Assembly: GCA_017853435.1 (NCBI GenBank) | Contig: JAFMJN010000001.1 | Span: 2,603-66,602 of the forward strand | Reading direction: 5' to 3' | Source of the DNA: Planctomycetota bacterium | Lineage (GTDB): Bacteria; Planctomycetota; GCA-002687715; CAIWVZ01 | Length of the DNA: 64,000 nucleotides | Part shown: positions 1 to 64,000 of the stretch, piece after piece | How the letters are laid out: every line of letters starts with the position of its first letter | How positions within the stretch are numbered: the stretch's first letter is position 1 | The notes under the pieces: model-generated | The model's input: the letters and a program-made list of their open reading frames with translations, nothing else | What the model was told of the DNA's origin: nothing | The model's database searches: none | Made by a program: the position numbers and the translations under genes

Positions 1-322
1 TCCGCACATCCCCGCATCGCGGCCCGCGGCCGCGGCGTTGTCGACTCCCGTCGACGCGCTCCTCGCCCGCGTTCCCCCGGACGGCGTCGTCCGCATCGCG
101 CCCATGTCGACGAAAGGCGAAGCCCGCGAAATGGCGGCGCGCGCCGCGCGGCTTCTGCGCCCGAGGCGCGTCGTATGGATCGACCCCGACGGTCCCATCG
201 ACGTGCTCGCGACGCCCGGCTGGACGCTGGCCTTCGGTCCGACGCCGGATCCGATGCCCGCGGGAACCGTACTCCTCGCCTCGGCGCCGGGCGTCTTCGC
301 CGTGGAGGTCCTTCCGCGATGA
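1..322 (+). CDS. 3' part of a hypothetical protein CDS. The frame is open from the window edge and the gene starts upstream of the window.
   Basis: The frame at positions 2,5,8... has no stop back to position 1. The stop TGA at 320-322 overlaps the ATG at 319-321 of the next gene (ATGA coupling). No recognisable domain. Confidence 0.35.
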   Translation, partial: PHIPASRPAAAALSTPVDALLARVPPDGVVRIAPMSTKGEAREMAARAARLLRPRRVVWIDPDGPIDVLATPGWTLAFGPTPDPMPAGTVLLASAPGVFAVEVLPR

Positions 323-1653
323 GCGCCGTCGTCGCGGTCCTCCTGCTCGCCGTGTCCGCATGGCCTCTCGGTCGACGCCTCGCCGCGGCACTCCCGCCGG
401 CCGCATCGCCCGCATGCCGCATCGCCACGGAAATCCTCGCGGGCTTGATCGTCCATGCGGGACTCGTCCACGTGCTCGTTTGCATCGGCGTCCCGCTGAA
501 GGGCGCGTTCGGCTTCGTCGGCGCCGTCGGCGTCGGCGCCGCGGTGATCGGTCCGACTCCCGCGGCTCGTGGGTCGTCGCCCCTTCCACGCATGTTCGGC
601 CCGCTCGTCGCTCTCGTGATCGTCGTGACGGCGTCGGCGCCGCTCGTCGAAGGTTTGAATCGCGCCCCCCGGCGCAACGACGCCGAATTCATCTGGCTGC
701 CGAAAGCCGAGCGTCTTTTCGACGAAATCCCGCCGATTCCTTGGTCGGCGCCGGAACACGCGCACGCCGAATACCCACGGGGGTGGCCCGCGCTCGTCGC
801 GGCGGCGGGTGCTTTCGATCAACCCGTGCCCGACGAAGCGCCGAACGTCGTCGGCGTCCTGTTCATGGTGCTCGTGCTTCTTTCGATCGTCGATGCGGCG
901 GCCTCGCGCGGACGACCGTGGGCCGGACTCGCGGCGGCGGCGGTCCTCGGACTGAATCCCGAATGGTCGGCGCTCGCGTGCTCGGGACTCGCCGATCTTC
1001 CGCTCTCGGCGGCGTTGCTTTTGGTCGTCATGGCGACTCCGCGTGAAGACGACGGCGCCCCGCTCCTCGCCGTCGCGGCCGCCTTCGGAGCCGCCTGCCT
1101 GAAGGACGAAGGATGGGTGCTGCTCGTCGCCGTCGGCGTCGCCGATTCCCTTCGCGCCGTCCGAACGCGATCGACGCGTCCGTTGGTCGCGTCCGCGATC
1201 GCGTGGGCGCTGCTCGTTCCGTGGCTCGTCCTTCGCGCACCGGTCGGCTCGCGCACGACGCTGCTCGTTCCGTGGCTTCCCGAAAACGCCGGATGGTTTT
1301 TCCGTCGTATCGCGGAAACGGCGAAGGAACTTCTGCAGATGGGATTCGGCGACGGGACGACCTATCCCGAGTTCCCGGGCGTCGCCGCGGGATCCATCGT
1401 CGTATTCACCGCCGTCGTCGTGGCCTCGGGTGCGGCGCTCGTGTGCGGCGGTCCCTTCAAACTTCGTACGCCCGCGATCCTCGGCCTCGCCGCGTTCGCC
1501 GTGTGGTGCGTCACGCCCGATCCGCTGCGGTGGCACGTCTGGACGTCGGCGGATCGCATCGCGTGCCAACTCGCGCCCGCGGTGCTGCTCGCGGGCTTCA
1601 CCGCCCTGTGGCCGCCCCGTCAGGGTGCGGTCGGCGGTAATCCGGCCAACTGA
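319..1653 (+). CDS. Polytopic integral membrane protein, about 12 hydrophobic segments. Possibly a membrane glycosyltransferase-like protein, but the family is unassigned.
   Basis: ATG at 319 is translationally coupled to the upstream ORF. The 444-aa product is dominated by Leu/Ala/Val-rich predicted TM helices (MSAVVAVLLLAVSAW..., VLFMVLVLLSIV..., WALLVPWLVL...). Confidence 0.5.
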   Translation: MSAVVAVLLLAVSAWPLGRRLAAALPPAASPACRIATEILAGLIVHAGLVHVLVCIGVPLKGAFGFVGAVGVGAAVIGPTPAARGSSPLPRMFGPLVALVIVVTASAPLVEGLNRAPRRNDAEFIWLPKAERLFDEIPPIPWSAPEHAHAEYPRGWPALVAAAGAFDQPVPDEAPNVVGVLFMVLVLLSIVDAAASRGRPWAGLAAAAVLGLNPEWSALACSGLADLPLSAALLLVVMATPREDDGAPLLAVAAAFGAACLKDEGWVLLVAVGVADSLRAVRTRSTRPLVASAIAWALLVPWLVLRAPVGSRTTLLVPWLPENAGWFFRRIAETAKELLQMGFGDGTTYPEFPGVAAGSIVVFTAVVVASGAALVCGGPFKLRTPAILGLAAFAVWCVTPDPLRWHVWTSADRIACQLAPAVLLAGFTALWPPRQGAVGGNPAN

Positions 1654-2879
1654 CGACGCAGAAGGTCGACGGCGCGCCCGGCGGCCAATCCGCGAATCTG
1701 CTCGCGACCGCCGCCGAAGCGGAACGTCACGGCGACCGTCGCGGAGGCGTCGGCCACCGCGATCCACACCGTTCCTTCCGGCACACCGCGATCGGCCCCG
1801 GGGCCCGCGACGCCGGTCGTCGCCAATCCGTGCGTCGTACCGAATCGACGACGGACGCCTTCGGCCATCGCCCGCACCACGGCTTCGCTGACCGCCCCGT
1901 GCGCCGCGAGCACCGACGCCGGAACGTCGAGCTCGCGCTCCTTGACCGCGTCCGCGTACGCGACGACGCCACCTCGGAAGTACGCCGAGGCTCCCGGCAC
2001 GTCGACGAGAAGCGACGCGACGAGCCCCGCGGTCAACGACTCGGCGACCGCGATCGTCGCACCGGCCGCCACGGCCGCCGCGGCGACGGCTTCGGCGGGC
2101 AACGCCCGACCGGGGGCGAGCGAGGACGCGGAGAATCGCCGACGAATCTCGGCGACGTCTCCCTCGACGCGTCGCCGGGCCTCGTCGTCCTCGGACGCCG
2201 TCGACGTCACGACGAGCGTGACGTTTCCGAGCCTCGGATACGAACCGATCGACGGATCGCGGTCCCGCACCATCAGGTCGGCCAACGCCTCGCCGATTTC
2301 GGCCTCCGGAATGCCGCACAACGTCACCGAATCCGTTCGGGGCGCGCGCGCACGCCCGGGCCACGCGTCGATCCGCGGAAGCAGATGACGTTCGATCAGC
2401 GTTCGGAACTCGATCGGCACTCCCGCGACGGCCAGCACCAAAGTTCCGTCGTGTTCGCGCAGGATCGCGGGGGCGGTGCCGACCGGGTTCTCGAGCGCCA
2501 CGCATCCCTCGGGAAGATCGGCCTGACGCAACGTGGATTCGGTCACCGGCCGTCCGCGGGCCCGCGTTCGTGCGGCCAATGCGTCCGCGAGAACCGCGTC
2601 GCGGCGGATCGACACACCGAACGCGTCCGCCAATCCGTCGCGGGTGAGATCGTCGAGCGTCGGCCCCAAGCCTCCTCCGACGACGACGATCGGGGCGCGA
2701 CGCAAGGCGTCGCGAACGGCTTCGGCGATCGCTCCCCGTTCGTCGGGGACGGTGACGCGTCGAACCAGCGGCACGCCGCGCGCACGCAGGACGGACGCGA
2801 TCCAATGGGCGTTGGTGTCGAGAACGCGGCCCGCGAGGAGTTCGTCGCCGACGGAAACGACGACCGCGGCCGGGGTCAC
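1620..2879 (-). CDS. cinA: CinA family competence/damage-inducible protein. N-terminal MoCF-binding domain plus C-terminal PncC-type NMN amidohydrolase domain.
   Basis: VVVSVGDELLAGRVLDTNAHWIA...VVGGGLGPTLDDLTRD matches the MoCF-binding fold. The C-terminal half (IAVAESLTAGLVASLL...GGVVAYADAVKERELDV...) matches the CinA C-terminal domain. GTG start at 2879 overlaps the tatC stop (GTGA). Confidence 0.8.
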   Translation of the reverse strand: MTPAAVVVSVGDELLAGRVLDTNAHWIASVLRARGVPLVRRVTVPDERGAIAEAVRDALRRAPIVVVGGGLGPTLDDLTRDGLADAFGVSIRRDAVLADALAARTRARGRPVTESTLRQADLPEGCVALENPVGTAPAILREHDGTLVLAVAGVPIEFRTLIERHLLPRIDAWPGRARAPRTDSVTLCGIPEAEIGEALADLMVRDRDPSIGSYPRLGNVTLVVTSTASEDDEARRRVEGDVAEIRRRFSASSLAPGRALPAEAVAAAAVAAGATIAVAESLTAGLVASLLVDVPGASAYFRGGVVAYADAVKERELDVPASVLAAHGAVSEAVVRAMAEGVRRRFGTTHGLATTGVAGPGADRGVPEGTVWIAVADASATVAVTFRFGGGREQIRGLAAGRAVDLLRRQLAGLPPTAP

Positions 2880-4261
2880 CGGAGCCGATTCCCCGCGACC
2901 TCGGAGCCGCGCGACGCGAGAATGCCGTCGAGTCTCGCGACCGCGGCCGCGCGCATCGCGTCGGTGAGTTCCGCGTCGGCCGCGGCGGGAACCGACGCCC
3001 CCGACGGATCGACGGCATCGAGCACCGCGACCGCGGTGTCGAAGGACTCGCGTGCGCCGACCTCGAGCGCGTTGCGGAGTTTCGGAAGGACGTCGGACAA
3101 CGTGAGGTCGGCAACCACTTCGGCCCGCCACACCACGGCTCCCGCCTGCACGCGAACGGCACGCCACGTGGTTCCGTCGGCGCGACGATTCACTACGACG
3201 GGCGAATCTTCGGTCAGTTTGAACCGAACGACCGCGAGGCGTCCGCCCCCGACGACGACGAAGTCTCGTCCCGCCGTCCCCTCGCTCAAGCGGAACGCGT
3301 GGGTCGGCACGACTCCGAGAACATCTCCCCCGACCTCGGGCCAAGGGACCACCGCCTTCGCGACGGTTTCCACCTTGCCGTCGGCGTCCACTTTGCGCCA
3401 CGATTTCATGAGCGGCTCGCGCATGACCCAAAGCAGCAACGCGATGGCCACCGGAATCCTGAGATTGCGCGCGACGTCGGCGGGCTTGAAACTCGGAAGT
3501 CCTTTCCCCGTCGCGATGGCGGAGAGGATGATCCCCACTTCGTAAAGGAAGCAGAGCGGAATCGCGACGAGCGACTGGGTGATCGGATCGGGAGGGGTGA
3601 GGATGCCCGCGACGATGAAAATGACGAGGATGGTCACGCGCCTGTAGGAGCGGTACCCGTCCGGGTCCACGAACCCGACTTTGGCGATGCCGATCATCAA
3701 CAACGGCAAGAGGAACGTGACGCCGAGCAACAACGTCAGCGTCGCGAAGAGGCTGAGATACTCGTCGAGACTGACCCAACTTTGCGCGATGTCGGCCGGG
3801 GCGAACCCGACCATGTAGCGGAGCGCGATGGGCAGGAGCAGCTTGTAGCCGAAGACCACTCCGGAGACGAAAAGCGCGACCGAGAACGGGACGATCTTCC
3901 GCACCCACCCCTTTTCACGGTCGTACAAACCCGCGGAGATGAATCCCCAGATCTGCGCGACCCAATAAGGCGCGGCGAAGATCAAACTCACGAAAAGGCT
4001 GACCTTGAACCACGTCACGAACGGCTGCGTGGGCGACGCGTACTTCAACGTCGGATCCAAACCGAGGTCGCGCATGGCGTCCTGGTAGGGGGCGACGACG
4101 ATCCGCATGCAATCGTCGGCGTACGTGGTCGCCAACGCGAACATGACCCCCGTGACGATGGCCGACCGCCACACGCGGCGACGGAGTTCTTCGAGATGAT
4201 CGAAGAAACTCATCCGCGTGGTCTCGACGGGATCTTGGACGGGTTCGGTCATGGGGATCAA
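2876..4261 (-). CDS. tatC: Twin-arginine translocase subunit TatC with an unusual C-terminal soluble extension of about 200 aa.
   Basis: N-terminal SFFDHLEELRRRVWRS followed by six hydrophobic helices typical of TatC (about 250 aa). About 200 further residues follow the last TM segment (EPLMKSWRKVDADGKVETVAK...), beta/Gly/Val-rich, with no recognisable domain. Confidence 0.75.
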   Translation of the reverse strand: MIPMTEPVQDPVETTRMSFFDHLEELRRRVWRSAIVTGVMFALATTYADDCMRIVVAPYQDAMRDLGLDPTLKYASPTQPFVTWFKVSLFVSLIFAAPYWVAQIWGFISAGLYDREKGWVRKIVPFSVALFVSGVVFGYKLLLPIALRYMVGFAPADIAQSWVSLDEYLSLFATLTLLLGVTFLLPLLMIGIAKVGFVDPDGYRSYRRVTILVIFIVAGILTPPDPITQSLVAIPLCFLYEVGIILSAIATGKGLPSFKPADVARNLRIPVAIALLLWVMREPLMKSWRKVDADGKVETVAKAVVPWPEVGGDVLGVVPTHAFRLSEGTAGRDFVVVGGGRLAVVRFKLTEDSPVVVNRRADGTTWRAVRVQAGAVVWRAEVVADLTLSDVLPKLRNALEVGARESFDTAVAVLDAVDPSGASVPAAADAELTDAMRAAAVARLDGILASRGSEVAGNRLR

Positions 4262-4347
4262 CGGGGGTTTTAGCAGGACGCTCCCCGTGAAAACAACGCA
4301 GGCCCCCGCACCCTTCGGGAGCGGAGGCCTGCGTCGAGAAGCCTATC

Positions 4348-5613
4348 TCAGAACTGGAGGAAAGGCTCGAGGTCGCGCGCGCGGAGGACCGGGATGGACC
4401 AGCCTTGCGCCTTCTTGTAATCCTCGGACTCGGTCGGATCGGCCTCTTCGCCGTCCTTGATGCCGACGATCACAAAGTCGGTTTCCACCGTGACCTTGGA
4501 TTCGACCTTCACGCCGTGGGATTCCAAAATCTTGGTCGCCATTTCGCGGTTGTAGCGGCCCGGGAGTTCACCGAGCACGACGAACCGGAGGGTCTTCGAC
4601 TTGTCGAAGATCGGCGAAAGGATCATGTCGCCCTCGCCCACCATCTCGCCCGAAGCCTCGGACTCGATGACGCATTCGGCGCGCTCGGCACCGACGGAGA
4701 CGACCACCACGCGGCCCGTGAAGACCTTCGTGTTGCCGCGGCGGATCTGGTAGGTGCGGAAGGCCGCACCGCGCCACACCTTGTCCTTCGAACCGATGTC
4801 GATGAAGCAGGTCTTCATCGCGCGGTTGACCGCGAGAACCTTGCCGTCCGGCGTCTCGGATTCCTTCGAGACCTGGACCTGGTTCTTGATCGCGGCGACC
4901 TGCGCATCCATGGTCTTCATGGCGCTGCGGGCGGCGACGACTTCCTTGTTGGATTCGTCCTTCGTCTTGGCGGCCTCGTCCGTCAACTTGCGGTTTTGGG
5001 ACTGGGCGTCGTCGCGCTCCTGCGTGAGCTGCGCGATTTGGCCCTGAAGGCGCGCCTGCGCGTTGTCCGATTCCTGCTTGAGTTGGTCGAGGTCGGTGGC
5101 ACGGCGCTTGTCGGCTTCCGTGAGCGCATCCGACTTGCCCTTCACTTCCGCTTCGAGCGTCTTGACCTGCGTCTGCAGGGCGGCGACTTCGCCGGACGCC
5201 GTCTTGTAGCGGTTGACGAGGACTTGGAGACCTTCGACGAGAGTCATGGTGCTCGCCGACTCGTCGCCGACCGCCTTGTAGGCGTCCTTCAGCGCGTTCT
5301 TCGCGAGCGTCGTGTACTTGCCGATGTACTTGTCTTCACCGGCGTCCGGGAGCGGATCGGCGACGGTTTCGAGAGCGGGCGGGCTGACCGGCACGCCTCC
5401 GCCGACGACCTTCGAGATGCGGTCGAAGCAGGCGGCGTTCCATTCGCCTTCGAGACGCGACTTCTTCAACTCGCTCGAGGCCTTCTTGGCGTCGGCGAGA
5501 GCCTTGTCGCGCTGAGCGGTGGCGTTCCAAGCGAAGGCCGTCACACCCAATGCGACCAAAAGGACGGCGATGAGCCATGCGATGTGCACGGCGCCGCGTT
5601 CCGAATGAGACAT
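4348..5613 (-). CDS. Membrane-anchored coiled-coil protein with a C-terminal BRCT domain.
   Basis: ATG at 5613 (MSHSERGAVHIAWLIAVLLVALGVTAFAW is a single TM). A long Ala/Lys/Glu/Gln-rich coiled-coil region follows. The C-terminus (KTLRFVVLGELPGRYNREMATKILESHGVKVESKVTVETDFVIVG...KKAQGWSIPVLRARDLEPFL) aligns closely with the LigA-type BRCT domain. Confidence 0.6.
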   Translation of the reverse strand: MSHSERGAVHIAWLIAVLLVALGVTAFAWNATAQRDKALADAKKASSELKKSRLEGEWNAACFDRISKVVGGGVPVSPPALETVADPLPDAGEDKYIGKYTTLAKNALKDAYKAVGDESASTMTLVEGLQVLVNRYKTASGEVAALQTQVKTLEAEVKGKSDALTEADKRRATDLDQLKQESDNAQARLQGQIAQLTQERDDAQSQNRKLTDEAAKTKDESNKEVVAARSAMKTMDAQVAAIKNQVQVSKESETPDGKVLAVNRAMKTCFIDIGSKDKVWRGAAFRTYQIRRGNTKVFTGRVVVVSVGAERAECVIESEASGEMVGEGDMILSPIFDKSKTLRFVVLGELPGRYNREMATKILESHGVKVESKVTVETDFVIVGIKDGEEADPTESEDYKKAQGWSIPVLRARDLEPFLQF

Positions 5614-5803
5614 CCGATTCCTCCGCCCCGAAGGGCGTGTTCCTGACACTGACCGGCCAAGGTTGTCGCTCGCAACTTGGCGGCCGGATTCAACGATGCG
5701 ATCCGAGCGAAGCGGGGCGGATTCTACGGACACGTTCGAAGTCCCGTCAAGCCAAGGGGCAGGGTTCGTGGATTCCGGGGGCCTCGGGGGGTACCCTCTC
5801 GGC

Positions 5804-6418
5804 ATGTCAGCCCCTCCCGTGATCGGCCTCTGCGGGGGCATCGGAGCCGGAAAATCGACGGTTGCTCGGGGTTTTGAGGCCCTCGGCGCCCGGGTGCTCG
5901 ATGCCGACCGGATCGCCCACGAGGTCCTCGACCTCCCCGAGGCCCGGGAGACCCTGTCCCGGAAATTCGGGACGGAAATTCTGACCGCGGACGGCAAAGT
6001 CGACCGGGCGGTCCTCAAGACCCGGGTTTTCGGGGACGCTCCGGACCGGGTGGCCGACCGCCGTTTCCTCGAGTCGGTGGTGCACCCGCAGGTGCGCGAT
6101 CGGATCGTCGCCGCGGTCGCCGACGCGCTGGCGGCTGCGGTCCCGCCTCCGGCGATCGTCCTCGACGTCCCGCTGTTGCTCGAAGGTCCGCTCGATGCGC
6201 TCTGCACACGGCGCGTGTTCATCGACGTCCCCGACCCGCAGCGGTTCCGTCGCACCGCGCGGACGCGCGGTTGGACCGAAGCCGAACACCGTGCGCGTGA
6301 AGCCGCCCAGATGCCGCTCGACGCGAAGCGCGCCCGCTGCGACGCCGTGATCACGAACGTCGAAGATCCGACCGCGCTCGCTGCACGCTGCCGCGAGCTC
6401 CTCGCCGACTTTTCCTAA
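5804..6418 (+). CDS. coaE: Dephospho-CoA kinase.
   Basis: GLCGGIGAGKSTV P-loop, DADRIAHEVL and VVHPQVRD motifs. ATG at 5804. The ORF-track start at 5663 is probably an upstream in-frame extension. Confidence 0.85.
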   Translation: MSAPPVIGLCGGIGAGKSTVARGFEALGARVLDADRIAHEVLDLPEARETLSRKFGTEILTADGKVDRAVLKTRVFGDAPDRVADRRFLESVVHPQVRDRIVAAVADALAAAVPPPAIVLDVPLLLEGPLDALCTRRVFIDVPDPQRFRRTARTRGWTEAEHRAREAAQMPLDAKRARCDAVITNVEDPTALAARCRELLADFS

Positions 6419-9400
6419 CGCGACTCGGGAGCCTTCGGCTCGTCCTGCAGGTTGTCGCTCGGCACGACGACGCCGACGCCCAAAAGGTCCGCACGACCGT
6501 TCGCCCAGCGTTCGAACGCATCGCGGTGCGCGGCGACGTCTTCGGCCGACGGTTCGGGAGCGAACGCGTCGAGCGGGAGCCCGGTGATCCGCCGCAGAAG
6601 AACGTCGGCACCGTCGCGCAGCCCGGGATTCGGCGCGCCGATCGCACGGATGAGCGTCGCCACTCCCTTGCGGTCGATGCGCCCCGTCGCGAGGAACGTC
6701 TCGCACGACGCGGTATCGAGTTGCGCGGCGCGCAGCGCGATCCGCAACCACTCGGCGCGGTCGCGGTCGCCGTGATCCGCCACCCAACGCTCATATTCGG
6801 CGAATCGCGAAGCCGGAGCCTTGGCGACCGACCCGAAGTAGGTGAGTCGACGGAATGCGGTTTCCGCCGCGGGGTCTCCGGCGGGGTTGCGGAGGAACTC
6901 GAGAAGCGGCGCGAGCGCTTCTTTCGCGCCCGCACGTCCGAGGGTCAACGCCACGGCACGCGCGAGTTCCTTGTCGTCTCCCGAAAGGGCCGGAACGAGC
7001 GCCCCGGCCGCGGCGGGTCCGAGAAGGTCGCCGAGCACGACCGCCGCCTGCAACTTGACGCTCTTGTCCTTCGACTTCGCGAACAGAGTCGCCGTCTCGT
7101 CGGCGGACGCACGCGTCCGCATACGCCCGAGCGTCGCGACGGCTTCCGCCGCCAAAGCGGCATCGGTCGATTCGCGTGCGAGAGTTCCCAACGCGATCGC
7201 CGCGCGCCGACCGCGCGCGGCCTGCAGCCCTCTCAGCACGGCGAAGCGATCGGGCACCGATCCCTCGCGGTAGATCTCGACGAGTTTCGGAACGGACGCG
7301 TCGCCGCCGGTGCCCCCGAGGGCTTCGATCGCACGCGCACGGAGGCCGCGGTCGCCGGAGGCGAGCACGGTTTCGAGGAGCGCCGGCGTACGAGGATCGT
7401 TCAGCTGCGCCAACGCGCGGATGCAGGTTTCGCGCACACGAGGTTCGTAGTCGCGCAATCCGTCGATCAACGCGTCGGCGGCCGCCGGATCTCCGCGGCG
7501 GCGCCCGAGTTCTTCCGCGGCGACGGATCGCAATCCCGCCGAACCGCTCCGCAACGCGGCGACGGCGGCGGTCGTCGGTGCCGGTGCGAGGTAGCGCTTC
7601 AACGCCTCCTCCGCGCGGAACCCGGGATATTTCGTCAGCGTGTCGAAGACCGCATCCCGAACCTTCACGTCGTTCGAGACGGCGAGCGCTTCGACCAAAA
7701 GTCGGGCTTCTTCCGTCATCCCCGCTTCCGCACGGAGGAACGCCGCGAGTCGCGAGGCCTGCGCCAATCGCCACTCGGTGGGCGCCGACGCCATCACCTC
7801 CGCCGCGGCGGTACGCGCTTCCTTGGCGAATCCGGCGAAACCGCCGACGGCGCTGTCGAGCAGTCGGGCTTCGCGGGCTGCGGGGTCGAGCCCCGCACGA
7901 ACCTTCATTTCGGCGTCGAGCCACGCGCGACGCGCCGTCGGATCCGTCGGCGCGAAACGCTGCCACGAGAGATCGCGCTGAAGCCGCAGCACGCGTTCGA
8001 CGAGATCCTTCACGCGTCCCTGCGGCGGTCCGACGCCGCGACGCAGAGCGGTGTCCCCGCCGCGACGGATCAGCACTTCCCAACCCTCACCGGGCGGCGC
8101 GTCTCCCCGCGCGGGCGGCGCGTCGAGCAATCCCGACGCCGCGATTTCGGCCGCGAGATCGGTGCAGGCTTCCATGCCGATCCAAAGCGGCGCACCCGGG
8201 CGCGGACGTTCCGCTTCCGCGAGGTCTCCGGTCAGGAACGCGGCGCGCGTGCGACCGAGATCGTCGCTCAGTCGCACCATCAGCGAACTCGTCGCCAACT
8301 CTTCGGCGGACAATCCGACGATGCGGCGTCGCGCTTTGAACGTATCGCGCACACGCGGCCACCACGCCTTCCACTTCGGAGCGTTCGGACCGAACGCTTC
8401 GCCCGTGAGAAGTTCGAGGCGCCGGAAGACCGGCCCTTCGACCGCGACGTAGTCGTTGAAGAAGACACCGCCCGCCACGGCGTCGAGCAGAATCGGCACG
8501 AGGTAGCGGTCGGCGATGTCACGCAACGCGGCGTCGCGCGCGCGGTAGGCGACCGTCGCGAGAAGCACCGCGGCGGATGCGCGATGGAACGGGTCGTCGC
8601 CTTGAAGGAACTTCATCGCGCGTCCCCGCAGAGCGGCGTCGTCCTCGGGGATCTTCCATCCGCGACCGGACTCTTCGATGCCCGCGAGCGTCAACATCGC
8701 GTACGCCGCGGAACGCATCACGCCTTCGCGGGCGGAGCCGAGCAGGCGTTCGGTGCCCTTCGGAGACGCGTGGAGAGCGAGATGCCGCGACGCGGCGTCC
8801 GCAACGCCGACTTCCGGGTCGAGGAACGCTTCGAACCACGCGTCGAGATCTTCGACGCCGGGAATGCGCCCGAGCAACGTGAAACCCGTCACGCGAATCG
8901 GTGCCTTCACGGACGCGCACATCGCCAGGACTTCCGCCGTGTAGCGGGCGTCGAGGGTTTCGGGCATCGCCTTCATCGCCGCTTCGCGCACGCCGCCCGC
9001 GGACGACGTCACGAAGGGCAAGACCTCGGCGGGTCCCATGAGAGGGTCGATCCGAACGAGCGCTTCCATGAGCCACGGAAGCCCGGCACGGTTCGTGGGT
9101 TCGCGGACGGCGCGCACGAGGGCCGGCGCGGCCTTCGCCCACTTCATTTCCGCGAGAGCGTGGGCCGCCCCCGCCTGCACGCGCCAGTCGTTCGATCCGA
9201 GGGCTTCGACGAGACGATCGGCGACCTTGTCGCCGAGCCCCGACAACGCGTCCGCCGCGTCGCGACCCGTCTTCTGCGGAAAGCGATCGAGCCGGGCGAA
9301 AAGTGCGTCGACGGGGTCGATCGGATCCTGCGGCGTCGTGGCGTCGGCGGGGGCCGGGGCCGACTCCGGGCCCCGTTTCGGAGCCGGGGCCACCGCCGGG

Positions 9401-9537
9401 GGCGGAGTTTCCTCCGGGGGTGAAAACACCGGACGCGGCCTCGGCTTCGGGTTGCGCGGCGGCGTTTCCTGAGCGACGAGGCCCGCCGCGACGAGGAGGA
9501 CGACGGCGAAGAACGGAACGACGTGGCGGTGGGTCAT
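6415..9537 (-). CDS. Secreted HEAT/PBS-lyase-like repeat protein (1040 aa) with an N-terminal signal peptide and a Pro-rich linker.
   Basis: The start at 9537 gives the signal peptide MTHRHVVPFFAVVLLVAAGLVAQE. Then come a Pro-rich segment and many repeated 'A..ALG..G...A...L..LL.D.D..VR..A..AL' HEAT-like units. The stop overlaps the coaE stop (convergent). Confidence 0.6.
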   Translation of the reverse strand: MTHRHVVPFFAVVLLVAAGLVAQETPPRNPKPRPRPVFSPPEETPPPAVAPAPKRGPESAPAPADATTPQDPIDPVDALFARLDRFPQKTGRDAADALSGLGDKVADRLVEALGSNDWRVQAGAAHALAEMKWAKAAPALVRAVREPTNRAGLPWLMEALVRIDPLMGPAEVLPFVTSSAGGVREAAMKAMPETLDARYTAEVLAMCASVKAPIRVTGFTLLGRIPGVEDLDAWFEAFLDPEVGVADAASRHLALHASPKGTERLLGSAREGVMRSAAYAMLTLAGIEESGRGWKIPEDDAALRGRAMKFLQGDDPFHRASAAVLLATVAYRARDAALRDIADRYLVPILLDAVAGGVFFNDYVAVEGPVFRRLELLTGEAFGPNAPKWKAWWPRVRDTFKARRRIVGLSAEELATSSLMVRLSDDLGRTRAAFLTGDLAEAERPRPGAPLWIGMEACTDLAAEIAASGLLDAPPARGDAPPGEGWEVLIRRGGDTALRRGVGPPQGRVKDLVERVLRLQRDLSWQRFAPTDPTARRAWLDAEMKVRAGLDPAAREARLLDSAVGGFAGFAKEARTAAAEVMASAPTEWRLAQASRLAAFLRAEAGMTEEARLLVEALAVSNDVKVRDAVFDTLTKYPGFRAEEALKRYLAPAPTTAAVAALRSGSAGLRSVAAEELGRRRGDPAAADALIDGLRDYEPRVRETCIRALAQLNDPRTPALLETVLASGDRGLRARAIEALGGTGGDASVPKLVEIYREGSVPDRFAVLRGLQAARGRRAAIALGTLARESTDAALAAEAVATLGRMRTRASADETATLFAKSKDKSVKLQAAVVLGDLLGPAAAGALVPALSGDDKELARAVALTLGRAGAKEALAPLLEFLRNPAGDPAAETAFRRLTYFGSVAKAPASRFAEYERWVADHGDRDRAEWLRIALRAAQLDTASCETFLATGRIDRKGVATLIRAIGAPNPGLRDGADVLLRRITGLPLDAFAPEPSAEDVAAHRDAFERWANGRADLLGVGVVVPSDNLQDEPKAPESR

Positions 9538-9922
9538 GGAAGTCCGAAACCGAAGGGTCCCCCATCGTGTCAGGACGGTCCCTCCGCCGCAACGCCTCCC
9601 CGACCCGCCCGAACCATTCGTTTTCGCGCCGAGTCCCCGAAAAAAGACGTCGGGCCACCGGCGAACCGATGGCCCGACACGGACCTCCACCATTGTGCCG
9701 TCTGGCGGAGGGCGCTCAGGCCCTCGTAAGGAAGTGGGGACGCCCGCACGGCTCCGTCTCGTGCAACCCGAGGGATGCGGTGACGTCGTCGAACGGGTCC
9801 GCCCCCCGCACAACGTTCATTGGGGCGAGCGCAGCTGACCAAAGGCGGGCACGGGAGAAGTCCGAGTCACGTTGCCACGCCGGGGGGCCTGCGGCAAGGC
9901 GACGCCGCGCGAACACGATGCT

Positions 9923-11929
9923 TCAGCGCAGACGGCCGCCGTGCGCCGCGGCCACGGCGTCGACGACGGCGCGACAACGCGCGTCGACGTCCTCGCCCGA
10001 CAGCGTGCCCGACGCCGATCGGAAAACGACCGAAACCGCCAAACTCTTCTTGCCGTCGCCGACCTGCCGTCCGCGGAATTCGTCGAAGAACCGTACGTCT
10101 TCCAAGTCGGGTCCGGCGGCGGCGCGCAGGGTCGCGACGAGAGCCGCGTAGGAAACACCCTCGTCGAGCACGAATGCGAGATCGCGAACGGTCGCCGGGA
10201 ACTTGGGCAAGCCGACGAACGTCTTGACCGGTCGCCACGCCGTCACGAACGGTCGCAGATCGAGTTCGAAGAAGTGCGGCGTCGGATCGAGATGGCGTTC
10301 GTCGGCCAAATCCTTCGCCACGCGACCGATCACGCCGACGACGCGTCCGTCGAGCGACACCGACTGGCGCACGAGCGGATCGAGCCCGTCGTGACCGGAC
10401 GGGCCGAACGTGATCGCGGTACCGAGTCCCGCGACGAGCGCTTCGAGAACGCCCTTCGTTTCGCGGAATCCGGTTTCGAGGAGCGCCGCGACCGCGGGAA
10501 CGCGATCGGGCACGGCGTCGCCGCCGTCGAACGCGAGGTTGCCGCACTCGAACAGGCGCAATCCGGTGTTGCCTTGATCACGATTCAGTCCGCAGACGGC
10601 GAGCAGCGACGGAAGAAGGCTTCGACGCACGGCGCCTTCTCCCGCACGCACGGGATTGCGAACGACGAGGCCCGCTCCGGTGCCGAGGAAGGCGAGCGAC
10701 GCGTCGCGGCCTTCACGGACGAACGTCGGGGTGACGCATTCGTCGAGCCCGATCAACGCGAGGCGCGACTTCACGGCGTCGATCAACGTCCGTTCGGGAT
10801 GGAGACGAACCGGTATGACGCGCAAACCGCCGCCTTCCGGAATCTTGTCGAGGCCGACCACGCGGATGATCTCTTCGACGAGGTCGATCCCGCGTACGAG
10901 ATCCGCACGCCACGACGGAGGCGTCACGTCGAACGCATCGTCGTCGACGCGCGCCACCGTGCAACCGAGATCCGTGAGAAGGCGTTCGATGCGGGAGGCC
11001 GGGATGGAGGCGCCGGTCACCGACTTCACCACGCGGCGCGACAGACGGATGGCGGGCGTCGGGACGGGTGCGGTCCGAACGTCGATCGGAGCGGTGCGCA
11101 CGGTGCCGCCCGCGAGTTCGACGATGAGGCGCGCGGCGCGCAATGCGCCGTCGAGGGCTCCTTCACGATCGACGCCGCGCTCGAATCGGTGCGAAGAATC
11201 CGACTTGAGCGCCAAGGCGCGCGACGTGCGCCGCACGGAGGGTGGGTCGAAACAGGCGCTTTCGAGGAGGATGCGCGTCGTCGACGCATCGACGGCCGTG
11301 CGCTCGCCTCCCATCACACCCGCGATCGCGACGGGCCCGGCGGCGTCGGCAATGACGCCCATCGCCGCGGTGAGCGCGTAGTCGCGTCCGTCGAGCGCGG
11401 CCATTTTTTCTCCGTCCTTCGCGCGCCGGACGACGACGCCGCCGCCCACGAGTTTGTCGAGGTCGAAGGCGTGCAACGGCTGCGACCGCTCGAAGAGAAC
11501 GAGATTCGTGGCGTCGACGACGTTGTTCACCGAACGCGCGCCCATCGACTCGAGGCGACGTCGGACGTGGTCGGGAGACGGGCCCACGCGAATGCCTTCA
11601 ACGACGACGCCGACGTAACGCGGGCAGAAAGCCGCGTCGTCGACGCGCACCGAGGCGCGCTCGGCGGTCGCGGGTGCGACCATGGCGACGTCGCAGGAGG
11701 GCGGAACGAGCGACTTGCGCGTGACCGCCGCGAGGTCGCGTGCGAGCCCCATGACGCCGAGGCAATCGGGGCGATTCGACGTGACGGCGCACACGAGCAC
11801 CGGCCCCGCTTCCGACTTCTCGATGGCCTCGACTTCCGTGCCGGAGAACGTCAGCAGGTCGGAAAGCGTCTTCGGCGACGACTTCACGTCGGGAAGCAAC
11901 TCACGAAGCCAATCGACGGGCGCCTTCAT
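9923..11929 (-). CDS. pheT: Phenylalanine--tRNA ligase beta subunit, short form lacking the N-terminal tRNA-binding domain.
   Basis: B3/B4, B5 and class II-like core motifs (VGVMGGERTAVD, SLRFERGVD, FFELDL...FPATVRDLAF, FRSASGTLSGEDVD). Sits 4 nt downstream of pheS. Confidence 0.85.
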   Translation of the reverse strand: MKAPVDWLRELLPDVKSSPKTLSDLLTFSGTEVEAIEKSEAGPVLVCAVTSNRPDCLGVMGLARDLAAVTRKSLVPPSCDVAMVAPATAERASVRVDDAAFCPRYVGVVVEGIRVGPSPDHVRRRLESMGARSVNNVVDATNLVLFERSQPLHAFDLDKLVGGGVVVRRAKDGEKMAALDGRDYALTAAMGVIADAAGPVAIAGVMGGERTAVDASTTRILLESACFDPPSVRRTSRALALKSDSSHRFERGVDREGALDGALRAARLIVELAGGTVRTAPIDVRTAPVPTPAIRLSRRVVKSVTGASIPASRIERLLTDLGCTVARVDDDAFDVTPPSWRADLVRGIDLVEEIIRVVGLDKIPEGGGLRVIPVRLHPERTLIDAVKSRLALIGLDECVTPTFVREGRDASLAFLGTGAGLVVRNPVRAGEGAVRRSLLPSLLAVCGLNRDQGNTGLRLFECGNLAFDGGDAVPDRVPAVAALLETGFRETKGVLEALVAGLGTAITFGPSGHDGLDPLVRQSVSLDGRVVGVIGRVAKDLADERHLDPTPHFFELDLRPFVTAWRPVKTFVGLPKFPATVRDLAFVLDEGVSYAALVATLRAAAGPDLEDVRFFDEFRGRQVGDGKKSLAVSVVFRSASGTLSGEDVDARCRAVVDAVAAAHGGRLR

Positions 11930-11932
11930 GAA

Positions 11933-12928
11933 TCAGTGCACCTGCCTCAGGAATCGGACGTCGTTCTCCGTCAGACGACGGATGTCCGGGACGGCGAAAC
12001 GACGCATCGCGAGGCGTTCGATGCCGAGTCCGAACGCGAATCCGCTCCAGCGCGCCGCGTCGACGCCGCAGGCTTCGAGAACGGCGGGGTCGACCATGCC
12101 GCACCCGCCGATTTCGACGTAACCGCGCCCGGGGAATTCGACGTCGATTTCCGCCGAAGGTTCCGTGAACGGAAAGAACGACGGGCGCAACCGCACGTTG
12201 ACGTCTTCGCCGTAGAGCGTGCGGACGAACGCGAGGAGCGTCGTTTTCAGGTCGGCCATCGAAAGACCTTCGTCGATCGCGAGACCTTCGATCTGATGGA
12301 ACATGTAGTGGTGCGTGGCGTCGACCGTGTCCGGTCGATACACGCGTCCCGCGGCGACGATGCGCAGCGGCGGACGACGCGTCTCCATCGTGCGCACCTG
12401 GATGGTCGACGTCTGGCTTCGCAGAAGGAGGCGACGGTTCGACACGTAGAAGTTGTCGGCCTCGTCACGGGCGGGATGGTGCTCGGGGATGTTGAGAGCG
12501 ACGAAGTTGTGGAACTCGTCCTCGATCTCCGGGCCGTCCGTCTCCTCGAAGCCGAGGGTGCCGAACACGCGCACCACTTCCCGGATGGTCCGGGTGATCG
12601 GGTGCAACGATCCCGTCGCGGGTGCGATGCCCGGCAACGTGAGATCTTCTCGCGGACCTCCGGTCGCCGCGCGACCGAGGACCGCTTCGCGCTCGAGGAC
12701 GGCGTCCTCGATGCGCTTCTTCGCGACGTTCACCTCCGCACCGAAGCGAGGTTTCTCCTCTTTCGGAAGCGCGCGGAGGTGCTCCATCAAGGCGGGGATA
12801 CGGCCGGACTTGCCGAGCAGCGCGGACTTCACGGCGGCGAGCGCCGCGGCATCCGCGGCGCTTGCGACGGCGCGCTCGCCCTCTTCGAGGACGAGGCGCA
12901 CCTGCTCGAACGCGTCGTGTCCCGTCAT
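11933..12928 (-). CDS. pheS: Phenylalanine--tRNA ligase alpha subunit.
   Basis: HPITRTIREV, LRSQTSTIQVR, FRPSFFPFTEPSAEIDV and GCGMVDPAVLEACG class II motifs. Confidence 0.9.
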   Translation of the reverse strand: MTGHDAFEQVRLVLEEGERAVASAADAAALAAVKSALLGKSGRIPALMEHLRALPKEEKPRFGAEVNVAKKRIEDAVLEREAVLGRAATGGPREDLTLPGIAPATGSLHPITRTIREVVRVFGTLGFEETDGPEIEDEFHNFVALNIPEHHPARDEADNFYVSNRRLLLRSQTSTIQVRTMETRRPPLRIVAAGRVYRPDTVDATHHYMFHQIEGLAIDEGLSMADLKTTLLAFVRTLYGEDVNVRLRPSFFPFTEPSAEIDVEFPGRGYVEIGGCGMVDPAVLEACGVDAARWSGFAFGLGIERLAMRRFAVPDIRRLTENDVRFLRQVH

Positions 12929-12944
12929 CCCCCGCCCCGGTGCC

Positions 12945-13304
12945 TCAGGCGACCGCGACCTTGGCCTTCGCCATCTCGACGAGGCGCGCGAACGCCGCCG
13001 GGTCGTGGATCGCGAGTTCCGAGAGTTGCTTGCGGTCGAGGGTCACTTCGGCCTTCTTCAGACCGTTGATGAACCGCGAGTACGCGATGCCCGCGGCGCG
13101 GCACGCCGCGTTGAGGCGGATGATCCAGAGCGAACGGTATTCGCGCTTCTTGGCGCGGCGATCGCGGAAGGCGTACTTGCCGGCACGGCGGACGGCTTCC
13201 TTGGCGGTACGGTACAGGCGTCCGCGGCCCCCGCGGTAGCCCTTGGCGGCCTTGAAGACCTTGTTGTGGCGCTTCTTCCGCGCCGGCGAATTGGTCGCAC
13301 GCAT
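12945..13304 (-). CDS. rplT: 50S ribosomal protein L20.
   Basis: [27 protein letters not shown]...[19 protein letters not shown]. Confidence 0.9.
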
Positions 13305-13357
13305 GGTGATCTCTCCACGCCGCGCGTCGGGCGCGCGGCATCAGTTCGGGTTGTTTC

Positions 13358-13579
13358 TCAGAGGCTCGGACGCAAAAGCTTCATCGCGGCCTTCACGTTG
13401 GACTTGTGCATCACGGCGCGGCCGCGGAGCTTCCGGACGACGCCTCCGGCGGTACCCACCATGAGGTGGGACTTGCCGGCGATCGTGCGGAGGATCTTGC
13501 CGTTCTTCGTGACCTTGAAGCGCTTCTTGGCCGACTTCGAGGTCTTGAGTTTGAAATGAGCTCGCTTCTTGCGGGGCAT
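13358..13579 (-). CDS. rpmI: 50S ribosomal protein L35.
   Basis: MPRKKRAHFKLKTSKSAKKRFKVTKNGKILR... Confidence 0.85.
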   Translation of the reverse strand: MPRKKRAHFKLKTSKSAKKRFKVTKNGKILRTIAGKSHLMVGTAGGVVRKLRGRAVMHKSNVKAAMKLLRPSL

Positions 13580-13602
13580 GGCTGTCTCCGTTGGGGTGAT
13601 CC

Positions 13603-14142
13603 CTACTTCTTCGTGGGCATGATCACCATGGTCATGCGCTTGCCGTCCAATTTCGGCATGCGCTCGATTTTTCCGACATCCTGAAGCTCGACGGCGAACT
13701 CCTTCAGGAGTTGATCGCCGAGTTCCGGGTGAACGACTTCGCGGCCGCGGAAGATGACGGTGACGGCGACCTTGTCGCCTTCCGTCAGGAACTCGCGGGC
13801 CTTCTTCATCTTGACTTCGCGGTCGTGGACGTCCGTGCGGGGACGCAGGCGGAGTTCCTTGACCGTGATGACGTGTTGCTTCTTGCGCGATTCGCCTTCG
13901 CGCTTCTTCTGCTCGTATTTGAACTTCCCGAAGTCCATGATGCGGCAGACGGGCGGGACCGCCGTGGGAGAAATCTCCACGAGGTCCAAACCCTTCTCGC
14001 GCGCCAAGGCGCGCGCCGCATCGGAAGTCATGACGCCCAACTGCTCGCTCTCGGGGCCGAGGACGCGAACCTCGGGAACCCGGATCTGCAGGTTGACGCG
14101 GTGACGGGGAGGCGCGGCGGGGCCGCGGTCAAAAGGCCTCAC
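13603..14142 (-). CDS. infC: Translation initiation factor IF-3. The start codon is non-ATG (GTG at 14142, as is typical for infC).
   Basis: VNLQIRVPEVRVLGPESEQLGVM...GLDLVEISPTAVPPVCRIMDFGKFKYEQ...VIFRGRE. The first codon on the minus strand at 14140-14142 is GTG. Confidence 0.8.
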   Translation of the reverse strand: MRPFDRGPAAPPRHRVNLQIRVPEVRVLGPESEQLGVMTSDAARALAREKGLDLVEISPTAVPPVCRIMDFGKFKYEQKKREGESRKKQHVITVKELRLRPRTDVHDREVKMKKAREFLTEGDKVAVTVIFRGREVVHPELGDQLLKEFAVELQDVGKIERMPKLDGKRMTMVIMPTKK

Positions 14143-14170
14143 GGGGCGGAGCCCCCGACGAGCAGGTTCA

Positions 14171-16117
14171 TCATCGTTTCTTCGTCCTCTCGAGATCCGC
14201 GAACAGGGCGAGCACGCCGTCCCGGGTCATCGGACCCAGGTCCTTGTCGGGGCGCTCGCGCACGGCGACCGTTCCTTCGGCGACCTCACGGTCGCCGACG
14301 ACGAGCACGTAGGGAATGCGCATGAGGCGGGCGTCGCGGATTTTCGCGCCCACCTTCTGATTCGACACGTCGAGTCCGACGCGGTGTCCCGCGGCTTCGA
14401 GCGCGGCGACGAATTCCTTCGCGTAGGCCATGTGGCCCTCCGCGATCGGAAGAACGCGAGCCTGTTCCGGCGCGAGCCAGAACGGGAAGTTGCCCGACGT
14501 CTGTTCGATCAACACGCCGACGAAACGCTCGAGCGATCCGAGAATCGCGCGGTGGATCATCACCGGACGCTCTTCGCCGCCGTCGCGCGTCGTGTACTTG
14601 AGATCGAAGCGTTCGGGCAGGTTGAAGTCGAGCTGAATCGTCGACAACTGCCATTCACGGCCGATCGCGTCTTCGGTGATGAAGTCGATCTTCGGCCCGT
14701 AGAACGCGCCGTCTCCCGGATTGACCGTGTAGGCCACGCCGTTTTCGGTGAGCGCCGCGGCGAGCGCCGATTCGGCCTTGTTCCAAATCTCGTCCGTGCC
14801 GAGCGAACCGGCGGGACGGGTCGACAGGAACACCTTCGGGCGGGTGAATCCGAAGAGGTCGTAGACGCCCATGATCATCTTGAGGAGCGAGGCGATCTCG
14901 TCCTTGATCTGATCGGGGGCGACGAACAGGTGCGCGTCGTCCTGGCAGAACGTACGCACGCGCGTGAGTCCGCCCGTCACGCCGGAGCGCTCGTAGCGGT
15001 GGAGACGACCGAAGTCCGCGATGCGCAGGGGCAGTTCGCGGTACGAACGCTTCTCGTTCGCGAAGATGTAGGTGTGCGACGGGCAGTTCATGGGCTTCAC
15101 CCCGAACTGACGCTCGTCCTTCTCCGTCACGTACATGTTTTCGAGGTAGTGCGCCCAGTGACCCGAGGTCTTGAACATCTCGGTGTCGAAGATCTGCGGC
15201 GTGATGACTTCCTTGTAGTCGTACGTGCGATAGAGCTCGCGCATGTGCTGCACGAGGCGGTTGTAGATGATGGTTCCGCGCGGCAGGAAGAACGGGCTCG
15301 CCGGGGCGATCGGGTGCATCATGAACAACCCGAGTTCCTTGCCGATCTTGCGATGATCGCGGGCCTTCGCCTCTTCCTGGCGAGTGACCCACGCGTCGAG
15401 TTCCTTCTTCGACGTGAACGCGGTGCCGTAGATGCGTTGGAGCATCTTGTTCTTCTCGTCGCCGCGCCAGTAGGCACCCGCGACGGTCAGAAGTTTGAAC
15501 GCCTTCACGTAGCCGGTCGACGGAACGTGAGGCCCGCGGCAAAGGTCTTCGAAGGCCCCCGAACCGTGACGGTAGGTCGTGATCGATTCCGCGGCGGAGA
15601 TTCCTTCGATGATCTCGACTTTGTAGATCTCTCCTTCGGAGCGATAGCGCGCGAGTGCGGCGTCGCGTCCCGTCTCGCACCGCTCGAACGCGGTGTCCGC
15701 TTCGACGATCTTCGACATTTCCTTTTCGATGCGTTCGAGGTCTTCGGGCAGGACCTTCGCGTCGAGATCGATGTCGTAGTAGAAGCCGTCGTCGGTTGAA
15801 GGACCGATCGAGAGTTTGGCTTGCGGCCAAAGGCGGCAGATCGCGTCCGCCATGATGTGCGAGGCCGAGTGGCGGACGACTTCGAGTCCGTCCTTCGAAT
15901 CCGCCGTCACGATGGACAGCGAGCAGTCGCGGACGAGGGCGTAGCGGAGATCGAGGATTTCGGCGCCGCCGTCGATCTTGCCGCCGACGCAGGCCTTGCC
16001 GAGGCCGCTGCCGATACGGAACGCCACATCGCGGATGGAGCAGCCTTTCGGCATCTCCAACACGCGGCCATCCGGAAGGGTCACCTTGACCGGGTCGTTC
16101 GACGCGGTTTCCGACAT
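14171..16117 (-). CDS. thrS: Threonine--tRNA ligase (TGS domain, editing domain, class II core and anticodon-binding domain).
   Basis: VKVTLPDGRVLEMPKGCSIRDVAF (TGS), HSASHIMADA, FGRLHRYERSG, QLSTIQLDFNLPERF and VAPEQARVLPI motifs. ATG at 16117. Confidence 0.9.
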   Translation of the reverse strand: MSETASNDPVKVTLPDGRVLEMPKGCSIRDVAFRIGSGLGKACVGGKIDGGAEILDLRYALVRDCSLSIVTADSKDGLEVVRHSASHIMADAICRLWPQAKLSIGPSTDDGFYYDIDLDAKVLPEDLERIEKEMSKIVEADTAFERCETGRDAALARYRSEGEIYKVEIIEGISAAESITTYRHGSGAFEDLCRGPHVPSTGYVKAFKLLTVAGAYWRGDEKNKMLQRIYGTAFTSKKELDAWVTRQEEAKARDHRKIGKELGLFMMHPIAPASPFFLPRGTIIYNRLVQHMRELYRTYDYKEVITPQIFDTEMFKTSGHWAHYLENMYVTEKDERQFGVKPMNCPSHTYIFANEKRSYRELPLRIADFGRLHRYERSGVTGGLTRVRTFCQDDAHLFVAPDQIKDEIASLLKMIMGVYDLFGFTRPKVFLSTRPAGSLGTDEIWNKAESALAAALTENGVAYTVNPGDGAFYGPKIDFITEDAIGREWQLSTIQLDFNLPERFDLKYTTRDGGEERPVMIHRAILGSLERFVGVLIEQTSGNFPFWLAPEQARVLPIAEGHMAYAKEFVAALEAAGHRVGLDVSNQKVGAKIRDARLMRIPYVLVVGDREVAEGTVAVRERPDKDLGPMTRDGVLALFADLERTKKR

Positions 16118-16310
16118 CGCTCTTGTTCCTCGCTGAGGGGCCGAAGCCCCGATGGGTCATCCCCCGAGGGGGACGAAAAGGAAGCCGTGACGGCGACCTG
16201 CGGCGGCGCAGGGGCAGAGCGCACCCCGGAACCAACCGTTGGGAAGGGAGAGATACGCGATTCCCCCTCCCCTTTCAACCGCCCCGGCCCCGATCGGGGC
16301 CTTACCCCCG

Positions 16311-18071
16311 TCAGGGAGCGGGCTTGGGGCGAAGCTGGAGGCCGAGATCCGCCCATTGGCGGTCGTCGGCGGGCGACGGGCTCGTGGTGAGCAAACACGT
16401 CCCCGAGGCCGTTTTCGGGAAGGCGATGACGTCCCGAAGCGACTCCGCCCCGCGCATGAGCATCACCAGGCGGTCGAGACCGAGGGCGATCCCACCGTGC
16501 GGCGGCGCTCCGTAGTCGAGCGCCCGGAGGAACCACCCGAACTTGGTCTCGGCCTCGGCCCGCGAAAAGCCGACGAGGTCGAAGACCTTCTGCTGGTCTT
16601 CCGGTCGGTGGATGCGGATCGAACCGGAGGCGATCTCGTTGCCGTTCAGCACGAGGTCGTAGAGATTCGCCTTCACGTCGGAGAGGTCGTCGCCGAGGTT
16701 CGGCATCGCCCCCTTCGTGGACGTGAACATGTGGTGCTTCGCTTCCCAACGCTTGTCGTCTTCGTTCCAACCGAACATCGGGAAGTCGACGACCCACAGG
16801 AACGCGTTGCGCGACGTGTCGATCAGTTTGCGCGTCCGACCGAAGTGGAGGCGCACCTGAGCCAACGCGGCGCACGTCGTTTCGAACGGAGCCGCGACGA
16901 AGACGAGGAGGTCGCCGGTCTTCGCGCCCGCGCGTTCCGCGATGCGCGCGACGTCGTTCGGCGAAAGGAACTTCGCGACGGGCCCCTGAGGACCGTCGGG
17001 CGTGAGCTTGATCCACGCGAGTCCCTTGGCGCCGTGCGTCTTCGCGACGGCTTCCGTCTCGTCGATTTCCTTGCGGGACAGCGCGGCGCCGTCCGGAAGG
17101 CAAATGCCTTTGACCGATCCACCCTTCGACGCGGCGACGTCGGAGAACACCTTGAAGCCGCATCCCGCCGCGATGTCGCCGATATCAAACAGTTCGAGGC
17201 CGAACCGCACGTCCGGCTTGTCGTTGCCGAAGCGGCGCATGCATTCGTCGTAGGAAAGTCGCGGGAACGGCGCGGAGAGGGCCGCGCCGGTCAGGTCTTT
17301 CCAAAGCGTCTTCAGCATGTCTTCGACCACGAAGAACACGTCTTCCTGATCGACGAACGACATCTCGAGATCGATCTGCGTGAACTCCGGCTGCCGATCG
17401 GCGCGGAGATCCTCGTCGCGGAGACACTTGCAGATTTGGAAGTAGCGGTCCATACCGCTCACCATCAGCACCTGTTTGAAGAGCTGCGGCGACTGCGGAA
17501 GGGCGTAGACCTCGCCGGGATGCAGGCGCGACGGAACGATGAAGTCGCGGGCGCCTTCGGGCGTCGTCTTGATCAGAAGCGGCGTTTCGATCTCGAGGAA
17601 ACCGTGCCCCGAAAGGGAGTTTCTGATCGAGTGGCACATGCGGTGCCGGAATTCGATGTTGTCGGAAAGCGCTTTCCGACGGAGATCGAGGTAGCGGTAC
17701 TCGAGTCGAAGATCTTCGCGCACCGTCGTCTTGTCGGTGATCTCGAAGGGCGGCGTCTTCGAACGATTGAGCACGGTCACGCCGCGCGCGACGACTTCGA
17801 CGTCGCCGGTCGGGCGATTCGGGTTGCGGGATTCGGCGGGGCGCAGACGCACCTCACCTTCGACGCACACGACGTCTTCCGACCGCAGACCGACGGCCCC
17901 CGGAACGGCCGCGGAATCCACGACCACCTGCGTGATGCCGTGGCGGTCGCGAAGATCGATGAACGAAACGCCGCCGTGGTCGCGCGTGGACGCGACCCAA
18001 CCGTTGAGGACGACCACCGAACCGGCGTCTCCCCCACGGAGCCCGCCGCACGTATGGGTCCGCTTCTTCAT
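16311..18071 (-). CDS. aspS: Aspartate--tRNA ligase.
   Basis: THTCGGLRGGDAGSVVVLNGWV (OB fold), FLEIETPLLIKTTPEGARDF, FRDEDLRADRQPEFTQIDLE and GGIALGLDRLVMLM motifs. Confidence 0.9.
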   Translation of the reverse strand: MKKRTHTCGGLRGGDAGSVVVLNGWVASTRDHGGVSFIDLRDRHGITQVVVDSAAVPGAVGLRSEDVVCVEGEVRLRPAESRNPNRPTGDVEVVARGVTVLNRSKTPPFEITDKTTVREDLRLEYRYLDLRRKALSDNIEFRHRMCHSIRNSLSGHGFLEIETPLLIKTTPEGARDFIVPSRLHPGEVYALPQSPQLFKQVLMVSGMDRYFQICKCLRDEDLRADRQPEFTQIDLEMSFVDQEDVFFVVEDMLKTLWKDLTGAALSAPFPRLSYDECMRRFGNDKPDVRFGLELFDIGDIAAGCGFKVFSDVAASKGGSVKGICLPDGAALSRKEIDETEAVAKTHGAKGLAWIKLTPDGPQGPVAKFLSPNDVARIAERAGAKTGDLLVFVAAPFETTCAALAQVRLHFGRTRKLIDTSRNAFLWVVDFPMFGWNEDDKRWEAKHHMFTSTKGAMPNLGDDLSDVKANLYDLVLNGNEIASGSIRIHRPEDQQKVFDLVGFSRAEAETKFGWFLRALDYGAPPHGGIALGLDRLVMLMRGAESLRDVIAFPKTASGTCLLTTSPSPADDRQWADLGLQLRPKPAP

Positions 18072-18079
18072 GGTGATGT

Positions 18080-18508
18080 TCAGGAGCGCGTTGAGCGCAT
18101 CTTGTAGCGACCTGCGATCCGCAGTCGGGCCGCGGCGCGGGCCAACGCGGCCTCGGCGCGGGCGAGATCCACCTGCGCGTCGCGACGCATCGAATACAAA
18201 CGTTCGCGGGCGCGCTTCTCGGATTCACGCGCGCGCTTCTCGTCGATCGCGTCCGCGGCTTCACCCGTATCGGCGAGCACGGTGACCACGTCACCCGCGA
18301 CTTCGAGGAAGCCGCCGCTCACCATGAAGGCGACGTCCGCGCCGTCGACGAGCTTCGCCGACAGTTCGCCGGTATCGAGCGTCGTGACGAGCGGCGCGTG
18401 GCCGACCAGGATCCCCATGAGCCCCTTCGTGGCGGGCGCCACGACGGTGGACACCGACGCCTCGAAGAGGGTCTTTTCCGGGGTGAGGACCTTGAGGGTG
18501 AGCGGCAT
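18080..18508 (-). CDS. atpC: F1 ATP synthase epsilon subunit.
   Basis: LKVLTPEKTLFEASVSTVVAPATKGLMGILVGHAPLVTTL. Position directly after atpD. Confidence 0.8.
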   Translation of the reverse strand: MPLTLKVLTPEKTLFEASVSTVVAPATKGLMGILVGHAPLVTTLDTGELSAKLVDGADVAFMVSGGFLEVAGDVVTVLADTGEAADAIDEKRARESEKRARERLYSMRRDAQVDLARAEAALARAAARLRIAGRYKMRSTRS

Positions 18509-18515
18509 GGCGACC

Positions 18516-20805
<2,290 letters not shown>

Positions 20806-20817
20806 GTCGGCCTCCGA

Positions 20818-22374
20818 TCAGCCTTTGGCGCCGGCCGCCGCGTTGAACGTCTTGTTGAACGACGCGATCGCGTCCTTCAACTTCGCTTCGCAGTCGGCTT
20901 CGAGCTTGCCGGTCTTCCGGATCTCGTCGCCCACTTCCGGACGCGCGTCGCGCATGTAGGAGAGGAACTGCTCCTGCCACACGGAGACCTTGTCCTTGGC
21001 GATTTCGTCGAGGAACCGGTTGGTTCCCGCGTAGATCACCATGACCTGTTCCTCGAAGCCCATCGGCTTGTACTGCGGCTGCTTGAGGAGTTCGACGAGA
21101 CGTTCGCCGCGACGGAGCGTCGCGAGGGTCGCCTTGTCGAGGTCCGAGCCGAACTGGGCGAAGGCCGCGAGTTCGCGGAACTGCGCCATTTCGAGGCGGA
21201 GCTTGCCGGCGACCTTCTTCATGGCCTTCGTCTGCGCCGCGCCACCGACGCGGGACACCGAGAGACCGACGTTCACGGCCGGGCGGATGCCCGAGTTGAA
21301 CAAGTCGGTTTCGAGGTAGATCTGGCCGTCGGTGATCGAGATGACGTTCGTCGGGATGTACGCCGTCACGTCGCCCTGCTGAATTTCGACGACGGGCAAC
21401 GACGTGAGCGACCCCGAGCCCGCCTTGTATTCGGCGGGGTTGATCGTGTGGGCGTCGTCGGCCAACTTCGCCGAGCGCTCGAGGAGACGGCTGTGGAGAT
21501 TGAAGACGTCGCCCGGGAACGCTTCACGACCCGGCGGACGGCGCAGGAGCAACGACACCTGACGCCACGCGGTCGCGTGCTTGTACAAGTCGTCGTAGAT
21601 CACGAGGCAGTGCTCGCCGCGGTCGCGGAAGTACTCGCCCATGGTCGTTCCGGAGAACGGCGCCATGTACTGCATCGAAGCCTGATCCGACGCGGAGGCG
21701 TTCACGATGATCGTGTACTCCATCGCCCCGGCGCGTTCGAGCACGGCCTGCACGCCCTTGATGGTCGACATCTTCTGTCCGACCGCGACGTACACGCACT
21801 TCACGCCCTTGCCCTTTTGATTGATGATCGTGTCGACGCAGACGGCGGTCTTGCCGGTCTGACGGTCGCCGATGATCAATTCGCGCTGACCGCGACCGAC
21901 CGGGATCATGCCGTCGATGGCCTTGATGCCCGTCTGGAGCGGCTCGTGCACGCCCTTGCGTTCGACGACCGACGGCGCGTTGCGCTCGATCGGCATCTTG
22001 AGTTCCGACTTGATCACGCCCTTGCCGTCGATCGGTTCGCCGAGCGCGTTCACGACGCGACCGAGGAGGCCGGGGCCGACGGGCACCGAGATGATCTCGC
22101 CCGTGCCGGTCACGCGATCGCCTTCCTTCACCTTCGTGTCGTCGCCGAGAAGAATGACGCCGACGTCCTCTTCTTCGAGGTTGAGCGCGATCCCCTTGAC
22201 GCCGTTCGGGAACTCGAGGAGTTCCGAAACCTTGCAGTCCTTCAGTCCATGGACGCGAGCGACGCCGTCACCGACCGAGAGGACGGTGCCGAAGTTGCTG
22301 ACGGCCACGCTTCCATCGAAGGCCTTGATCTGCTGCTTGAGGATGGAGGTGATTTCCGAAGGGGTCATACCCAT
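20818..22374 (-). CDS. atpA: F1 ATP synthase alpha subunit.
   Basis: [19 protein letters not shown]-loop, [11 protein letters not shown]-terminus, [18 protein letters not shown]. Confidence 0.9.
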
Positions 22375-22404
22375 GGTGGAGATCTTTCGTAACGGCCGCG
22401 CGCG

Positions 22405-22947
22405 TCAGGAACGCGCGAGGATGGAGGACTTGAGACGCTCGAGGCGGGAAGCCGTGCTTCCGTCCACGAACGTCGAACCGAACTTGAGACGGAGCCCGCC
22501 GAGGATCGCCGGATTGACCGACGTCTCGAGCACGACTTCGCCTCCGAGCGACGCTTTGAGTCCGTCGCGGAGGGCGGCGAGTTCCGCGGGCGGCAATTCC
22601 GCTGCGGATTCGACGCCGATACGCACGATGCCGTAGTGGCGATCGAGCGCTTCGGCGAACGCCGTGAAGAGGTCCGCATACGCGCCGCAGCGGCCGCGCA
22701 TCGCCATGAGGCGAAGCGTGTTGACCACCGGGGACGCCGCGGGGAACTTCTTCCCGAGTTCCGCCACCTTCGACGCCGGACGCGTCCGGACGTCCGACAG
22801 AAGGGTGCAGAGCGCCGTATCCGCGGCGAGCGCTTCCTTCACGGAAGCCAACTCCGCCGCGACGGCGTCGACCCTTCCTTCCTCGCGAGCGAGGGTGAAG
22901 AGGGCTTCCGCGTAGCGGCGCGCAACCGGCATCCAGTCTTTCGCCAT
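22405..22947 (-). CDS. atpH: F1 ATP synthase delta (OSCP) subunit.
   Basis: VARRYAEALFTLAREEG N-terminus. Position between atpF and atpA. Confidence 0.75.
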   Translation of the reverse strand: MAKDWMPVARRYAEALFTLAREEGRVDAVAAELASVKEALAADTALCTLLSDVRTRPASKVAELGKKFPAASPVVNTLRLMAMRGRCGAYADLFTAFAEALDRHYGIVRIGVESAAELPPAELAALRDGLKASLGGEVVLETSVNPAILGGLRLKFGSTFVDGSTASRLERLKSSILARS

Positions 22948-22958
22948 TGCGCGCCCCT

Positions 22959-23564
22959 TCAGGCAGCACCCTTCTTGGTTTTCGCAGTCATCGCTTTGAC
23001 GACCTCTTCGGCCGCCTTGCGGTGATCGTCGTCGGACGCCGACTTCTTCACGACTTCGCGGGTGATCGCGATCGCGAGATCGACGGCGACTTCCTTGATG
23101 TCCGCCAACGCCTTCTCGCGGGCCGCTTCGATGTCGGCTTCCGCGCGAGCGCGTGCGGCTTCGGCATCGGCCTTCGCACGTGCGGCGATTTCCGCCGCGA
23201 CGCGTTCGGCCGAAGCTCGGGCCTGTTCGACCGTCTCACGTGCCTTGAGGGCGGCGGCGTCCAACTCCGCGGCGAGTTTCCTCGCGGCGGCTTCGGCATC
23301 GGCGCGGGCCTTCTCGGCACTCGCAAGATCACCTTCGAGCTTGTGTTCGCGCGCCTCGACGGCGGCGACGATCGGCTTCCAGGCGAACTTCGTGAGGAGG
23401 AAGAGCAGGATCAGGAACGTCACGCCGCTCCAAACGGCGAGTCCGGGGCTGACTTCGAGCGGATTGAAGCCCTGACCGCCTTCCGGGCCGCCGACGGCCG
23501 AAGCCGCGGAACCCGCATCGATCAAGGCGCCCGCGAAGGAAGCGCCGAGCATGGTGAACGTCAT
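22959..23564 (-). CDS. atpF: Fo ATP synthase b subunit.
   Basis: N-terminal TM helix (VWSGVTFLILLFLLTKFAW) followed by a long Ala/Glu/Arg-rich helix. Operon position. Confidence 0.75.
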   Translation of the reverse strand: MTFTMLGASFAGALIDAGSAASAVGGPEGGQGFNPLEVSPGLAVWSGVTFLILLFLLTKFAWKPIVAAVEAREHKLEGDLASAEKARADAEAAARKLAAELDAAALKARETVEQARASAERVAAEIAARAKADAEAARARAEADIEAAREKALADIKEVAVDLAIAITREVVKKSASDDDHRKAAEEVVKAMTAKTKKGAA

Positions 23565-23581
23565 GTGCCCGTCTCCGTTGC

Positions 23582-23603
23582 GGCGTCTCCGTCGGGAGAC
23601 GCC
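23582..23603 (-). promoter_or_regulatory. Stable hairpin in the atpE-atpF intergenic region (possible attenuator or mRNA-stability element).
   Basis: ggcgtctcc-gtcg-ggagacgcc is a perfect 9-bp stem with a 4-nt loop, located between the atpE stop (23611) and the atpF start (23564). Confidence 0.35.
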
Positions 23604-23610
23604 GGTAGGG

Positions 23611-23829
23611 TCAGTTCTTGGCCGCGCCCTGGCAGACGACGAGCGCGAAGAAGGTGAAACCTTCGATGAGCGCCGCCGCGATGATCATCGTCGTGCGGAT
23701 GTCGCCGGCCTTCTCGGGCTGACGCGCGATGGATTCGACCGACGCCTGCGCGAGACGGCCGATGGCGAACGCCGCACCGAGAGTCACGAGGCCGGCACCG
23801 AGGGCTGCGAGAGGGATAAGAGTCATCAT
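23611..23829 (-). CDS. atpE: Fo ATP synthase c subunit (proteolipid).
   Basis: 72-aa two-helix hairpin with GAAFAIGRLAQASVESIARQPE...IEGFTFFALVV. Confidence 0.8.
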   Translation of the reverse strand: MMTLIPLAALGAGLVTLGAAFAIGRLAQASVESIARQPEKAGDIRTTMIIAAALIEGFTFFALVVCQGAAKN

Positions 23830-23863
23830 GGTAGCTCCAAAGGAGGGGAAAAACCCCGGGTTA

Positions 23864-24676
23864 TCAGTGTTCCGGATGAACCGTGCCGCTCACGAAGAGC
23901 GACGCGAGTAGGGTGAAGACGTAGGCCTGCAGGAAGCAGACCAGAAGTTCGAGGACGTTGACGAAGAGGGCGAGCAGCACCGACGGCGCCGCGACCCAGT
24001 AGGCCTTCGCCACGAAGATGAGACCGAGGAATGCGCCCACGACGAGGTGGCCCGCGATCATGTTGGCGAACAAACGGATGGCCAACACGCCGTGCTTGAT
24101 GAAGAACCCGACCACTTCGAGGACGAAGAGGAGCGGGACGAGCCAACCCGGGAGCCCCGGCGGGATGAAGGCGTGGATGAAGCCTCCGATCCCGTTTTCC
24201 CGAATGCCGCCGAAGATCGACACGAGGAGCACCGACACCGCGAGCATCCCGGTCATGCCGAGATTGGACGTGGCGGTCCCGCCGATCATCGGAATCGGAA
24301 CCATCCCGAGAAGGTTGGTGACGAAGATGAAGGAGAACAGCGTGCAGAAGAACGGGAGGTACTTGTCGCCGTGGTGGCCCATGCCCGGGCGCACGAATTC
24401 GTCGCGGATGAAGACGACGAGCGATTCACCGGCGTTTTGCAGGACGCCGCGCGGGATCATCGACCCGGCGGGACGACGCCCGGCCACGTAGGCGAGGGCG
24501 AAAACGACCAGCCCCGACAAGACCGCCATGATGGAGAAGTTCGTGACCGGGATCGCCCAAGAGAGCCCCGGGATCGTGATCTTCGCCCACGGAGTGTGGA
24601 TGTTGTCGAGGCAGTGGTGGCGAATCCACTCCAAGGGATCGGAGATGTCGCCGGAGAGCAGGAACGGTTGGACCAT
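23864..24676 (-). CDS. atpB: Fo ATP synthase a subunit.
   Basis: RLFANMIAGHLV and LQAYVFTLLASLF signatures. The ATG at 24676 is preferred over the ORF-track start at 24733. Confidence 0.85.
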   Translation of the reverse strand: MVQPFLLSGDISDPLEWIRHHCLDNIHTPWAKITIPGLSWAIPVTNFSIMAVLSGLVVFALAYVAGRRPAGSMIPRGVLQNAGESLVVFIRDEFVRPGMGHHGDKYLPFFCTLFSFIFVTNLLGMVPIPMIGGTATSNLGMTGMLAVSVLLVSIFGGIRENGIGGFIHAFIPPGLPGWLVPLLFVLEVVGFFIKHGVLAIRLFANMIAGHLVVGAFLGLIFVAKAYWVAAPSVLLALFVNVLELLVCFLQAYVFTLLASLFVSGTVHPEH

Positions 24677-24695
24677 CGCTGAGACTGTCTCTCGC

Positions 24696-25109
24696 TCAAC
24701 CACCACCCGCCTTCGGGCCCGCGTCACCGGCACGCGCCGGGACCGCCAGAAGGCATGCCACGCACAAGTGCGCCTGTCCCACCACGCCGAGCGCCAAGGC
24801 CCAGACGAACGGTTCCGACGGCACCACCCGGGTCACGGCGACCGCCCCCCACGCCGTGAGGAGGATCATCGATTTCACCGCGATCGAGACTCCCCACACA
24901 CGGAGGAAATTCTCGGGATCGCGCGAAAGCCCTCCGAAGAGGACCGCGTGGGAAGCGGCACCCGCAACCCCCGCGACGACCGAACCCGCAAGCAAGGCCA
25001 CCCCGCCGCCGACGACGTCGGCACCCGGCACCCAAAGCACCGCCACTCCGTAGGCTACGAGAGTCGCGGCGACCCAGGCGACGGCATAGACGACACGGGA
25101 GGAGGTCAC
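24696..25109 (-). CDS. atpI: ATP synthase protein I (AtpI-like small hydrophobic protein).
   Basis: About 137 aa with four hydrophobic segments directly upstream of atpB. GTG at 25109 overlaps the stop of the upstream small ORF (GTGA). The ORF-track start at 25217 would overlap the upstream gene. Confidence 0.45.
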   Translation of the reverse strand: MTSSRVVYAVAWVAATLVAYGVAVLWVPGADVVGGGVALLAGSVVAGVAGAASHAVLFGGLSRDPENFLRVWGVSIAVKSMILLTAWGAVAVTRVVPSEPFVWALALGVVGQAHLCVACLLAVPARAGDAGPKAGGG

Positions 25110-25390
25110 CGCGGTTCTCCGTCCGACCGCTCGATGGCGGCCGACGTCCGGAGCAGATCCCACGTCCCGATCGCTATTCCGAGAAGAGACCCCACGAGCT
25201 TCCCCCACGGCTCCCATCCGCGACGCGCGTCGAGGAGGTCACCGAGCCACCACCCCGCGGCGACCAAGACCGCGAAGGTCAAGCCGCATCCGAGGTAGCG
25301 CAGCCCCTTGAAGGAGCCCGAGGAGCGCGATCCGTCTCCCATACCTGCTTGCCCGGAGGAATCCGTCGAAAAATGCCCTTGACAAGACAT
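25106..25390 (-). CDS. AtpZ/ATPase_gene1-like small membrane protein at the head of the atp operon. The start is ambiguous (ATG at 25390 or 25342).
   Basis: GLRYLGCGLTFAVLVAAGWWLGDLLD...WGKLVGSLLGIAIGTWDLL is a two-TM motif resembling ATP-synthase gene-1 proteins. First gene of the atp cluster. Confidence 0.45.
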   Translation of the reverse strand: MSCQGHFSTDSSGQAGMGDGSRSSGSFKGLRYLGCGLTFAVLVAAGWWLGDLLDARRGWEPWGKLVGSLLGIAIGTWDLLRTSAAIERSDGEPR

Positions 25391-25621
25391 TCCCCGAGCA
25401 TTCCACCCGAAAGGCTCGGCACGTTATCCACGCTCACGGCGGCGTACAACCCTCCGCCGAAGAAATCGGAGCACTCCGCGAAACCCCGGAAAAACCGTCG
25501 CCCTCGCGCCCGATTCGCGGGTTGCCTCCGCACCCGCCCCGCGCTAGATGGAGACGCGCCGGAATCGCGGCCGTCCCGCGCAACGCAAACGCAGGCCGCC
25601 CCGGAAACGGGTTCGAGAACC

Positions 25622-26089
25622 ATGGAAACCACTCTCATCATCGTCAAGCCCGACGGCGTGCAACGCGGGCTCATCGGTCGCATCGTCTCCCGCTTCGAGG
25701 ACAAGGGCCTTCAGATCACGGGCATGAAGCTCACGAAGATCCCGATGTCCCTCGCGGAAACCCACTACGAGGCCCACAAGGCCAAGAAGTTCTACCCCGG
25801 CCTCGTGCGCTTCATGACGTCGTCGCCCGTCGTCGTGTTGGCGGTGCGCGGCATCAACGCGATCGCCATCTGCCGCAAGATGATGGGCGCCACGTTCGGC
25901 TCGAACGCCGAACCGGGCACGATCCGCGGCGATTTCGGCGTGTCGAACTCGTTCAACCTGATCCACGGCTCGGATTCCCCCGAGGCCGCGAAGCGCGAAC
26001 TCGAACTGTTCTTCGCGCCGGGCGAAGTCCTCGCGTGGGACTGGTGCTCGATCGGCTGGACGTACGACGCCGCCGAAGAGAAGTTCTGA
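25622..26089 (+). CDS. ndk: Nucleoside diphosphate kinase.
   Basis: METTLIIVKPDGVQRGLIGRIVSRFE...NLIHGSDSPEAAKRE. ATG at 25622. The ORF-track start at 25349 is an upstream in-frame extension. Confidence 0.9.
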   Translation: METTLIIVKPDGVQRGLIGRIVSRFEDKGLQITGMKLTKIPMSLAETHYEAHKAKKFYPGLVRFMTSSPVVVLAVRGINAIAICRKMMGATFGSNAEPGTIRGDFGVSNSFNLIHGSDSPEAAKRELELFFAPGEVLAWDWCSIGWTYDAAEEKF

Positions 26090-26105
26090 CCGACGCCCCG
26101 CGCCC

Positions 26106-27605
26106 GTGCTGACTCCATCCGAACTCTGCCTCGTCGCCGCGGAGTTGAACGGAACGTGCGCGGGCGCGAAGGTGCGCAAGGTCGGGCAACCGACCGACAC
26201 CGCGATCGTCCTCCGCCTTTCGAGGGAGGGAGACGATCGCGGTCTTCTTTTGTCCGCATCGAGAAGGTTCCCGCGCGCCCATCTCGTCGCGACTCCCCCG
26301 CCGAATCCCCGGACGCCGCCGCCCTTCTGCGTCGAACTCCGCGCGCGCCTCGAAGGTTCGCGACTGGTTTCGGTGGAAACGCTCCCGAGGGACCGCGTCC
26401 TCGTCGCGACGTTCGACGCGCGCGACGACTCCGGCGCCCCGCGCCGCCTCCACCTCCGCGGGCACTTCTTCGGATCGAAGCCGGATCTCCTCCTCGTCGA
26501 CGCCGACCACACCGTGATCGCGTCGATTCTCGGAGCGGAGAGCCGCTTCTCCCGCGGAACGAAAGTCCCGTCCGGGCCGCCGCCCGCGCGCGACCCCGGA
26601 TCGGACGTGCCGTTTTCGGGTTTCGGCGAAGATTTTTCGCCGCGTTCGTTCGAAAACGGCGATCTTTCCGCCGCGCTCGAAGCGTGGTTCGCTCCGCGCG
26701 AATCGGACGCCGAATCCGCCGAACTCCGCTCCGAATGCGCCAAGGACCTGCGGGAGTCCCGCAAGAAGCAGGAGAAGATCCTCGAAGGGCTCGCGAAGGA
26801 TCTCGCGGCCCTCGACGCGATCCCGACGCTGCGCCGCGAAGGCGAACTGCTCAAGTCGGTGGTTCACTCGATCAAACGTGGACAAAAGTCCATCAAGGTG
26901 ACGGACTGGGAAACCGGCGCGCCGGTGGAGATCGCCCTCGACCCCTCCAAGACCCCGCGTGAAGAGGTGTCGGCCCGATTCGACGAGATGCACCGACTCG
27001 AAAGAAGCGGCGAGGCGGTGGCCGCACGACGCGGAATCGTCGAAGAGCGGATCGCGGCGATCGACGCGGCGGCCCGGACTTTGGAGGCGGCCGTCGACGC
27101 CGACGCGATCGCCGAATGGCGACGCGTCGCCGAAGAACGCGGCATTCTGCGGAAGAAGCCCGCGCCGCCTCCGCCCGAATCGTCGAAACGCAAGGAAACG
27201 CCCGAACCGAGAAAGCCGCACCACGTGTTCCTATCGAAGGACGGGCTGGAAATCCTCGTCGGGCGGACGGCCTCCGACAACGACGTCCTCACGTTCAAGG
27301 TCGCCGCGGGCAACGATTGGTGGCTCCACGTGCGCGACTACCCGGGGTCGCACGTGGTGATCCGCGACACCGGGGCCGATATCCCCGAACAAACCCTGCT
27401 CGACGCCGCCGCCCTCGCGGTCCACTTCTCGAAGGCCGACGCCGCATCGAAGCACGACGTGTCGTGGACCCGGCGCAAATTCGTGTCGAAGTCGAAGGGC
27501 GCACCCGCCGGGCAGGTGCTCCTCTCCACCCACAAGACGCTGCGACTGCGCCCCGAACCGGAACGCCTCGCCCGACTCCTCAACCACGACATCCCGAAGC
27601 GGTAA
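26106..27605 (+). CDS. NFACT-family protein (RqcH / fibronectin-binding protein A-like), short 499-aa form.
   Basis: HVFLSKDGLEILVGRTASDNDVLTFKVAAGNDWWLHVRDYPGSHVVIR matches the NFACT-R/DUF814 RNA-binding domain. NFACT-N-like N-terminus. GTG start. Confidence 0.6.
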   Translation: MLTPSELCLVAAELNGTCAGAKVRKVGQPTDTAIVLRLSREGDDRGLLLSASRRFPRAHLVATPPPNPRTPPPFCVELRARLEGSRLVSVETLPRDRVLVATFDARDDSGAPRRLHLRGHFFGSKPDLLLVDADHTVIASILGAESRFSRGTKVPSGPPPARDPGSDVPFSGFGEDFSPRSFENGDLSAALEAWFAPRESDAESAELRSECAKDLRESRKKQEKILEGLAKDLAALDAIPTLRREGELLKSVVHSIKRGQKSIKVTDWETGAPVEIALDPSKTPREEVSARFDEMHRLERSGEAVAARRGIVEERIAAIDAAARTLEAAVDADAIAEWRRVAEERGILRKKPAPPPPESSKRKETPEPRKPHHVFLSKDGLEILVGRTASDNDVLTFKVAAGNDWWLHVRDYPGSHVVIRDTGADIPEQTLLDAAALAVHFSKADAASKHDVSWTRRKFVSKSKGAPAGQVLLSTHKTLRLRPEPERLARLLNHDIPKR

Positions 27606-27648
27606 GATCGCGCGGCGCCGGGCCCCTCCTCCGGCGACGGATCCCCCC

Positions 27649-28767
27649 ATGAACGCCCGCAACGCCCTCTCGGCCCTCGGCCTCCTGCTCACGATCGGCT
27701 GCGCCCTTCTTCCGGAAGACGACCCGCGCGCCGACAAGGACACCCGCATGTTCGATGCGGCGTACTACAAGCAGAACGCCGCCGAGTACTTCCAAGGCCG
27801 CCAGTACCCGCGTGCCCGCGAACAATTCGTGAAGTACCTCGAACTCGAACCCGATTCGTGGACGGGACGCCTCGGCCTCGCCTTCACGGACTACTACATC
27901 GCGCGCGACTTCGTCGTCAGCCGAGGCGATCTCGCCGCGGCGCGCGAGCGCACCGAACTCGCCGAAAAATCGTTCCGCGAACTTTGGGACGGCACGATCG
28001 AAGGCTCGACGGAAACGGCCGACCCGCGGCGCCCCCAGTGGAAGGCGGCCCTCGGCGTCGCGATGTCGGTCCGACAACTCGGCGTGCTCGATGGGCTCGA
28101 AGCGGATCGATGGGAAGCCGAAGCCCGGAAGGGCGGCAAGAGCGCCGAAGAAGCCTTGAAGCGCGGCGTCGACGCCGAAGCCCGCCGCGACAAGCGCTAC
28201 CGCGAAGCGGTGGCCATCTACGAAAAACTCGTCGCGCAGGAAGCCGCATCGGCTCAGTCCATTTCGGATCTCGCCGAACTCCACGTCGTGCTCAAGCAGG
28301 ATGCGAAAGCGGAGGCGCTCTACCTCCGCTGGCTCGACGCGGCGAAGCGCACGCGCGAAGGGCTGACGAGCCGCAAGACCGAAGCCGCGTCGATTTCCGA
28401 TCGCGAAGCGAAGACGCTTTCGATGAAGTTCCTCGACGAAAAACTCGAAAGCAACGCCGAAAAGCAAGCCGACGTTCTCTCCGACCTCGCGGGTCTCGCG
28501 TGGGCGCGCGGCGAATGGCAACGCGGCCGGGCATGGATCGAACAAGCCGTCGAGACGGCCCCGCGTCGCACCGAGTTCCTGCTCAAACTGGCGCAGTTCG
28601 AAGACAAGTTGATGATGTACGAAACCGGGATCACGCACATCGACGCGTATCTGAAGGACCGTACCGCGCGCAATCTCGAATTCGACGACGCGGCCGCCGA
28701 AGCGCTTCGACTCCGCAAGCGGATGCAGGCGGAGATCGATCGCCGTCCGAAGCCGCGCGGCGGCTGA
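27649..28767 (+). CDS. Lipoprotein with TPR-like helical repeats.
   Basis: Signal peptide with lipobox (LGLLLTIGC). Remainder Ala/Glu/Arg-rich helical repeats. Confidence 0.5.
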   Translation: MNARNALSALGLLLTIGCALLPEDDPRADKDTRMFDAAYYKQNAAEYFQGRQYPRAREQFVKYLELEPDSWTGRLGLAFTDYYIARDFVVSRGDLAAARERTELAEKSFRELWDGTIEGSTETADPRRPQWKAALGVAMSVRQLGVLDGLEADRWEAEARKGGKSAEEALKRGVDAEARRDKRYREAVAIYEKLVAQEAASAQSISDLAELHVVLKQDAKAEALYLRWLDAAKRTREGLTSRKTEAASISDREAKTLSMKFLDEKLESNAEKQADVLSDLAGLAWARGEWQRGRAWIEQAVETAPRRTEFLLKLAQFEDKLMMYETGITHIDAYLKDRTARNLEFDDAAAEALRLRKRMQAEIDRRPKPRGG

Positions 28768-28846
28768 ACGCGCTCGAGCGACGGGTCGTGAAAAAGGGCG
28801 TGTCTCCCGGCGGGAAACACGCCCTTTCTTCTCGGCGGTCCGACGA

Positions 28847-30331
28847 TCAGGTGTCGATCTGCGCGCGCTGCAGACGTCCGGAGTGGTCGACGTACACCGA
28901 CTTCCACTCGGAATAGAACTCGTACACCTGAAGCCCCGCCTCGCGGTGACCGTTTCCGGTGCCCTTCACGCCGCCGAAAGGAAGTTGCACTTCGGCGCCG
29001 ATCGTGGGGCCGTTCACGTAGGTGATGCCCGCTTCGAGATCGCGGATCGCCGTGAACGCGCGATTGACGTCGCGCGTGTAGATGGACGAAGAAAGACCGT
29101 AGTCGACTTCGTTGTGGATCGACACCGCCTCTTCGAACGAGTCGACGACGAGGATCGCGACCACGGGTCCGAAGACTTCTTCGCGGGCGATGCGCATGCC
29201 GCGCGTCACACCGCCGAAGACCGTCGGTTCGAACCACCACCCGTCCGCACATGCGGGATCCGTCGGCACACCGCCGCCGCAGAGGAGTTTCGCACCCTCT
29301 TCCTTGGCGATGCGGACGTAATCGGCGACCCGATCACGCTGCTCGCTCGACACGAGCGGCGCGACGTTGACGCCGTCGTGGAGGCCGTTGCCGATCTTGA
29401 GCGTCCGGACGCGCGCGAGGAACTTCGCGGTGAACGCCTCGGCGATGGATCGATGAAGGATGAGACGCGAGGTGGCCGTGCAACGCTGACCCGTGGTGCC
29501 GAAAGCGCCCCAAAGGGCACCGTCCACGGCGAGGTCGAGATCGCCGTCCTCCATCACGATTTGGGCGTTCTTCCCGCCCATTTCGAGCGAAACCTTGCGG
29601 TTCAAACGGCCGCACGTCTCGCCGATGAGCGATCCGGTCTGCGTGGATCCGGTGAAGGAAACCGCGCGGATTCCGGGGTGCGCTACGAGCGCCGCCCCCG
29701 CTTCTTCGCCGGAACCGCACACCATGTTCACGACGCCCGCGGGCACGCCCGCGTCCATGAGCGCCTTCACGAATTCCGCGGCGCACGCCGGAGTGAGTTC
29801 CGACGGCTTGAGCACCACGGTGTTGCCGCACACGAGCGCGGGGAAGATCTTCCACGACGGGATCGCGACCGGGAAGTTCCACGGCGTCACCATCGCGCAC
29901 GGTCCGACCGGCTGACGGATCGACATGCCGAACTTGTTCGGCAGTTCGCACGGAACGGTTTCGCCGGCGAGGAAGCGGCCCTGAGCCGCGACCAGAAGCG
30001 CCGTGTCGATGGCCTCCTGAACGTCGCCGCGCGTTTCCGTGATGGGCTTGCCCATCTCGCGCGTCATCAGCGTCGCCAACGCTTCCTTGCGTTCCGCGAG
30101 GATGCGCCCCGCCTCGGCGATCATGAGACCGCGCTTCGGAGCGGGGACCAACTTCCACGACGGATACGCGGCGACCGCGGCCTTCACCGCGGCGTCGACG
30201 TCCGCGGCGTCGGAGAGCGGCGCGGAGGACACGGTCTCCCGGGCGGCGGCGGGGTTTTCGCGGGCGAGGGTTCGACCGGTGCGGCTCGCGCACCAAGTCC
30301 CGTTGATGAGATTTTGAACGTGAACGGTCAT
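28847..30331 (-). CDS. NAD(P)+-dependent aldehyde dehydrogenase.
   Basis: VTPWNFPVAIPSWKIFPALVCGNTVVLKPSE, SLEMGGKNAQIV (catalytic Glu) and GQRCTATSRLILH (catalytic Cys). ATG at 30331. Confidence 0.85.
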   Translation of the reverse strand: MTVHVQNLINGTWCASRTGRTLARENPAAARETVSSAPLSDAADVDAAVKAAVAAYPSWKLVPAPKRGLMIAEAGRILAERKEALATLMTREMGKPITETRGDVQEAIDTALLVAAQGRFLAGETVPCELPNKFGMSIRQPVGPCAMVTPWNFPVAIPSWKIFPALVCGNTVVLKPSELTPACAAEFVKALMDAGVPAGVVNMVCGSGEEAGAALVAHPGIRAVSFTGSTQTGSLIGETCGRLNRKVSLEMGGKNAQIVMEDGDLDLAVDGALWGAFGTTGQRCTATSRLILHRSIAEAFTAKFLARVRTLKIGNGLHDGVNVAPLVSSEQRDRVADYVRIAKEEGAKLLCGGGVPTDPACADGWWFEPTVFGGVTRGMRIAREEVFGPVVAILVVDSFEEAVSIHNEVDYGLSSSIYTRDVNRAFTAIRDLEAGITYVNGPTIGAEVQLPFGGVKGTGNGHREAGLQVYEFYSEWKSVYVDHSGRLQRAQIDT

Positions 30332-30382
30332 GGCGGGAGACGTTAGCAAAGCGGTCGCGTTTTCTGATAACGTCGCCCCGAG

Positions 30383-30748
30383 ATGGAAGCCCCCCGTCGC
30401 CTCCGATTCCCGAAAGCGGCCCGACTGCGTACCCCCGAGGAATTTCGGGCGGTTCGCGCGGCGCGGAGGGGCGTTCGCGACCACGTGCTCGACATCGCGT
30501 TCCGCCGCAACGGACTTCCGCTGACGCGTCTCGGGCTCGCGATCACGATCCGGGGCATCGGTGCCGTCCACAGAAACCGGGTGAAGCGCGTGCTCCGAGA
30601 GATCTTCCGGCTGCGTCGGCCCGACCTTCCGATGGGGCTCGATCTCGTCGTCGTCGCCCGCGATCCGGCGGCGGCCGGTGATTTCGCGGTCGCCGCGAAG
30701 TCCTTCGACGCCCTCGTCCGACGCATCGCGGAGGTGGCGGCGCGATGA
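30383..30748 (+). CDS. rnpA: Ribonuclease P protein component.
   Basis: FPKAARLRTPEEFRAVR...RNRVKRVLREIFR. Immediately followed by, and overlapping, yidD. Confidence 0.75.
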   Translation: MEAPRRLRFPKAARLRTPEEFRAVRAARRGVRDHVLDIAFRRNGLPLTRLGLAITIRGIGAVHRNRVKRVLREIFRLRRPDLPMGLDLVVVARDPAAAGDFAVAAKSFDALVRRIAEVAAR

Positions 30749-30981
30749 TCGGGAAGATCCTGATCGGGTGCGTGCGTCTCTATCAATGGACGCTCTCCCC
30801 TCTCCTTCCCGCGTGGTGCCGCTTCCACCCGTCCTGCTCGGCCTACATGGTGGAGGCGATCCGCACCCACGGCCCCGTCGCGGGCACTTGGCTCGGCCTA
30901 AAAAGAATCGGCCGCTGTCGCCCGGGGGGCGGCAGCGGCTTCGATCTCGTTCCGCCGAAGGATCCGGCGGAACCGCGTTAG
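30745..30981 (+). CDS. yidD: Membrane protein insertion efficiency factor YidD.
   Basis: LIGCVRLYQWTLSPLLPAWCRFHPSCSAYMVEAIRTHG. Confidence 0.8.
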   Translation: MIGKILIGCVRLYQWTLSPLLPAWCRFHPSCSAYMVEAIRTHGPVAGTWLGLKRIGRCRPGGGSGFDLVPPKDPAEPR

Positions 30982-30982
30982 A

Positions 30983-33130
30983 TCACCAACCCTCGCCGGG
31001 GCCGACGGGGCGATCGTTCATGGCGTCGCGGACGAGCTTCGTGGCGCGCGCTTCGTCCGCGGCCTTCTGCTTCTTCTCGCGATCCGCCTTGCGTTCGGCT
31101 TCCTTGCGGGCGGTTTCCTTGCGCGCCTCGATGTCCTTGTCGGAGTCGGGAGCGTTGAGATCCACCCACGCCTTGTTCTTGAGGTTTTCCCACGTGAACA
31201 CGGCGGAGCCGGGCGTCGTCGGAGCGACGCGCTGTTTGATCTGATCGATGTTGGTCTTCGACGCGGCCCACATCTCGTCGACCGTCGCGGCGCGGCGCGC
31301 CTCGAGCAGCGGGACCGCCGAAGCGCCCCACGCCGTTTCGAGTTGCAGCATGCCGATGCGGCCTTCCTTGAGTTCGGCCAACGCGTTCAGACGCGACGTC
31401 TTGCGCCAGAAGCGGGCGGCGCGCTCGTCGCCGTCGAGTTTGTCGTCGGCGGTGAAGCGGGCGTCGCGGCCGCCGTTCGAGCGGCGGAGCCAACCCGTAT
31501 CGCGGACGTCGACGTTCTGTTCCTTCGCGACCGAAGCGAAAGCTTCGGCCTCGACGGACGCCTTCGCGGCTTCCGACGCTTCTTCCTGCTTCTTCTTCTC
31601 TTCGTTTTCGATTTCGAGAATGGCGACGCCGTCCGACGCCTTGTCGCGGGACAGGTTCTTTTCCTTGATGCGGTTCTCGATCGCGGCGACGCGGCCCTTC
31701 TCGAGATCCTCGAGCTTCGACTTCAGCTTTTCGGCGACGCGATCGTCGACGGCCTTACGGAAGGCTTCGGCCTTGGTCTGCGCCATTTCGCCGGCCTTCT
31801 TGGCCTTCCAGGCGTCAACGACCTTCGTCAGAACACCTTCGTCGTCGAGGGTCGGCTCGCGTTCGGCGTTGAAGGCCGTGACCTTCCACACCGCGACGTT
31901 CGAACCCGGCTCTTCGACCGCGCCCTTGCAGGCGTAGGCGTCCGAGAAGACGGCGTCGAGAACGGCGGGCGGGGTCAACTTGCCTTCACGGATCTGCTGG
32001 AACACCTGCAGTGCCGCGTTGGACGAGGGGAAGTCCGGGTGCTGTTGAATCTTGATCGAGTCGAGATTCTTGACGTCGGCGAGGCGGAAGCCGTACTTGT
32101 CGGCGATCGCCTTGCCGTCGCCGCCGCCCTTCCACTCCGCGAACGCCTTTTCGGCGAGCTTCGCGAGGAGGTATTCCTTCTTCACGCGTTCCTTGACGAG
32201 GTCGAATTCCGTCGGGTTGTCCGCGGGCTTCGAATCCGTCGTGGTCTGACGCGCCTTGGCGGCCGCTTCGGCGAACTTCGCGTAGGACTCGGGGAACGCG
32301 TTGTAGCGGATCTTCGCCTGCTCGTCGGTGACCGAGAGACCGGCCGCCGCGACCATCGCCGCCCACGTGTCCTTCCACGCCTTCTCGAGCGCGGCGTCGT
32401 CCATATCCGCGGTGCGGACGTACATCACCTGACCGTCGATTCGATCCGGAACGCGATTCGCGGCTTTCAGCGTCGCGTCGTCGGCGAGGTACTTCGCGAG
32501 CGTCGCTCGATCTTCCGCGTTCGCCGGATCGACCTTGACGTCGTCCTTCGAAATGCTGAACCACGCGAACTTCGCGCGCAGGCTTTCGTAGTCCTGCTTG
32601 AAGCGTTCGAACACCTGCTCGTAGGTGGCCGAGGGACGCGCGCGATCGGAGAGCGTACGGAACGTGCGGATCGCGGTGAGGTCGCGGTAGAGCTCGCGGA
32701 CCGTCTCGGGGCTGCGCTTATAGAGATTGACGTCGACCTGATCGGCACCCGGTTGCGCGGCGCGCGCTTCGTTGATCGAAGCCACGATCGCGCCGTCGGT
32801 CGCGATCACGCCCGCTTCCTTCGCGAGCGCCTTGAGGACGAGGTACGACCAGACGACCTGCGGGTCGTCTTCGTACTGCACCTGAATCTGGTTCGCGACC
32901 TGCTGCTTCGAGCGGAGGTTGCGGTCGAGTTCCTGCGCCGTCATGTAGTAGTTCTCGACCGACACCGTGACCGGTTCGCCGTTCGGGAGCTTGAACGTGC
33001 CCATGTCGCCGGTCGGTCCGCTTGAACCGCGCATGCTGTCGCTCAGCGTGGCCCATGCACCGAGGCCACCCAAGGAAATGACGCAGAACCAGAGAATCGG
33101 CGCCTGGTAGCGCTTCATGAAGTCGAACAT
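30983..33130 (-). CDS. Membrane-anchored periplasmic chaperone-like protein (PpiD/SurA-N-like) with a long acidic, Lys-rich C-terminal region.
   Basis: ATG at 33130 preceded by GGAGA. N-terminal anchor (MFDFMKRYQAPILWFCVISLGGLGAWA). A SurA-N-like helical region follows. No clear parvulin signature. The C-terminus has a KEKNLSRDK...EEKKKQEEASEAAKA low-complexity region. Confidence 0.45.
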   Translation of the reverse strand: MFDFMKRYQAPILWFCVISLGGLGAWATLSDSMRGSSGPTGDMGTFKLPNGEPVTVSVENYYMTAQELDRNLRSKQQVANQIQVQYEDDPQVVWSYLVLKALAKEAGVIATDGAIVASINEARAAQPGADQVDVNLYKRSPETVRELYRDLTAIRTFRTLSDRARPSATYEQVFERFKQDYESLRAKFAWFSISKDDVKVDPANAEDRATLAKYLADDATLKAANRVPDRIDGQVMYVRTADMDDAALEKAWKDTWAAMVAAAGLSVTDEQAKIRYNAFPESYAKFAEAAAKARQTTTDSKPADNPTEFDLVKERVKKEYLLAKLAEKAFAEWKGGGDGKAIADKYGFRLADVKNLDSIKIQQHPDFPSSNAALQVFQQIREGKLTPPAVLDAVFSDAYACKGAVEEPGSNVAVWKVTAFNAEREPTLDDEGVLTKVVDAWKAKKAGEMAQTKAEAFRKAVDDRVAEKLKSKLEDLEKGRVAAIENRIKEKNLSRDKASDGVAILEIENEEKKKQEEASEAAKASVEAEAFASVAKEQNVDVRDTGWLRRSNGGRDARFTADDKLDGDERAARFWRKTSRLNALAELKEGRIGMLQLETAWGASAVPLLEARRAATVDEMWAASKTNIDQIKQRVAPTTPGSAVFTWENLKNKAWVDLNAPDSDKDIEARKETARKEAERKADREKKQKAADEARATKLVRDAMNDRPVGPGEGW

Positions 33131-33251
33131 CAAAATGTCTCCGCGGTGCGGAAGCAAACCCCTGTCGCGCAGGAAGATGGCACACCATCCTCGGTCCACG
33201 CGGGGAGGGGAATGTTAGGAGATGGGACGTCGGGGTTCAAACCGCCGCACG

Positions 33252-33833
33252 TTACGACGGTTCACCTCTTGCGAGGCGCTTGAGATCCTCGACTCCCGGT
33301 AGATCTTCGACAGATTTCAGGCCGAACTGACGCAAAAACTGGCGGGTGGTTCCGTATTGGAACGGGGCGCCGGGGATATCGGCCCTCCCGACGGTCCGGA
33401 CGAGGCCTCGATCCATGAGGGTGCGGACGTGTTGCCCGGACTGGGCGCCGCGCAAAGCATCGAGTTCCGCGCGGGTAATCGGCTGCTTGTAGGCCACGAC
33501 GGCGAGGGTTTCGATGGCCGCGGGAGTCAAACGTTCCTCGATCCGCACCTTTGCGACGCGCGACACCCACGGGAAAAGGTTCTCCCGCGTGAGGAATTGC
33601 CACCCGCCCGCCACCTGAGCGAGCACCACCCCGCGGGGCGCGCCGTTCGTGGCTTCCGCAAGCCTATTCAGCGCGTCGAGGAGGTCGGTCACGCTCGTAT
33701 CTTCACCGAGGATGCGGTGCAACTGGGCGAGACTGACCGGTTCCGGCGACGCGAAGAGGATGCCCTCCACGATCGGGACGAGGTCGTTCGCATCGGAGCC
33801 CATAGGGCCCGCGGGGCTGTTGGTGTCGGTCAT
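33252..33833 (-). CDS. scpB: Segregation and condensation protein B.
   Basis: LVPIVEGILFASPEPVSLAQL...ETLAVVAYKQPITRAELDALRG winged-helix repeats. ATG at 33833. Confidence 0.8.
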   Translation of the reverse strand: MTDTNSPAGPMGSDANDLVPIVEGILFASPEPVSLAQLHRILGEDTSVTDLLDALNRLAEATNGAPRGVVLAQVAGGWQFLTRENLFPWVSRVAKVRIEERLTPAAIETLAVVAYKQPITRAELDALRGAQSGQHVRTLMDRGLVRTVGRADIPGAPFQYGTTRQFLRQFGLKSVEDLPGVEDLKRLARGEPS

Positions 33834-33856
33834 GGAAATCGTCTGCCGGAAACGCC

Positions 33857-34852
33857 TCAGAGCGTACCGTCGATCCAAAGGTTGTAAAGGCGTTCGATCC
33901 GGAGGTTCCACGCGAGGAATTCGAGCGTGCCGACCGGTTCCGTGACGAGGCCGGCTTCGATTTCCCCCGAAACCTCGACCCAAGAGGCCGTTCGGGGCGG
34001 AATCCGGCGCAAAAGACGCACGATCTCGAATCGACGACGCCCGGAGCCGTCGTCGACCGAGAGGATTCCCGTGCGCTCGCCGGGAGCGAGGGCGAACGCC
34101 CGATCGGCGACCGCCGGTGCCAGGCTTTCACGGGCGACCGGGGGCATCCGCCCCCCCGCCCGAGCGGTTTCGTGGGTCGAATACTTCATCGCCAACGCGG
34201 CCATGTCGGCGCCCGCGTCAAGTTTCGCGGCGACTTCCTTCGCCGTCGCTTCGTCGTCGACGAGGATGATCTGCAATTCGACGCGATCCGCGCGCAACCC
34301 GTCATAGCGGACGACGCGGGAGAGTTTCCATCGCTCCACGAGATCGTCGCGGCGCGCGGCCTTCCAGTCGTCGAGCGACTGCCGATATTCGAGGCGCACG
34401 AAGGATTCCGGCGTCGCCCCTTTTCCGTAGGCCTTGAGGGCCCGCAGCGCGAGATCCTCGACCGCCTTCGCGAGTTGCGCGTCGACCACGTCTTCGGGGA
34501 CCTTCAAGCCGTGCTTGCGGACTTCCTGCTCCACCACTTCCCGAACGACGAGTTGATTCAGCGCGGCGAACGCTTGTTGGCGAAGCGTCGCGCCCGGGGC
34601 CCCGGCGGACTGGGTTCTGAAGAGATGTCGGACGACGTCGTCGCCGGTGAAGACCCGATCTCCCACGCGCGCCACGGGTCGACCGCCGGCCGTCGCGACC
34701 GGAGTCGCCGACGCGGGTGCCGGAGGCGCCGGGAGAACTTCGACGGACGAAGCCCCCGCGACGACGGGCGTCGGCGGCGGCAACGGGCGCTGCGGCGTGC
34801 ATGCCGCAAGCATGCACGCGAGTAGAAGCCCCGAGGGGCGGAATCCCCTCAC
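33857..34852 (-). CDS. Lipoprotein with a parvulin/SurA-like PPIase-type domain (possibly degenerate). Last gene of the pseudopilin operon.
   Basis: GTG at 34852 overlaps the upstream stop (GTGA). Lipobox LLLACMLAAC. RVELQIILVDDEATAKEVAAKLDAGADMAALAMKYS resembles a PpiC-type PPIase domain. Confidence 0.45.
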   Translation of the reverse strand: MRGFRPSGLLLACMLAACTPQRPLPPPTPVVAGASSVEVLPAPPAPASATPVATAGGRPVARVGDRVFTGDDVVRHLFRTQSAGAPGATLRQQAFAALNQLVVREVVEQEVRKHGLKVPEDVVDAQLAKAVEDLALRALKAYGKGATPESFVRLEYRQSLDDWKAARRDDLVERWKLSRVVRYDGLRADRVELQIILVDDEATAKEVAAKLDAGADMAALAMKYSTHETARAGGRMPPVARESLAPAVADRAFALAPGERTGILSVDDGSGRRRFEIVRLLRRIPPRTASWVEVSGEIEAGLVTEPVGTLEFLAWNLRIERLYNLWIDGTL

Positions 34853-36294
34853 TTGTACGAGACGCCGCGATCGCGCATGTGACCTTGGCAACGCGGGCAC
34901 ACCGCGCGAAGGACGTCGCCCTGCGAGCCGGAGAACTGGATGTAGCCCTTCGCGCCGCAGCGTTCGCAGTCTTCCCACTTCTCGCCCGTGACTTCGACCT
35001 TCTTCGCGTTTTCCGCCCAGAACGCCATCATCCACTGCTCGCGCTCGGACGACTGGGAACGGGTCCACCATTCCTCCTTGGTCGGAGGCTTCGGCAGACG
35101 ATCCTGAGGCGGGGCGGCTTGCTGGCCGTTGCGACCCTGCTGACGCGCTTGTTGCGCGTAGGCCTGCGCCATCGCGCGCTGCATCTCCGCTTGGAGTTGC
35201 TGCGCCTGCTTCGCGACGCCGAGGATGACGAACGACCCGGATCCGTACATCGCGAATCGGGTGGCATGCCACCGGCGATCCTCCCACATCTTCTCGACCT
35301 CGTTCTTCGGGTCGAGTTTGTGGCGCGCGGCGAGGTCGGCCACGACTTCCTTGTGGATTTCGGAGCGGAGCTTCCGGCGTGCTTCGTCGAGCGTCAGTTT
35401 CTCGTCGCGGGAGAGCGCGCGGATCTTGTTCTTCAGGACGAGGTCGTATTCGTTCGCGACGATGCGACGGAAGTACTCGTAGCGCTTCTTGGCGAAGGAC
35501 TCTCGATAGGTCGTGATCTCGGCGCGAATACCGGCGGGAACGTCGGGCAGCTTTTCGATCTCGTCGAGGGCGGCGACCGCCTTGTCGAATTGATTCAACA
35601 TCGCCTGTTGGCGGGCGCGGTCGAGTTCGTCGCGGAGCACCTTGTTCTTCGCCAACGCCTCGAGCCGTTCGAGCGTGTTGGCGATCCAATCCTTTTGAAA
35701 CTCGGCGTCGGCGGCCCGAACCTTGAGCAGATGACCGACCGCCTGCTCGTAAAGCCCCAGGGCGTCGGCGAGGCGGGCGAGATCCATGTGGGCGGCGACG
35801 TCGTCGTCGGTCGCTGCGGCTTCGGCTTCGCGCTTCGCGAAGTAGTCGGCCGACTTCCAAATCGCCGTCACGGGCACCTGCGTCTGTTCGATCCCGTCCT
35901 TCACGATGTTGGCTCGCGGGATCACCTGCTTCGTGCCCGCGACCATGACCGACAATTCCTTGTCGTTCTGCGCGTCGATGCGACCGACGACCTCGTCGCC
36001 GGTCTTGAGCGTGATCCGAACGCCCGGCTCGGAGGGAATCCGACTCGATTCATCCTCCTTCAATCCGCGCGCGATCATGATCCGGTTGCGATCCGCCTCC
36101 CGAATCAACGACCACGGAACGAACACCGTGCCGCCGCCGTCGAGGAGCTTGACGCGAAGGCCGCGATCGTTCGCCTCGAGAATGCTGACGTGCAGGTAGC
36201 GTCCGTCGACGAGCACGAGATCCTCGGCGTGGAGCCACGCCGGGCAGAGGACGAGGACGAGAAGGGCGAGTAGACGGCGCATGGCTGTCTCCAT
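34849..36294 (-). CDS. Secreted protein with helical repeats and a C-terminal CxxC...CxxC zinc-ribbon-like motif.
   Basis: Signal peptide MRRLLALLVLVLCPAWLHAED. C-terminus CERCGAKGYIQFSGSQGDVLRAVCPRCQGHM. The ATG overlaps the pseudopilin stop by 1 nt (TAATG). Confidence 0.45.
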   Translation of the reverse strand: METAMRRLLALLVLVLCPAWLHAEDLVLVDGRYLHVSILEANDRGLRVKLLDGGGTVFVPWSLIREADRNRIMIARGLKEDESSRIPSEPGVRITLKTGDEVVGRIDAQNDKELSVMVAGTKQVIPRANIVKDGIEQTQVPVTAIWKSADYFAKREAEAAATDDDVAAHMDLARLADALGLYEQAVGHLLKVRAADAEFQKDWIANTLERLEALAKNKVLRDELDRARQQAMLNQFDKAVAALDEIEKLPDVPAGIRAEITTYRESFAKKRYEYFRRIVANEYDLVLKNKIRALSRDEKLTLDEARRKLRSEIHKEVVADLAARHKLDPKNEVEKMWEDRRWHATRFAMYGSGSFVILGVAKQAQQLQAEMQRAMAQAYAQQARQQGRNGQQAAPPQDRLPKPPTKEEWWTRSQSSEREQWMMAFWAENAKKVEVTGEKWEDCERCGAKGYIQFSGSQGDVLRAVCPRCQGHMRDRGVSYK

Positions 36295-36746
36295 TATTGC
36301 GGCCTTCCGGTGCGACCCCGGAGGATGGCCTGATTATCCGACGGCAGCGCGATCGGAAGGTAACCGAATTCGTAGGTGCGTTCGCCGCCCGGAGCGGGAA
36401 CGACGAGGGTGACGCGGGCCAACACTTCCCGACCGGCATCGTCGCCGGGAACCGACTCGAAGAGGTAACGGCACTTCCAGCGGTTCGACCCGCCGAGACC
36501 GAACTCCCCGTCCCCCCGGCTCTTGCCGCCCTTCGAGCCGCTCGCGACCCGCGCGGCGGCCTCGTTCGAAATACGCTCCACGGCCTCGGGCAAGAGCAAC
36601 GCGGCATCCATGCGTTCCGCCGCCTCCGCTTCGAGATCGAGGGCTCCGGAAAACAGGGCGATGACTCCCGACATCCCGATGACCAAAAGTCCCATGGCCA
36701 CGAGGATTTCGACGAGCGTGAATCCTTTTTCGCCGCGACGGGTCAT
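36294..36746 (-). CDS. Prepilin-type N-terminal cleavage/methylation-domain protein (minor pseudopilin).
   Basis: KGFTLVEILVAMGLLVIGMSGV class III signal motif at the N-terminus. ATG at 36746. 4-nt overlap with the upstream gene. Confidence 0.7.
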   Translation of the reverse strand: MTRRGEKGFTLVEILVAMGLLVIGMSGVIALFSGALDLEAEAAERMDAALLLPEAVERISNEAAARVASGSKGGKSRGDGEFGLGGSNRWKCRYLFESVPGDDAGREVLARVTLVVPAPGGERTYEFGYLPIALPSDNQAILRGRTGRPQ

Positions 36747-37912
36747 CGGGTGGTCTCCGTGTAGTCGGCGCGTCCGGTCGGCGGGCGCACGGTCAGACGG
36801 TAGGTCTTTCCGACATTGACGGCCGTGCCGGGCGCGTGCTCCCCGACCTCCGAACGCCGGCGACCGCGGGCGACGCGCGCACCGCCCGCCACCACGTCGT
36901 CGACCTCGCACCATTCTCCGCCGACGGACACCAAGCGATCGCGGTCGCCGAGACGCGGGAGACGTCCCGGTTCATCGACGACGAGTTCACGTTCGCCGGG
37001 GCGCAACGGACGCACGAGGCGGGCCTCGGGGCGTCCCGGGGTCCCGATGGTCAACGTGATGCCGAGACGTCGAGGGAAGACGTCGTCCCGCTCGTCCGCG
37101 AGCGACGCGGGCCCGCGCGCGAGCGCGAACTGCTCGGGCGGCAAGAGGGCGCGCGTGGAATCCCACGTCTCGCGACCCGAGGCGTTCGGCGGAGCGTCGA
37201 GCAAGGCGGCTTCGTCTTCGATCGACGGAACCGAGTCGCCCGCATAGACCCGGAGGAGCAGCACGCCGGTGACGACGGGCGAGAGATTGCGGCGGACCCA
37301 AGCGGCGTCGGCGCCCGCCGGGGCGTCGTCTCCGAAGAAACCGCCCTGCGCGAGCGCGGGCGTCCGCACGCCGCGCCACAAGGTCAACACGCCCGGAGGA
37401 TCGACGTCCTCCTGCGTCAACGCCCAGCAGACTTCCATGAGGCCCGCCGGGGGCGCGAGTTGCTCGCGCGCGCCGGTCCCCGGATCTCCGCCGGTCCACG
37501 CCGCCTCGGGTTTTCCGATTTCAGGAAGCCCTCGGGCGGAACCGTCGGTCGGCTGGGACTCCGGAGTCGGGACGGGTGCCGGGCGCGCGCCGGCCGAGCG
37601 CAGCACGGGATGCTCCGACTCGCCCTGCGGAAGAGCCCGCACCAAGCGGATCATCGATTGCGGTCCGCCGCCGACGCGCGTCGCCGAGACGACGAAACGC
37701 CCGCCGGCCCCCGTGTGGATATTCGCGAGATCGTCTTCGAGAAGACCGAGCACGGTCGATGCGGACGCGAGATGCTGCCCGCTGCGTTCACCCGCGTGAT
37801 AGAGGTCGAACGAGTTCCTCATCAACTGGACGAGGAGCGTCCCGAGCGTCCCGAGCAGCGCCATCGCGGCCAGCAATTCGACGAGAGAAAGCCCCGAGGT
37901 GCGGCGACTCAT
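36743..37912 (-). CDS. Prepilin-type N-terminal domain protein (large minor pseudopilin, 389 aa).
   Basis: GLSLVELLAAMALLGTLGTLLVQL at the N-terminus. ATG at 37912 overlaps the upstream gene by 4 nt. Confidence 0.6.
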   Translation of the reverse strand: MSRRTSGLSLVELLAAMALLGTLGTLLVQLMRNSFDLYHAGERSGQHLASASTVLGLLEDDLANIHTGAGGRFVVSATRVGGGPQSMIRLVRALPQGESEHPVLRSAGARPAPVPTPESQPTDGSARGLPEIGKPEAAWTGGDPGTGAREQLAPPAGLMEVCWALTQEDVDPPGVLTLWRGVRTPALAQGGFFGDDAPAGADAAWVRRNLSPVVTGVLLLRVYAGDSVPSIEDEAALLDAPPNASGRETWDSTRALLPPEQFALARGPASLADERDDVFPRRLGITLTIGTPGRPEARLVRPLRPGERELVVDEPGRLPRLGDRDRLVSVGGEWCEVDDVVAGGARVARGRRRSEVGEHAPGTAVNVGKTYRLTVRPPTGRADYTETTR

Positions 37913-40900
37913 CGACGTTCCTCCCGGGTCAACGTGCGCGTTTCGTCCATCCAGAGGACTTCGACTTTTTCCAGGATCGGCGACATCTTCCATTCGTGAC
38001 GCGCCAGATTGACCGGATCGAAACACCCGGATTCGAACGAGACTCCGAAGCGCACGTCGAAACCGTCGCCGTGGGCTCGGATGGCGTGCGGCTGTTTCCC
38101 GTCGGCCGCGGGATCGTCGAACCGCATCACGTACGGAGCGACCGCTCCCGGACCCGCCCACGGCGCATCACGGCGGAGACGCACCGTCGCCGTGAGACGC
38201 ACGCTGCGCGAGGGGCTTTGTTCCTCCCAGCGGAATCCGTCGAACCATGCGCCGTCGAGCGGCAACGAGAATCCGTACCACGCGAGTTCCGGACTATCGT
38301 TGTCCCGCGAACCGCGATCCCAATGGCGGAACGGCATTTCGAGGACGATGGCTTCCGCGTCGTGGGCACGGGTGACGGTGCCGAATCGACCGCGGAAGAG
38401 TCCGCCCGCACGCTCGCCCTTTTCGTCGAGGCGCGGCGGCATCGTCAGCGTGTTTTGGTTGCGAGCGGCCGAATAGTGGATGAGTTCTTCGTCCACGAGA
38501 ACGAGCCCGCCGTTCGCGACGAAATCGCCGGTGGAGGCGAGATTCAGGTCCGTGGCGTCCGCCGCGAGCGGCCCCTGAAGCATCGAGACGGGGACGAAGT
38601 CGAGGAAGACCGCGGAGGTTCCCCAACCGTGCTTCTGCGGAGTCGTATTCATGAAGCCGCGGATGCAGCGCAGGAGCGCCGGTCCGCCGCCCTTCCCCGT
38701 CCCGATCTGGCGATACGCGATGATCTCGTCGCCGACCTGGACGAGACCCGCGTCGTTTTCGGGGAGAACCGACTGCAGGGGTTCGTCGGCGAGAACCTTG
38801 GTGCCGTCCGGGAGCGTCGCATAAAGTGGCGGCTGTTGCGCGAAGCCTTCGCGCAGGACCCACACCGTGCGACACAAGGGAATCTCGTCGGTCGACTCGT
38901 CGATTCCCTGAACTTGCGTGACGGACGCGCCTCCCGACGTGTTGCTCGTCGACGACGCGTTGAGTCCCATCGTCGCGTGATCCCAAACGATGAAACGCTC
39001 GTCGGTGGTCGGAGCGATACGGACTTCGTCGAGGCGCCCCGACAGCGGCGACAACGCCCCCGACGTGCCCTGTCCCCCCGCCGCCGCCAACGCACCGTTT
39101 CCGCGGATACGCGGAAGTTCGCCGGAGGGGAACTTGAGGAGACGCGTGTAGGTCTCGCGCGACGGGTCCTCGACGGGAACTTGTCGCACGGTGAATTCCT
39201 GACCGCCGGTCGCGAAAGCCGCGAGCCCGATCGAGGGATTACCGTTGACCGCTTCGGGGATATTCGCCGACCACGCGACGTCGAAACGACGACGAATGCC
39301 GCCCCCCGATGATTCGACGGTGACGGAGTCCCCCCAACCGGGTCCGGGCATCGACGGCACCGGAACCGAAGTCGGCTGCCCCGGCTGCGGATTCGTGACG
39401 GGAATCGTCCCGATACCGGGGAACATCGGGACGCGGAACACCGGGGCGACTTCCTCGTTGGATCCGTGGATCGCGGCACCTGCCGCAAGCAGGTTGTCGT
39501 AGCCGAAGATCGTGGTTCCACCCTGCGAGCGGGACCGCAACGCTTGATTCACGAGCAACGGGGCCGCGGGCGTCGGATTCGTGATCGACTCGAGAAGCCG
39601 CTGCACGGCGTTGTCGAGGCGCGGGCCGTCGGCGTTCACGAGAAGGTTGCGCCCCGTGTCGCGGTAGGTGTACCGGATCCACTCGACCTTGTGCTGCTGA
39701 ATGTCGGAGAAGTTCGGGACCCCGACGGAAACGAACTCGGGGTTGATCCCGTTTTGTCCTTGGCGCGGCTCGAAGTAGCTCGAGACGTTCGTGACTCCGA
39801 TCGAAAGCGGAATGACCCGGCACAGGGTCGGAACGTTCGCCGCCGAGCCTTGACCGGCACGCTTCACCCAGTGCTTTTGACGCGTTTGGGAAATGACCAA
39901 GTTGCCGCCGACCTGCCCCGTGATGGGGTTGTCGGTCGGCGAGGAAAGTCCGAGAAGGGTCGTCCCCGCACGCGACTGGTAGGTCGCGAGTTCGATGACG
40001 GTCGGGGCAAGGCCGCCGAGATTCACGCCGCCGGGCAGCGTCTGACCGGTGATGCTCGAGACGATGAGGACGTAGCCGCCGGTCGGCTGGAAACACGAGA
40101 AATCCGGTACGGATCCCGTCGCGAGCACGAGATCCAGCCGATCGCCGTTCGGCTTCGCGGGGTCGAGGATCTCCATCGTGATCGGAGGAGGTCCGCCCGC
40201 CGGAGCCCCGGGGCCGCCGCCGACGGTCAACGTTTCGACCGCGTTCGACGCGAACGACGCGAGATTGAAGGGGCCCAAATCGGAAGCGAGTTTCCCGCCG
40301 CCCTTCGCGATCGCGACGCCGCCGCGATCCTGCTGCGGGAGGAGCGGCAGCGAATAACCGAACAGTTCGACGCGCTCACCCGCGGCGTGGTCGATCGGGC
40401 TCGTCCCGCGACGCCCGCGGCCGTTGCCGCCTCCGTTCGGGTAGGTGATCACCGAGAACGACGTTCCCGTGCGCTCGAATTCGACGATCTCGCGACCGAC
40501 CCAAGCGGCACCGCGATCAGGCCATCCATCGGCGTCCTCCGTCGTGAACGTCGTATCCGCGCGCGCCATCGAACCGGCGAGACGCGTCGAGTACTTCGCC
40601 TTCCCGCGCTTCATGCCGTCCCACCAAATCGCCACATCGGAGGGTTTCGAGCCCTTGTAGGAAAGGCCCGCGTGGTACCACGTGTCCGACTTCCACACGC
40701 CACCTTCGGGGGTCCATGTGGTTTCGGCGACCTCTTCGATCGTCGCAGCGGGATTCGGCAGCGTGCGATCCGCCACGCGCGCCTTCACGCGACCGTCCGC
40801 GTCGCGCGACAAGGTGATGAACTGATTCGGATCGTCCGACGCCTGCAGGTGGAAGAACGTCGCCTGCGACGGCGCGCCGTCGAAGCGGAACCACCCGTCG

Positions 40901-42963
40901 AGTTTGACGGGATTCGGACCGGTGCGGTCGAGCAAGGTGCCGACCTGCGGACGGCGATTGCCACCGCCGTTGGCGGTGACACCGCCGACCGTGCCCGGGA
41001 GTCGGGTCGCTCCGGCCGCCGCGCCCCCACGCCCGCCGCCGCCGCGCGCACCGGGATTCGATTTCGGAAGTTGATAGGCGCCCTTTTCGAGCATCCACCC
41101 GTCGGGATCGATCTTCTCGACATCGATGTTGTCGGGAACTTGGAACGCCTGGCCGTCGAAATGTTCGATGAATCCGCCGAGGGGTTCGAGCCGCGCGGGC
41201 GAAAGCCGGACGTCGCCCTGTTCCCGATCAGGGAAAACGCTGCGCTTCTCCGCGTTGCCCGAATAGAGCAGCAAACGCGGCACGCGACTCGGAGGAATCT
41301 GGTTTTGAGATTCGAACCTCTCGAGCGGCTTCGGCCACGTCGAGAACCAACGAGCCGTACGGGCCGCGAGGATCGGTTCTTCGAAATCCCACTGCGTATC
41401 GAAGAAGGTGCTGCGACGTCCGGGCGACGCGACGCGCACCTGCTCGGTGACGACGCGACGCGCACGCTCGCGGCCGGAGCGGTCGTTCGCCACCGCACTC
41501 GCCGTGATCGTGTAATGGTCGTAGGACCGGAACGCGAACGGCACCGTGTTCATGAATCCGAACAACTTGTCGCCCGGATCGATCGCGTTGCGGAACACCG
41601 CGAGCATCTGCAATTGATCGTAGATGAGGGGCGCGTTCGTCAGCAGGTTCTGCAGCGTATCGCGCAGTTGTTCGAGATTGCGAACCGGACGCGCCGCGAG
41701 CAACGCGTCCACCACCGCTTCCGCGCCGAGGCGCGTCACGCGACCGGTGGTTCCGTTCGCGCTGCGGCGTCCCCGCGTGAACTGCAAGCCCTCCACGACA
41801 CGAAGAAGGGTATCCTTCGTGGCGGTGTTCACATTCACGGGATGGCGAAGCAACGGCGCCACGAACGTCTGTTCGGAGGCGTAGGCGTTCGCGAGCGGAT
41901 CGCAGAGCGCGAGCACGGAAACGGCACCGCGCGGCTGCGAGTCGAACACCATGTTGTATTCGGTCGTCGCTCCGTTGGTGATTCGTATCACCGTGCCGGG
42001 CGAGATGCCGTCGTTCCCGCGGACCACGATCTTGTAACCGTCGGTCACGTCGGCGTTGGTCGGGTCGGTGTCCTGCGCGAGCGTCGTCGGCGCTCCGAAT
42101 CCGTCCGACGTGGGACGGCCCCCGACGAGCGAAAAGTCGCGTGCGAGTCGATCGACCTCGTTCGCGGTCAATCGGACGTCGGAGTAGAGAGCGACTTCCT
42201 TCATAGAACCCGGCCACGACGATTCGCGGCGCGTCGCGCCGGATTTGCGGGGCGATTTCCAAGGGAGCATCGCGAGTTCCCGCGCGCGGTCGTCGATCAC
42301 GAAGGCGTCGGTCTGATGTTTCCGAGCCTTGCCGCCGCCTGGCAACCCGCGCTGGCATCCGAGGAACTGGTTGCCGGTGGCCTTCGCGTACGCAATGCGC
42401 TCGCCTTCGAGGAAGAGGTATCCGTTCGTCGAAGGGAATCCGGTCGTTTCCTCGACGGTGATGACGCCGTCCGTGTCGGTGATCTCCGTCGTGAGGACGG
42501 TCCTGCCGAGCGACGCCGCGATGAGGAAGGGCGGAGACGTCCATAGATTCGGGGTCGCCTGGGAATCGCGGACCGAGACGTCCCACACGTCGCCGCGCGG
42601 ATCGTTGCGATAGAGGAGCGGAACTCCGTCCGCATCGACCAACGGCTTGCCCTTCGAATCGACGAGGTCGAACGGAATCTTGAACTCTTCCTCCGTGTCC
42701 CAAAGCGGGGTCGACATCGGATCGGTGTCGGGATTGCCGCCGCGCTCGAACTCGCGCTCGGAGGTCGTCCGTTCGAGCGACACCTTCGCATGGTCGAGCA
42801 CGGCGCGCGCCCCGACCTTGACCCGTGCCTCGGAAACGAGGTTCTCGCTCGCGCCGTTGTCGTTCAGGGCGATCGCGAGGAATGGTGCCGCAAGCACCAT
42901 CAGCCCGAGAAGGCACGAGAGGACGAGGACCAAGGCGACGCCGCGTTGCGGTCGACCGTTCAT
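37909..42963 (-). CDS. Giant GspK-like pseudopilin-family protein (1684 aa).
   Basis: ATG at 42963. N-terminus QRGVALVLVLSCLLGLMVLAAPFLAIAL matches the GspK-type (non-methylated) prepilin-like leader. The remaining ~1650 aa is Gly/Thr/Asn/Asp-rich beta-type sequence with polyglycine patches (GARGGGGRGGAAAG) and no recognisable domain. Confidence 0.55.
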   Translation of the reverse strand: MNGRPQRGVALVLVLSCLLGLMVLAAPFLAIALNDNGASENLVSEARVKVGARAVLDHAKVSLERTTSEREFERGGNPDTDPMSTPLWDTEEEFKIPFDLVDSKGKPLVDADGVPLLYRNDPRGDVWDVSVRDSQATPNLWTSPPFLIAASLGRTVLTTEITDTDGVITVEETTGFPSTNGYLFLEGERIAYAKATGNQFLGCQRGLPGGGKARKHQTDAFVIDDRARELAMLPWKSPRKSGATRRESSWPGSMKEVALYSDVRLTANEVDRLARDFSLVGGRPTSDGFGAPTTLAQDTDPTNADVTDGYKIVVRGNDGISPGTVIRITNGATTEYNMVFDSQPRGAVSVLALCDPLANAYASEQTFVAPLLRHPVNVNTATKDTLLRVVEGLQFTRGRRSANGTTGRVTRLGAEAVVDALLAARPVRNLEQLRDTLQNLLTNAPLIYDQLQMLAVFRNAIDPGDKLFGFMNTVPFAFRSYDHYTITASAVANDRSGRERARRVVTEQVRVASPGRRSTFFDTQWDFEEPILAARTARWFSTWPKPLERFESQNQIPPSRVPRLLLYSGNAEKRSVFPDREQGDVRLSPARLEPLGGFIEHFDGQAFQVPDNIDVEKIDPDGWMLEKGAYQLPKSNPGARGGGGRGGAAAGATRLPGTVGGVTANGGGNRRPQVGTLLDRTGPNPVKLDGWFRFDGAPSQATFFHLQASDDPNQFITLSRDADGRVKARVADRTLPNPAATIEEVAETTWTPEGGVWKSDTWYHAGLSYKGSKPSDVAIWWDGMKRGKAKYSTRLAGSMARADTTFTTEDADGWPDRGAAWVGREIVEFERTGTSFSVITYPNGGGNGRGRRGTSPIDHAAGERVELFGYSLPLLPQQDRGGVAIAKGGGKLASDLGPFNLASFASNAVETLTVGGGPGAPAGGPPPITMEILDPAKPNGDRLDLVLATGSVPDFSCFQPTGGYVLIVSSITGQTLPGGVNLGGLAPTVIELATYQSRAGTTLLGLSSPTDNPITGQVGGNLVISQTRQKHWVKRAGQGSAANVPTLCRVIPLSIGVTNVSSYFEPRQGQNGINPEFVSVGVPNFSDIQQHKVEWIRYTYRDTGRNLLVNADGPRLDNAVQRLLESITNPTPAAPLLVNQALRSRSQGGTTIFGYDNLLAAGAAIHGSNEEVAPVFRVPMFPGIGTIPVTNPQPGQPTSVPVPSMPGPGWGDSVTVESSGGGIRRRFDVAWSANIPEAVNGNPSIGLAAFATGGQEFTVRQVPVEDPSRETYTRLLKFPSGELPRIRGNGALAAAGGQGTSGALSPLSGRLDEVRIAPTTDERFIVWDHATMGLNASSTSNTSGGASVTQVQGIDESTDEIPLCRTVWVLREGFAQQPPLYATLPDGTKVLADEPLQSVLPENDAGLVQVGDEIIAYRQIGTGKGGGPALLRCIRGFMNTTPQKHGWGTSAVFLDFVPVSMLQGPLAADATDLNLASTGDFVANGGLVLVDEELIHYSAARNQNTLTMPPRLDEKGERAGGLFRGRFGTVTRAHDAEAIVLEMPFRHWDRGSRDNDSPELAWYGFSLPLDGAWFDGFRWEEQSPSRSVRLTATVRLRRDAPWAGPGAVAPYVMRFDDPAADGKQPHAIRAHGDGFDVRFGVSFESGCFDPVNLARHEWKMSPILEKVEVLWMDETRTLTREERR

Positions 42964-43979
42964 CGGATCACCCCCGCGAGATCGACCGCGACTTCCTCGA
43001 TCCGTTCTTCCTGAACGAGACGCAACCGAACGGGTTCGCCGTGCAGACGACGGTCGAGCCGTCCCTCCTCGTCGAATCGGATCGTCAAGGGGGTTTTGAT
43101 GTCGAAGGCCACGCCGCGCTCGAGGGAGAAGGGTTCGCCGATGCCCACGGTGACGTAACGCACGCCGTCGACGAGTCCCGCGACTCCGCCGCCGATCATG
43201 AACGTGTAGTCGGGAGCCGACGACGCCTCGCCGGCGACGAGCGTTTCCGCTTCCACGACGCCGTGCGCCGTCACGACGAGAGCGACGCCGTCGTAGGCCA
43301 CGCCGACGCGGTTCCACGCGTCGGACTCGACCACTCCCGCCGCGGTTTTCGCGCGACGGACGACGGGTTCGTCGCCGGGGCGATCCGCGAGACGCACCAT
43401 GATCTCGGCCGTCAACGAGAGGTCCTGCTCGAGGAGGAGAGCGAACGCATACGCGTCCGCACCGCTGCCGAGGCGAACGATCTGTCCGGGGCCGGAAGGC
43501 ATGAGATCCGCTTCGAAGATGAATCCCGCCGACGGGTCGAACGTAGGTGCCGACGAAAGCGCGGGACCGAGAATACGCCCGCCTCCGGCCAACTTGGCGG
43601 CCTTGCGGACGGTGCCGCCGTCGACGAGCACCGCGCCCGCGAGCAGCGCCTCGCGAGCATCCCCCATCGGCGTCCGACCGTTGTCCGCCGCGTCGAAGTT
43701 CAAAGTGGCGGCGCGACGCGAGAGCCGCACCTGCAGCGAACCGGGCGCGCCCGTCGCCGGATCACCGGGCATGCAAACGACCGACGAGAGCGCGCGGTCG
43801 GCACGGGCGAGTTGCTTTGCGCGCGTCAAGGCCGCGTGGGTGACGCGGACCGAACCGCCGAGCGCCGCCCCCTGCCCCGCGCGCGAAAGCGCATTCGCGG
43901 AGAAACCCAGAAGCACGGCGAGAATCGTCGTGACGACGAGAACTTCCGCGATGGTGAATCCCGATTGGCGTCGACGCAT
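42960..43979 (-). CDS. Prepilin-type N-terminal domain protein (GspH/I-like minor pseudopilin).
   Basis: SGFTIAEVLVVTTILAVLLG N-terminus. The stop overlaps the start of the giant gene (ATGA). Confidence 0.6.
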   Translation of the reverse strand: MRRRQSGFTIAEVLVVTTILAVLLGFSANALSRAGQGAALGGSVRVTHAALTRAKQLARADRALSSVVCMPGDPATGAPGSLQVRLSRRAATLNFDAADNGRTPMGDAREALLAGAVLVDGGTVRKAAKLAGGGRILGPALSSAPTFDPSAGFIFEADLMPSGPGQIVRLGSGADAYAFALLLEQDLSLTAEIMVRLADRPGDEPVVRRAKTAAGVVESDAWNRVGVAYDGVALVVTAHGVVEAETLVAGEASSAPDYTFMIGGGVAGLVDGVRYVTVGIGEPFSLERGVAFDIKTPLTIRFDEEGRLDRRLHGEPVRLRLVQEERIEEVAVDLAGVIR

Positions 43980-43989
43980 ACGTGCGCTT

Positions 43990-44616
43990 CTAGTTCCTGT
44001 CGAAGTTGGTGACGTCGTCTTCGGTGTTGAAGACGCGATCGGGGCCGGCCGAAACGAGTTGGAAAGAGTCCCGACGGAACGCCGTCTTGGTCTTTTGGCT
44101 CTGCCACGGAACGAACTTCAACGTGCCTTCCACGGCGGACACGTTGCGCACGTCGGGATTCGCGTAGTCCGTCGCGTTCACGTAGGCCAACGTCGTGCCC
44201 CACTTGTCGACGAGCGTATACAACTTGCGATCACCGAACCGCGTCAACTGGACCTGGGTCATCCCGGAACCGTCCTCCGACAACGTGACGATCTTCCCGT
44301 CCTCGAAGTCGAAGGCTCCCGAATACGCTTTGGAGTTGAGGCACATGACCAACGCCGAAACGCCGCAATTCTCGAGGCTGTTGACGGCACCGACGCCGGG
44401 AAAATCGCGCAGCGTCGTGGGCGGATAGGTCCCCTCCGAGGATCGGTACGCCTCGAGCGCCGCCGTGAGGTTCATGAGATACGCCTCGGTCGCCTTCCGA
44501 TCCATGTTCCGGAGGATCGGCGGGATCGAGATCATTCCGATGCCCGCGAGCGACGCGATGATGACCATCACGACGAGAAGTTCGACGAGGGTGAAACCCT
44601 TGTTGCCGGAAGTCAT
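43990..44616 (-). CDS. gspG: GspG-like major pseudopilin (type II secretion / type IV pilin-like).
   Basis: MTSGNKGFTLVELLVVMVIIASLAGI followed by a globular domain (208 aa). Confidence 0.7.
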   Translation of the reverse strand: MTSGNKGFTLVELLVVMVIIASLAGIGMISIPPILRNMDRKATEAYLMNLTAALEAYRSSEGTYPPTTLRDFPGVGAVNSLENCGVSALVMCLNSKAYSGAFDFEDGKIVTLSEDGSGMTQVQLTRFGDRKLYTLVDKWGTTLAYVNATDYANPDVRNVSAVEGTLKFVPWQSQKTKTAFRRDSFQLVSAGPDRVFNTEDDVTNFDRN

Positions 44617-44617
44617 C

Positions 44618-47464
44618 CTACTTCTCCTTCGTGGTCACGACGGTCGCGTTGTCCGCGGACCACGAGACCTTTTGATCGAGCGCGGCCTGCGAAAACACCC
44701 AAAGTTCGAAGGTGCGCTTCCAGTTGCGGATGTCCTGCAACACCGCCGAGGCGACGACCTCCTTGTTCGCGAGGATGTCGACGCGACCTTCGCGCGGATC
44801 GGCCCAACGGATTTCGAGACTGACGACGCCGCCCGCGAAGGTCGACGTGGTCGGTTCCCAATCCGTCATTTTCCCCTTCTCGAGGCGGCGCCAAACGAGC
44901 CGACCTTCCGGCGAGAAAGCGACCTGCACGCCCCCCCAAGGGAGGTAGCCCGCCGGACGATCCTCCGGGAATCCCGGCCACTTCTCTCCGCCCGCACGAC
45001 CTTGATTCATCGCGATGAGCGCGATGCCGGCGTGGACGCCCTGTTGTTTCGCCACGTCGAGATCGACTCCGAAGGAGACGAAGCGGTCGCCTTGGCGTTC
45101 CTGCCAAACGATCGTCGGCTTGTCCGACAACGTGCGCTGTTGCCCTTCGAAGACGAGTTTCTGGTCGACGAGGGCCGGAGCGACGCCCGCACCGATTTCC
45201 TTCTTCCACTCGCGGCCGATCTGCGTCCCCGACCGGGAGAAACCGTCGGACCAAAGGAGCTTCGACCGCTGCGCCGTGATGGCGGCGTTGGCGGACGTCG
45301 CCCATGCGGCGAGCGCTCCGCCCTTCGACGCGGTATCGGCGACGCGCTGCATGATCTGCAGAGCCTCGCCTTCGTTCGACTTCTGGTACTGGTGGAACGC
45401 CGTGGCCGCGAGCCACGCGGGATCCTTCAGATCCGCGGCGGACGCCTTCGCGACCAGCGCGTCGGCGTCGGCCATACGACGTCGGCGCACCGCGGTCAGC
45501 AGACGGCGAGGCCCGACGCCGGGGTACCCCGGTTCGACCACGGCGAGCCGATCGTAAAAGCGCGAGGCACGCGCGAGATCGCCCTCGGCGTACGCGGCAT
45601 CACCGAGAGCCGCGAGAAGATCCGGATCGTCGGGCGATGCATCGAGCGCCCCGAGAAGCACCTCGCGAGCCTTCACGGGGTCGCCGCTCATGAGCAACGC
45701 GCGACCCCAAGCGGGTCGCAGGGCGGGGTCCGACGGTCCCGTCTCCGTCGCGGCGGTCGACGCGACGCCGAGCGCGGCATCGTCCTTGCCCGATTGTTCC
45801 TCGACGGCGGCCGACGCGGCCCCGGCGCGCGCGGCGAGAAGCGGATCGAGTTCCGGCACAAGCGCCAACGCCGCTCGCGCACCGCCGACGTCGCCCGTCA
45901 GCAACTTCGCGGCTCCCGAGAGGTGCATCAACGTGCCGCTCGCCGGGAACAACGCCAACGCGGCGGCCGACGCGGTCTTCGCTTCCTCGATCTTGCCGAC
46001 GGCGATCAACGCCGTCACCGACAGCGCCAACGCCCGTTCGTGCGCGCGCTGTCGATCGGCGTCGCCTCCCGCTCCTGCGGTCGTCGCGCGACGCCAACGA
46101 TCCATCACCACGTCGAGTTGGCCTTCGGCGTTCTTCGGATCGCCGACCGCGAGATACGCTTCGGCGAGCAACATGCGAATGCGTTCGGCCCGATCGCCGT
46201 CGGACGACGCGAGCGCGTCACGAAGCGGAGAGATCGCATCGCGAGCCTTGCCGGTACGCAGGAGAGCCTCTCCGAGCGTCGCGGCGGCGACCGCATCGGC
46301 ACCCTTCGCCATCGCTTCGCGCGCCGTCGCCGCGGCTTCGTCGCGGAGACCGAGACGCATCTCGAGGCGCGCCTTGCGAGCGAGCAGCGACGTCGCGCCG
46401 GGGTGCGCCAGGAGTCCGTCGCGCAGGACGCTCATTTCCGCGTCGTAGTCGAACAGCGCTTCACGGCAATCGGAGAGCATGACGAACACGTCGATCGCGC
46501 GTTCACCTTTCTTGCGGAGTCCTTCGAGGAATTCGACGCACAGGGCGTATTCCTTGGCTTCGAAAATCCCGCGAACCGCATCGAGAGCTCCGACGGCGTC
46601 GTCCGACTTCAACGTGCGGCGACGGGTCTCGAAACGGTTGACGGGGTTCTCCGCGAGGACGATTTCCGCGACGACGTCCGCCGTGTAGACCGTGCGTGCG
46701 AGTAGTCTGCCCTTCTTGTCTTCACGGAAGGCGACTTTCAACGCCTTCATCTTCTCGGTGCGTGCGATCTCGGAAAGATCCGTGTTGCCGCGCAGCGCGT
46801 TGTATTCCGCGAGGAGATCCCAACGGTTCTTGTTCCGATCCGCGGCCATGAATTCACCGAGGGCCGACTGTCCGTTCGTGAACGTGATCCGATCGAGCCG
46901 CTTGCGGCGATCCGCTTCCGATTCTTCGGCCCGGCGTTGTTCCTCTTCGCGACGGATGCGGTCCGCCGCCGACATTCGCAAGCGGTCGGCCAGTCCGAGA
47001 GCACCGTCGACGGAGGTCGGGACGACGCCTTCCGCCGTCGGAACCGGAGGCGCATCGGTGCTCGCCGAAGGCACCACGGTCGCTGCAGGCGCGGCGCCGG
47101 TGGCCGTCGGATTGAATGATCGGCGAAGTGCGCGGCCGAGCGTTCCGCCGAGATCGAACGGAAGCACCGGTGCGGGCACCGGCAGTCGCGGCATCACCGG
47201 GGCGGCGAGTTCGAGAGGCGGCAATTCGCGCGTCTCGACGGGAGCCTCGTAGGGATTCCGCCCTTCGGAGGACCACGTCGAAACGTCGGGCTTGATGAAT
47301 CGCCCCGGAGACGGTTTCGCGGCGACTTCATCGGGCGGGGCGCTTCCGCCACCGCCACGGCGCCCCGTCGAGGGCGCTCCCGACGAACCGCCGAGCGCCA
47401 CCAGTCCCCCAAGAAGCGCCAGCGTCAGCACGAACGTGATCGGTTCCTTCTTCATGGACATCAT
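44618..47464 (-). CDS. Secreted TPR-repeat protein (948 aa) with a C-terminal beta-rich domain.
   Basis: Signal peptide (MKKEPITFVLTLALLGGLVALG). Central TPR-like Ala/Leu/Asp-rich repeats. The last ~200 aa are beta-type (WQERQGDRFVSFGVDLD...VSLEIRWADPREGRVDI). 1-nt gap to gspG. Confidence 0.5.
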   Translation of the reverse strand: MMSMKKEPITFVLTLALLGGLVALGGSSGAPSTGRRGGGGSAPPDEVAAKPSPGRFIKPDVSTWSSEGRNPYEAPVETRELPPLELAAPVMPRLPVPAPVLPFDLGGTLGRALRRSFNPTATGAAPAATVVPSASTDAPPVPTAEGVVPTSVDGALGLADRLRMSAADRIRREEEQRRAEESEADRRKRLDRITFTNGQSALGEFMAADRNKNRWDLLAEYNALRGNTDLSEIARTEKMKALKVAFREDKKGRLLARTVYTADVVAEIVLAENPVNRFETRRRTLKSDDAVGALDAVRGIFEAKEYALCVEFLEGLRKKGERAIDVFVMLSDCREALFDYDAEMSVLRDGLLAHPGATSLLARKARLEMRLGLRDEAAATAREAMAKGADAVAAATLGEALLRTGKARDAISPLRDALASSDGDRAERIRMLLAEAYLAVGDPKNAEGQLDVVMDRWRRATTAGAGGDADRQRAHERALALSVTALIAVGKIEEAKTASAAALALFPASGTLMHLSGAAKLLTGDVGGARAALALVPELDPLLAARAGAASAAVEEQSGKDDAALGVASTAATETGPSDPALRPAWGRALLMSGDPVKAREVLLGALDASPDDPDLLAALGDAAYAEGDLARASRFYDRLAVVEPGYPGVGPRRLLTAVRRRRMADADALVAKASAADLKDPAWLAATAFHQYQKSNEGEALQIMQRVADTASKGGALAAWATSANAAITAQRSKLLWSDGFSRSGTQIGREWKKEIGAGVAPALVDQKLVFEGQQRTLSDKPTIVWQERQGDRFVSFGVDLDVAKQQGVHAGIALIAMNQGRAGGEKWPGFPEDRPAGYLPWGGVQVAFSPEGRLVWRRLEKGKMTDWEPTTSTFAGGVVSLEIRWADPREGRVDILANKEVVASAVLQDIRNWKRTFELWVFSQAALDQKVSWSADNATVVTTKEK

Positions 47465-47470
47465 CGGGGC

Positions 47471-48316
47471 TCAGCGCAGCGCGCCTTCGGGGTTGACGTC
47501 GAGGGCGCGGAGATCGAAGCGGGCTTCCACGCGACGCCGGTCGTTCGGATCGGCACCCTTCCGTTCCTTCACGGATCCGTCGGGCGGGAAATCCAAACTG
47601 GTGACCACGGCTTTTTCGACCGCGAGCCAACGGCCGGCGAGCGCTTCGCTGCCGGTGTTGTCCTGCGCGAGCGCGCGCACCACGATCGACACGGCGCGCG
47701 GGTGGCCGACGACGGACAGCGACACCTTCGTCCCGGCGACGAACGGGGTCTTCGCGCCCGGGCTCTTCTTTTCCGGCTTGTCGATTTCGATGCGTTCGAC
47801 GCGAGCGATCCCGCCCTCCACTTCGCGTTCCGCCGCGAGAGCGATCACGAGGACCTGTTCGACGACGTCGAGTCCGCGCATCCAATGTTCTTGATCGGAT
47901 CGCTGGGACGGGAAGGCGTCGGGCAGGCCGAGTCGTTGGTCGACGTCGATATTGCGGACGGCACAGGCTTCGAGCGTCCCGTTTCGGAAGCGTTCGAGTT
48001 GCGCGTTGTAGTAAAGATCGGAATCGGCGACGTCGGATGCGATGCGCCATTCCTTCGCCGGAACGCGGGCGACGTTCGTACGCAGACCGTCGTAGCCCGC
48101 TTCAAGCGTGCCGCGGTTCTCGACCGCCTTGCGGAGGTCGAATCCGGCGGGCAGCGCCTGCTTCTGGTCCGCCTTCGCACGACCGATCTTCGCGCGCGCG
48201 GCTTGAATACGGCCGTCGAACGCTCCGTCGATCAAGAGGACGCCGACGAGCAACAAGAGCCCCCCCGCGACGACCGACATGATGAACTTGCGGTGTTCCT
48301 GCCAAATGTCGCCCAT
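47471..48316 (-). CDS. Bitopic inner-membrane protein, GspM/PilO-like assembly component (tentative).
   Basis: Single N-terminal TM (IMSVVAGGLLLLVGVLLI) followed by a helical then alpha/beta periplasmic domain. Sits immediately downstream of the GspL-like gene. Confidence 0.4.
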   Translation of the reverse strand: MGDIWQEHRKFIMSVVAGGLLLLVGVLLIDGAFDGRIQAARAKIGRAKADQKQALPAGFDLRKAVENRGTLEAGYDGLRTNVARVPAKEWRIASDVADSDLYYNAQLERFRNGTLEACAVRNIDVDQRLGLPDAFPSQRSDQEHWMRGLDVVEQVLVIALAAEREVEGGIARVERIEIDKPEKKSPGAKTPFVAGTKVSLSVVGHPRAVSIVVRALAQDNTGSEALAGRWLAVEKAVVTSLDFPPDGSVKERKGADPNDRRRVEARFDLRALDVNPEGALR

Positions 48317-48319
48317 GGC

Positions 48320-49990
48320 TCACGTCCCTCCGGTCAAGTCGACGCGCACCGTGTAGGAAAGCACGCCGCCGCCTCGAGCCGCGCCGCCTTTTTGGTCGGC
48401 GATCGACACGTCCGAGCCCGGAAGCGCTTTTTGAAGGCCGAGGACGAAATCCTGCAGAGCCTTCTCGGGCTGCCCCGCCTGCGACGTCGCCTGCCCCGCG
48501 ACGTAGGCGACGGTGCGCAGCACACGCGGCGACTTCGGGTCCTTCGGGTCGGTGGGGCGCGCCTCGCGCTGAACCGTGACCGAGCCGACCCATGCGCCTT
48601 CCGGCAGCGCCTCTTGAACGACCTTTTGAATCCGTGCGAGTCCTTCGCCGGGTTCCGTCCATCCGGCGAGGGCGGCCATCCTTTGGTTGATGTCGCGGAT
48701 ACGTTCCTGTTCGGTATCCCACGTCTTGCGGTCGCGCTTCGCCTTATCGGCCGCGCGGACTTCCGCCGCGGCGTCCTTTTCGAGTCGTCCGGCTTCGGCC
48801 ATGCCGTCCCAAAGGCGGAACCCCAGGAATCCTGCGGCGGCGACGCCCGAGAGGATCATCCACAAAGTTCGTTCACGGAAACTTCGTCGCGTCCGCGTCG
48901 CCGAAGTGACCACGTCGAGTTTGAACGCGGCCGGATCGCCCGACGTGATCATGAGCCCCAAAGCCACCGCGAACGCGCCCGGGTCTTCGAGGAACGTCTT
49001 CGCGTCCTCGGCGGGTAACGCGGAGGTGTCGAGCGCGTTTTCCGGTTGGAACCGAACGACGGGGCAGCGGAACGCGGCGGACAGGTAGTCGGAGAGACCT
49101 CGGAGGCGGGCACCTCCGCCCGAAAGCAGGATGCGCGAGGGTTCGAGGTCGCGAATCTTCGTCTGCGCCCGAATGAACGCGAGACTGGACTGAATCATGG
49201 CGGTTAGTTGGCCGACCGGGCCGACCAACGCGTTCGCCACTTTCTCTTCCTTGCCCGATGCGTACGCCGCGCGGCCCTTCGGGCTGACGTTGCCCGACTG
49301 GTGTTTCAGCGCCTCGGCATCCGCCGTTCCGAGTCCGAACCCGGACGCGACGGCCTCGGTCAATGCACGACCTCCGCCCGCCAAGTTGCGTGCGAACAGC
49401 AACTCGCCGTCCTTCACCAAAGCGATTTCGAGGTTGCGGTCTCCGATATCGACGAGAAGCGCGGCTTCGCCGTCACGCGGGTCACCCGTCGCGAGGAAGG
49501 CGTTCGCCAAGGCGACCGACGACGGAGTCCCGCAAGACGGGTCGCCGACCGTGGCGGCCGCGTCATGGCGGGCCGAGAGGAAGCCCTCCTTGCAGACGGC
49601 CACCATGACGTTTTCTTCTCCCGCCGACGCGTTCGGCAGTTGAAGGAGATTCCAGTCGCTCGCGAGCGCGTCTCCGACGGTCTGCGACATGTCGCGGACC
49701 TCGACGTCCATAAGGAATCGAAGGCGCCACAGCGGAACCTTCGGAACGGTCGTGTAACGGATGATCAGCGAAGGGCCGGAGATGCCGAAACGCACACCGG
49801 GCACGCGTCCCTTCGGGCCGAGCTCCGCCGCGAGTGTTCCGACCGCTGCGAGGGTCGCCGATTCCCCGTCCCCCGACGAATCGACCGAAGCCTGAAGCAC
49901 ACGCTGCAATTTCCAACGCGTCCCCGCACGCTCGGCGACGACCATTCGGACATGGTTGGATCCGAGATCGAGTCCTGCGAAAACCTTCAC
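48320..49990 (-). CDS. GspL-like protein (or PilM-PilN fusion). Cytoplasmic actin-like domain, TM segment and periplasmic domain.
   Basis: MKVFAGLDLGSNHVRMVVAE...LLVDIGDRNLEIALVKDGELLFARNL actin-like ATPase-fold motifs. TM segment TLWMILSGVAAAGFLGFRLW. Coiled-coil periplasmic tail. Confidence 0.6.
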   Translation of the reverse strand: MKVFAGLDLGSNHVRMVVAERAGTRWKLQRVLQASVDSSGDGESATLAAVGTLAAELGPKGRVPGVRFGISGPSLIIRYTTVPKVPLWRLRFLMDVEVRDMSQTVGDALASDWNLLQLPNASAGEENVMVAVCKEGFLSARHDAAATVGDPSCGTPSSVALANAFLATGDPRDGEAALLVDIGDRNLEIALVKDGELLFARNLAGGGRALTEAVASGFGLGTADAEALKHQSGNVSPKGRAAYASGKEEKVANALVGPVGQLTAMIQSSLAFIRAQTKIRDLEPSRILLSGGGARLRGLSDYLSAAFRCPVVRFQPENALDTSALPAEDAKTFLEDPGAFAVALGLMITSGDPAAFKLDVVTSATRTRRSFRERTLWMILSGVAAAGFLGFRLWDGMAEAGRLEKDAAAEVRAADKAKRDRKTWDTEQERIRDINQRMAALAGWTEPGEGLARIQKVVQEALPEGAWVGSVTVQREARPTDPKDPKSPRVLRTVAYVAGQATSQAGQPEKALQDFVLGLQKALPGSDVSIADQKGGAARGGGVLSYTVRVDLTGGT

Positions 49991-52446
49991 TTGTTCCCCT
50001 CCCCGGCGGAGCGCAAACGCGACAGCCGCGCTTCCGCGTCACGGGCGGATTCCGATCCCGGATGACGTCGGATGACCGATTCGAACAGCGCGGCCGCGAC
50101 GTCGCGACGCCCCCTCGGATCACCGGCGTAGTCGATCGCGCGCAGGAGCGAGGCCTGCGCCTCGGCCGTCGCCCGGGCTCCCGACGTGGTCACGCGATCC
50201 TTTTCGAGAGTCTGCGCGAGTTGTTCGAATGCGTCTCCGACGGGAGCGCCCTTCCATTTTCCCGCAGCGTCGCGCACCGACGCGATCAACGCGCCGTCGG
50301 TCACGATCGTACGGAAGAAACGCGCGTCGTCCGCCCTCGCCTCGAAATCGCGCTGAAGATTGCGCGCGACTTCGGCAAGTCGATCGACCGCCGTACGCGC
50401 TTCGGATTCGATGCGATCCTCGAACGGGAAGCGTGCGAGTACCTGTCCGAATGCGGACAGCGCTTCTCCGAAGCGTCCGGCGCGCTCCGCTTCGCGCGCT
50501 TTCGCGAGGAGCACCCCGGCCGCTGAAAGTTCGGCTTCGAACGAGGTATCGATCGCACAGCGGAAACTCGTGGCCGCGCCTCGTTTCATCACGAGGACGG
50601 CGACTCCGCGAGCGTCGATCAGCGAGACGGGGATCGACGCGGCGCTTCCATCCATCGCGACGAAGCGCAACCGGACGCGTGCGCCCGCGTCGCCGACGAT
50701 GACGGCCGACGCCGGCGACGCGGCGAACGGTCCCCGTCGACGGACTCCGGTCTCGCCTTCAACCGTCGTCACGGTGACTTCCGCCGGACTACCGGGGACG
50801 ACCGCGGCGAAGTCCGTCTCGCCGGAGGCGCCCGCGAGTTCCCAGCCGATGGTCGCCGGTTCTCCCGTCAATGTCGCCTTGAGTCCTCCAACTGCCGGCG
50901 TCGGGCCGCCGAATCCGGGCCCCGCCGGAGCTTTCGGATCACGGAACGACCACGCTCCGAAGTCGCGGAACACGACGCGACCGGGGCGTGTCGCACGCAC
51001 GGCCCCCGAAGATCCCATCGCGACGGCGAGATTCCCCGCCTTCGTCGCGGAGTCGGGCGGCGGATCGACCGCCTCCACGGACACATCGTCGAACGCGGCT
51101 TCCCCGCGGCCTGCGAGGATGAGTCCGACGCGCACCTTCGTGTATCCGCCCGGATCGGCGAAAACACCGGAAACCAATTTGAAATCGGTCGACTCTCCCG
51201 CAGGGAGTACGTCGCGGACCGCGACCGATTCGTCGGCGTTGAGCCAGTCGAGGCACAATCCCGCGTCCGCTCCCGAATCGGCGCGGACGCGCGCCGTCAC
51301 GCGAAAAGCGCGACCGGCGGCGACATCGACGGCACCCGACGCCCCTTCGAGCCGTACGATTCCGGGCGTCGGTCCGCGTTCGGCGCGCGCCAACGTCATC
51401 GCCACGCCCGAAGGTCCGTCCACCATGCCGACCGATGTGGGATCCGCCGGATCGAGCGGTTTCCATCCTTCCGCTTCGGCCGATTCGCCCTCATCGGCCA
51501 CGGGTTCGAACGACCACCATTTTTCGGGAACGAGGTTCGACGCGACGTGCCTCGACGCACCCGCGACGGAAACATTTCGCGCCTCGTTGCGCATCCATAG
51601 GTAGCCGACGCCCCCCAGAAGCCCGACGATGACGAGAAGCATCACGATGTTGAAAACGGTGTCGGAGCGCTTCGGCGGAACCTTCACTTCGAAGCTCGCG
51701 CCACCCATGTCGAACGCGGGCGCAATCACGGTTCGCGCCTCCGGTTCGTCGGGCGCCTCTTCAAGCGCTTCCGGAGGCGGAGCGAAGTCAGATGCGGCAC
51801 CGATGCCGAACGTCGCGGTGAATGATCCGAACGTCACGACCGATCCGGAAGCGAGTTCCGCTTCCTCGACCGGTTCTCCATCGACCTTCGTTCCATTGGA
51901 GGAACCGAGGTCCTTGACCATCCAACCCGATCCCTTTTTCCGCAATTCGGCATGATCGCCCGACACGGACGGGTCGGAAAGCACGAGCGCGTTGCGCGGC
52001 TTGCGCCCCACGGTGAACGACTCACCCGAAATCTTGACGACCTCGCCGCGTCGCGAACCCGTCCCGAGAACGAGGACGACGTCTTGTTCGAGCGAGATTT
52101 CGTCCTCGCCCCAACCGTCTTCAACCGCGGGTTCGGAAGCCTCGACGCCGGCGTCGAGAAACCGTATGGAAACGGATCCGACGGAGATCACGTCGCCGTC
52201 TTGAAGTTCGAACTTCGAAACCTTGCGACCATTCACCAAGGTCCCGTTGGAGGAACCGAGATCTTCCACGAACCAAGCGGAACCGTCCTTGAAGAATCGG
52301 CAATGCTGCCGAGACGCTTCGGGGACGTCGAGGACGACGTCGTTGGTCGACGATCGGCCGGCTTTGACCTCGCTTCCGAGGGCCAATTCCCGAAAACCGG
52401 CGGCGTCCGTGATGGCAAGTTTTGGCATGGTGCGGTGCGCGTCCAC
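49987..52446 (-). CDS. Membrane protein with two N-terminal FHA domains, one TM segment and a large periplasmic domain. First gene of the pseudopilin operon.
   Basis: Two FHA cores (GRSSTNDVVLDVPEASRQHCRFF...VEDLGSSNGTLVNGRKV and GRKPRNALVLSDPSVSGDHAELR...VKDLGSSNGTKVDG). TM segment TVFNIVMLLVIVGLLGGVGYLW. An alternative start is the ATG at 52428 (MPKLAIT). 4-nt overlap with the GspL-like gene. Confidence 0.65.
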   Translation of the reverse strand: MDAHRTMPKLAITDAAGFRELALGSEVKAGRSSTNDVVLDVPEASRQHCRFFKDGSAWFVEDLGSSNGTLVNGRKVSKFELQDGDVISVGSVSIRFLDAGVEASEPAVEDGWGEDEISLEQDVVLVLGTGSRRGEVVKISGESFTVGRKPRNALVLSDPSVSGDHAELRKKGSGWMVKDLGSSNGTKVDGEPVEEAELASGSVVTFGSFTATFGIGAASDFAPPPEALEEAPDEPEARTVIAPAFDMGGASFEVKVPPKRSDTVFNIVMLLVIVGLLGGVGYLWMRNEARNVSVAGASRHVASNLVPEKWWSFEPVADEGESAEAEGWKPLDPADPTSVGMVDGPSGVAMTLARAERGPTPGIVRLEGASGAVDVAAGRAFRVTARVRADSGADAGLCLDWLNADESVAVRDVLPAGESTDFKLVSGVFADPGGYTKVRVGLILAGRGEAAFDDVSVEAVDPPPDSATKAGNLAVAMGSSGAVRATRPGRVVFRDFGAWSFRDPKAPAGPGFGGPTPAVGGLKATLTGEPATIGWELAGASGETDFAAVVPGSPAEVTVTTVEGETGVRRRGPFAASPASAVIVGDAGARVRLRFVAMDGSAASIPVSLIDARGVAVLVMKRGAATSFRCAIDTSFEAELSAAGVLLAKAREAERAGRFGEALSAFGQVLARFPFEDRIESEARTAVDRLAEVARNLQRDFEARADDARFFRTIVTDGALIASVRDAAGKWKGAPVGDAFEQLAQTLEKDRVTTSGARATAEAQASLLRAIDYAGDPRGRRDVAAALFESVIRRHPGSESARDAEARLSRLRSAGEGNK

Positions 52447-52673
52447 CCGTCGCCCGAGATTCCCCCAACCACCGACGACGATGGAAGTTGCGAAACGATG
52501 GCGACGGTCTCGAAGAGTTCCCCGATCGAGGGCCCCGGATCCCGAGGCGACTCGACTCTAAACCGACGGACATTTCGAGACCACTTCGAAGGGGGATTCG
52601 TGCGATCCGCCCCAACCCGTGATTCGCGGCTCGATTCGCGCTACGATCTGCTCGCTGCGTCGGAAGACGCACG

Positions 52674-52746
52674 GGTCCCGTAGCTCAGTGGATAGAGCAT
52701 CGGTCTTCGGAACCGCAGGTCGCCCGTTCGAATCGGGCCGGGACCG
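52674..52746 (+). tRNA. tRNA-Arg (anticodon TCG).
   Basis: Cloverleaf by hand folding. Acceptor GGTCCCG/CGGGACC, D-arm GCTC-AGTGGATA-GAGC, anticodon arm TCGGT-CTTCGGA-ACCGC (one T.C mismatch at 27:43), T-arm GCCCG-TTCGAAT-CGGGC, discriminator G. No encoded CCA. Confidence 0.75.
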
Positions 52747-52969
52747 CTGAGATTTCGCGAGGTTTCGCCGTTCCCGCACCTCCCAGTGCCGGAGTGCCGC
52801 CATCGATCTGCGGCCCTACCGGGCCGAGGAACCGATGCCCTAACCCGGTTACCCGGCACCACCGATTGCCGCCACGCCCGTTATCCCAAGCCTTCAACAA
52901 CCGATCGCAGAGTGGATCTGCCGCAAGTAGAACCGACTAGACGCGAGTCCAGCGGTCATGGCTTGGATC

Positions 52970-53497
52970 TCAGGCGATGGTGCGGACGGTGACCCCGAAT
53001 CGCCGTTCGCTGCCCGCACGCGCTCCGTTTAAACCGACCCCGGACACGACGGTCATGGCCTCGAGTGATACGTGTCCATCGGAGTGCGGGCGCGGACACT
53101 CGGCCTGCCCTCCGCTACGGCCCCCTCTACACTCTCTGCAGCCGCACTCCCCCTTCCAGCGAAGGACCCGCACCCTCCACCGATAGAGGATGGCGTCGTG
53201 GCCACCGACACCCCGCACCGACGAGTGAAGGACGGCCACTGGAGCAACGTCCTCAGCAACCAAGATGGCGGGGGCAGGACATCTCGTATCAAAGAGAACT
53301 GCTTGGGTCACGAGACGGCGAGCAGCATGACATGTCGGACGAGTTTCCGCCGTCGACGCGAGCGACTCCATCGTTCGAGTGCCTTCCAAACTGCGATTCC
53401 GATTGCGGATGAGCGGACGCACCACACGGGGGGCAGGACACCTCGTCGCAAAGAGGACCGTTTGGGTCGGGAGAAGGCGAGCGGCGTAGGGTCCCAT
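52970..53497 (-). pseudogene. Two tandem decayed copies of the Rhs N-terminal leader module (orphan Rhs 5' remnants). Probably non-functional.
   Basis: Translation contains ...ETRPTCHAARRLVTQAVLFDTRCPAPAILVAEDVAPVAVL... and ...TQTVLFATRCPAPRVV... These are homologous to the Rhs1 leader SLASTVENRPTCHAARRRVTQTVLFETRCPAPAILVAEDHAPLAVL (58500-58693). At nucleotide level 'ggcgggggcaggacacctcgtctcaaagagaacggtttgggtcac' recurs at about 53260, 53410 and 58540. Confidence 0.5.
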
Positions 53498-53502
53498 GCG
53501 CG

Positions 53503-53973
53503 CTACTGCGGTGGTGGCTGAGATCCCCGAGCCAATGGTCGAAACTGCTCACCGTTCCCAATTTGAAATCGATAGCCGACGCACACACCATCCGAAATGT
53601 GCAGACGAAAATACGAGGGGAGTAGATCGCTAGTAGGTCCTGACTTGGACGGAATGAGAACCCCGCCCATACGGTACTCAAGAATCGTAATCGGTGGTGC
53701 GGCTGACTCCCGATCAGGGGGGCCAAGGTTGTCATTGATCCACGCAGCGGTCCTTTGCAATACCCCTTCTCGTTCAACCAAGTCACCAACCATATAGGGA
53801 CGGCGATTAACGGGGCTCAGCTCATCACTGCCGCGCATCCTCCAAATATCTGGGGCAAATGGAATGAGTCGCGCAAAATCGTAGTGAGCATCATCCGCTA
53901 CCGCGAACGCGCCTAACCCCCAACCTAAGAGACCGGCAAATGCAACGGCAACAGACCATTTGACTTGAATCAT
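53503..53973 (-). CDS. Secreted hypothetical protein in the Rhs island (accessory or immunity candidate).
   Basis: The ATG at 53973 overlaps the stop of the upstream gene (ATGA). Signal peptide MIQVKWSVAVAFAGLLGWGLGAFAVA. AT-rich relative to the flanks. Confidence 0.4.
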   Translation of the reverse strand: MIQVKWSVAVAFAGLLGWGLGAFAVADDAHYDFARLIPFAPDIWRMRGSDELSPVNRRPYMVGDLVEREGVLQRTAAWINDNLGPPDRESAAPPITILEYRMGGVLIPSKSGPTSDLLPSYFRLHISDGVCVGYRFQIGNGEQFRPLARGSQPPPQ

Positions 53974-54614
53974 CGTTGGGCTTCGCTTAGCATTGCACTA
54001 GCGCCCTCGAAGAGTCCTAACTCACTACAAATGCCGTGTGTGAATTTCAGTCGCATGACAATGCGCCTTGGTTCAGGCGATGGCCAGCCACGCCCCGCGG
54101 TCGATCCCATATCGAACTCTGCGGACAGATCGCCGTGTCGACGATCAGGCGCTCCTACCCGCTCAAACACGTCTGTGGTCGACTGACCCAGAATCGATCC
54201 GTCTCGCGCCAATGCACCAACCATCGTTGCGCGAACCTGCCGCGGGTACCCGACGGTGTCGTGAGCGCTTTTCCAGACGGAGGGATCAAACGCGGACGAG
54301 TCCCAGTACTTGACTTGCTTCAAGTGCATCGACTCGGATCGCGATCCAATGAACACCAAGTACCCTAGGAATCCGACGACCCAGAGCAGTCCTCGCCATG
54401 AACGAATGAAATTGCCCGCGCGCCGTGGGTGGTGAATCAAGACCAACAATCCATACACCATAAAACCAAAGCACATGAAGCACACCAGCCCCAGTAATCC
54501 AGTTGGACTGGAATCAAAGCCTATCAGCCCGGACAAAAGCGCAAGCGGGAGCAAGAAAACCTGAACGCCACCTGCCAACAACATTCCAGTGAACCACTCA
54601 AACGAAGTCAACAT
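53970..54614 (-). CDS. Polytopic membrane protein, candidate immunity protein for the Rhs1 C-terminal toxin.
   Basis: ATG at 54614. At least four hydrophobic helices (GMLLAGGVQVFLLPLALLSGLIGF, LLGLVCFMCFGFMVYGLLVLI, LLWVVGFLGYLVFIG). Lies downstream of the Rhs1 stop in a low-GC patch. Confidence 0.4.
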   Translation of the reverse strand: MLTSFEWFTGMLLAGGVQVFLLPLALLSGLIGFDSSPTGLLGLVCFMCFGFMVYGLLVLIHHPRRAGNFIRSWRGLLWVVGFLGYLVFIGSRSESMHLKQVKYWDSSAFDPSVWKSAHDTVGYPRQVRATMVGALARDGSILGQSTTDVFERVGAPDRRHGDLSAEFDMGSTAGRGWPSPEPRRIVMRLKFTHGICSELGLFEGASAMLSEAQR

Positions 54615-54823
54615 GGTATCCCCCCTGATGACTCACCGGGGTGCCCCCGAGAGGCTCGTGCACGATAATAGTCATGACAGTTGAACCCCCGCGCAACACC
54701 CGATCCGCATCACACCGAAGCACCCGACATATCTCGAACAAACCGGCCCGAAATAGTATCTGCTCGATTGTGTCCGTGAATGGCACGAGAACCAATCAGA
54801 ACAATTTACTCGCGAACGGAGGT

Positions 54824-57800
54824 TCACCTCGGCCTCCTCCTAGTCATCTTGCCGAATGCATATCCGTATGCCCACAGGTCCAGATCGGCGCCAACAGGGA
54901 TATCCCCCGTCGGATCGCCATCCAACTCAACACCGCCGTTGAGCGGATTGCAGCCTTTGGGTCCATGCCAAATCACGGGCCCATGCGGCATCGTCTTGCC
55001 TCCCCCAGATGGCGGAGGTGTGGTTCCACGGTGCACGGGAATCCGCCGCAATGGGTACGCGAACCGAAGCATTAGTAGCCCTCGGTCGAGTTTGTCCTTG
55101 CAGCAAGTCCAGCAATCGTCAGGCGTCTTCTTGGGAAATGCACACAGAAATCCAGCCTCGTTATTAAGGACGTCCTTCCTACTCTCACCATTCCATTTCC
55201 CACCTGCCCAGTTTTCCGTGTCAAAGAGCTCATGCGAACCCATTCCAGCTCTGGCGGCCAGCCCGCCATACTGCCTCACTGCCATACACGCTCCCACACA
55301 GTGCACCATTGCGTTGAAGGCCTCATTCGGTGCGTCCGGTGGAAATCCATGCTCCCGGAGCACCCTTGACGCCGCAGCCATCAAGCTTTCAGACTGAGTT
55401 GGAGGCGGCTCAGACAGCCCCATAACGCGCCGAGCGGCTCCGGCTGAGTTCTCTCCCATGCCCTGCTCTCCAAGCGGATCCGTTGTGTCAAGTGGCATGG
55501 AATCCACATACCCATACCCATAGACCCCCGACGCATCGAGGATCGGGTCCCTCTCAAGGAACCCGCCCGTCTCCGGCCGGTACCACCTTGCACGGTAGTA
55601 GTAGAGCCCGATCTCCTGGTTCCACTCTCGTCCCGTGTACGTGAAGTCCTGCTCGCCCTGCGACATGTTCGGGCTGTAGTACGTCCCCGTTCCGTCGCAG
55701 AACTGCACCTGACCGTAGTCGGTGTACCGGTACGTCTCGAGCACACCCCCTTCGATCGTGATTGTGTTTGTCAGATTCGACACGACACACTGCACGGTCC
55801 CCAGGAAGTCGCCCTGGTAGTAGCCCTCGTAGTAGTAACTTGGGCCTGCGTTGAAGATGTCCGCCCGTGCCCAAAGGATCTGGTCCATCAGGTAGGGGCC
55901 GTACACCCTCACGAACTTCACGCGGGACTCGCTCAGGGGGCTCGACCCGGCTTGCACCACGAACTCTTCGATCGGTTGCTCACCGTCGTAGTACGTGTGC
56001 GTCCAGAACGAGCCGTTCGTGTCCTTGCGCTCGATGCGGCGGCCAAATGGGTCGTACCGGTAGCGCCAGACATGACCGCTGCCGTCGGTCGCTTCGTAGA
56101 TCCGGTTCTCCATGTCCACCTTGACCGTCGGGGACGTCTTCTGGTTCCCGTTCGTGTCAAACGTGTTGGTCTCTTGGGAGGTCTGCGTCAGCGTCGAGCC
56201 GTTCCAGTCGTACACCGTGCGGGTGCCCAACTGGTTTTGCGTGTCGAACACGTGGTCTTCTCGGCGGACGCCCGACTGCGACGGGGTGTCGTATTGGAGC
56301 GTCTTCCGGTTACCCACTTCGTCGAGCGTGAACTGACGCCGGTAGGCGAAGTCCGTTGTGGACTCGGTGGCCGACTCCACAGCCGAGTGGCTGGAGGTCG
56401 CGTACCCCACTCCGTAAAGCGTCTTCGTCAGGCGGTTGGCACCGTCGTAGTAGTACCGGTCGCCGTAGTCGAGGACTCCGCCCAGAGTGGCCCCTGTGGA
56501 GGCGTTGATGTAGTCCCGGCGTTCGAAGGTCACTCGGCCGCCCGCGTCGTACCCGCGCTTCAGGTCGACCGTCGTTGTCCGAGTCCCGTCCTTCAGCCTA
56601 TCCCATGTGAGCTGCGTCGCGCGGCCGTACGCGTCATACGCGAGCGTCTCGCGCGAGCGGTCGGATCCAAGCGTCAACTTCGTCATCCGGCGTGGGCCAG
56701 CGAAGTCCCAGTCGGCAGCGACGACGTAGGTCGGGCTTCCGGCCGTGATGTCGTCGGTTCGCTCCAGTTTGCTCACGCGGTTCAAGGAGTCGTACGTCCG
56801 CTTCACTCCGGTCAGGCCGTCGGGATACTTCACGAGGCTAAGGAGCCCGTCTCCCCCGTACGTGTACTCGACCTTCCGGTACGTGGTTCCAGACCCGCTG
56901 TCGTCCGTCGGCGTGATCCACGTCGTTTCGGATTCGAGTTTGCCTAGGGTGTTCCACGTTCGCGTCACGAGGGAATCCCGATTGTAGGCCGAGGTCAGGC
57001 GGCCGACGCCATCATACAGGAACTTCACCAGTGTGGGGCCTACCACATTCGTCGCTAGGGAATACGACTTCGTCAGCAGCAGATTTCGGCTGTCGTACGT
57101 GTACGTCGCCGAGGACCCGTTCCGGTCGGTCCTCGTCGAGACGTTATGGGCTTGGTCGTAGGTTAATGACACGGTGTCCGAGCCCGCCTCGTCGTAACTC
57201 AGGGTCAAGCGGTCAGCCTGGTCATACTCGTAGCGGCAGGACGTGTCGCCAGACCCTCGGACGTTCGTCCGGGTGACCAGGTTGTCGTTCAGGTCGTAGA
57301 CCATCACCGTATCGAGGTAAGTGGGGCTGCCGCCTCCGGTAAGGCGCCGCCTCACCTTCGTCACCCGGCCAAAATCGTCATAGAGGTTGGCAACGACGTT
57401 GCCGTTCGGGTCCGTTGCGGTCCGGACCCGGCCAAACCCGTCCACGTCGTAGGTCGTGGTCAAGGCCGTGGCGGAGCCACCCCCTCGCTCGCTGGTCGAG
57501 GTAAGGTGCCCGTCGGCATCGTAGGCGTGCTCCACGACGTAGGTCTTCGTGGTCCCGCCTTCCACCTCGTCGGCCGTGGTCTTTGTCACCCGTCCGGAAG
57601 GGTCCAACTGGCTCGTGACAGAGTTGCCGAGGGCGTCTGTCACCTTCGAGCGGCGGCCAGCCCCGTCGAAGGTGTAGGTCGTTGTGGAAGCCCCACCCCC
57701 GCACCCGCAGGAGTCGGTCGTCTGGGTCAGGCGGCCGCTCTTGTCGTAGGACATCGTGAAGGTCACGGTCCCGCTCTCGATGTCCGTCGAGAGATCGGCC

Positions 57801-58693
57801 TTCTTGGCCCATTGGGCGGTGGACGTCACGCGGTTGTCCCCGTCGTAGGACGCCCGGGACTCGATCAGTTTCGTGTTGCCGGAGTTGTACCGCTGACGCG
57901 TCACCGCGTTCGAGTTCTTATCGAACGTCGTCGTTGCGTAGTGGGATCCCGGATCCGTCATCTTCGTCGTCCGGTCGAACCCGTCGTACGCGAGCGTCGT
58001 CGCGTTCCCCTTACCGTCTTGCATCTTCGTCAGGCGGTGGTTCTGGTCGTACTCCCGGACCGACGAGGAGGCGTAGGCCGTCCCGCTCGCCACGGTCTTC
58101 GTCACTTCCAAGCCACGCATGTCGAACGTCGTGGTTTTCGAGTTGCCGCGGGGGAGCGTCACGGAGGTCACCCGGTCTTCCCTATCGCGGGCGAAGGCCC
58201 AGATGCGGTTGGACCCGTAACTCGAACCGTACTGCATCGTGATCGCCGACACCTCGTCAAGGAGGGTGTAGGACGTGAGGATGCGTTGCTCTGAGTTCGA
58301 GATGTCGGCGTTGCCGTGGTCGCGACGGGTCTCGGTCACCCGGTCGTTTAAGTCGTAGAAGTAGTCGGTCACCTTACCTGTCGGCGAGGTCACCGAGGTC
58401 GGGTAGCCAAGCGCGTTACGCGAGATCGTGGTGGTACCGCTCGTTGGGTCGGTGATGGAGGTGACGTTGTATGCGCTGCGAACGCGCGCTGACGAGGAGA
58501 GGACTGCCAATGGGGCATGGTCCTCAGCGACCAAGATGGCGGGGGCAGGACACCTCGTCTCAAAGAGAACGGTTTGGGTCACCCGACGACGAGCAGCATG
58601 ACATGTCGGACGATTCTCCACCGTCGATGCGAGCGAATTGAGTGAGCGAATGGCCTTCGAACCAAGATTTCGGGCGCGGACGAGCGATTGCAT
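54824..58693 (-). CDS. Rhs/YD-repeat protein (Rhs1, about 1289 aa) with a short unique N-terminal leader, a full RHS core and a variable C-terminal toxin domain.
   Basis: Many YD repeats (YEYDQADRLT, YTYDSRNLL, YRYDPFGRR). Core end YYYRARWYRPETGGFLERDPI...DPLGEQG (DPxG cleavage-type motif) followed by a 230-aa unique tail. The ATG at 58693 with a GAGG SD is preferred. The ORF-track N-terminus (to 58834) overlaps the upstream membrane-protein gene in another frame. Confidence 0.75.
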   Translation of the reverse strand: MQSLVRARNLGSKAIRSLNSLASTVENRPTCHAARRRVTQTVLFETRCPAPAILVAEDHAPLAVLSSSARVRSAYNVTSITDPTSGTTTISRNALGYPTSVTSPTGKVTDYFYDLNDRVTETRRDHGNADISNSEQRILTSYTLLDEVSAITMQYGSSYGSNRIWAFARDREDRVTSVTLPRGNSKTTTFDMRGLEVTKTVASGTAYASSSVREYDQNHRLTKMQDGKGNATTLAYDGFDRTTKMTDPGSHYATTTFDKNSNAVTRQRYNSGNTKLIESRASYDGDNRVTSTAQWAKKADLSTDIESGTVTFTMSYDKSGRLTQTTDSCGCGGGASTTTYTFDGAGRRSKVTDALGNSVTSQLDPSGRVTKTTADEVEGGTTKTYVVEHAYDADGHLTSTSERGGGSATALTTTYDVDGFGRVRTATDPNGNVVANLYDDFGRVTKVRRRLTGGGSPTYLDTVMVYDLNDNLVTRTNVRGSGDTSCRYEYDQADRLTLSYDEAGSDTVSLTYDQAHNVSTRTDRNGSSATYTYDSRNLLLTKSYSLATNVVGPTLVKFLYDGVGRLTSAYNRDSLVTRTWNTLGKLESETTWITPTDDSGSGTTYRKVEYTYGGDGLLSLVKYPDGLTGVKRTYDSLNRVSKLERTDDITAGSPTYVVAADWDFAGPRRMTKLTLGSDRSRETLAYDAYGRATQLTWDRLKDGTRTTTVDLKRGYDAGGRVTFERRDYINASTGATLGGVLDYGDRYYYDGANRLTKTLYGVGYATSSHSAVESATESTTDFAYRRQFTLDEVGNRKTLQYDTPSQSGVRREDHVFDTQNQLGTRTVYDWNGSTLTQTSQETNTFDTNGNQKTSPTVKVDMENRIYEATDGSGHVWRYRYDPFGRRIERKDTNGSFWTHTYYDGEQPIEEFVVQAGSSPLSESRVKFVRVYGPYLMDQILWARADIFNAGPSYYYEGYYQGDFLGTVQCVVSNLTNTITIEGGVLETYRYTDYGQVQFCDGTGTYYSPNMSQGEQDFTYTGREWNQEIGLYYYRARWYRPETGGFLERDPILDASGVYGYGYVDSMPLDTTDPLGEQGMGENSAGAARRVMGLSEPPPTQSESLMAAASRVLREHGFPPDAPNEAFNAMVHCVGACMAVRQYGGLAARAGMGSHELFDTENWAGGKWNGESRKDVLNNEAGFLCAFPKKTPDDCWTCCKDKLDRGLLMLRFAYPLRRIPVHRGTTPPPSGGGKTMPHGPVIWHGPKGCNPLNGGVELDGDPTGDIPVGADLDLWAYGYAFGKMTRRRPR
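55502..58469. repeat. Copy 1 (Rhs1 core) of a 2,968-bp near-identical direct repeat. Its partner is at 60331-63298, period 4,829 bp.
   Basis: Nucleotide identity starts at 'atccacatacccatac' (55502 / 60331) and ends at 'ggtgacgttg' (58469 / 63298). Only one mismatch was noticed (ttgggtcgg vs ttggatcgg near 58446 / 63275). The ORF track shows identical ORFs offset by 4829. Confidence 0.9.
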
Positions 58694-58706
58694 CGCACGG
58701 GCCTCA

Positions 58707-59477
58707 TCACACGGTATCAACGTCTTTGTAGATAAATAATGGAAGTCGAACAAAACCAATCCAAATAAACTTAAGCACGTCAACTCGAACTGCGGCTTCC
58801 CGGGATGTCGGGTCCCGAAAAAGAACCGCATCAAAAATAATTCCGCGCCCGAAGAACGCTCTTAACGCTGAGCACTGTGGATGATCTGCGCTCCTATGAG
58901 TTTGGCGTTTCCAACTGAGTGCCTCGCGAATTCTTCGGCGGAGTGAATCCGGAGGCATCGACTCTTGTGGCGTGCCTGTGAACGTTTGGCCAACAAGCGT
59001 AGCCACATCATCGAAATTAATGTCAACCAACACGCCGCGTTCCATGGTCCAACACTTCTCACTACCAACCGACGAGCTCGAATGCAACGGCGCGCCCGAC
59101 AACCGTCCAAGGCGAAATGTACTCCAAACAGAATAGCCCCAAGCGACCAGTAGAACCGTAACCAGTTCCAACGACGGATGCGCCCAAGTAAAGTGCCAAC
59201 CCCCGAATTGCAACACGGCCGCTCCAAAATCACGAGTCAAAGCACACGCAAACAGAAGGGACTTCGAATCGAACAAAATAATTCCACGCCGCAGACTAAG
59301 GCTGATCCCGCCGTGAAACAGGACTAAGAACAAAGGGACAGACATTGATCGAGCAGCAACTAAATCCAGTAGCACCGTGCAGCTCATGCACGCAGCAAAC
59401 CAAACCGCCATGAGCAGTATCGCAGATGCGACCCTTGGCGGTGTTGAAGGGTGTTTGTAGACAGAAATTTTACTCAT
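58707..59477 (-). CDS. Polytopic membrane protein with a C-terminal soluble domain, candidate immunity protein for the Rhs2 C-terminal toxin.
   Basis: ATG at 59477, 58 bp downstream of the Rhs2 stop. At least four N-terminal TM helices. AT-rich (about 50% GC) relative to the flanks. The stop lies 13 nt before the Rhs1 ATG. Confidence 0.45.
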   Translation of the reverse strand: MSKISVYKHPSTPPRVASAILLMAVWFAACMSCTVLLDLVAARSMSVPLFLVLFHGGISLSLRRGIILFDSKSLLFACALTRDFGAAVLQFGGWHFTWAHPSLELVTVLLVAWGYSVWSTFRLGRLSGAPLHSSSSVGSEKCWTMERGVLVDINFDDVATLVGQTFTGTPQESMPPDSLRRRIREALSWKRQTHRSADHPQCSALRAFFGRGIIFDAVLFRDPTSREAAVRVDVLKFIWIGFVRLPLFIYKDVDTV

Positions 59478-59535
59478 ACAAAGAGGTGGATCCGTCGGCT
59501 AATGATGTTCTACCCTGTACACAACAATCAGTACT

Positions 59536-62500
59536 TCAATGCCCTAACTTCTTGGGCCTTGAATCTGCCGGGATAACCGGACGACTCCCCGGGGCTGGCT
59601 TTACGTCAACGGGACTGTGTTCGACTTCTGGAATTAGAGGCTTGCGCTTCCTGCAGCACTTTTCGGGGGCGTACCCATCTTTCGCCTTCTTCAGATTTTT
59701 TGCCGCCTCGGATTGTGCGGCTGCATACTTCTCCAGCGTTGCACGGGCATCGGAGCTCGACAGTACTTCGTAGTGGTCGTCGCTGCCCATGAATCTAGTC
59801 CAACCATCCACTACGCCAACCGAGCCACCGGCCACTTCCGCTGCTCCCAGTGCGACTCCACCAACACTGATTTCAACAGCGACTCCAACGCCTATTATCG
59901 TGCCCGCCCCACCCGTCGTGGCAGTACTACCTACTACGACCACAATGCTGACAGCCACAGAGCCCAGTGCTACTCCAGCACCTTTCACAAGGACACCAGC
60001 GCCCGCGGCCATCTCAGCCATCCCTAGAAGAATTTGCCGTTCGGTACCTTTAACAAATCGGCCCTCGTCAAGCAGCCGCTCAAGAGGTCCTGCCTTCTCG
60101 CGCCACTTGTCCCATGCGTCGTCAACGGCGTCAAGGCAACTTCTTTCGAATTCACTGCAGCATTCCGTGTCAAAACTCCCCCCATTCGCCTCACACACCT
60201 TCTTCGCATCGACACACGTTGGTCGACAAGCAAATGCCCTAAGTGAACTTCTCGACTCTTTGTTCTTCTGATAGGGAGTCGGTCTTAGTGCTTGAAATCC
60301 AGCAGGGTCGATCTGGTCTGTCGGCATCCCATCCACATACCCATACCCATAGACCCCCGACGCATCGAGGATCGGGTCCCTCTCAAGGAACCCGCCCGTC
60401 TCCGGCCGGTACCACCTTGCACGGTAGTAGTAGAGCCCGATCTCCTGGTTCCACTCTCGTCCCGTGTACGTGAAGTCCTGCTCGCCCTGCGACATGTTCG
60501 GGCTGTAGTACGTCCCCGTTCCGTCGCAGAACTGCACCTGACCGTAGTCGGTGTACCGGTACGTCTCGAGCACACCCCCTTCGATCGTGATTGTGTTTGT
60601 CAGATTCGACACGACACACTGCACGGTCCCCAGGAAGTCGCCCTGGTAGTAGCCCTCGTAGTAGTAACTTGGGCCTGCGTTGAAGATGTCCGCCCGTGCC
60701 CAAAGGATCTGGTCCATCAGGTAGGGGCCGTACACCCTCACGAACTTCACGCGGGACTCGCTCAGGGGGCTCGACCCGGCTTGCACCACGAACTCTTCGA
60801 TCGGTTGCTCACCGTCGTAGTACGTGTGCGTCCAGAACGAGCCGTTCGTGTCCTTGCGCTCGATGCGGCGGCCAAATGGGTCGTACCGGTAGCGCCAGAC
60901 ATGACCGCTGCCGTCGGTCGCTTCGTAGATCCGGTTCTCCATGTCCACCTTGACCGTCGGGGACGTCTTCTGGTTCCCGTTCGTGTCAAACGTGTTGGTC
61001 TCTTGGGAGGTCTGCGTCAGCGTCGAGCCGTTCCAGTCGTACACCGTGCGGGTGCCCAACTGGTTTTGCGTGTCGAACACGTGGTCTTCTCGGCGGACGC
61101 CCGACTGCGACGGGGTGTCGTATTGGAGCGTCTTCCGGTTACCCACTTCGTCGAGCGTGAACTGACGCCGGTAGGCGAAGTCCGTTGTGGACTCGGTGGC
61201 CGACTCCACAGCCGAGTGGCTGGAGGTCGCGTACCCCACTCCGTAAAGCGTCTTCGTCAGGCGGTTGGCACCGTCGTAGTAGTACCGGTCGCCGTAGTCG
61301 AGGACTCCGCCCAGAGTGGCCCCTGTGGAGGCGTTGATGTAGTCCCGGCGTTCGAAGGTCACTCGGCCGCCCGCGTCGTACCCGCGCTTCAGGTCGACCG
61401 TCGTTGTCCGAGTCCCGTCCTTCAGCCTATCCCATGTGAGCTGCGTCGCGCGGCCGTACGCGTCATACGCGAGCGTCTCGCGCGAGCGGTCGGATCCAAG
61501 CGTCAACTTCGTCATCCGGCGTGGGCCAGCGAAGTCCCAGTCGGCAGCGACGACGTAGGTCGGGCTTCCGGCCGTGATGTCGTCGGTTCGCTCCAGTTTG
61601 CTCACGCGGTTCAAGGAGTCGTACGTCCGCTTCACTCCGGTCAGGCCGTCGGGATACTTCACGAGGCTAAGGAGCCCGTCTCCCCCGTACGTGTACTCGA
61701 CCTTCCGGTACGTGGTTCCAGACCCGCTGTCGTCCGTCGGCGTGATCCACGTCGTTTCGGATTCGAGTTTGCCTAGGGTGTTCCACGTTCGCGTCACGAG
61801 GGAATCCCGATTGTAGGCCGAGGTCAGGCGGCCGACGCCATCATACAGGAACTTCACCAGTGTGGGGCCTACCACATTCGTCGCTAGGGAATACGACTTC
61901 GTCAGCAGCAGATTTCGGCTGTCGTACGTGTACGTCGCCGAGGACCCGTTCCGGTCGGTCCTCGTCGAGACGTTATGGGCTTGGTCGTAGGTTAATGACA
62001 CGGTGTCCGAGCCCGCCTCGTCGTAACTCAGGGTCAAGCGGTCAGCCTGGTCATACTCGTAGCGGCAGGACGTGTCGCCAGACCCTCGGACGTTCGTCCG
62101 GGTGACCAGGTTGTCGTTCAGGTCGTAGACCATCACCGTATCGAGGTAAGTGGGGCTGCCGCCTCCGGTAAGGCGCCGCCTCACCTTCGTCACCCGGCCA
62201 AAATCGTCATAGAGGTTGGCAACGACGTTGCCGTTCGGGTCCGTTGCGGTCCGGACCCGGCCAAACCCGTCCACGTCGTAGGTCGTGGTCAAGGCCGTGG
62301 CGGAGCCACCCCCTCGCTCGCTGGTCGAGGTAAGGTGCCCGTCGGCATCGTAGGCGTGCTCCACGACGTAGGTCTTCGTGGTCCCGCCTTCCACCTCGTC
62401 GGCCGTGGTCTTTGTCACCCGTCCGGAAGGGTCCAACTGGCTCGTGACAGAGTTGCCGAGGGCGTCTGTCACCTTCGAGCGGCGGCCAGCCCCGTCGAAG

Positions 62501-64000
62501 GTGTAGGTCGTTGTGGAAGCCCCACCCCCGCACCCGCAGGAGTCGGTCGTCTGGGTCAGGCGGCCGCTCTTGTCGTAGGACATCGTGAAGGTCACGGTCC
62601 CGCTCTCGATGTCCGTCGAGAGATCGGCCTTCTTGGCCCATTGGGCGGTGGACGTCACGCGGTTGTCCCCGTCGTAGGACGCCCGGGACTCGATCAGTTT
62701 CGTGTTGCCGGAGTTGTACCGCTGACGCGTCACCGCGTTCGAGTTCTTATCGAACGTCGTCGTTGCGTAGTGGGATCCCGGATCCGTCATCTTCGTCGTC
62801 CGGTCGAACCCGTCGTACGCGAGCGTCGTCGCGTTCCCCTTACCGTCTTGCATCTTCGTCAGGCGGTGGTTCTGGTCGTACTCCCGGACCGACGAGGAGG
62901 CGTAGGCCGTCCCGCTCGCCACGGTCTTCGTCACTTCCAAGCCACGCATGTCGAACGTCGTGGTTTTCGAGTTGCCGCGGGGGAGCGTCACGGAGGTCAC
63001 CCGGTCTTCCCTATCGCGGGCGAAGGCCCAGATGCGGTTGGACCCGTAACTCGAACCGTACTGCATCGTGATCGCCGACACCTCGTCAAGGAGGGTGTAG
63101 GACGTGAGGATGCGTTGCTCTGAGTTCGAGATGTCGGCGTTGCCGTGGTCGCGACGGGTCTCGGTCACCCGGTCGTTTAAGTCGTAGAAGTAGTCGGTCA
63201 CCTTACCTGTCGGCGAGGTCACCGAGGTCGGGTAGCCAAGCGCGTTACGCGAGATCGTGGTGGTACCGCTCGTTGGATCGGTGATGGAGGTGACGTTGCC
63301 GTACTGGTCTCTTGCAAACGTCGTCTCGATGGCAAGGCCGGACGGATCCACGGTCACCTTCGAGACCTGGCCGCCGCCAGTGTACGTAAATGCCACCACC
63401 TTCGACTCTGGATCGGTGACGGTGATCGGGCGGCTCAGGGAGTCATACGAGATGCTGTACCCCGACGCGCCAGTTTCTGGAGACTTCTGGCTGGTGACGT
63501 TGCCGTTGCCGTCGCGCGTGATCTCGAAGTCTCGGCCGTTTGGATCGATGACCTTCGTGAGGAGTTTCCAATCAGACGTGGTCTGGTAGACGTACTCCGT
63601 CACAAGATGGTCGCTCCCAGATCGCATCGTCGCGATGCTGGTTGCAGAGAGACCCGATGCTGTGGATTTGATGGATGCCGTGAGTAGCCCACCGGAGTAC
63701 TGGTAGAGCATCCCGTTGCCTTCAGGTGCAACGGATTTCGTGAGAAGTCCCGTCGATGAGTCCCAGTAGCACGTCGTGTCTTCGAAGGATTCGGGGGATC
63801 GCTCCTGCTTGATCTTCGTGATCGCATAGTTCGAGTCAAACTCGAAAATGCGACGCGCACCTTCCCGATCGATCTCCGTCGTCTTGTTCATCGCGTAGGT
63901 CACGACGTATTTCTGCGTCGACGAGTCGCCAAAAATCTGCTTCGTAACGCGCCCCGATCCGTCGTACTCCATCTGCAAGTACGCAGCCCCGCTCGACGCT
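59536..64000 (-). CDS. Rhs/YD-repeat protein (Rhs2), 5'-truncated by the window edge. Its C-terminal toxin domain contains a glycine-zipper hydrophobic segment.
   Basis: The ORF is open to the window edge with YD repeats throughout. The core is identical to Rhs1 over 2,968 nt. C-terminal tail after DPAGFQ: Cys-rich region, then GAGVLVKGAGVALGSVAVSIVVVVGSTATTGGAGTIIGVGVAVEISVGGVALGAAEVAGG. Confidence 0.75.
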   Translation of the reverse strand, partial: ASSGAAYLQMEYDGSGRVTKQIFGDSSTQKYVVTYAMNKTTEIDREGARRIFEFDSNYAITKIKQERSPESFEDTTCYWDSSTGLLTKSVAPEGNGMLYQYSGGLLTASIKSTASGLSATSIATMRSGSDHLVTEYVYQTTSDWKLLTKVIDPNGRDFEITRDGNGNVTSQKSPETGASGYSISYDSLSRPITVTDPESKVVAFTYTGGGQVSKVTVDPSGLAIETTFARDQYGNVTSITDPTSGTTTISRNALGYPTSVTSPTGKVTDYFYDLNDRVTETRRDHGNADISNSEQRILTSYTLLDEVSAITMQYGSSYGSNRIWAFARDREDRVTSVTLPRGNSKTTTFDMRGLEVTKTVASGTAYASSSVREYDQNHRLTKMQDGKGNATTLAYDGFDRTTKMTDPGSHYATTTFDKNSNAVTRQRYNSGNTKLIESRASYDGDNRVTSTAQWAKKADLSTDIESGTVTFTMSYDKSGRLTQTTDSCGCGGGASTTTYTFDGAGRRSKVTDALGNSVTSQLDPSGRVTKTTADEVEGGTTKTYVVEHAYDADGHLTSTSERGGGSATALTTTYDVDGFGRVRTATDPNGNVVANLYDDFGRVTKVRRRLTGGGSPTYLDTVMVYDLNDNLVTRTNVRGSGDTSCRYEYDQADRLTLSYDEAGSDTVSLTYDQAHNVSTRTDRNGSSATYTYDSRNLLLTKSYSLATNVVGPTLVKFLYDGVGRLTSAYNRDSLVTRTWNTLGKLESETTWITPTDDSGSGTTYRKVEYTYGGDGLLSLVKYPDGLTGVKRTYDSLNRVSKLERTDDITAGSPTYVVAADWDFAGPRRMTKLTLGSDRSRETLAYDAYGRATQLTWDRLKDGTRTTTVDLKRGYDAGGRVTFERRDYINASTGATLGGVLDYGDRYYYDGANRLTKTLYGVGYATSSHSAVESATESTTDFAYRRQFTLDEVGNRKTLQYDTPSQSGVRREDHVFDTQNQLGTRTVYDWNGSTLTQTSQETNTFDTNGNQKTSPTVKVDMENRIYEATDGSGHVWRYRYDPFGRRIERKDTNGSFWTHTYYDGEQPIEEFVVQAGSSPLSESRVKFVRVYGPYLMDQILWARADIFNAGPSYYYEGYYQGDFLGTVQCVVSNLTNTITIEGGVLETYRYTDYGQVQFCDGTGTYYSPNMSQGEQDFTYTGREWNQEIGLYYYRARWYRPETGGFLERDPILDASGVYGYGYVDGMPTDQIDPAGFQALRPTPYQKNKESRSSLRAFACRPTCVDAKKVCEANGGSFDTECCSEFERSCLDAVDDAWDKWREKAGPLERLLDEGRFVKGTERQILLGMAEMAAGAGVLVKGAGVALGSVAVSIVVVVGSTATTGGAGTIIGVGVAVEISVGGVALGAAEVAGGSVGVVDGWTRFMGSDDHYEVLSSSDARATLEKYAAAQSEAAKNLKKAKDGYAPEKCCRKRKPLIPEVEHSPVDVKPAPGSRPVIPADSRPKKLGH
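60331..63298. repeat. Copy 2 (Rhs2 core) of the 2,968-bp direct repeat.
   Basis: See copy 1. Confidence 0.9.

What the first reader, a model, noticed from the sequence alone, without database searches (positions are those of the whole stretch)
52674..58693. Decayed Rhs 'leader' modules next to tRNA-Arg point to a tRNA-associated island with serial orphan-module turnover
A ~160-nt element encodes SLASTVENRPTCHAARRRVTQTVLFETRCPAPAILVAED, the Rhs1 N-terminal leader, immediately after the stop of the preceding membrane-protein gene. The same element recurs twice in tandem at 52970-53497. That copy lies immediately after the stop of the 53503-53973 gene, lacks any Rhs core and has diverged in sequence. 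The repeated unit therefore seems to be [immunity-like gene]-[leader-Rhs]. The tRNA-Arg sits 230 bp away, with low-GC patches and repeats beyond it. This fits a genomic island integrated at, or growing from, the tRNA, with successive Rhs modules added and partly deleted. The leader is too short and too cysteine/arginine-rich to assign a function (secretion signal, PAAR-type adaptor docking?).
Basis: seen in the sequence. Interest (0 to 1): 0.55.

Follow-up and report, generated by a model that had tools for sequence, protein, structure and literature searches.

The report
Recombinase-gene relics, not Rhs leaders
The repeated "Rhs leader" is the opposite-strand reading of leftover 3' ends of a serine-recombinase gene, attachment site included, so it marks where mobile elements once joined toxin modules and is not a secretion signal.

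Summary
The repeat is real. A 57-nt core occurs three times (58541-58597, 53270-53326, 53429-53485), with none expected by chance.

It is not an Rhs leader:
- The full-length Rhs has a different N-terminus.
- Half of the related copies carry stop codons in the leader frame.
- No protein in billions of sequences starts with it, apart from two tiny ORFs.

The element has three parts, L (~110 nt), K (66 nt) and T (~66-80 nt). On the opposite strand, K and T encode the last 20-46 codons of a large serine recombinase (LSR): ...SSATKMAGAGHLVSKRTVWVTRRRAA*.

Intact relatives of this recombinase overlap the 3' end of an initiator-type tRNA-Met gene. The best-conserved "leader" residues (TRCPAPAILVAED) spell the 16-nt att core shared with that tRNA.

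In a 99%-identical strain variant, the same immunity gene plus L-K is followed by a recombinase C-terminus with an open frame instead of the orphan Rhs. Related copies also follow non-Rhs genes.

Synteny with a sister genome ends about 100 nt past tRNA-Arg, so the region is variable. No tRNA-Arg repeat or integrase was found.

Verdict: these are decayed junctions of recombinase-borne elements carrying toxin cargo. This is moderately interesting and a new variant of known kinds.

The parts
52674..52747 (+). tRNA-Arg (anticodon TCG); a backbone gene at the edge of the variable region
   Evidence: ARAGORN; Rfam tRNA 66.6 bits; conserved in L011 and L012
52748..52848 (.). About 100 nt of conserved backbone downstream of tRNA-Arg; synteny with related genomes ends here
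   Evidence: blastn L011 9595-22454 = window 52848-39992 at 84%; L012 198-367 = window 52842-52674; three-way alignment
52849..53185 (.). Unique spacer with no recognisable homology. It makes up most of the 175-aa ORF 52970-53497, which is probably not a gene.
   Evidence: No blastn, blastx or nhmmer match; no Pfam hit for the ORF; + strand recombinase frame interrupted by stops
53186..53264 (+). T(A): decayed remnant of the recombinase C-terminal coding region (...RTATGATSSATK); read on the - strand as 'LVAEDVAPVAVLHSSVRG'
   Evidence: Local alignment to the recombinase 3' ends of L023/L019/L024 beats all but 0-1 of 1000 shuffles; translation
53265..53330 (+). K(A): recombinase tail ORF MAGAGHLVSKRTAWVTRRRAA* including the att core (CCTGCCCCCGCCA on the - strand, 53278-53266)
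53331..53431 (+). L(A): about 100-nt conserved segment lying 3' of the recombinase stop codon; role unknown
   Evidence: nhmmer and alignment; no codon-position bias
53429..53505 (+). Copy B: recombinase tail remnant GAGHLVAKRTVWVGRRRAA* (stop 53487-53489) cut at the att core, plus about 16 nt; it abuts the stop of the 156-aa gene
   Evidence: closest to the L019/L021 copy at 88%
53503..54614 (-). Two small cargo genes (156 aa with an N-terminal hydrophobic segment; 214 aa that looks membrane-embedded by eye). They are candidate immunity or accessory genes of the orphan toxin.
   Evidence: ORFs; no Pfam hit; always collinear in 8 other assemblies
54824..58469 (-). Orphan Rhs: core fragment 55494-58469 is 99.87% identical to the full-length gene (60323-63298); its own C-terminal toxin tip is 54824-55493
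   Evidence: blastn, 4 mismatches in 2976 nt; ORF
58470..58535 (+). T(C): decayed recombinase C-terminal remnant (LYALRTRADEERTANGAWSSATK), joined to the Rhs core at AACGTCAC
   Evidence: 75% identical to T(A); collinear with the recombinase C-terminus; not significant on its own
58536..58601 (+). K(C): recombinase tail ORF MAGAGHLVSKRTVWVTRRRAA* with the att core (58549-58537 on the - strand); read on the - strand as 'HAARRRVTQTVLFETRCPAPA'
   Evidence: the same tail ends the called recombinase protein P0005
58602..58712 (+). L(C): conserved 3' flank; on the - strand it supplies the accidental ATG (58693) of the orphan ORF
58707..59477 (-). 256-aa gene after the full-length Rhs (candidate immunity protein of toxin 1)
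   Evidence: ORF; no Pfam hit; found in 39 assembly blocks
59536..64000 (-). Full-length Rhs gene (runs off the window; 1896 aa in L001) with DUF6531 and RHS repeats

Best explanation
The 'leader' is an opposite-strand ('shadow') reading of the 3'-terminal remnant of a large serine recombinase (LSR) gene together with about 110 nt of its 3' flank.

Anatomy, read on the + strand:
- T encodes the recombinase residues before ...SSATK.
- K encodes the last 21 codons, MAGAGHLVSKRTVWVTRRRAA*.
- L lies after the stop codon.
- The junction of T and K holds the recombinase's attachment-site core. It is identical over 16 nt (TCCTGCCCCCGCCATC) to the 3' end of an initiator-type tRNA-Met gene.

Shown from related loci: in intact relatives the recombinase gene runs into that tRNA, and integration replaces the K-encoded tail by a tRNA-antisense tail (...AGAGFEPATSGL*). 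The K-core-T arrangement seen in the window is the unsplit, attP-like form.

Inferred history: recombinase-bearing integrative elements carrying toxin/immunity and other cargo were once joined next to the preceding module (imm1 convergent with the LSR gene). The recombinase genes were then mostly deleted. At copy C the stump became fused to an Rhs core at a short microhomology. This produced an orphan Rhs ORF whose first 75 codons are accidental. Copies A and B are two further stumps of different subfamilies at the end of the array.

The relics most likely do nothing as protein. They persist as scars and as stretches of homology at which modules can be exchanged.
For: Link to a recombinase gene:
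- L010 is 99.2% identical to window 58535-59007 (imm1 + L + K). It then continues into an open recombinase C-terminus, blastx E=2e-20 against the L019 recombinase.
- L030 links window 58516-58581 (89%) to the 3' end of the L023 recombinase gene (95% over 144 nt).
- The called recombinase protein P0005 ends ...LMAGARHLLSKRTLRVTGCQAA, so it is encoded through K.

Coding signal on the opposite strand:
- All seven full or partial K copies keep the opposite-strand frame open and share the same stop position.
- A versus C shows 7 nt changes, 1 aa change in the recombinase frame and 3 in the leader frame.
- Over 15 pairs there are 215 nt differences, giving 75 aa differences in the recombinase frame against 95 in the leader frame.
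- Third-codon-position excess occurs only in K (5 of 7, p=0.045), not in L or T. Third positions of the two frames coincide.

tRNA-Met link:
- Full-length relatives P0006/L023 and P0009/L028, and also P0007, overlap a tRNA-Met(CAT) gene. 22 of 31 more distant homologues end in AGAGFEPAT[S/F]GL.
- The same recombinase (100% identical) abuts the tRNA in L019/L020 but abuts L-K in L024-L027.

Homology of T: T(A) matches the recombinase 3' region better than all but 0-1 of 1000 shuffles.

Against a leader:
- The full-length Rhs lacks it.
- The leader frame has stops in L011, L030 and L008 copies.
- Searches of 5.8 and 1.84 billion proteins return only two small ORFs.
- No Rfam family, folding signal or covariation was found.
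Against: - No recombinase gene survives in the window. The link therefore rests on homology with other loci, most of them from other metagenomes and related lineages.
- T(C) alone is not significantly similar to the recombinase 3' end. Its assignment relies on its 75% identity to T(A) and on collinearity.
- The role and sharp outer boundary of L are unexplained.
- The orphan ORF has an ATG 13 nt after the upstream stop with a GAGG before it, and gene callers start it there. Translation of the shadow peptide is therefore not excluded.
- Serine-recombinase att sites normally show weak dyad symmetry. An exact-seed search found none in the window copies.
- The crossover point and the other flank of the tRNA-Met site were not determined.
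Confidence: 0.8

Rival explanations
1. The sites are not dead scars. K-core(-T) copies are still used as attachment or landing sites by recombinases encoded elsewhere in the genome or on incoming elements. Toxin/immunity cassettes would then be inserted, excised or swapped by site-specific recombination, in an integron-like or rAID-like way.
For: - The att core and K are the best-conserved parts of every copy.
- A population variant (L010) has a recombinase gene exactly at copy C's K.
- The same recombinase is found joined either to the tRNA or to L-K in different samples.
- Several different cargo sets end in L-K.
Against: - L010 departs from the window about 17 nt before the core, and its left half-site differs at 4 of 15 positions. 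This fits homologous exchange or divergence between copies, not a clean site-specific event.
- Six other assemblies of copy C and eight of copies A/B show no structural variation.
- The nearest recombinases seen are themselves truncated or frameshifted.
- Copy B has lost the right half of the core.
Confidence: 0.2
2. The element is a real N-terminal leader. It would provide translation start and a short Cys/Arg-rich peptide that lets orphan Rhs fragments be expressed or routed on their own.
For: - The frame is open from ATG 58693, with a GAGG 9-12 nt upstream and only 13 nt after the preceding stop.
- Gene callers use this start.
- The peptide core is well conserved between copies A and C.
Against: - It is absent from the full-length Rhs.
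- Copies A and B precede no Rhs.
- The leader frame is broken by stops in at least five related copies.
- Amino-acid change is higher in this frame than in the opposite-strand frame.
- L and T show no coding signature.
- There are no homologous protein N-termini in 1.84 billion representatives.
- An Rhs lacking its first ~640 residues lacks the N-terminal region with the DUF6531 domain and the start of the repeats. Known orphans need fusion to the main gene to be expressed (PMC3967940).
Confidence: 0.06
3. The region is a classical genomic island integrated into tRNA-Arg by its own (tyrosine) integrase, and the repeats are incidental passengers.
For: - Synteny breaks about 100 nt past the 3' end of tRNA-Arg in two related genomes.
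- G+C drops from 0.665 to 0.60.
- The tRNA's 3' end faces the variable DNA.
Against: - No repeat of the tRNA-Arg 3' end (21-mer, up to 3 mismatches) occurs in the window or in 6.2 kb beyond it.
- There is no integrase next to the tRNA.
- About 100 nt downstream of the tRNA is still conserved backbone, so the junction is not inside the tRNA.
- The only tRNA-derived sequence in the region matches tRNA-Met.
Confidence: 0.1
4. The element is a generic interspersed intergenic repeat (REP- or MITE-like) or a structured RNA of this lineage, unrelated to recombinases.
For: It occurs after several unrelated genes and in mosaic, partly tandem arrangements.
Against: - An nhmmer profile finds no copy in the other 52 kb of the window, in 12 kb of syntenic L011, or in L012.
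- An exact-pattern scan of 185,579 reference genomes found none, and the metagenome scan found only this lineage.
- No terminal inverted repeats, Rfam hit, folding z-score or covariation were found.
- Protein-level homology of T' to the recombinase C-terminus is strong.
Confidence: 0.04

Closest known systems
Orphan rhs-CT/rhsI modules downstream of a main rhs gene (e.g. Salmonella Typhimurium LT2 STM0291/STM0292; PMC3967940)
   Same: - A full-length Rhs is followed by its immunity-like gene.
- Next comes a fragment that repeats part of the core (here 2976 nt at 99.87%) and carries a different C-terminal tip with its own small downstream genes.
- The shared core offers a substrate for homologous fusion of the orphan tip to the main gene.
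   Different: - The orphan here is very long (about 1215 Rhs codons) and carries an accidental 75-codon N-terminal extension derived from a recombinase pseudogene.
- Module joints are marked by serine-recombinase gene stumps with an att core.
- The lineage is a freshwater planctomycete.
- No secretion system context was identified.
Large-serine-recombinase prophages and integrative elements, including one reported in tRNA-Met (phage vB_PamS_Pami6 of Paracoccus; PMC6536676), and tandem arrays of islands at tRNA genes (Islander, PMC4383910; SGI1 tandem integration, PMC2297512)
   Same: - The recombinase has Resolvase + Recombinase + Zn-ribbon domains and lies at the edge of the element, against a tRNA-Met(CAT) gene.
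- A short core is shared between the element and the tRNA 3' end.
- Junctions of the P-core-P' type are what tandem or circular forms give.
   Different: - The att core lies inside the recombinase's own 3' end, so integration swaps its last 10-25 codons. To my knowledge this has been described for archaeal SSV-type tyrosine integrases, not for serine recombinases.
- In the window only 20-46-codon stumps remain, and they are not next to tRNA-Met.
- tRNA targets are typical of tyrosine integrases, not serine ones (PMC4383910).
[quoted passage not shown]
   Same: Arrays of orphan toxin-related or immunity genes are linked to a site-specific recombinase and separated by conserved intergenic sequence motifs.
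   Different: - rAID uses a tyrosine recombinase at the head of a co-oriented array of short, low-G+C immunity genes.
- Here the recombinase is a serine type, is present only as relics, and the conserved 'intergenic motif' is the recombinase gene's own 3' end.
- The modules here include large Rhs fragments.

Membership tests
Orphan Rhs toxin module (applies to ORF 54824-58469, not to the repeat) | Fragment shares conserved core sequence with a neighbouring full-length rhs gene | tested here: met
   55494-58469 versus 60323-63298: 99.87% over 2976 nt
Orphan Rhs toxin module | Lacks the N-terminal region of the full-length protein | tested here: met
   Homology starts at about residue 642 of the 1896-aa protein (NVTSITDP...). 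DUF6531 is called on the whole full-length product only; the missing N-terminal ~640 residues are the part the orphan lacks
Orphan Rhs toxin module | Distinct C-terminal toxin tip after the conserved end of the core, followed by a cognate immunity gene | tested here: inconclusive
   The tips diverge after ...YGYGYVD(G/S)MP and each is followed by small genes. No Pfam family matches the tips or the small genes. Toxicity and immunity were not testable.
N-terminal secretion leader or adaptor-binding domain of Rhs proteins | Present at the N-terminus of full-length, deliverable family members | tested here: not met
   The full-length Rhs begins MINLSWKVLAPLSAVAAGAL.... Searches of 5.8 and 1.84 billion proteins return only an 87-aa and a 58-aa ORF.
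N-terminal secretion leader or adaptor-binding domain of Rhs proteins | Reading frame conserved and under purifying selection | tested here: not met
   Stops in the leader frame in L011, L030 and L008 copies. More amino-acid change than in the opposite-strand frame, 95 against 75. No codon bias in L or T.
Large serine recombinase gene (3' remnant) with attachment site | Sequence homology to the C-terminus of proteins with Resolvase/Recombinase/Zn_ribbon_recom domains | tested here: met
   - K encodes the same tail as the called recombinase P0005.
- T' copies give blastx E=2e-20 and 1e-15.
- T(A) beats all but 0-1 of 1000 shuffles.
- T(C) is supported only through T(A) and collinearity.
Large serine recombinase gene (3' remnant) with attachment site | Core shared with the chromosomal target used by intact family members | tested here: met
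   TCCTGCCCCCGCCATC is shared with the 3' end of tRNA-Met(CAT) that abuts the recombinase in L019, L023 and L028. The rest of L-K shows no similarity to the tRNA body.
Large serine recombinase gene (3' remnant) with attachment site | Intact catalytic recombinase adjacent to the site | tested here: not met
   There is no recombinase gene in the window (tblastn). The copies here are therefore relics, not a working system.
Large serine recombinase gene (3' remnant) with attachment site | Imperfect dyad symmetry around a central crossover dinucleotide; recombination activity | tested here: inconclusive
   An exact 6-nt-seed inverted-repeat search found none in the window copies. The crossover position was not determined. 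Activity is not testable here.
tRNA-anchored genomic island at tRNA-Arg | Variable DNA begins at the 3' side of the tRNA when related genomes are compared | tested here: met
   Synteny ends at window ~52848, 100 nt past the tRNA
tRNA-anchored genomic island at tRNA-Arg | Direct repeat of the tRNA 3' end at the far border, and an integrase next to the tRNA | tested here: not met
   No match to the last 21 nt (up to 3 mismatches) in the window or in L009. No integrase was seen. The far border lies beyond the available sequence, so the repeat test is incomplete.
Structured non-coding RNA or interspersed repeat (REP/MITE) | Conserved secondary structure or terminal inverted repeats, with many dispersed copies | tested here: not met
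   - Rfam: only the tRNA.
- Folding z-scores 0.20 and 0.50.
- Alifold -10 and -8.5 kcal/mol with no favourable covariation term.
- No further copies in about 75 kb of flanking or syntenic DNA.

The most novel reading that the evidence does not exclude
Serine-recombinase integrative elements may be the vehicles that deliver Rhs toxin-immunity cassettes in this planctomycete lineage. Each would arrive with its cargo ending in L-K and dock at a core embedded in a recombinase gene's own 3' end or at the tRNA-Met 3' end. Orphan arrays would thus be built by site-specific rather than homologous recombination. The recombinase's C-terminal tail would be swapped between a K-encoded and a tRNA-encoded version according to integration state, which could act as a built-in switch of directionality. 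The K sites in the window would still be usable landing pads.
Probability: 0.2. Interest if true: 0.65.

Novelty: new variant of a known kind. Interest (0 to 1): 0.35.

Why it matters
- It removes a false lead. A conserved Cys/Arg-rich 'leader' on an orphan toxin is explained as the shadow of a recombinase pseudogene. This is a trap in high-G+C genomes, where opposite-strand frames stay open.
- It gives a concrete picture of how an orphan toxin array can be punctuated. The joints are stumps of serine-recombinase genes carrying an att core. This points to integrative elements, and not only homologous recombination in the Rhs core, as a source of new toxin/immunity modules in a little-studied phylum.
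- The recombinase family itself may deserve a look. Its attachment core lies inside its own coding end, it targets initiator-type tRNA-Met, and its last codons change on integration.

Tried and rejected
- **Structured RNA.** The Rfam E-value scan of 52000-60000 found only the tRNA. Single-sequence folds of both strands gave z-scores of 0.20 and 0.50. Consensus folds of six copies on both strands had weak energy and no useful covariation.
- **Promoter or terminator.** There were 0 promoter-like sites and fewer terminator-like sites than in shuffles, none of them in the element.
- **Coding leader.** Codon-position counts of A-versus-C differences were 24/27/28 overall. The apparent third-position excess is confined to K and is explained by the opposite-strand frame.
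- **attR of tRNA-Arg.** No repeat was found.
- **Pseudo-tRNA origin of L-K.** There is no similarity to the tRNA-Met body or its upstream region beyond the last 16 nt.
- **Continuation of the recombinase ORF into 52849-53185, or L as recombinase-derived.** Nothing significant was found.
- **Pfam on the toxin tips, the small genes and the 175-aa ORF.** No hits.
- **Exact-pattern scans.** Reference genomes gave 0 hits, and metagenomes gave only the same lineage. The element is therefore narrow in distribution, or the pattern was too strict.
- **attR in L028.** A search for a long direct repeat of the tRNA-Met end within 10 kb found nothing clear.
- **Dyad symmetry of the core.** Not detected with exact seeds.
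- **'Mini-element' idea.** I considered a roughly 300-nt T'-L-K unit suggested by L019, L021 and L030. I left it open, because copy C's L abuts the immunity gene directly.

Full report
**Layout.** All genes of the region lie on the - strand. In order they are:
- a full-length Rhs (59536 to beyond 64000; 1896 aa in locus L001, with DUF6531 and RHS repeats);
- a 256-aa gene (58707-59477);
- repeat copy C;
- an orphan Rhs (54824-58469);
- two small genes (53970-54614 and 53503-53973);
- repeat copies B and A;
- about 440 nt of spacer and backbone;
- tRNA-Arg(TCG) at 52674-52747 on the + strand.

The orphan repeats 2976 nt of the main gene's core at 99.87% identity (55494-58469 versus 60323-63298) and then has its own C-terminal tip. 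This is the classical main-plus-orphan Rhs arrangement (PMC3967940).

A 251-nt stretch (53191-53441) is 75% identical to 58462-58712. A 57-nt core occurs three times, with no match in 100 shuffles.

An alignment of all copies I could collect divides the element into three parts:
- L, about 100-110 nt;
- K, 57-66 nt, the best conserved part;
- T, about 66-80 nt.

Copy C is L+K+T, copy A is L+K+T, and copy B is K plus about 30 nt.

**It is not an Rhs leader.**
- The full-length Rhs starts MINLSWKVLAPLSAV..., with no trace of the peptide.
- A word-indexed search of 5.8 billion proteins and an exhaustive HMMER search of 1.84 billion representatives returned only an 87-aa and a 58-aa ORF, plus two chance repeat proteins.
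- In the leader frame, related copies in L011, L030 and L008 carry stop codons.
- No Rfam family, folding signal, covariation, promoter or terminator accounts for the element.

**What it is.** The 58-aa ORF (P0002) led to locus L019.
- L019 begins with the 3' two-thirds of a tRNA-Met(CAT) gene.
- A large serine recombinase (LSR) gene follows at once, convergently. An element copy lies 4.7 kb further on.
- The end of K plus the start of T (TCCTGCCCCCGCCATC) is identical to the tRNA's 3' end.
- The sequence after it is homologous to the recombinase's last ~45 codons on the opposite strand, with blastx E=1e-15 to 2e-20 for the T' copies of L019, L021 and L010.

Full-length relatives do the same. 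P0006 in L023 (615 aa, Resolvase + Recombinase + Zn ribbon) and P0009 in an NCBI MAG (L028) overlap a complete tRNA-Met gene. That gene has initiator hallmarks: a 1:72 mismatch and three G-C pairs in the anticodon stem. This reading rests on my knowledge of initiator tRNAs. Of 31 more distant homologues, 22 end in ...AGAGFEPAT[S/F]GL, which is the opposite-strand reading of that tRNA.

**K is the recombinase's alternative tail.** On the + strand the window copies read as follows:
- copy C: ...SSATKMAGAGHLVSKRTVWVTRRRAA*
- copy A: ...SSATKMAGAGHLVSKRTAWVTRRRAA*
- copy B: GAGHLVAKRTVWVGRRRAA*

The called recombinase protein P0005 (L024) ends ...LMAGARHLLSKRTLRVTGCQAA, so it is encoded straight through K. 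All copies share the same stop position.

For the same nucleotide differences, the recombinase frame changes fewer amino acids than the leader frame:
- A versus C: 1 change against 3.
- Over 15 pairs: 75 changes against 95.

The excess of third-position changes is confined to K (5 of 7). Third positions of the two frames coincide, which explains why the leader frame looked coding.

L-K without its last 16 nt has no similarity to the tRNA body. K-core-T is therefore the unsplit, attP-like form of the recombinase's 3' end and not a pseudo-tRNA.

T(A) matches the recombinase 3' region better than all but 0-1 of 1000 shuffles. T(C) is not significant alone, but it is 75% identical to T(A) and collinear with the recombinase C-terminus.

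**Links to the window itself.**
- L010, from another sample, is 99.2% identical to window 58535-59007 (imm1, L, K). It then continues into an open recombinase C-terminus instead of T(C) and the orphan Rhs.
- L030 joins a K-T stretch 89% identical to window 58516-58581 to a recombinase 3' end 95% identical to that of L023.
- The same recombinase (100% identical) abuts the tRNA in L019/L020 and abuts L-K in L024-L027.
- The Rhs core in copy C begins at AACGTCAC. That position aligns with the opposite strand of the recombinase's 'VTF' codons. I infer a deletion through microhomology that removed the recombinase gene and fused its stump to an Rhs core. This step is inference only.

**Contexts.** The element also follows non-Rhs genes:
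- 570-726-aa CarboxypepD_reg-like proteins (L008, L011, L019, L021, L024);
- a methyltransferase/DUF6259 cluster (L024).

It is often interrupted by an rve-family IS.

It is not a genome-wide repeat in the sequence available. An nhmmer profile finds no copy in the other 52 kb of the window, in the syntenic 12 kb of L011, or in L012. Strict pattern scans found nothing in 185,579 reference genomes and only this lineage in metagenomes.

**The tRNA-Arg question.**
- A sister planctomycete MAG (L011) is syntenic at 84% up to window 52848, about 100 nt past the tRNA. It then carries a different Rhs and its own element copies.
- L012 agrees on the boundary.
- The region is therefore variable and lower in G+C (0.60 against 0.665).
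- However, there is no repeat of the tRNA-Arg 3' end in the window or in 6.2 kb beyond it. There is no integrase at the tRNA, and the junction lies outside the tRNA.
- Eight other assemblies of copies A/B and six of copy C are collinear with the window, so the arrangement is stable in most sampled populations.

**Comparison with known systems.**
- The Rhs part is an ordinary main-plus-orphan locus (PMC3967940).
- Serine-recombinase elements at tRNA-Met have at least one precedent (PMC6536676), although tRNA targets are typical of tyrosine integrases (PMC4383910).
- Arrays of orphan toxin or immunity genes tied to a recombinase and separated by conserved motifs are known as rAID in Bacteroidales (PMC12247911). 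Those use a tyrosine recombinase and a different layout.

What is new here is the combination. Recombinase-gene stumps with an att core serve as module joints in a planctomycete Rhs array. The recombinase family has its att core inside its own coding end, so integration swaps its tail.

**Verdict.** The leader interpretation is rejected. The idea of a variable region with module turnover is kept in modified form. How the array was built is inferred, not shown, and the role of L is unexplained.

Noticed in passing
L023 1026-2906; L028 10001-11934; L019 1-1379; proteins P0005-P0040: A broad family of large serine recombinases has its 3' end overlapping an initiator-type tRNA-Met gene. 22 of 31 distant homologues end in AGAGFEPAT[S/F]GL*, and the stop codon is the opposite-strand reading of the anticodon loop. 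Four others end in a different tail (...AGAR...AA*) like the K tail, so integration seems to swap the last 10-25 codons.
   Followed up: partly
L008 35-1090; L011 2926-3188; L030 2730-2861 and 6423-7518; L009 1-444: An rve-family IS and roughly 260-nt internally deleted remnants of it interrupt L copies. One copy also sits just upstream of the glycosyltransferase-Rhs operon beyond the window end, and contigs tend to break there.
   Followed up: partly
L001 1-4255 (beyond window end, upstream of the Rhs start): The full-length Rhs start codon overlaps the stop of a TMEM260-like glycosyltransferase gene (808 aa), which is preceded by a GT2 gene. The Rhs may be co-transcribed with glycosyltransferases, an unusual partner set. 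No T6SS, PAAR or VgrG genes were seen nearby.
   Followed up: no
L008 1341-3053; L011 983-2716; L019 2298-4478: Paralogous 570-726-aa proteins recur as cargo directly upstream of element copies. They have an N-terminal membrane helix and faint CarboxypepD_reg similarity, and are only about 35% identical to each other. Their function is unknown; they may be another polymorphic family.
   Followed up: no
window 53429-53489 versus 53265-53330: Copies B and A belong to different subfamilies of K. B has the stop TAG and the 'CTACGCCGC' type, and is 88% identical to the L019 copy. A has the stop TGA and the 'TCATGCTGC' type. The 'tandem' pair is therefore two relics of different origin placed side by side.
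   Followed up: yes
window 40000-52446: The backbone next to the tRNA encodes an 819-aa double-FHA protein, a PilM/FtsA-like ATPase, a TPR protein and N_methyl (prepilin-type) proteins. This pilus- or secretion-like cluster is conserved in both related MAGs.
   Followed up: no
L012 (CAMARR010000015.1): This contig is titled Candidatus Kuenenia stuttgartiensis, yet it is syntenic with this window at about 70% nt identity over 10.9 kb. The bin label looks doubtful. The contig ends about 290 nt past tRNA-Arg, as expected if repeats break the assembly there.
   Followed up: no
L031 11865-12964: Next to a frameshifted recombinase, a K copy is followed by AT-rich DNA quite unlike the G+C-rich rest of the locus. 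This could be a chimeric contig or a very different cargo.
   Followed up: no

Follow-up and report, generated by a model that had tools for sequence, protein, structure and literature searches.

A likely main-plus-orphan Rhs toxin locus in Planctomycetota, with large serine recombinase relics around its orphan cassette

Architecture of the locus

The window analyzed here (a 64,000-nt stretch of a planctomycete contig) ends in what is likely a chromosomal polymorphic-toxin locus of the Rhs (YD-repeat) family with a main-plus-orphan layout, comprising a main rhs gene (Rhs2) and a truncated orphan (Rhs1) that shares much of its core and carries another C-terminal tip. The initial annotation had likewise read the pair as a classic main gene with a displaced tip, and that reading held. 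The locus type is an ordinary one and its toxin-swapping arrangement is textbook, here with one more member, in Planctomycetota. New are the relics of large serine recombinase (LSR) genes with a tRNA-fMet match around the orphan cassette and the relic/core junction at a microhomology; a distant planctomycete MAG repeats the pattern of a relic beside a truncated Rhs. The features are as follows.

52674-52747, plus strand: tRNA-Arg(TCG), the chromosomal border of the Rhs locus, convergent with the locus
53214-53430, plus strand: element X', an LSR-tail relic (repeat family D2)
53429-53489, plus strand: element X'', the third and shortest LSR-tail relic (GAGHLVAKRTVWVGRRRAA and a stop; repeat family D4)
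53503-53973, minus strand: orf156, a member of the orphan cassette, overlapping the imm1 stop by 4 nt
53970-54614, minus strand: imm1, candidate immunity gene for tip1 (214 aa, two N-terminal membrane segments)
54824-55501, minus strand: tip1, C-terminal toxin candidate (from sequence features)
54824-58693, minus strand: Rhs1, orphan rhs open reading frame (ORF) called from the ATG at 58693 (1,289 aa)
55502-58469, minus strand: core repeat copy 1 (from offset comparison)
58470-58701, plus strand: element X, the decayed 3' tail of an LSR gene
58707-59477, minus strand: imm2, candidate immunity gene for tip2 (256 aa, N-terminal membrane segments)
59536-60330, minus strand: tip2, C-terminal toxin candidate (from sequence features)
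59536-64000, minus strand: Rhs2, main rhs gene, without an in-frame stop up to 64000 and running past the window end
60331-63298, minus strand: core repeat copy 2, equal to Rhs2 residues 644-1632 (from offset comparison)

Both rhs ORFs lie on the minus strand. Offset comparison and a repeat search found 2,968 bp common to 55502-58469 and 60331-63298 at an offset of 4,829, with 1 mismatch (99.97% identity), a value that may be inflated if short reads mapping to both copies polished the source assembly; the sole surviving difference lies 22 nt from unique flank, where phasing is easiest. That mismatch (58448/63277, synonymous GAC/GAT) sits close to the repeat's coding-strand 5' edge, leaving a longest exact run of 2,946 bp; outside both repeat edges, identity dropped at once to ~25%, the random level. 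Self-comparison thus recovered the near-identical cores previously noted, with the same 4829-bp period, single mismatch, and coordinates.

Main gene, toxin tips, and immunity candidates

Only the 3' 4.46 kb of Rhs2 falls within the window; the full protein of 1,896 aa was read from a public contig (L001:4252-9942) that has 5,779 nt in common with the window, at 99.88% identity. Its order is a membrane anchor (N-terminal hydrophobic segment, aa 8-32), DUF6531 (aa 172-227), a YD shell of RHS repeats with TIGR03696 at aa 1572-1643, DPxG, and tip2. The earlier assignment to Rhs was borne out by profile searches, in which RHS_repeat (PF05593) matched at E = 2.9e-47 and both TIGR01643 and TIGR03696 (core domain) scored above their cutoffs; the Rhs shells matched by sequence in the PDB were 8qjb, 7q97, Tse5, and Tse15. 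Rhs2 would be the working gene: its anchor/export segment and DUF6531 would lead into a YD-repeat shell that closes with the Rhs-associated core and the DPxG self-cleavage motif and encloses tip2. Upstream of Rhs2 lie glycosyltransferase genes that are translationally coupled to it.

The Rhs1 and Rhs2 proteins diverge at ...YGYGYVD(S/G)MP, 7 residues ahead of the DP(L/A)G motif, and their tips are unrelated (best BLASTP E = 0.61), in agreement with the junction and the two unrelated C-terminal domains first described. In tip2, DPAG lies 7 codons in and is followed by a Cys-rich stretch and then by 2 to 3 Gly/Ala/Val-rich hydrophobic segments (hydropathy segments at tip2 residues 109-166), from which we infer that tip2 is probably a membrane-inserting toxin. 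Searches of Pfam, NCBIfam, PHROG, and the PDB gave no match to tip2, and among 5.8e9 proteins it had no homologue except itself. Tip1 is rich in Cys (HCVGAC...CWTCC motifs) and lacks hydrophobic segments; it found no match in any profile or structure library searched and no homologue, and its AlphaFold single-sequence model (pLDDT 39.7) was unusable. It resembles, weakly (E = 0.007), a third tip (tip3) that is carried by the same main gene in other samples (L017-L019, core identity 99.6%), with a breakpoint 39 nt upstream of that in the window. Tip-swapping polymorphism across strains, a comparison proposed at the outset, is therefore present in the sampled population.

The gene after each tip, previously called an AT-rich membrane-protein gene, is indeed lower in GC (imm2, 0.51; imm1, 0.553) than the window (0.653) and encodes N-terminal hydrophobic segments; the immunity candidates had no detectable homologues. 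The exact imm2 protein occurred on 39 blocks of public contigs, with tip2 always preceding, and its gene position suggests that it protects the producer cell. Imm1 may protect against neighbours deploying tip1, and the N-terminus of orf156 is signal-like.

Next downstream of the main unit, the orphan cassette (core residues 644-1632, tip1, imm1, and orf156) is most likely a stored alternative warhead and not an independent toxin. If RecA-type recombination took place between the two direct repeats of 2,968 bp, 4,829 bp would be lost (a single copy of the repeat, tip2, imm2, and X) and the main gene would be fused to tip1; the same core homology would let incoming DNA replace tips. Of the deletion or inversion first suggested for this repeat, only deletion stands, as direct repeats give deletion or duplication. 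Recombination that fuses an orphan tip to the main gene has been shown experimentally in Salmonella Typhimurium LT2 (Koskiniemi et al. 2014, PMC3967940), cassettes are known to recombine onto a constant 5' gene body (Zhang et al. 2012, PMC3482391), and intact rhs genes usually have a partial core with a tip downstream of them (PMC3032704).

Recombinase relics around the orphan cassette

Element X comprises a coding relic at 58470-58601, ending in SSATKMAGAGHLVSKRTVWVTRRRAA and a stop, and then ~100 nt of LSR downstream flank; a 14-nt match to the tRNA-fMet 3' end lies at 58537-58550. Its tail is identical or near-identical to P0002/P0003 and to copies in the relative L007, and P0001 connects it both to full-length Resolvase+Recombinase+Zn_ribbon proteins and to the PHROG integrase phrog_95. 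X' is 78% identical to X over 217 nt, ungapped, with its LSR tail end at 53330 and a 14-nt tRNA-fMet-like core at 53266-53279, and X'' starts 14 nt beyond the orf156 stop. The tRNA-Arg flank is 84% identical to L007:3642-3743.

These relics raise the possibility that the cassettes were cargo of, or were captured at att sites of, LSR integrative elements targeting the tRNA-fMet 3' end, so that the array would be a decayed tandem array of elements and not the outcome of homologous recombination alone. This proposal concerns the origin of the array and is compatible with the main-plus-orphan explanation; we consider it rather unlikely, though several observations speak for it. The three relics, in direct orientation (X, X'', X'), bracket the orphan cassette, each beginning 6 to 17 nt from the stop of the last cassette gene, and the codons for MAGAG in the LSR tail correspond, in reverse complement, to the final 14 nt of tRNA-fMet. 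In L007 and L026, a recombinase ORF reads straight into tRNA-fMet (...LMAGAGFEPATSGL) in an attL-like manner; L007 also has a 1,063-aa truncated Rhs between two LSR-tail relics. To one side of the 14-nt core, L028 and L007 share 99.9% identity; to the other, L028 has P-arm sequence in place of the tRNA, the switch falling exactly at the core. In L027, an element that carries a DUF3854/AAA_25 primase-like gene has an intact LSR homologue at its end. Yet no intact recombinase was found in the window or in L001-L019, several relic-bearing loci (L020-L025 and L029) hold no Rhs, and the upstream neighbours of Rhs2 are the coupled glycosyltransferases and not element genes. Known LSRs, moreover, act on attP and attB, not on two attP-like sites. 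The L007/L028 switch could be homologous recombination in a shared stretch of ~100 nt, and the relics may merely mark a hotspot where mobile DNA decays, as with the H-rpt of E. coli. Tandem integrative elements at tRNA genes (attL, attP-like, attR; large serine integrases) resemble the array in their direct repeats and in having a tRNA 3'-end core beside the recombinase gene end, as where the L007 ORF reads into tRNA-fMet; the window, in contrast, retains just 19- to 44-codon tails, without a catalytic domain and without tRNA-fMet.

The truncated orphan Rhs1

Rhs1 (maximal ORF 54824-58834, start TTG 58834) is made up of ~75 non-Rhs codons, core residues 644-1632, and tip1. The initial annotation had credited it with a full core and its own start codon and Shine-Dalgarno sequence. 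The start is present, as ATG 58693 follows GAGG at 8 nt, but the core is not full: the repeat starts at residue 644 of 1,896, leaving out the anchor, DUF6531, and the first YD repeats (the front third). Translation of a 1,289-aa truncated Rhs1 from this ATG is possible, with the frame open through X. Its ~75 leader codons are the antisense of the serine-recombinase pseudogene tail (X) and are no native N-terminus.

It was previously suggested that both copies may be expressed, and Rhs1, translated from ATG 58693 and coupled to imm2, might then be a second deployed toxin, the locus encoding two independently functional ones. Consistent with this, the ATG lies 14 nt past the imm2 stop, the open frame runs unbroken into the core, X is invariant across 6 contigs, and public gene callers predict the Rhs1 ORF (that on L003 from the same ATG). 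We nonetheless regard an independent working Rhs1 toxin as quite unlikely, because its leader is the antisense of a pseudogene tail. Residues 1-643, which Rhs1 is missing, hold the sole hydrophobic segment for export or anchoring along with DUF6531 and the initial YD repeats, so that Rhs1 is without an export signal and its shell is incomplete. X' has this antisense frame open as well (ORF 52970-53497), with no Rhs behind it, so the open frame of the leader is a by-product and not selected. In Salmonella, too, orphans require fusion to the main gene (PMC3967940).

Origin of the near-identical cores

Gene conversion between the copies, cassette exchange among conspecific strains sharing the core, or both best account for the near-identity of the cores (1 difference in 2,968 bp). 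Either "very recent duplication" or "ongoing gene conversion" had been proposed. The cores are 99.97% identical while X and X' are only 78% identical, which indicates cassette replacement and/or gene conversion and speaks against a simple recent tandem duplication. Between public contigs, SNPs amounted to 0.23 to 0.31% in the cores versus 1 SNP in ~11 kb of tip2, imm2, and X; one SNP patch was common to the core2-linked L002 and the core1-linked L003, L005, and L006, which could stem from repeat collapse in short-read assemblies instead of conversion.

At the X/core junction, the first 12 nt of core copy 1, AACGTCACCTCC (58468-58457), form a microhomology: the 12-mer occurs in the window solely at the two repeat starts and also lies, to within one codon, at the corresponding position of the L007 LSR relic, a comparison that rests on this relative and not on this lineage's own LSR parent. 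The 5' boundary of the orphan would accordingly be an illegitimate join, at these 12 nt, of an Rhs core with the 3' part of an LSR gene, and the joined LSR gene would lie tail-to-tail with the preceding immunity gene. Such a junction is a classic mark of unequal illegitimate crossover and, together with the 99.97% repeat, could be taken for a very recent tandem duplication of core, tip, and immunity gene with no later exchange or conversion. This is very unlikely: neither the tip nor the immunity gene of one unit is related to that of the other, X and X', which would have been duplicated along with them, are only 78% identical, and the junction is common to all sampled strains even though their cores differ by 0.2 to 0.3% from the window. 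A duplication may have started the structure, but cassette replacement and/or conversion must then have followed.

Assembly support for the repeat

All four repeat/unique junctions are crossed by independent public metagenome contigs at 99.5 to 99.9% identity: (i) N-terminal region/core2 by L001, L002, L017, and L018; (ii) core2/tip2 by L001-L006; (iii) X/core1 by L001 and L003-L006, from at least 5 samples; and (iv) core1/tip1 by L008, L009, L012, and L013. The repeat is therefore real and not an assembly duplication. L001 reads from the main gene start through core2, tip2, imm2, and X into core1, and L003, L005, and L006 extend from tip2 across imm2 and X to cover 2.1 to 2.7 kb of a second core; these four contigs make it certain that a core lies downstream of imm2 on the same molecule. 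The repeat had been flagged as an assembly hazard, and public contigs do break inside it: L008 ends exactly 141 nt into the repeat (k = 141), none of the matching contigs was found to hold both core copies, and a fusion of the main gene to tip1 was seen in no contig or read, although short-read contigs cannot span the repeat. These breaks, and the near-perfect identity that a collapsed or polished repeat would yield, might suggest a single Rhs copy duplicated in assembly or two strains' alleles stitched together, but this is extremely improbable given that the junction-crossing contigs stem from different samples and projects and that the other side of tip1/imm1 joins the tRNA-Arg/FHA chromosomal flank exactly as in the window.

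Relation to known systems

The main-plus-orphan locus is most readily compared with rhs-main/rhs-CT-orphan of LT2, where shared core homology is likewise the substrate fusing an orphan tip to the main gene. That homology spans 522 bp at 95% in LT2; here it takes up over half of the gene (2,968 bp at 99.97%). LT2 orphans are without initiation and export signals (PMC3967940), whereas Rhs1 has GAGG ahead of an in-frame ATG. Delivery of Rhs in LT2 is through a T6SS, whereas no PAAR, VgrG, or T6SS genes were found within the window and the N-terminus consists of a membrane anchor and DUF6531. In LT2, switching has been seen experimentally; for Rhs1/Rhs2, it is predicted from sequence.

With polymorphic toxins (PMC3482391; cdiA-CT/cdiI orphans, Poole et al. 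2011, PMC3150448), the locus shares a constant 5' trafficking body combined with interchangeable 3' toxin cassettes that each come with an immunity gene, and Planctomycetes have been reported to carry RHS-type toxins with Sec-type N-termini. It differs in that the cassette retains ~1,000 codons of the constant body and in that both tips and both immunity candidates fall outside the described Tox/Imm families.

E. coli Rhs elements carry H-rpt IS relics, according to the account of Jackson et al. (2009) given in PMC3032704. As far as that account goes, they also resemble the locus in having partial cores and variable tips downstream of intact rhs genes, cores highly conserved between copies, and mobile-element relics adjoining the tips; the relics it describes are ISAs1-type H-repeats, whereas those here are LSR tails with a tRNA-fMet-like core. 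At 46.5, the score for the NCBIfam equivalog of the enterobacterial RHS core protein fell far below its cutoff of 2000, and Rhs1 and Rhs2 are therefore not of the enterobacterial RHS family in the strict sense.

Two rhs copies and the repeat they share

Both long rhs open reading frames (ORFs) lie on the minus strand, the main gene Rhs2 at 59536..64000 and the orphan Rhs1 at 54824..58693. Base-by-base comparison at an offset of 4,829 showed that positions 55502-58469 (core 1) equal 60331-63298 (core 2) over 2,968 bp, with a sole mismatch at 58448/63277 and a longest exact run of 2,946 bp; outside both repeat edges identity dropped at once to ~25%, and a repeat search of the window returned the same spacing. 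By this comparison, the description in the initial annotation of a near-identical repeat with a period of 4829 bp and one mismatch is correct to the base.

Independent assemblies bear on the reality of the second copy. Exact-protein look-ups with the candidate immunity proteins imm2 and imm1 led to contigs of many independent metagenome assemblies (JGI, ENA, Logan) and to one NCBI MAG, GCA_041157525.1. Contig L001 spans the upstream genes, the whole main gene with its toxin tip (tip2), imm2, the element X, and then 248 nt of second core; in L003, L005, and L006, which start in tip2 or within the final few hundred bases of core 2, imm2 and X are followed by 2.1-2.7 kb of second core; and in L008, L009, L012, and L013 the orphan's tip (tip1), imm1, tRNA-Arg, and chromosomal flank adjoin the final 30-141 nt of a core. 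These junction-spanning contigs were 99.5-99.9% identical to the window. Because contigs run through imm2 and X into a second core, it is certain that a core copy lies downstream of imm2 on one molecule. Both copies were found together on none of the public contigs, several of which end inside the repeat: L008 stops exactly 141 nt into it, its own k-mer size, and all tip1 contigs stop 30-141 nt from the repeat edge or before, which sets the scope of any search for a fusion of the main gene to tip1. The repeat is thus the assembly hazard that had been suspected, and at 3 kb of near-identity it is a practical warning that all public short-read assemblies of this species break there.

The main gene and its family

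The window end cuts Rhs2, and the whole gene was supplied by L001 (99.88% identical over 5,779 shared bases), which encodes a protein of 1,896 aa laid out as follows.

Residues 8-32: hydrophobic segment
Residues 172-227: DUF6531
From residue ~320: YD repeats
Residues 1572-1643: core domain
Thereafter: tip2

Family membership was clear from several models: RHS_repeat PF05593 matched Rhs2 at E = 2.9e-47 in 10 stretches and Rhs1 at 1.4e-33 in 8, the YD-repeat model TIGR01643 scored 122.7 bits (cutoff 15.8), the Rhs-associated core TIGR03696 scored 51.3 bits at Rhs2 residues 1572-1643 (cutoff 32.5), and solved Rhs shells in the PDB were matched by sequence. An E. coli-type Rhs element (enterobacterial RHS core protein) was rejected, the equivalog NF041261 reaching 46.5 bits, far under its cutoff of 2000. 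Likewise rejected was a T6SS-delivered Rhs effector: no PAAR or VgrG-type domain was found in the full-length main protein, where only the hydrophobic segment and DUF6531 precede the repeats, and no vgrG or other T6SS linkage was found, the large ORFs elsewhere in the window being housekeeping genes of a chromosome that includes PheT, ThrS, CinA, and aldehyde dehydrogenase. Given this lack of PAAR, VgrG, and T6SS context together with the NF041261 score below cutoff, the locus is best filed, from sequence, as a putative Rhs-family polymorphic toxin only.

Beyond window base 64000, the genes upstream of the main gene (L001:1-1832 and L001:1829-4255) encode a glycosyltransferase of family GT2 and a TPR-containing, TMEM260-like protein O-mannosyltransferase, whose stop codon overlaps with the start of Rhs2 in ATGA. 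This overlap suggests that the two are translated together and that the Rhs protein may be glycosylated or handled at the surface. The locus type is well known; what is new are the lineage, the delivery context, the tips, the repeat length, and borders made of recombinase relics with a microhomology junction. The main/orphan arrangement for tip swapping known from enterobacteria, where delivery is by T6SS, also occurs in a probable planctomycete, as a Sec-type anchored Rhs protein without T6SS context.

Putative toxin tips and candidate immunity genes

The two protein copies part at ...YGYGYVD(S/G)MP, 7 residues before DP(L/A)G (DPAG in Rhs2, DPLG in Rhs1), and the tips that follow are unrelated to each other (best BLASTP E = 0.61); alignment and BLASTP confirm the junction and the two unrelated C-terminal domains first noticed in the sequence. 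Gaps of 58 nt and 209 nt separate the tips from small downstream ORFs on the same strand.

58707-59477, minus (same strand as tip2): imm2, GC 0.51 against 0.653 for the window, N-terminal hydrophobic segments
53970-54614, minus (same strand as tip1): imm1, GC 0.553 against 0.653 for the window, N-terminal hydrophobic segments
53503-53973, minus: orf156, overlapping the imm1 stop by 4 nt, signal-like N-terminus, no homologues

Each tip accordingly has its own low-GC gene for a protein with hydrophobic segments, in agreement with the initial annotation. No Imm-family match was obtained for imm1 or imm2 in Pfam, NCBIfam, or PHROGs, and tip1, tip2, imm1, imm2, and orf156 had no family, structure, or homologue match in Pfam, NCBIfam, PHROGs, or the PDB by sequence. 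Homologue searches with the tips returned nothing for tip1 and only tip2 itself for tip2, and a single-sequence AlphaFold2 model of tip1 was unusable (pLDDT 39.7). Since tip2 has 2-3 Gly/Ala/Val-rich hydrophobic segments and a membrane-protein partner, our working guess is that it would be a membrane-targeting toxin. Tip1 is Cys-rich and weakly similar (E = 0.007) to tip3, a third tip found on the same main gene elsewhere, and orf156 may be a second immunity protein or an accessory protein of the orphan cassette. Two toxin tips and three candidate immunity proteins without detectable relatives thereby come from this one locus.

Rhs1 as an orphan module

In Salmonella and E. coli, an orphan module is a displaced fragment that keeps part of the core, bears another tip, and comes with an immunity gene of its own; usually it is not exportable until recombination joins it to the main gene (PMC3967940, PMC3032704, PMC3482391). 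Rhs1 fits this description, which supports the main/orphan reading of the locus and the displaced-tip arrangement originally proposed. Since the repeat takes in the 1,896-aa main protein only from residue 644 onward, Rhs1 is without DUF6531, the initial YD repeats, and the sole export/anchor segment, and the 5' truncation without an export region that typifies orphans is present. Missing translation initiation signals, usual for rhs orphans though not defining (PMC3967940), are not a trait of this one: unlike the usual Salmonella and E. coli orphans, Rhs1 has a plausible start signal: GAGG and, 8 nt on, an ATG at 58693 that lies 14 nt past the imm2 stop and at which public gene callers begin the ORF. 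The orphan of the Salmonella Typhimurium LT2 main/orphan locus also retains less core, 522 bp at 95% as against 2,968 bp at 99.97% here.

The further proposal that Rhs1 keeps a full core and may be expressed independently is not supported, since the repeat begins at residue 644 and the leader is the antisense of a recombinase relic. The 75 codons between ATG 58693 and the core are antisense to X and encode no Rhs N-terminus. Because X', a related relic without Rhs after it, has this antisense frame open as well (ORF 52970-53497), the open leader of Rhs1 looks like a by-product.

Near-identity of the cores

Recent duplication and gene conversion had both been offered for the identity of the cores, and only the second survived, as a likely explanation. 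Plain recent tandem duplication was rejected, the tips and immunity genes being different and X and X' 78% identical as against 99.97% for the cores. Across six public contigs, tip2, imm2, and X held 1 SNP in ~11 kb, as against 0.23-0.31% in the cores; with unique flanks so near to invariant, flank divergence cannot date the duplication, and the core contrast alone remains. Core SNPs were clustered in short patches (window 57992-58226 and 62821-63022; L002-L006), for example 5 SNPs in 58 nt, and such clustering suggests mosaic imports or conversion tracts. One patch, 62821-63022 (57992-58193 plus 4829), was present in both the core-2-linked L002 and the core-1-linked L003, L005, and L006. From these patterns, concerted evolution by gene conversion between the cores is likely. 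The shared patch and the contrast between core and flank are also consistent with cassette exchange among strains that share the core. Short-read repeat collapse or polishing of the source assembly could give the same SNP picture as well; the one surviving core difference lies 22 nt from unique flank, where phasing is trivial.

Recombinase relics and the 5' end of the orphan

Three related elements in the same orientation border the orphan cassette.

58470-58701: X, 232 nt between imm2 and core 1
53214-53430: X', downstream of the orphan cassette, 78% identical to X without gaps
53429-53489: X'', short, between orf156 and X'

Read on the plus strand, all three end in ...SSATKMAGAGHLVSKRTVWV(T/G)RRRAA* with the stop codon in register. 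The same tail closes ORFs in L007, a locus from a distant planctomycete MAG, and in the metagenome proteins P0001-P0003 and P0012, and the window tails also align to P0004. In a HMMER search with P0001, which matches the PHROG integrase phrog_95, the tail was matched to the C-terminal 130-170 residues of Resolvase + Recombinase + zinc-ribbon (Zn_ribbon_recom) proteins. With five full-length or partial homologues as queries, no catalytic part of a large serine recombinase (LSR) was found in the window at E <= 1e-3; tail homology without the catalytic part marks X, X', and X'' as pseudogene tails of an LSR rather than genes. The 175-aa ORF at 52970-53497 (minus), called as a gene in L012 and L014, is the antisense of the X''/X' relics and probably spurious.

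Other identities for X were set aside. It is not a structured RNA (Rfam returned tRNA only; folding z-scores were +0.13 for X and +1.54 for X'), nor a tyrosine-integrase att site, that integrase being absent and the homologues being serine recombinases. As a degenerate tRNA-fMet pseudogene it would match in its last 14-16 nt only, the rest being recombinase tail with a conserved stop. A terminator and promoter scan of 52.4-64 kb gave nothing above shuffled expectation and is uninformative for this taxon.

The short tRNA likeness has a counterpart in related sequences. Reverse-complemented, the MAGAG codons of the tail give TCCTGCCCCCGCCA, the 14 nt with which the initiator-type tRNA-Met of L007 ends; the recombinase relic of L007 reads directly into this tRNA, and P0004 likewise reads into a tRNA (...LMAGAGFEPATSGL). 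P0004, from L026, is a partial ORF of 481 aa without the Resolvase domain, and the homologue P0006, from L027, has 633 aa. The conserved 46-nt site is GACCCAAACCGTTCTCTTTGAGACGAGGTGTCCTGCCCCCGCCATC. A recombinase reading into a tRNA 3' end looks like the picture of an element integrated at a tRNA. On the recombinase side of the core, L028, from another sample, matches L007 at 99.9% identity, and on the other side an X-type arm replaces the tRNA; compared with L007:2241-3341 and L007:12714-13124, its partner switches exactly at the 14-nt tRNA-fMet-like core. We read this as evidence that the close strains L007 and L028 differ by exchange at or beside that core, at sites that would have recombined recently.

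X meets core 1 at AACGTCACCTCC, a 12-mer whose sole occurrences in the window are at the starts of the two repeat copies. Read on the opposite strand in L007, the 12-mer codes for recombinase residues EVTF, at the homologous position save for an offset of one codon. The orphan 5' end may therefore have arisen by an illegitimate join at 12 nt of microhomology that would have set the Rhs core and the recombinase gene, tail-to-tail with an immunity gene, side by side. Such a join is the simplest reading, resting on the sequence of a relative, as the parent gene is absent from this lineage; recombinase-tail relics and microhomology junction together would give a concrete, testable account of the orphan 5' end.

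A related locus and the question of cassette mobility

In a scan of species-representative genomes, the sole related locus was L007, from an uncultured planctomycete MAG, at 28% amino acid identity. Besides the recombinase-tail motif, it has in common with the window the 3' half of tRNA-Arg plus flank (L007:3642-3743 and window 52701-52802, 84% identical) and, beside this partial tRNA-Arg, an internal piece of Rhs (266 aa) with 74% identity to Rhs2 residues 805-1050; an intact initiator tRNA-Met lies 1.4 kb away. We infer from these matches that L007 preserves, in decayed form, the Rhs locus seen beside tRNA-Arg in the window.

The border relics hint at integrative elements linked to toxin-cassette traffic, and the cassettes might have been moved or captured by site-specific, not just homologous, recombination at attachment-type ends, a proposal that we consider improbable. 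Each cassette would then end at an att-type site overlapping the LSR 3' end and mimicking the tRNA-fMet 3' end, an LSR acting in trans could cut out or bring in entire core-tip-immunity units, and the locus would be integron-like for toxin warheads. Against LSR mobilisation, similar relics occur without Rhs in L020-L025 and L029, and no active recombinase lies nearby. The sequences thus permit, rather than establish, mobilisation of Rhs cassettes at serine-recombinase sites.

Tip exchange in natural populations

A JGI metagenome scan with the last 59 core residues as query recovered three contigs (L017-L019) bearing the same main gene (99.6% nucleotide identity, identical N-terminal 797 aa) with tip3 where the window has tip2, the breakpoint being 39 nt upstream of that in the window. 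The tip-swapping polymorphism anticipated for this species therefore exists, and one gene body occurs in nature with no fewer than three alternative tips. A transposase gene of the IS1595 family separates the tip from a membrane-protein ORF in the tip3 variant.

L018:4183-5241, minus: IS1595-family transposase (DDE_Tnp_IS1595 + zinc ribbon)
L018:5314-5862: 182-aa multi-pass membrane ORF, likely immunity gene

In L017, a 1-nt indel at 3534-3585 splits the main Rhs gene into ORFs of 812 aa and 1,086 aa, so that the gene is a pseudogene there or the assembly is in error. L019:2600-3051, which lies downstream of the tip3 cassette, contains the motif CCCGTGTGGTGC, which also begins X' and the L007 repeats and may be an IS end; after it, the opposite strand carries the remains of the C-terminal end of an rve-type DDE transposase (...ERNHQGIGNNLIAP...RLGGMFNYDHR), which are homologous to sequence beside the recombinase relics of L020-L025.

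Elsewhere in the window, an ORF of 1,802 aa at 37909-43317 (minus) had no Pfam match at E <= 1e-5, and further large uncharacterised ORFs of 738-851 aa lie at 19837-22392 (plus) and 30983-33199 (minus).

Follow-up and report, generated by a model that had tools for sequence, protein, structure and literature searches.

In the rhs loci of enterobacteria (Salmonella, E. coli and Serratia; e.g. Koskiniemi et al. 2014), orphan rhs-CT/rhsI modules carry a truncated core with its own tip and immunity gene downstream of a full-length rhs gene, and the shared core allows tips to be switched. Among the toxin domains used as C-terminal tips of polymorphic toxins, including Rhs proteins, are those of the Min-Wnt family (DUF6973, PF22322), bacterial relatives of animal Wnt within the Lipocone superfamily (Burroughs, Nicastro & Aravind, eLife 2025, PMC12419801). 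The Lipocone active site is described as H2-His, H3-Glu, H4-Asp and sNxxG, activity on lipid head groups is a prediction for Min-Wnt, and membrane-anchored BamE-like proteins are the commonest immunity for Min-Wnt tips (PMC12419801). The Bacteroides fragilis T6SS effector-immunity pair BteO-BtiO, of which the structure has been solved (He et al., PNAS 2025, PMC12541434; PDB 9UU0, 9UU1), provides the experimental reference. Periplasmic toxicity has been demonstrated in Min-Wnt for BteO only and enzymatic activity for no member, BteO, the sole member studied, being reported as non-enzymatic (PMC12541434). In the same superfamily, TelC, a Streptococcus intermedius LXG toxin paired with TipC, is a lipid II phosphatase (PMC12419801).

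Within the 64,000-nt stretch of planctomycete DNA analysed here (the window), an Rhs protein ends in a tail that we consider, with reasonable though far from complete confidence, to be the toxin tip of an orphan Rhs cassette, a member of Min-Wnt/DUF6973 that would attack lipid-linked cell-wall precursors in the periplasm and be countered by two antidotes. The layout resembles the enterobacterial modules in that a shortened core, equipped with a tip and immunity genes of its own, follows a full-length rhs gene. It differs in keeping an unusually long stretch of core (2.97 kb), all but identical to that of its neighbour, in having a 250-nt direct repeat on either side of the cassette, and in coming from a planctomycete MAG in which no T6SS context is visible. 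With Min-Wnt toxins the tip shares the predicted five-helix soluble cone, the H2-His, H3-(H)Glu, H4-Asp and NNxxG residues, the C-terminal position in a polymorphic toxin and a periplasm-facing, membrane-anchored candidate immunity protein, the BamE-likeness of which comes here from a low-confidence model. It departs from them in scoring below the Pfam threshold, in reading NAMVHxxG for DAFRHxxW, in a conserved C-terminal extension of ~75 aa and in having two paralogous immunity genes instead of one. With BteO it has in common the conserved residue set that is essential for the toxicity of BteO, the periplasmic toxicity being BteO's own; the two differ in that identity is ~14%, the Arg of the RH pair is absent from the tip, and BteO is stand-alone T6SS cargo, not an Rhs tip, and was reported to bind OmpA rather than catalyse a reaction (PMC12541434). 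BtiO shows no sequence similarity to the downstream proteins of this locus. TelC acts outside the cytoplasm on a cell-wall precursor linked to lipid and is paired with a membrane or periplasm-side immunity protein; it serves as a mechanistic model for the tip, while belonging to a different superfamily clade and being a Gram-positive T7SS toxin.

The Rhs protein and its tail comprise the following features.
54824..58834, minus strand: Rhs protein ORF, with RHS_repeat and Rhs_assc_core matches
55460..55501, minus strand: end of the Rhs core in translation, containing the motif (S)MPLDTTDPLGEQG of cleavage type; residue 1122 is the last in the TIGR03696 match
55061..55399, minus strand: Min-Wnt/DUF6973 (Lipocone) toxin domain, tail residues ~28-140
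54824..55060, minus strand: Pro/Gly-rich linker and ~60-aa C-terminal extension (VIWHGPKG...IPVG...RRRPR), followed by the stop

The ORF contains 13 PF05593 (RHS_repeat) stretches (E 1.4e-33; TIGR01643, E 3e-23) and an Rhs_assc_core match (TIGR03696, E 6.7e-14, residues 1050-1122). The core is closed by a DPxG-type autoproteolysis motif, PLDTTDPLGEQG, and the variable tip starts directly after it; counted from the D of DPLGEQG to the stop, the variable tail has 218 aa (54824-55480, minus strand). Identity with the sister copy in the neighbouring full-length gene, Rhs2, breaks at 55499-55501, just upstream of DPLGEQG, so that the tail is a genuine variable tip. The strings quoted in an earlier, sequence-only reading of this DNA (...MPLDTTDPLGEQG..., NEAFNAMVHCVGACMAVRQYGG and DDCWTCCKDKLDRG) were found in the translation, and the DPLGEQG tail, the gap of about 209 bp behind it (209 nt, 54615-54823) and the overlapped gene pair beyond were all located as that reading had described them. 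GC content is 0.53-0.585 across 53400-55400 against 0.60-0.69 in the flanks, which confirms that the tip and gene pair are AT-richer than their surroundings, and the interpretation as a horizontally exchangeable Rhs toxin tip with immunity genes downstream was upheld.

Searches that compared the tail directly with family libraries gave no match in Pfam, NCBIfam or PDB sequences, and none to PF22322 (gathering threshold 27 bits) even at E ≤ 1; a k-mer homologue search was equally blank, as were scans of genome contigs with the tail and of metagenome contigs with the tail subfamily. To this extent the earlier statement that no toxin family could be recognised was correct; profile searches, on the other hand, lead to DUF6973/Min-Wnt. 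An exhaustive HMMER search of 1.84 billion representatives (cut-off E ≤ 0.001) returned six proteins: a 55-aa fragment of the same tip (P0001), a sole close relative (P0002; 43% identity, E 1.3e-28) and four library-wide phmmer matches that are weak for the tail (E 2e-4 to 9e-4) and score E 1e-15 to 1e-20 against PF22322. The close relative itself reaches 13.2 bits (E 0.07) against PF22322, below the gathering threshold. A follow-on profile search collected 171 proteins, with PF22322 present in 120 of 120 among the matches listed, and hhalign placed the tail subfamily against 50 DUF6973 sequences with 97.3% probability (E 2e-11, 89 columns). All six Min-Wnt sequences tested from the eLife source data (PMC12419801) pass the PF22322 threshold, the family profile also matches BteO by sequence (E 3.6e-12), and strings of the tail subfamily were not found in the supplementary sequence files of PMC12419801. 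Furthermore, the AlphaFold2 (AF2) model of the tip is a five-helix domain (pLDDT 73-94), from which the tip is predicted to share the five-helix soluble Lipocone fold with Wnt; a Foldseek search of this model against the PDB gave nothing significant, BteO appearing only at E 5.4. By transitive and profile searches and predicted fold, the tip is a very divergent member of the Min-Wnt/DUF6973 family of the Lipocone superfamily. The C-terminal extension (54824..55060), where the model is of low confidence, is kept solely in the close relative, and the subfamily is rare: about 15 billion proteins include two of its tips in complete form and a single remnant.

Residues relevant to function were assigned as follows.
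H60 (55301-55303), H83-E84 (55229-55234), E99, D103 (55172-55174), N106-N107 and G110, minus strand: predicted active-site residues
C61-C127 and C65-C123: cysteine pairs of the tip

H60, H83, E84, E99, D103, N106, N107 and G110 are all present in the tail, each is conserved in at least 97% of 121 homologues, and they occupy the positions of the Lipocone active site as defined in PMC12419801. The residue after G110, in the sNxxG(R) position, is Phe in the tail and variable in the family (R 36, Y 29, L 21 and F 16 of 121). The cysteines covary as pairs in the same alignment (C61/C127 both present in 110 sequences and both absent in 4; C65/C123 both present in 16 and both absent in 104) and are thus probably disulfide-bonded, C61-C127 and C65-C123. 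The suggestion of a Cys/His catalytic dyad or metal site does not survive this pattern, the conserved polar set being H60, H83-E84, E99, D103 and N106-N107. After delivery, the tip would be freed by the C-terminal autoproteolytic motif of the Rhs protein, DPLGEQG, and would act as a disulfide-stabilised five-helix cone in the periplasm of the target, on the outward-facing surface of the inner membrane. There, the His60/Glu84/Asp103 pocket would most likely cleave a phosphate-linked head group from its lipid carrier (lipid II or undecaprenyl-PP-linked precursors), in the manner of TelC, and head-group cleavage would block cell-wall synthesis.

A somewhat unlikely alternative keeps the family and replaces the chemistry: like BteO, the tip may be non-enzymatic, its conserved groove binding the C-terminal peptidoglycan-binding domain of OmpA-family proteins in the periplasm of the target and disturbing envelope and cell-wall homeostasis, with immunity by target mimicry. 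For BteO, neither PG hydrolase nor amidase activity was reported, and BteO was found to bind OmpA C-terminal domains, a binding lost in the same mutants that lose toxicity (He et al., PMC12541434). The BteO "interface" residues are, however, the Lipocone catalytic positions, so that loss of binding and loss of catalysis cannot be told apart from the mutants, and assays on lipid-linked precursors are not described in the sections of the BteO report consulted (PMC12541434). The tail, moreover, has V59 where BteO has R143, described there as needed for OmpA binding and toxicity (PMC12541434). Across the 121 homologues, which include fungal and rotifer proteins, H, HE, D and NN are almost fully conserved, a pattern more readily expected of an enzyme than of a protein that binds a single bacterial partner.

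The R59V substitution belongs to a set of changes that mark a divergent subfamily. Five near-invariant positions are altered in the tail (D56N, F58M, R59V, W63G and M102K), so that the family H2 motif DAFRHxxW reads NAMVHxxG (N-A-M-V-H-C-V-G) and the M-D of H4 reads K-D. In the family, Arg is found in 120 of 121 sequences and W, F, M and D56 in 119 each; the tail is the sole aligned sequence of the 121 lacking both the Arg and the Met before Asp, and the divergent NAMVHxxG-type motif is common to the tail and P0002. Five of the six alanine-sensitive residues of BteO toxicity are conserved in the tail; the R59 counterpart, R143, is essential in BteO, so that with V59 activity or target may differ, or be lost. 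It is conceivable, and in our estimate quite unlikely, that a subfamily without Arg, Trp and Met that keeps the His/Glu/Asp core and has gained the C-terminal extension addresses a shifted substrate or target (e.g. a planctomycete-specific envelope lipid or protein), with two antidotes perhaps serving two sites, the membrane surface and the free periplasm.

The genomic setting of the tip involves a duplicated Rhs core and its surroundings.
55502..58469, minus strand: orphan, N-terminally truncated Rhs core that duplicates the core of the full-length Rhs at 60331-63298
59536..64000 and running off the window, minus strand: full-length Rhs ("Rhs2"), with a glycine-rich hydrophobic tip at ~59536-60330 unlike that of the orphan
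58707..59477, minus strand: 256-aa ORF with several TM segments that follows the Rhs2 tip; found in 23 contigs or more
58470..58712, minus strand: repeat element adjoining the truncated core, with a copy at 53191-53441 (75% identity overall, ~90% in a ~110-nt core)
53191..53485, minus strand: second repeat copy with an extra 57-nt unit (53429-53485), just after the candidate immunity pair

The two core copies, offset by 4829 nt, differ at a single position (58448) in 2,968 nt. The orphan copy begins within the repeats, at ...YGNVTSITDP in Rhs2 numbering, and lacks the N-terminal part, comprising no fewer than 235 repeat residues inside the window and the DUF6531 region; the counterpart of Rhs2 in contig L014 encodes a 1,896-aa product with an N-terminal DUF6531. 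Since the complete N-terminal region needed for export (plug or trafficking domain) is absent, the copy is classed as an orphan cassette and not as a stand-alone Rhs toxin. What had been named "Rhs1" thus has its variable tip and is not a full gene, being an N-terminally truncated duplicate of the Rhs upstream. An assembly artefact as the source of the exact 3-kb duplication was ruled out, because its junction is spanned exactly by independent contigs from four independent samples (L013, L014, L016 and L018), which are colinear with the locus at 99.7% identity or more. A truncated core with its own tip and immunity genes behind a full-length Rhs constitutes an orphan rhs cassette, with Rhs2 as its recombination partner. 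The 256-aa ORF (58707..59477), for which no family match was obtained in Pfam or NCBIfam, is presumed to be the immunity protein of the Rhs2 tip. The two repeat copies (58470..58712 and 53191-53441) bracket the 5.27-kb cassette; the ~250-nt element is restricted to loci of the source organism and gave no Rfam match and no fold signal (z 0.78). No secretion-system genes were seen adjoining the cassette within the window.

Because the 2.97-kb core is near-identical to that of the full-length, exportable Rhs, homologous recombination could move the tip onto it. Alternatively, the orphan could be translated from an in-frame ATG at 58696, which has GAGG upstream, lies 11 nt after the preceding gene and is where gene callers place the orphan start in independent contigs. 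On a distinctly improbable view, the cassette would be silent or decaying, a remnant of an earlier tip displaced by that of Rhs2, of which only the immunity genes are useful, against neighbours firing the toxin. The missing N-terminal part is in keeping with such decay, and P0002, in L007, is likewise a truncated fragment, with a transposase and the remnant of a tip beside it; a promoter/terminator scan, the E. coli-type consensus of which is uninformative for Planctomycetota, also detected no promoter-like site for the orphan. Against this, the frame is open throughout its 1,290-1,336 codons, the tail retains its conserved polar residues and every cysteine pair, the ATG with its GAGG is in place, and the single differing base in 2,968 suggests recent duplication or ongoing gene conversion.

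Downstream of the tip, three reading frames were considered as immunity genes.
53970..54614, minus strand: candidate immunity protein 1, 214 aa, with three TM helices followed by a soluble domain of ~110-120 aa
53503..53973, minus strand: candidate immunity protein 2, 156 aa, in which the domain of protein 1 recurs behind a signal peptide (...GAFAVA/DD)
54598..54795, minus strand: 65-aa gap ORF with a TTG start, overlapping the start of the 214-aa gene; rejected as a gene

The genes of the pair overlap by ATGA and are translationally coupled, and their products are paralogues (E 1e-5). Three hydrophobic helices were counted in the 214-aa protein in place of the four described before. By the positive-inside rule its topology is N-in, C-out; an Arg-rich cytoplasmic loop precedes TM3, so that its domain should lie outside, and with the signal peptide of its paralogue both proteins are predicted to face the periplasm. 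As to which ORF covaries with this tip elsewhere, both genes of the pair follow the only close relative, in L007/L008, where the tip and the two genes recur in the same order, in a very small sample in which two loci carry the subfamily. In L007, the product of the second gene behind the tip homologue shares 32% identity with the 156-aa protein (E 8e-20), and a third paralogue of the pair follows the tip remnant of that locus. A scan of contigs with the 156-aa protein recovered the same organism only, and the gene after another Rhs-DUF6973 tip (L011) is unrelated to the pair, giving no family-wide immunity link.

An AF2 model of the immunity domain, built on a two-sequence alignment and of low confidence (pLDDT 55.6), has the order ααβββ and returns BtiO and BamE among many helical matches of similar Z. 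Sequence comparison did not connect the domain with BamE or BtiO: the profile had no notable PDB match and no Pfam match, and an hhalign comparison with E. coli BamE (approximate query sequence) was not significant, with only LGxSxxxVxxxLGxP aligned. The refuting condition set by the earlier reading, a match to a characterised toxin with its known immunity partner missing from the locus, does not apply: the tip aligns to a characterised toxin, BteO, the partner of which, BtiO, is among the best structural matches of this low-confidence model of the downstream protein. Altogether, the two proteins look like periplasmic antidotes of the tip, and we infer an immunity function; in the producer, this paralogous pair, facing the periplasm and sharing a BamE/BtiO-like domain, would bind the tip and so give protection, one member being anchored by its three TM helices and the other secreted. 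The 65-aa gap ORF, proposed earlier as the true immunity protein, has no homologue or family match and is not conserved, and it cannot exist in the relative in L007, where the gap from the tip to the next gene is only 91 nt. That reading as a whole, a toxin of a wholly new family with a Cys/His dyad or metal site and the 65-aa ORF as its immunity, draws on the blank direct Pfam, NCBIfam and PDB sequence comparisons and on the adjacent, conserved H60-C61, and is scarcely credible given the established DUF6973/Min-Wnt membership, the pairwise covariation of cysteines with C61 replaced by Ala, Thr or Gly in many Min-Wnt sequences of the PMC12419801 source data, and a gap ORF that is impossible in the relative.

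The locus represents a clean Rhs orphan cassette with duplicated immunity genes outside Proteobacteria. Its tip adds a rare member to a system already described and would come as no surprise to a specialist in polymorphic toxins; what had been an "unknown toxin" becomes a testable member of Min-Wnt/Lipocone, a family of interest as the proposed bacterial ancestor of animal Wnt. The mechanism of Min-Wnt is disputed between predicted catalysis on lipid-linked cell-wall precursors and the non-enzymatic OmpA binding reported for BteO. A natural variant that has the His/Glu/Asp residues and lacks the Arg essential in BteO could help to separate these two models.

By profile comparisons and a predicted fold, the 218-aa tail that follows DPLGEQG in the orphan Rhs ('Rhs1') carries the signature of Min-Wnt, a toxin family of the Lipocone superfamily that Burroughs, Nicastro and Aravind described (PMC12419801). 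All strings quoted in the sequence-only reading were located in the translation of the Rhs reading frame:

54824..58834, minus strand: Rhs protein ORF; YD repeats, RHS_repeat in 13 stretches (E 1.4e-33) and, up to residue 1122, the Rhs-associated core TIGR03696 (E 6.7e-14)
54824-55480, minus strand: tail, 218 aa, counted from the first residue of DPLGEQG up to the stop codon

That reading recognised no family in the tail, which stood for direct searches (no match in Pfam, NCBIfam or PDB sequences) but not for transitive and profile searches, which together with the fold give Min-Wnt/DUF6973 (PF22322). A k-mer search with the tail returned no homologue. Exhaustive HMMER searching of 1.84 billion representatives matched six proteins: one tail fragment itself, the close relative P0002 (43% identity, E 1.3e-28, C-terminal extension included) and four weak matches (E 2e-4 to 9e-4), which score 1e-15 to 1e-20 on Pfam DUF6973 and include two Rhs tips. 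The profile built from these six retrieved 171 proteins, and all 120 among the matches listed were annotated PF22322. Furthermore, an independent profile comparison of the tail and P0002 with 50 bona fide DUF6973 sequences gave a probability of 97.3% (E 2e-11, 89 columns). With a 121-sequence alignment, AF2 yielded a confident five-helix domain at tail residues ~28-140 (pLDDT 73-94), and the last 75 residues were left unmodelled. Min-Wnt and DUF6973 are one family in practice, because all six Min-Wnt sequences tested from the PMC12419801 source data pass the PF22322 threshold. In addition, fungal and rotifer proteins are found among the PF22322 profile matches, in agreement with the described transfers of Min-Wnt to eukaryotes (PMC12419801).

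The ancestral Lipocone active site comprises a His on helix 2, a Glu on helix 3 and an Asp on helix 4, with sNxxGR added in the Wnt/SAA clade (PMC12419801). The tail has H60, H83-E84, D103 and N106-N107-x-x-G110 (tail numbering), each kept in at least 97% of the 121 aligned sequences. In the available part of PMC12541434, R143, H144, H167, E168, D187 and D191 of the effector BteO are reported to form its OmpA/BtiO-binding interface, essential for toxicity, and Ala at any of them abolishes toxicity. Direct alignment places them at V59, H60, H83, E84, E99 and D103 of the tail, with five of six kept. The tail and P0002 are outliers at D56N, F58M, R59V, W63G and M102K, positions at which the other 120 sequences are 98-99% invariant.

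Conservation analysis of the homologues spoke against the Cys/His catalytic dyad proposed earlier, since the cysteines covary as two disulfide-like pairs. In the 121-sequence alignment, C61 and C127 occur together in 110 sequences, are both missing in 4 and occur singly in 7, and the corresponding counts for C65 and C123 are 16, 104 and 1. This paired covariation and the i/i+4 spacing of the pairs on helices 2 and 5 point to two inter-helix disulfides; the pattern argues for an extracytoplasmic protein and away from a dyad. C113-C126 may form a third, subfamily-specific pair. The extension (tail residues 141-218; 54824-55060, minus strand) is conserved with P0002 only, as TPP..GG...VIW.GPKG..P...G.E..G...PVG...R.PR; some Min-Wnt toxins bear a short C-terminal 'broken-hairpin' domain (PMC12419801).

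Two candidate immunity genes follow the tip:

53970-54614, minus strand: 214-aa gene
53503-53973, minus strand: 156-aa gene

The 209-nt gap before the first (start 54614, GGGGGGA ahead of it), the start/stop overlap of the two (a shared ATGA) and the AT-richness of the region (GC 0.53-0.585 over 53400-55400 vs 0.60-0.69 in both flanks) were all confirmed; the tip of the neighbouring Rhs2 has a similar GC dip. A signal peptide agrees with the description of the 156-aa protein as secreted. The 214-aa protein, previously assigned four transmembrane segments, has three hydrophobic helices and then a C-terminal domain of ~120 aa; the loop ahead of the third helix is Arg-rich (HHPRRAGNFIRSWR), which puts this domain outside the cytoplasm. 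The soluble domains of the two proteins are paralogous (24% identity, 93 residues, E 1e-5). Both genes recur after P0002, whose locus (contigs L007/L008) comes from another metagenome sample, which bears on the earlier question of which downstream ORF accompanies the tip elsewhere. There, a 234-aa three-TM protein (34% identical to the 214-aa protein, E 3e-31) precedes a 144-aa protein (32% identical to the 156-aa protein, E 8e-20), in the same order as in the window. The 65-aa ORF suggested as the true immunity protein cannot be conserved, as just 91 nt separate the tip from the next gene in L007. Upstream in L007 lies a further, third tip, reduced to a remnant (DLNNAAGVTC...SCTKCCWKKLWRGRL; E 7e-4), and next after it comes the gene for a third secreted-protein paralogue (E 2e-10). 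Because the pair follows both tips and a paralogue follows the remnant, the immunity-candidate domain family tracks the tip subfamily in all three instances. AF2 of the immunity candidate, from a two-sequence alignment only, gave a weak model (pLDDT 55.6) with a helix-helix-strand-strand-strand soluble part, which may have a BamE-like topology; PMC12419801 names BamE-like as the most frequent fold among the immunity proteins of Min-Wnt tips.

Decayed cassettes lie in an array at the close relative's locus (L007 3651-5421 and 9394-10215):

L007 4070-4576: third Min-Wnt-like tip remnant, into which an ankyrin-repeat gene runs
L007 4963-5421: 152-aa immunity paralogue

Beyond this paralogue lie a 643-aa orphan Rhs fragment with two immunity genes and then an opposite-strand DDE-type transposase-like ORF.

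'Rhs1' is an orphan copy of the neighbouring Rhs core. The stretch 55502-58469 matches Rhs2 at a 4,829-nt offset over 2,968 nt with one mismatch, and both sides are at background identity. On the 3' side, the two copies part a little upstream of DPxG (YVDS-MPLDTTDPLGEQG in the orphan, YVDG-MPTDQIDPAGFQA in Rhs2), and the 5' end of the orphan core falls within repeats. The gene order is full-length Rhs with tip 2, 256-aa ORF, repeat element, truncated core with tip 1, 214-aa gene, 156-aa gene and repeat element:

59536 to beyond 64000, minus strand: full-length Rhs2, upstream of the orphan
59536-60330, minus strand: tip 2 of the full-length Rhs, a Cys-rich stretch, then a long glycine-rich hydrophobic segment GAGVLVKGAGVALGSVAVSIVVVVGSTATTGGAGTIIGVGVAVEISVGGVALGAAEVAGG
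58707-59477, minus strand: 256-aa multi-TM ORF after tip 2
58470-58712: repeat element, ~250 nt, directly before the orphan core and abutting it exactly
53191-53441: second copy, just after the 214-aa and 156-aa genes
53429-53485: extra 57-nt repeat unit

An artefact of the window as origin of the duplication was rejected, the junction (256-aa ORF, repeat, orphan core) being exact in contigs from four independent samples. All six contigs checked are colinear at an identity of at least 99.7%. Every short-read contig with the 214-aa gene ends soon after entering the shared core, as expected of a true repeat. In one contig (L014; JGI 3300025872, Ga0208783_10001970), the full-length Rhs product has 1,896 aa and an N-terminal DUF6531, and no PAAR or VgrG was seen with it. 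An identical 214-aa protein occurs in a public 'Planctomycetota bacterium' MAG (GCA_041157525.1). Tip 2 is a different toxin, and its make-up suggests that it inserts into membranes and forms pores; the 256-aa ORF presumably encodes the matching immunity protein. Pfam and NCBIfam gave no match for either.

The two repeat copies (75% identical overall, ~90% in a ~110-nt core) stand in direct orientation and bracket the 5.27-kb orphan cassette, and the 57-nt unit within the repeat core occurs three times. The element gave no Rfam match and no fold signal (z 0.78), and was not found outside contigs of the same organism. The layout fits a circular [core fragment-tip-immunity-repeat] molecule integrating through one crossover within the core. 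The Rhs region ends at a tRNA-Arg (TCG; 52674-52747, plus strand), ~450 nt past the last repeat element; genomic islands are often bordered by tRNA genes. Directly beyond lies a conserved cluster (44618-52446, minus strand) of FHA/YscD-like (813 aa), PilM/FtsA-like, TPR and N-methyl (pseudopilin-type) proteins, named from gene calls on contigs L001-L004.

The best-supported account is that the cassette would be a stored tip, which recombination inside the 2.97 kb of identical core could transfer to the exportable Rhs. Enterobacterial orphan rhs modules provide a precedent for recombinational tip transfer. Alternatively, the orphan could be translated from the ATG at 58696, 11 nt past the preceding gene with GAGG upstream, a start chosen by gene callers in independent contigs. 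After its delivery and its release at DPxG, the tip would act as a disulfide-bonded cone on the periplasmic side of the inner membrane. By analogy with TelC, its His/Glu/Asp pocket would cleave the phosphate-linked head group of lipid II or another undecaprenyl-linked precursor; the 214-aa and 156-aa proteins would be putative, paralogous, periplasm-facing antidotes. Head-group cleavage on lipid carriers by the Lipocone pocket is a prediction of PMC12419801, and TelC is the only family among the superfamily's diffusible toxins with experimentally shown activity (PMC12419801). The main rival is the model given for BteO in the available part of PMC12541434, in which OmpA C-terminal domains are bound in the conserved groove and no catalysis takes place. 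The BteO interface residues coincide with the catalytic site predicted by PMC12419801, and the 'non-enzymatic' conclusion rests, in that part, on PG hydrolase and amidase assays, lipid-linked-substrate assays not being described there. Because the BteO mutants hit predicted catalytic residues and such assays are not described, these published data do not separate binding from catalysis. The tail is without the Arg that BteO needs for OmpA binding (PMC12541434), which leans slightly against the binding model for this tip.

Computational work has already described Min-Wnt Rhs tips whose immunity proteins are BamE-like and periplasmic (PMC12419801), and one family member, BteO, has been studied experimentally (PMC12541434). 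To these is added a rare, strongly divergent subfamily, under the Pfam threshold and absent from the available sequence files of PMC12419801. In contrast to known Min-Wnt, its helix-2 motif is altered, its C-terminal extension is conserved and its immunity gene is duplicated, one product being TM-anchored and the other secreted. A further addition is the planctomycete orphan-cassette context for a Min-Wnt tip.
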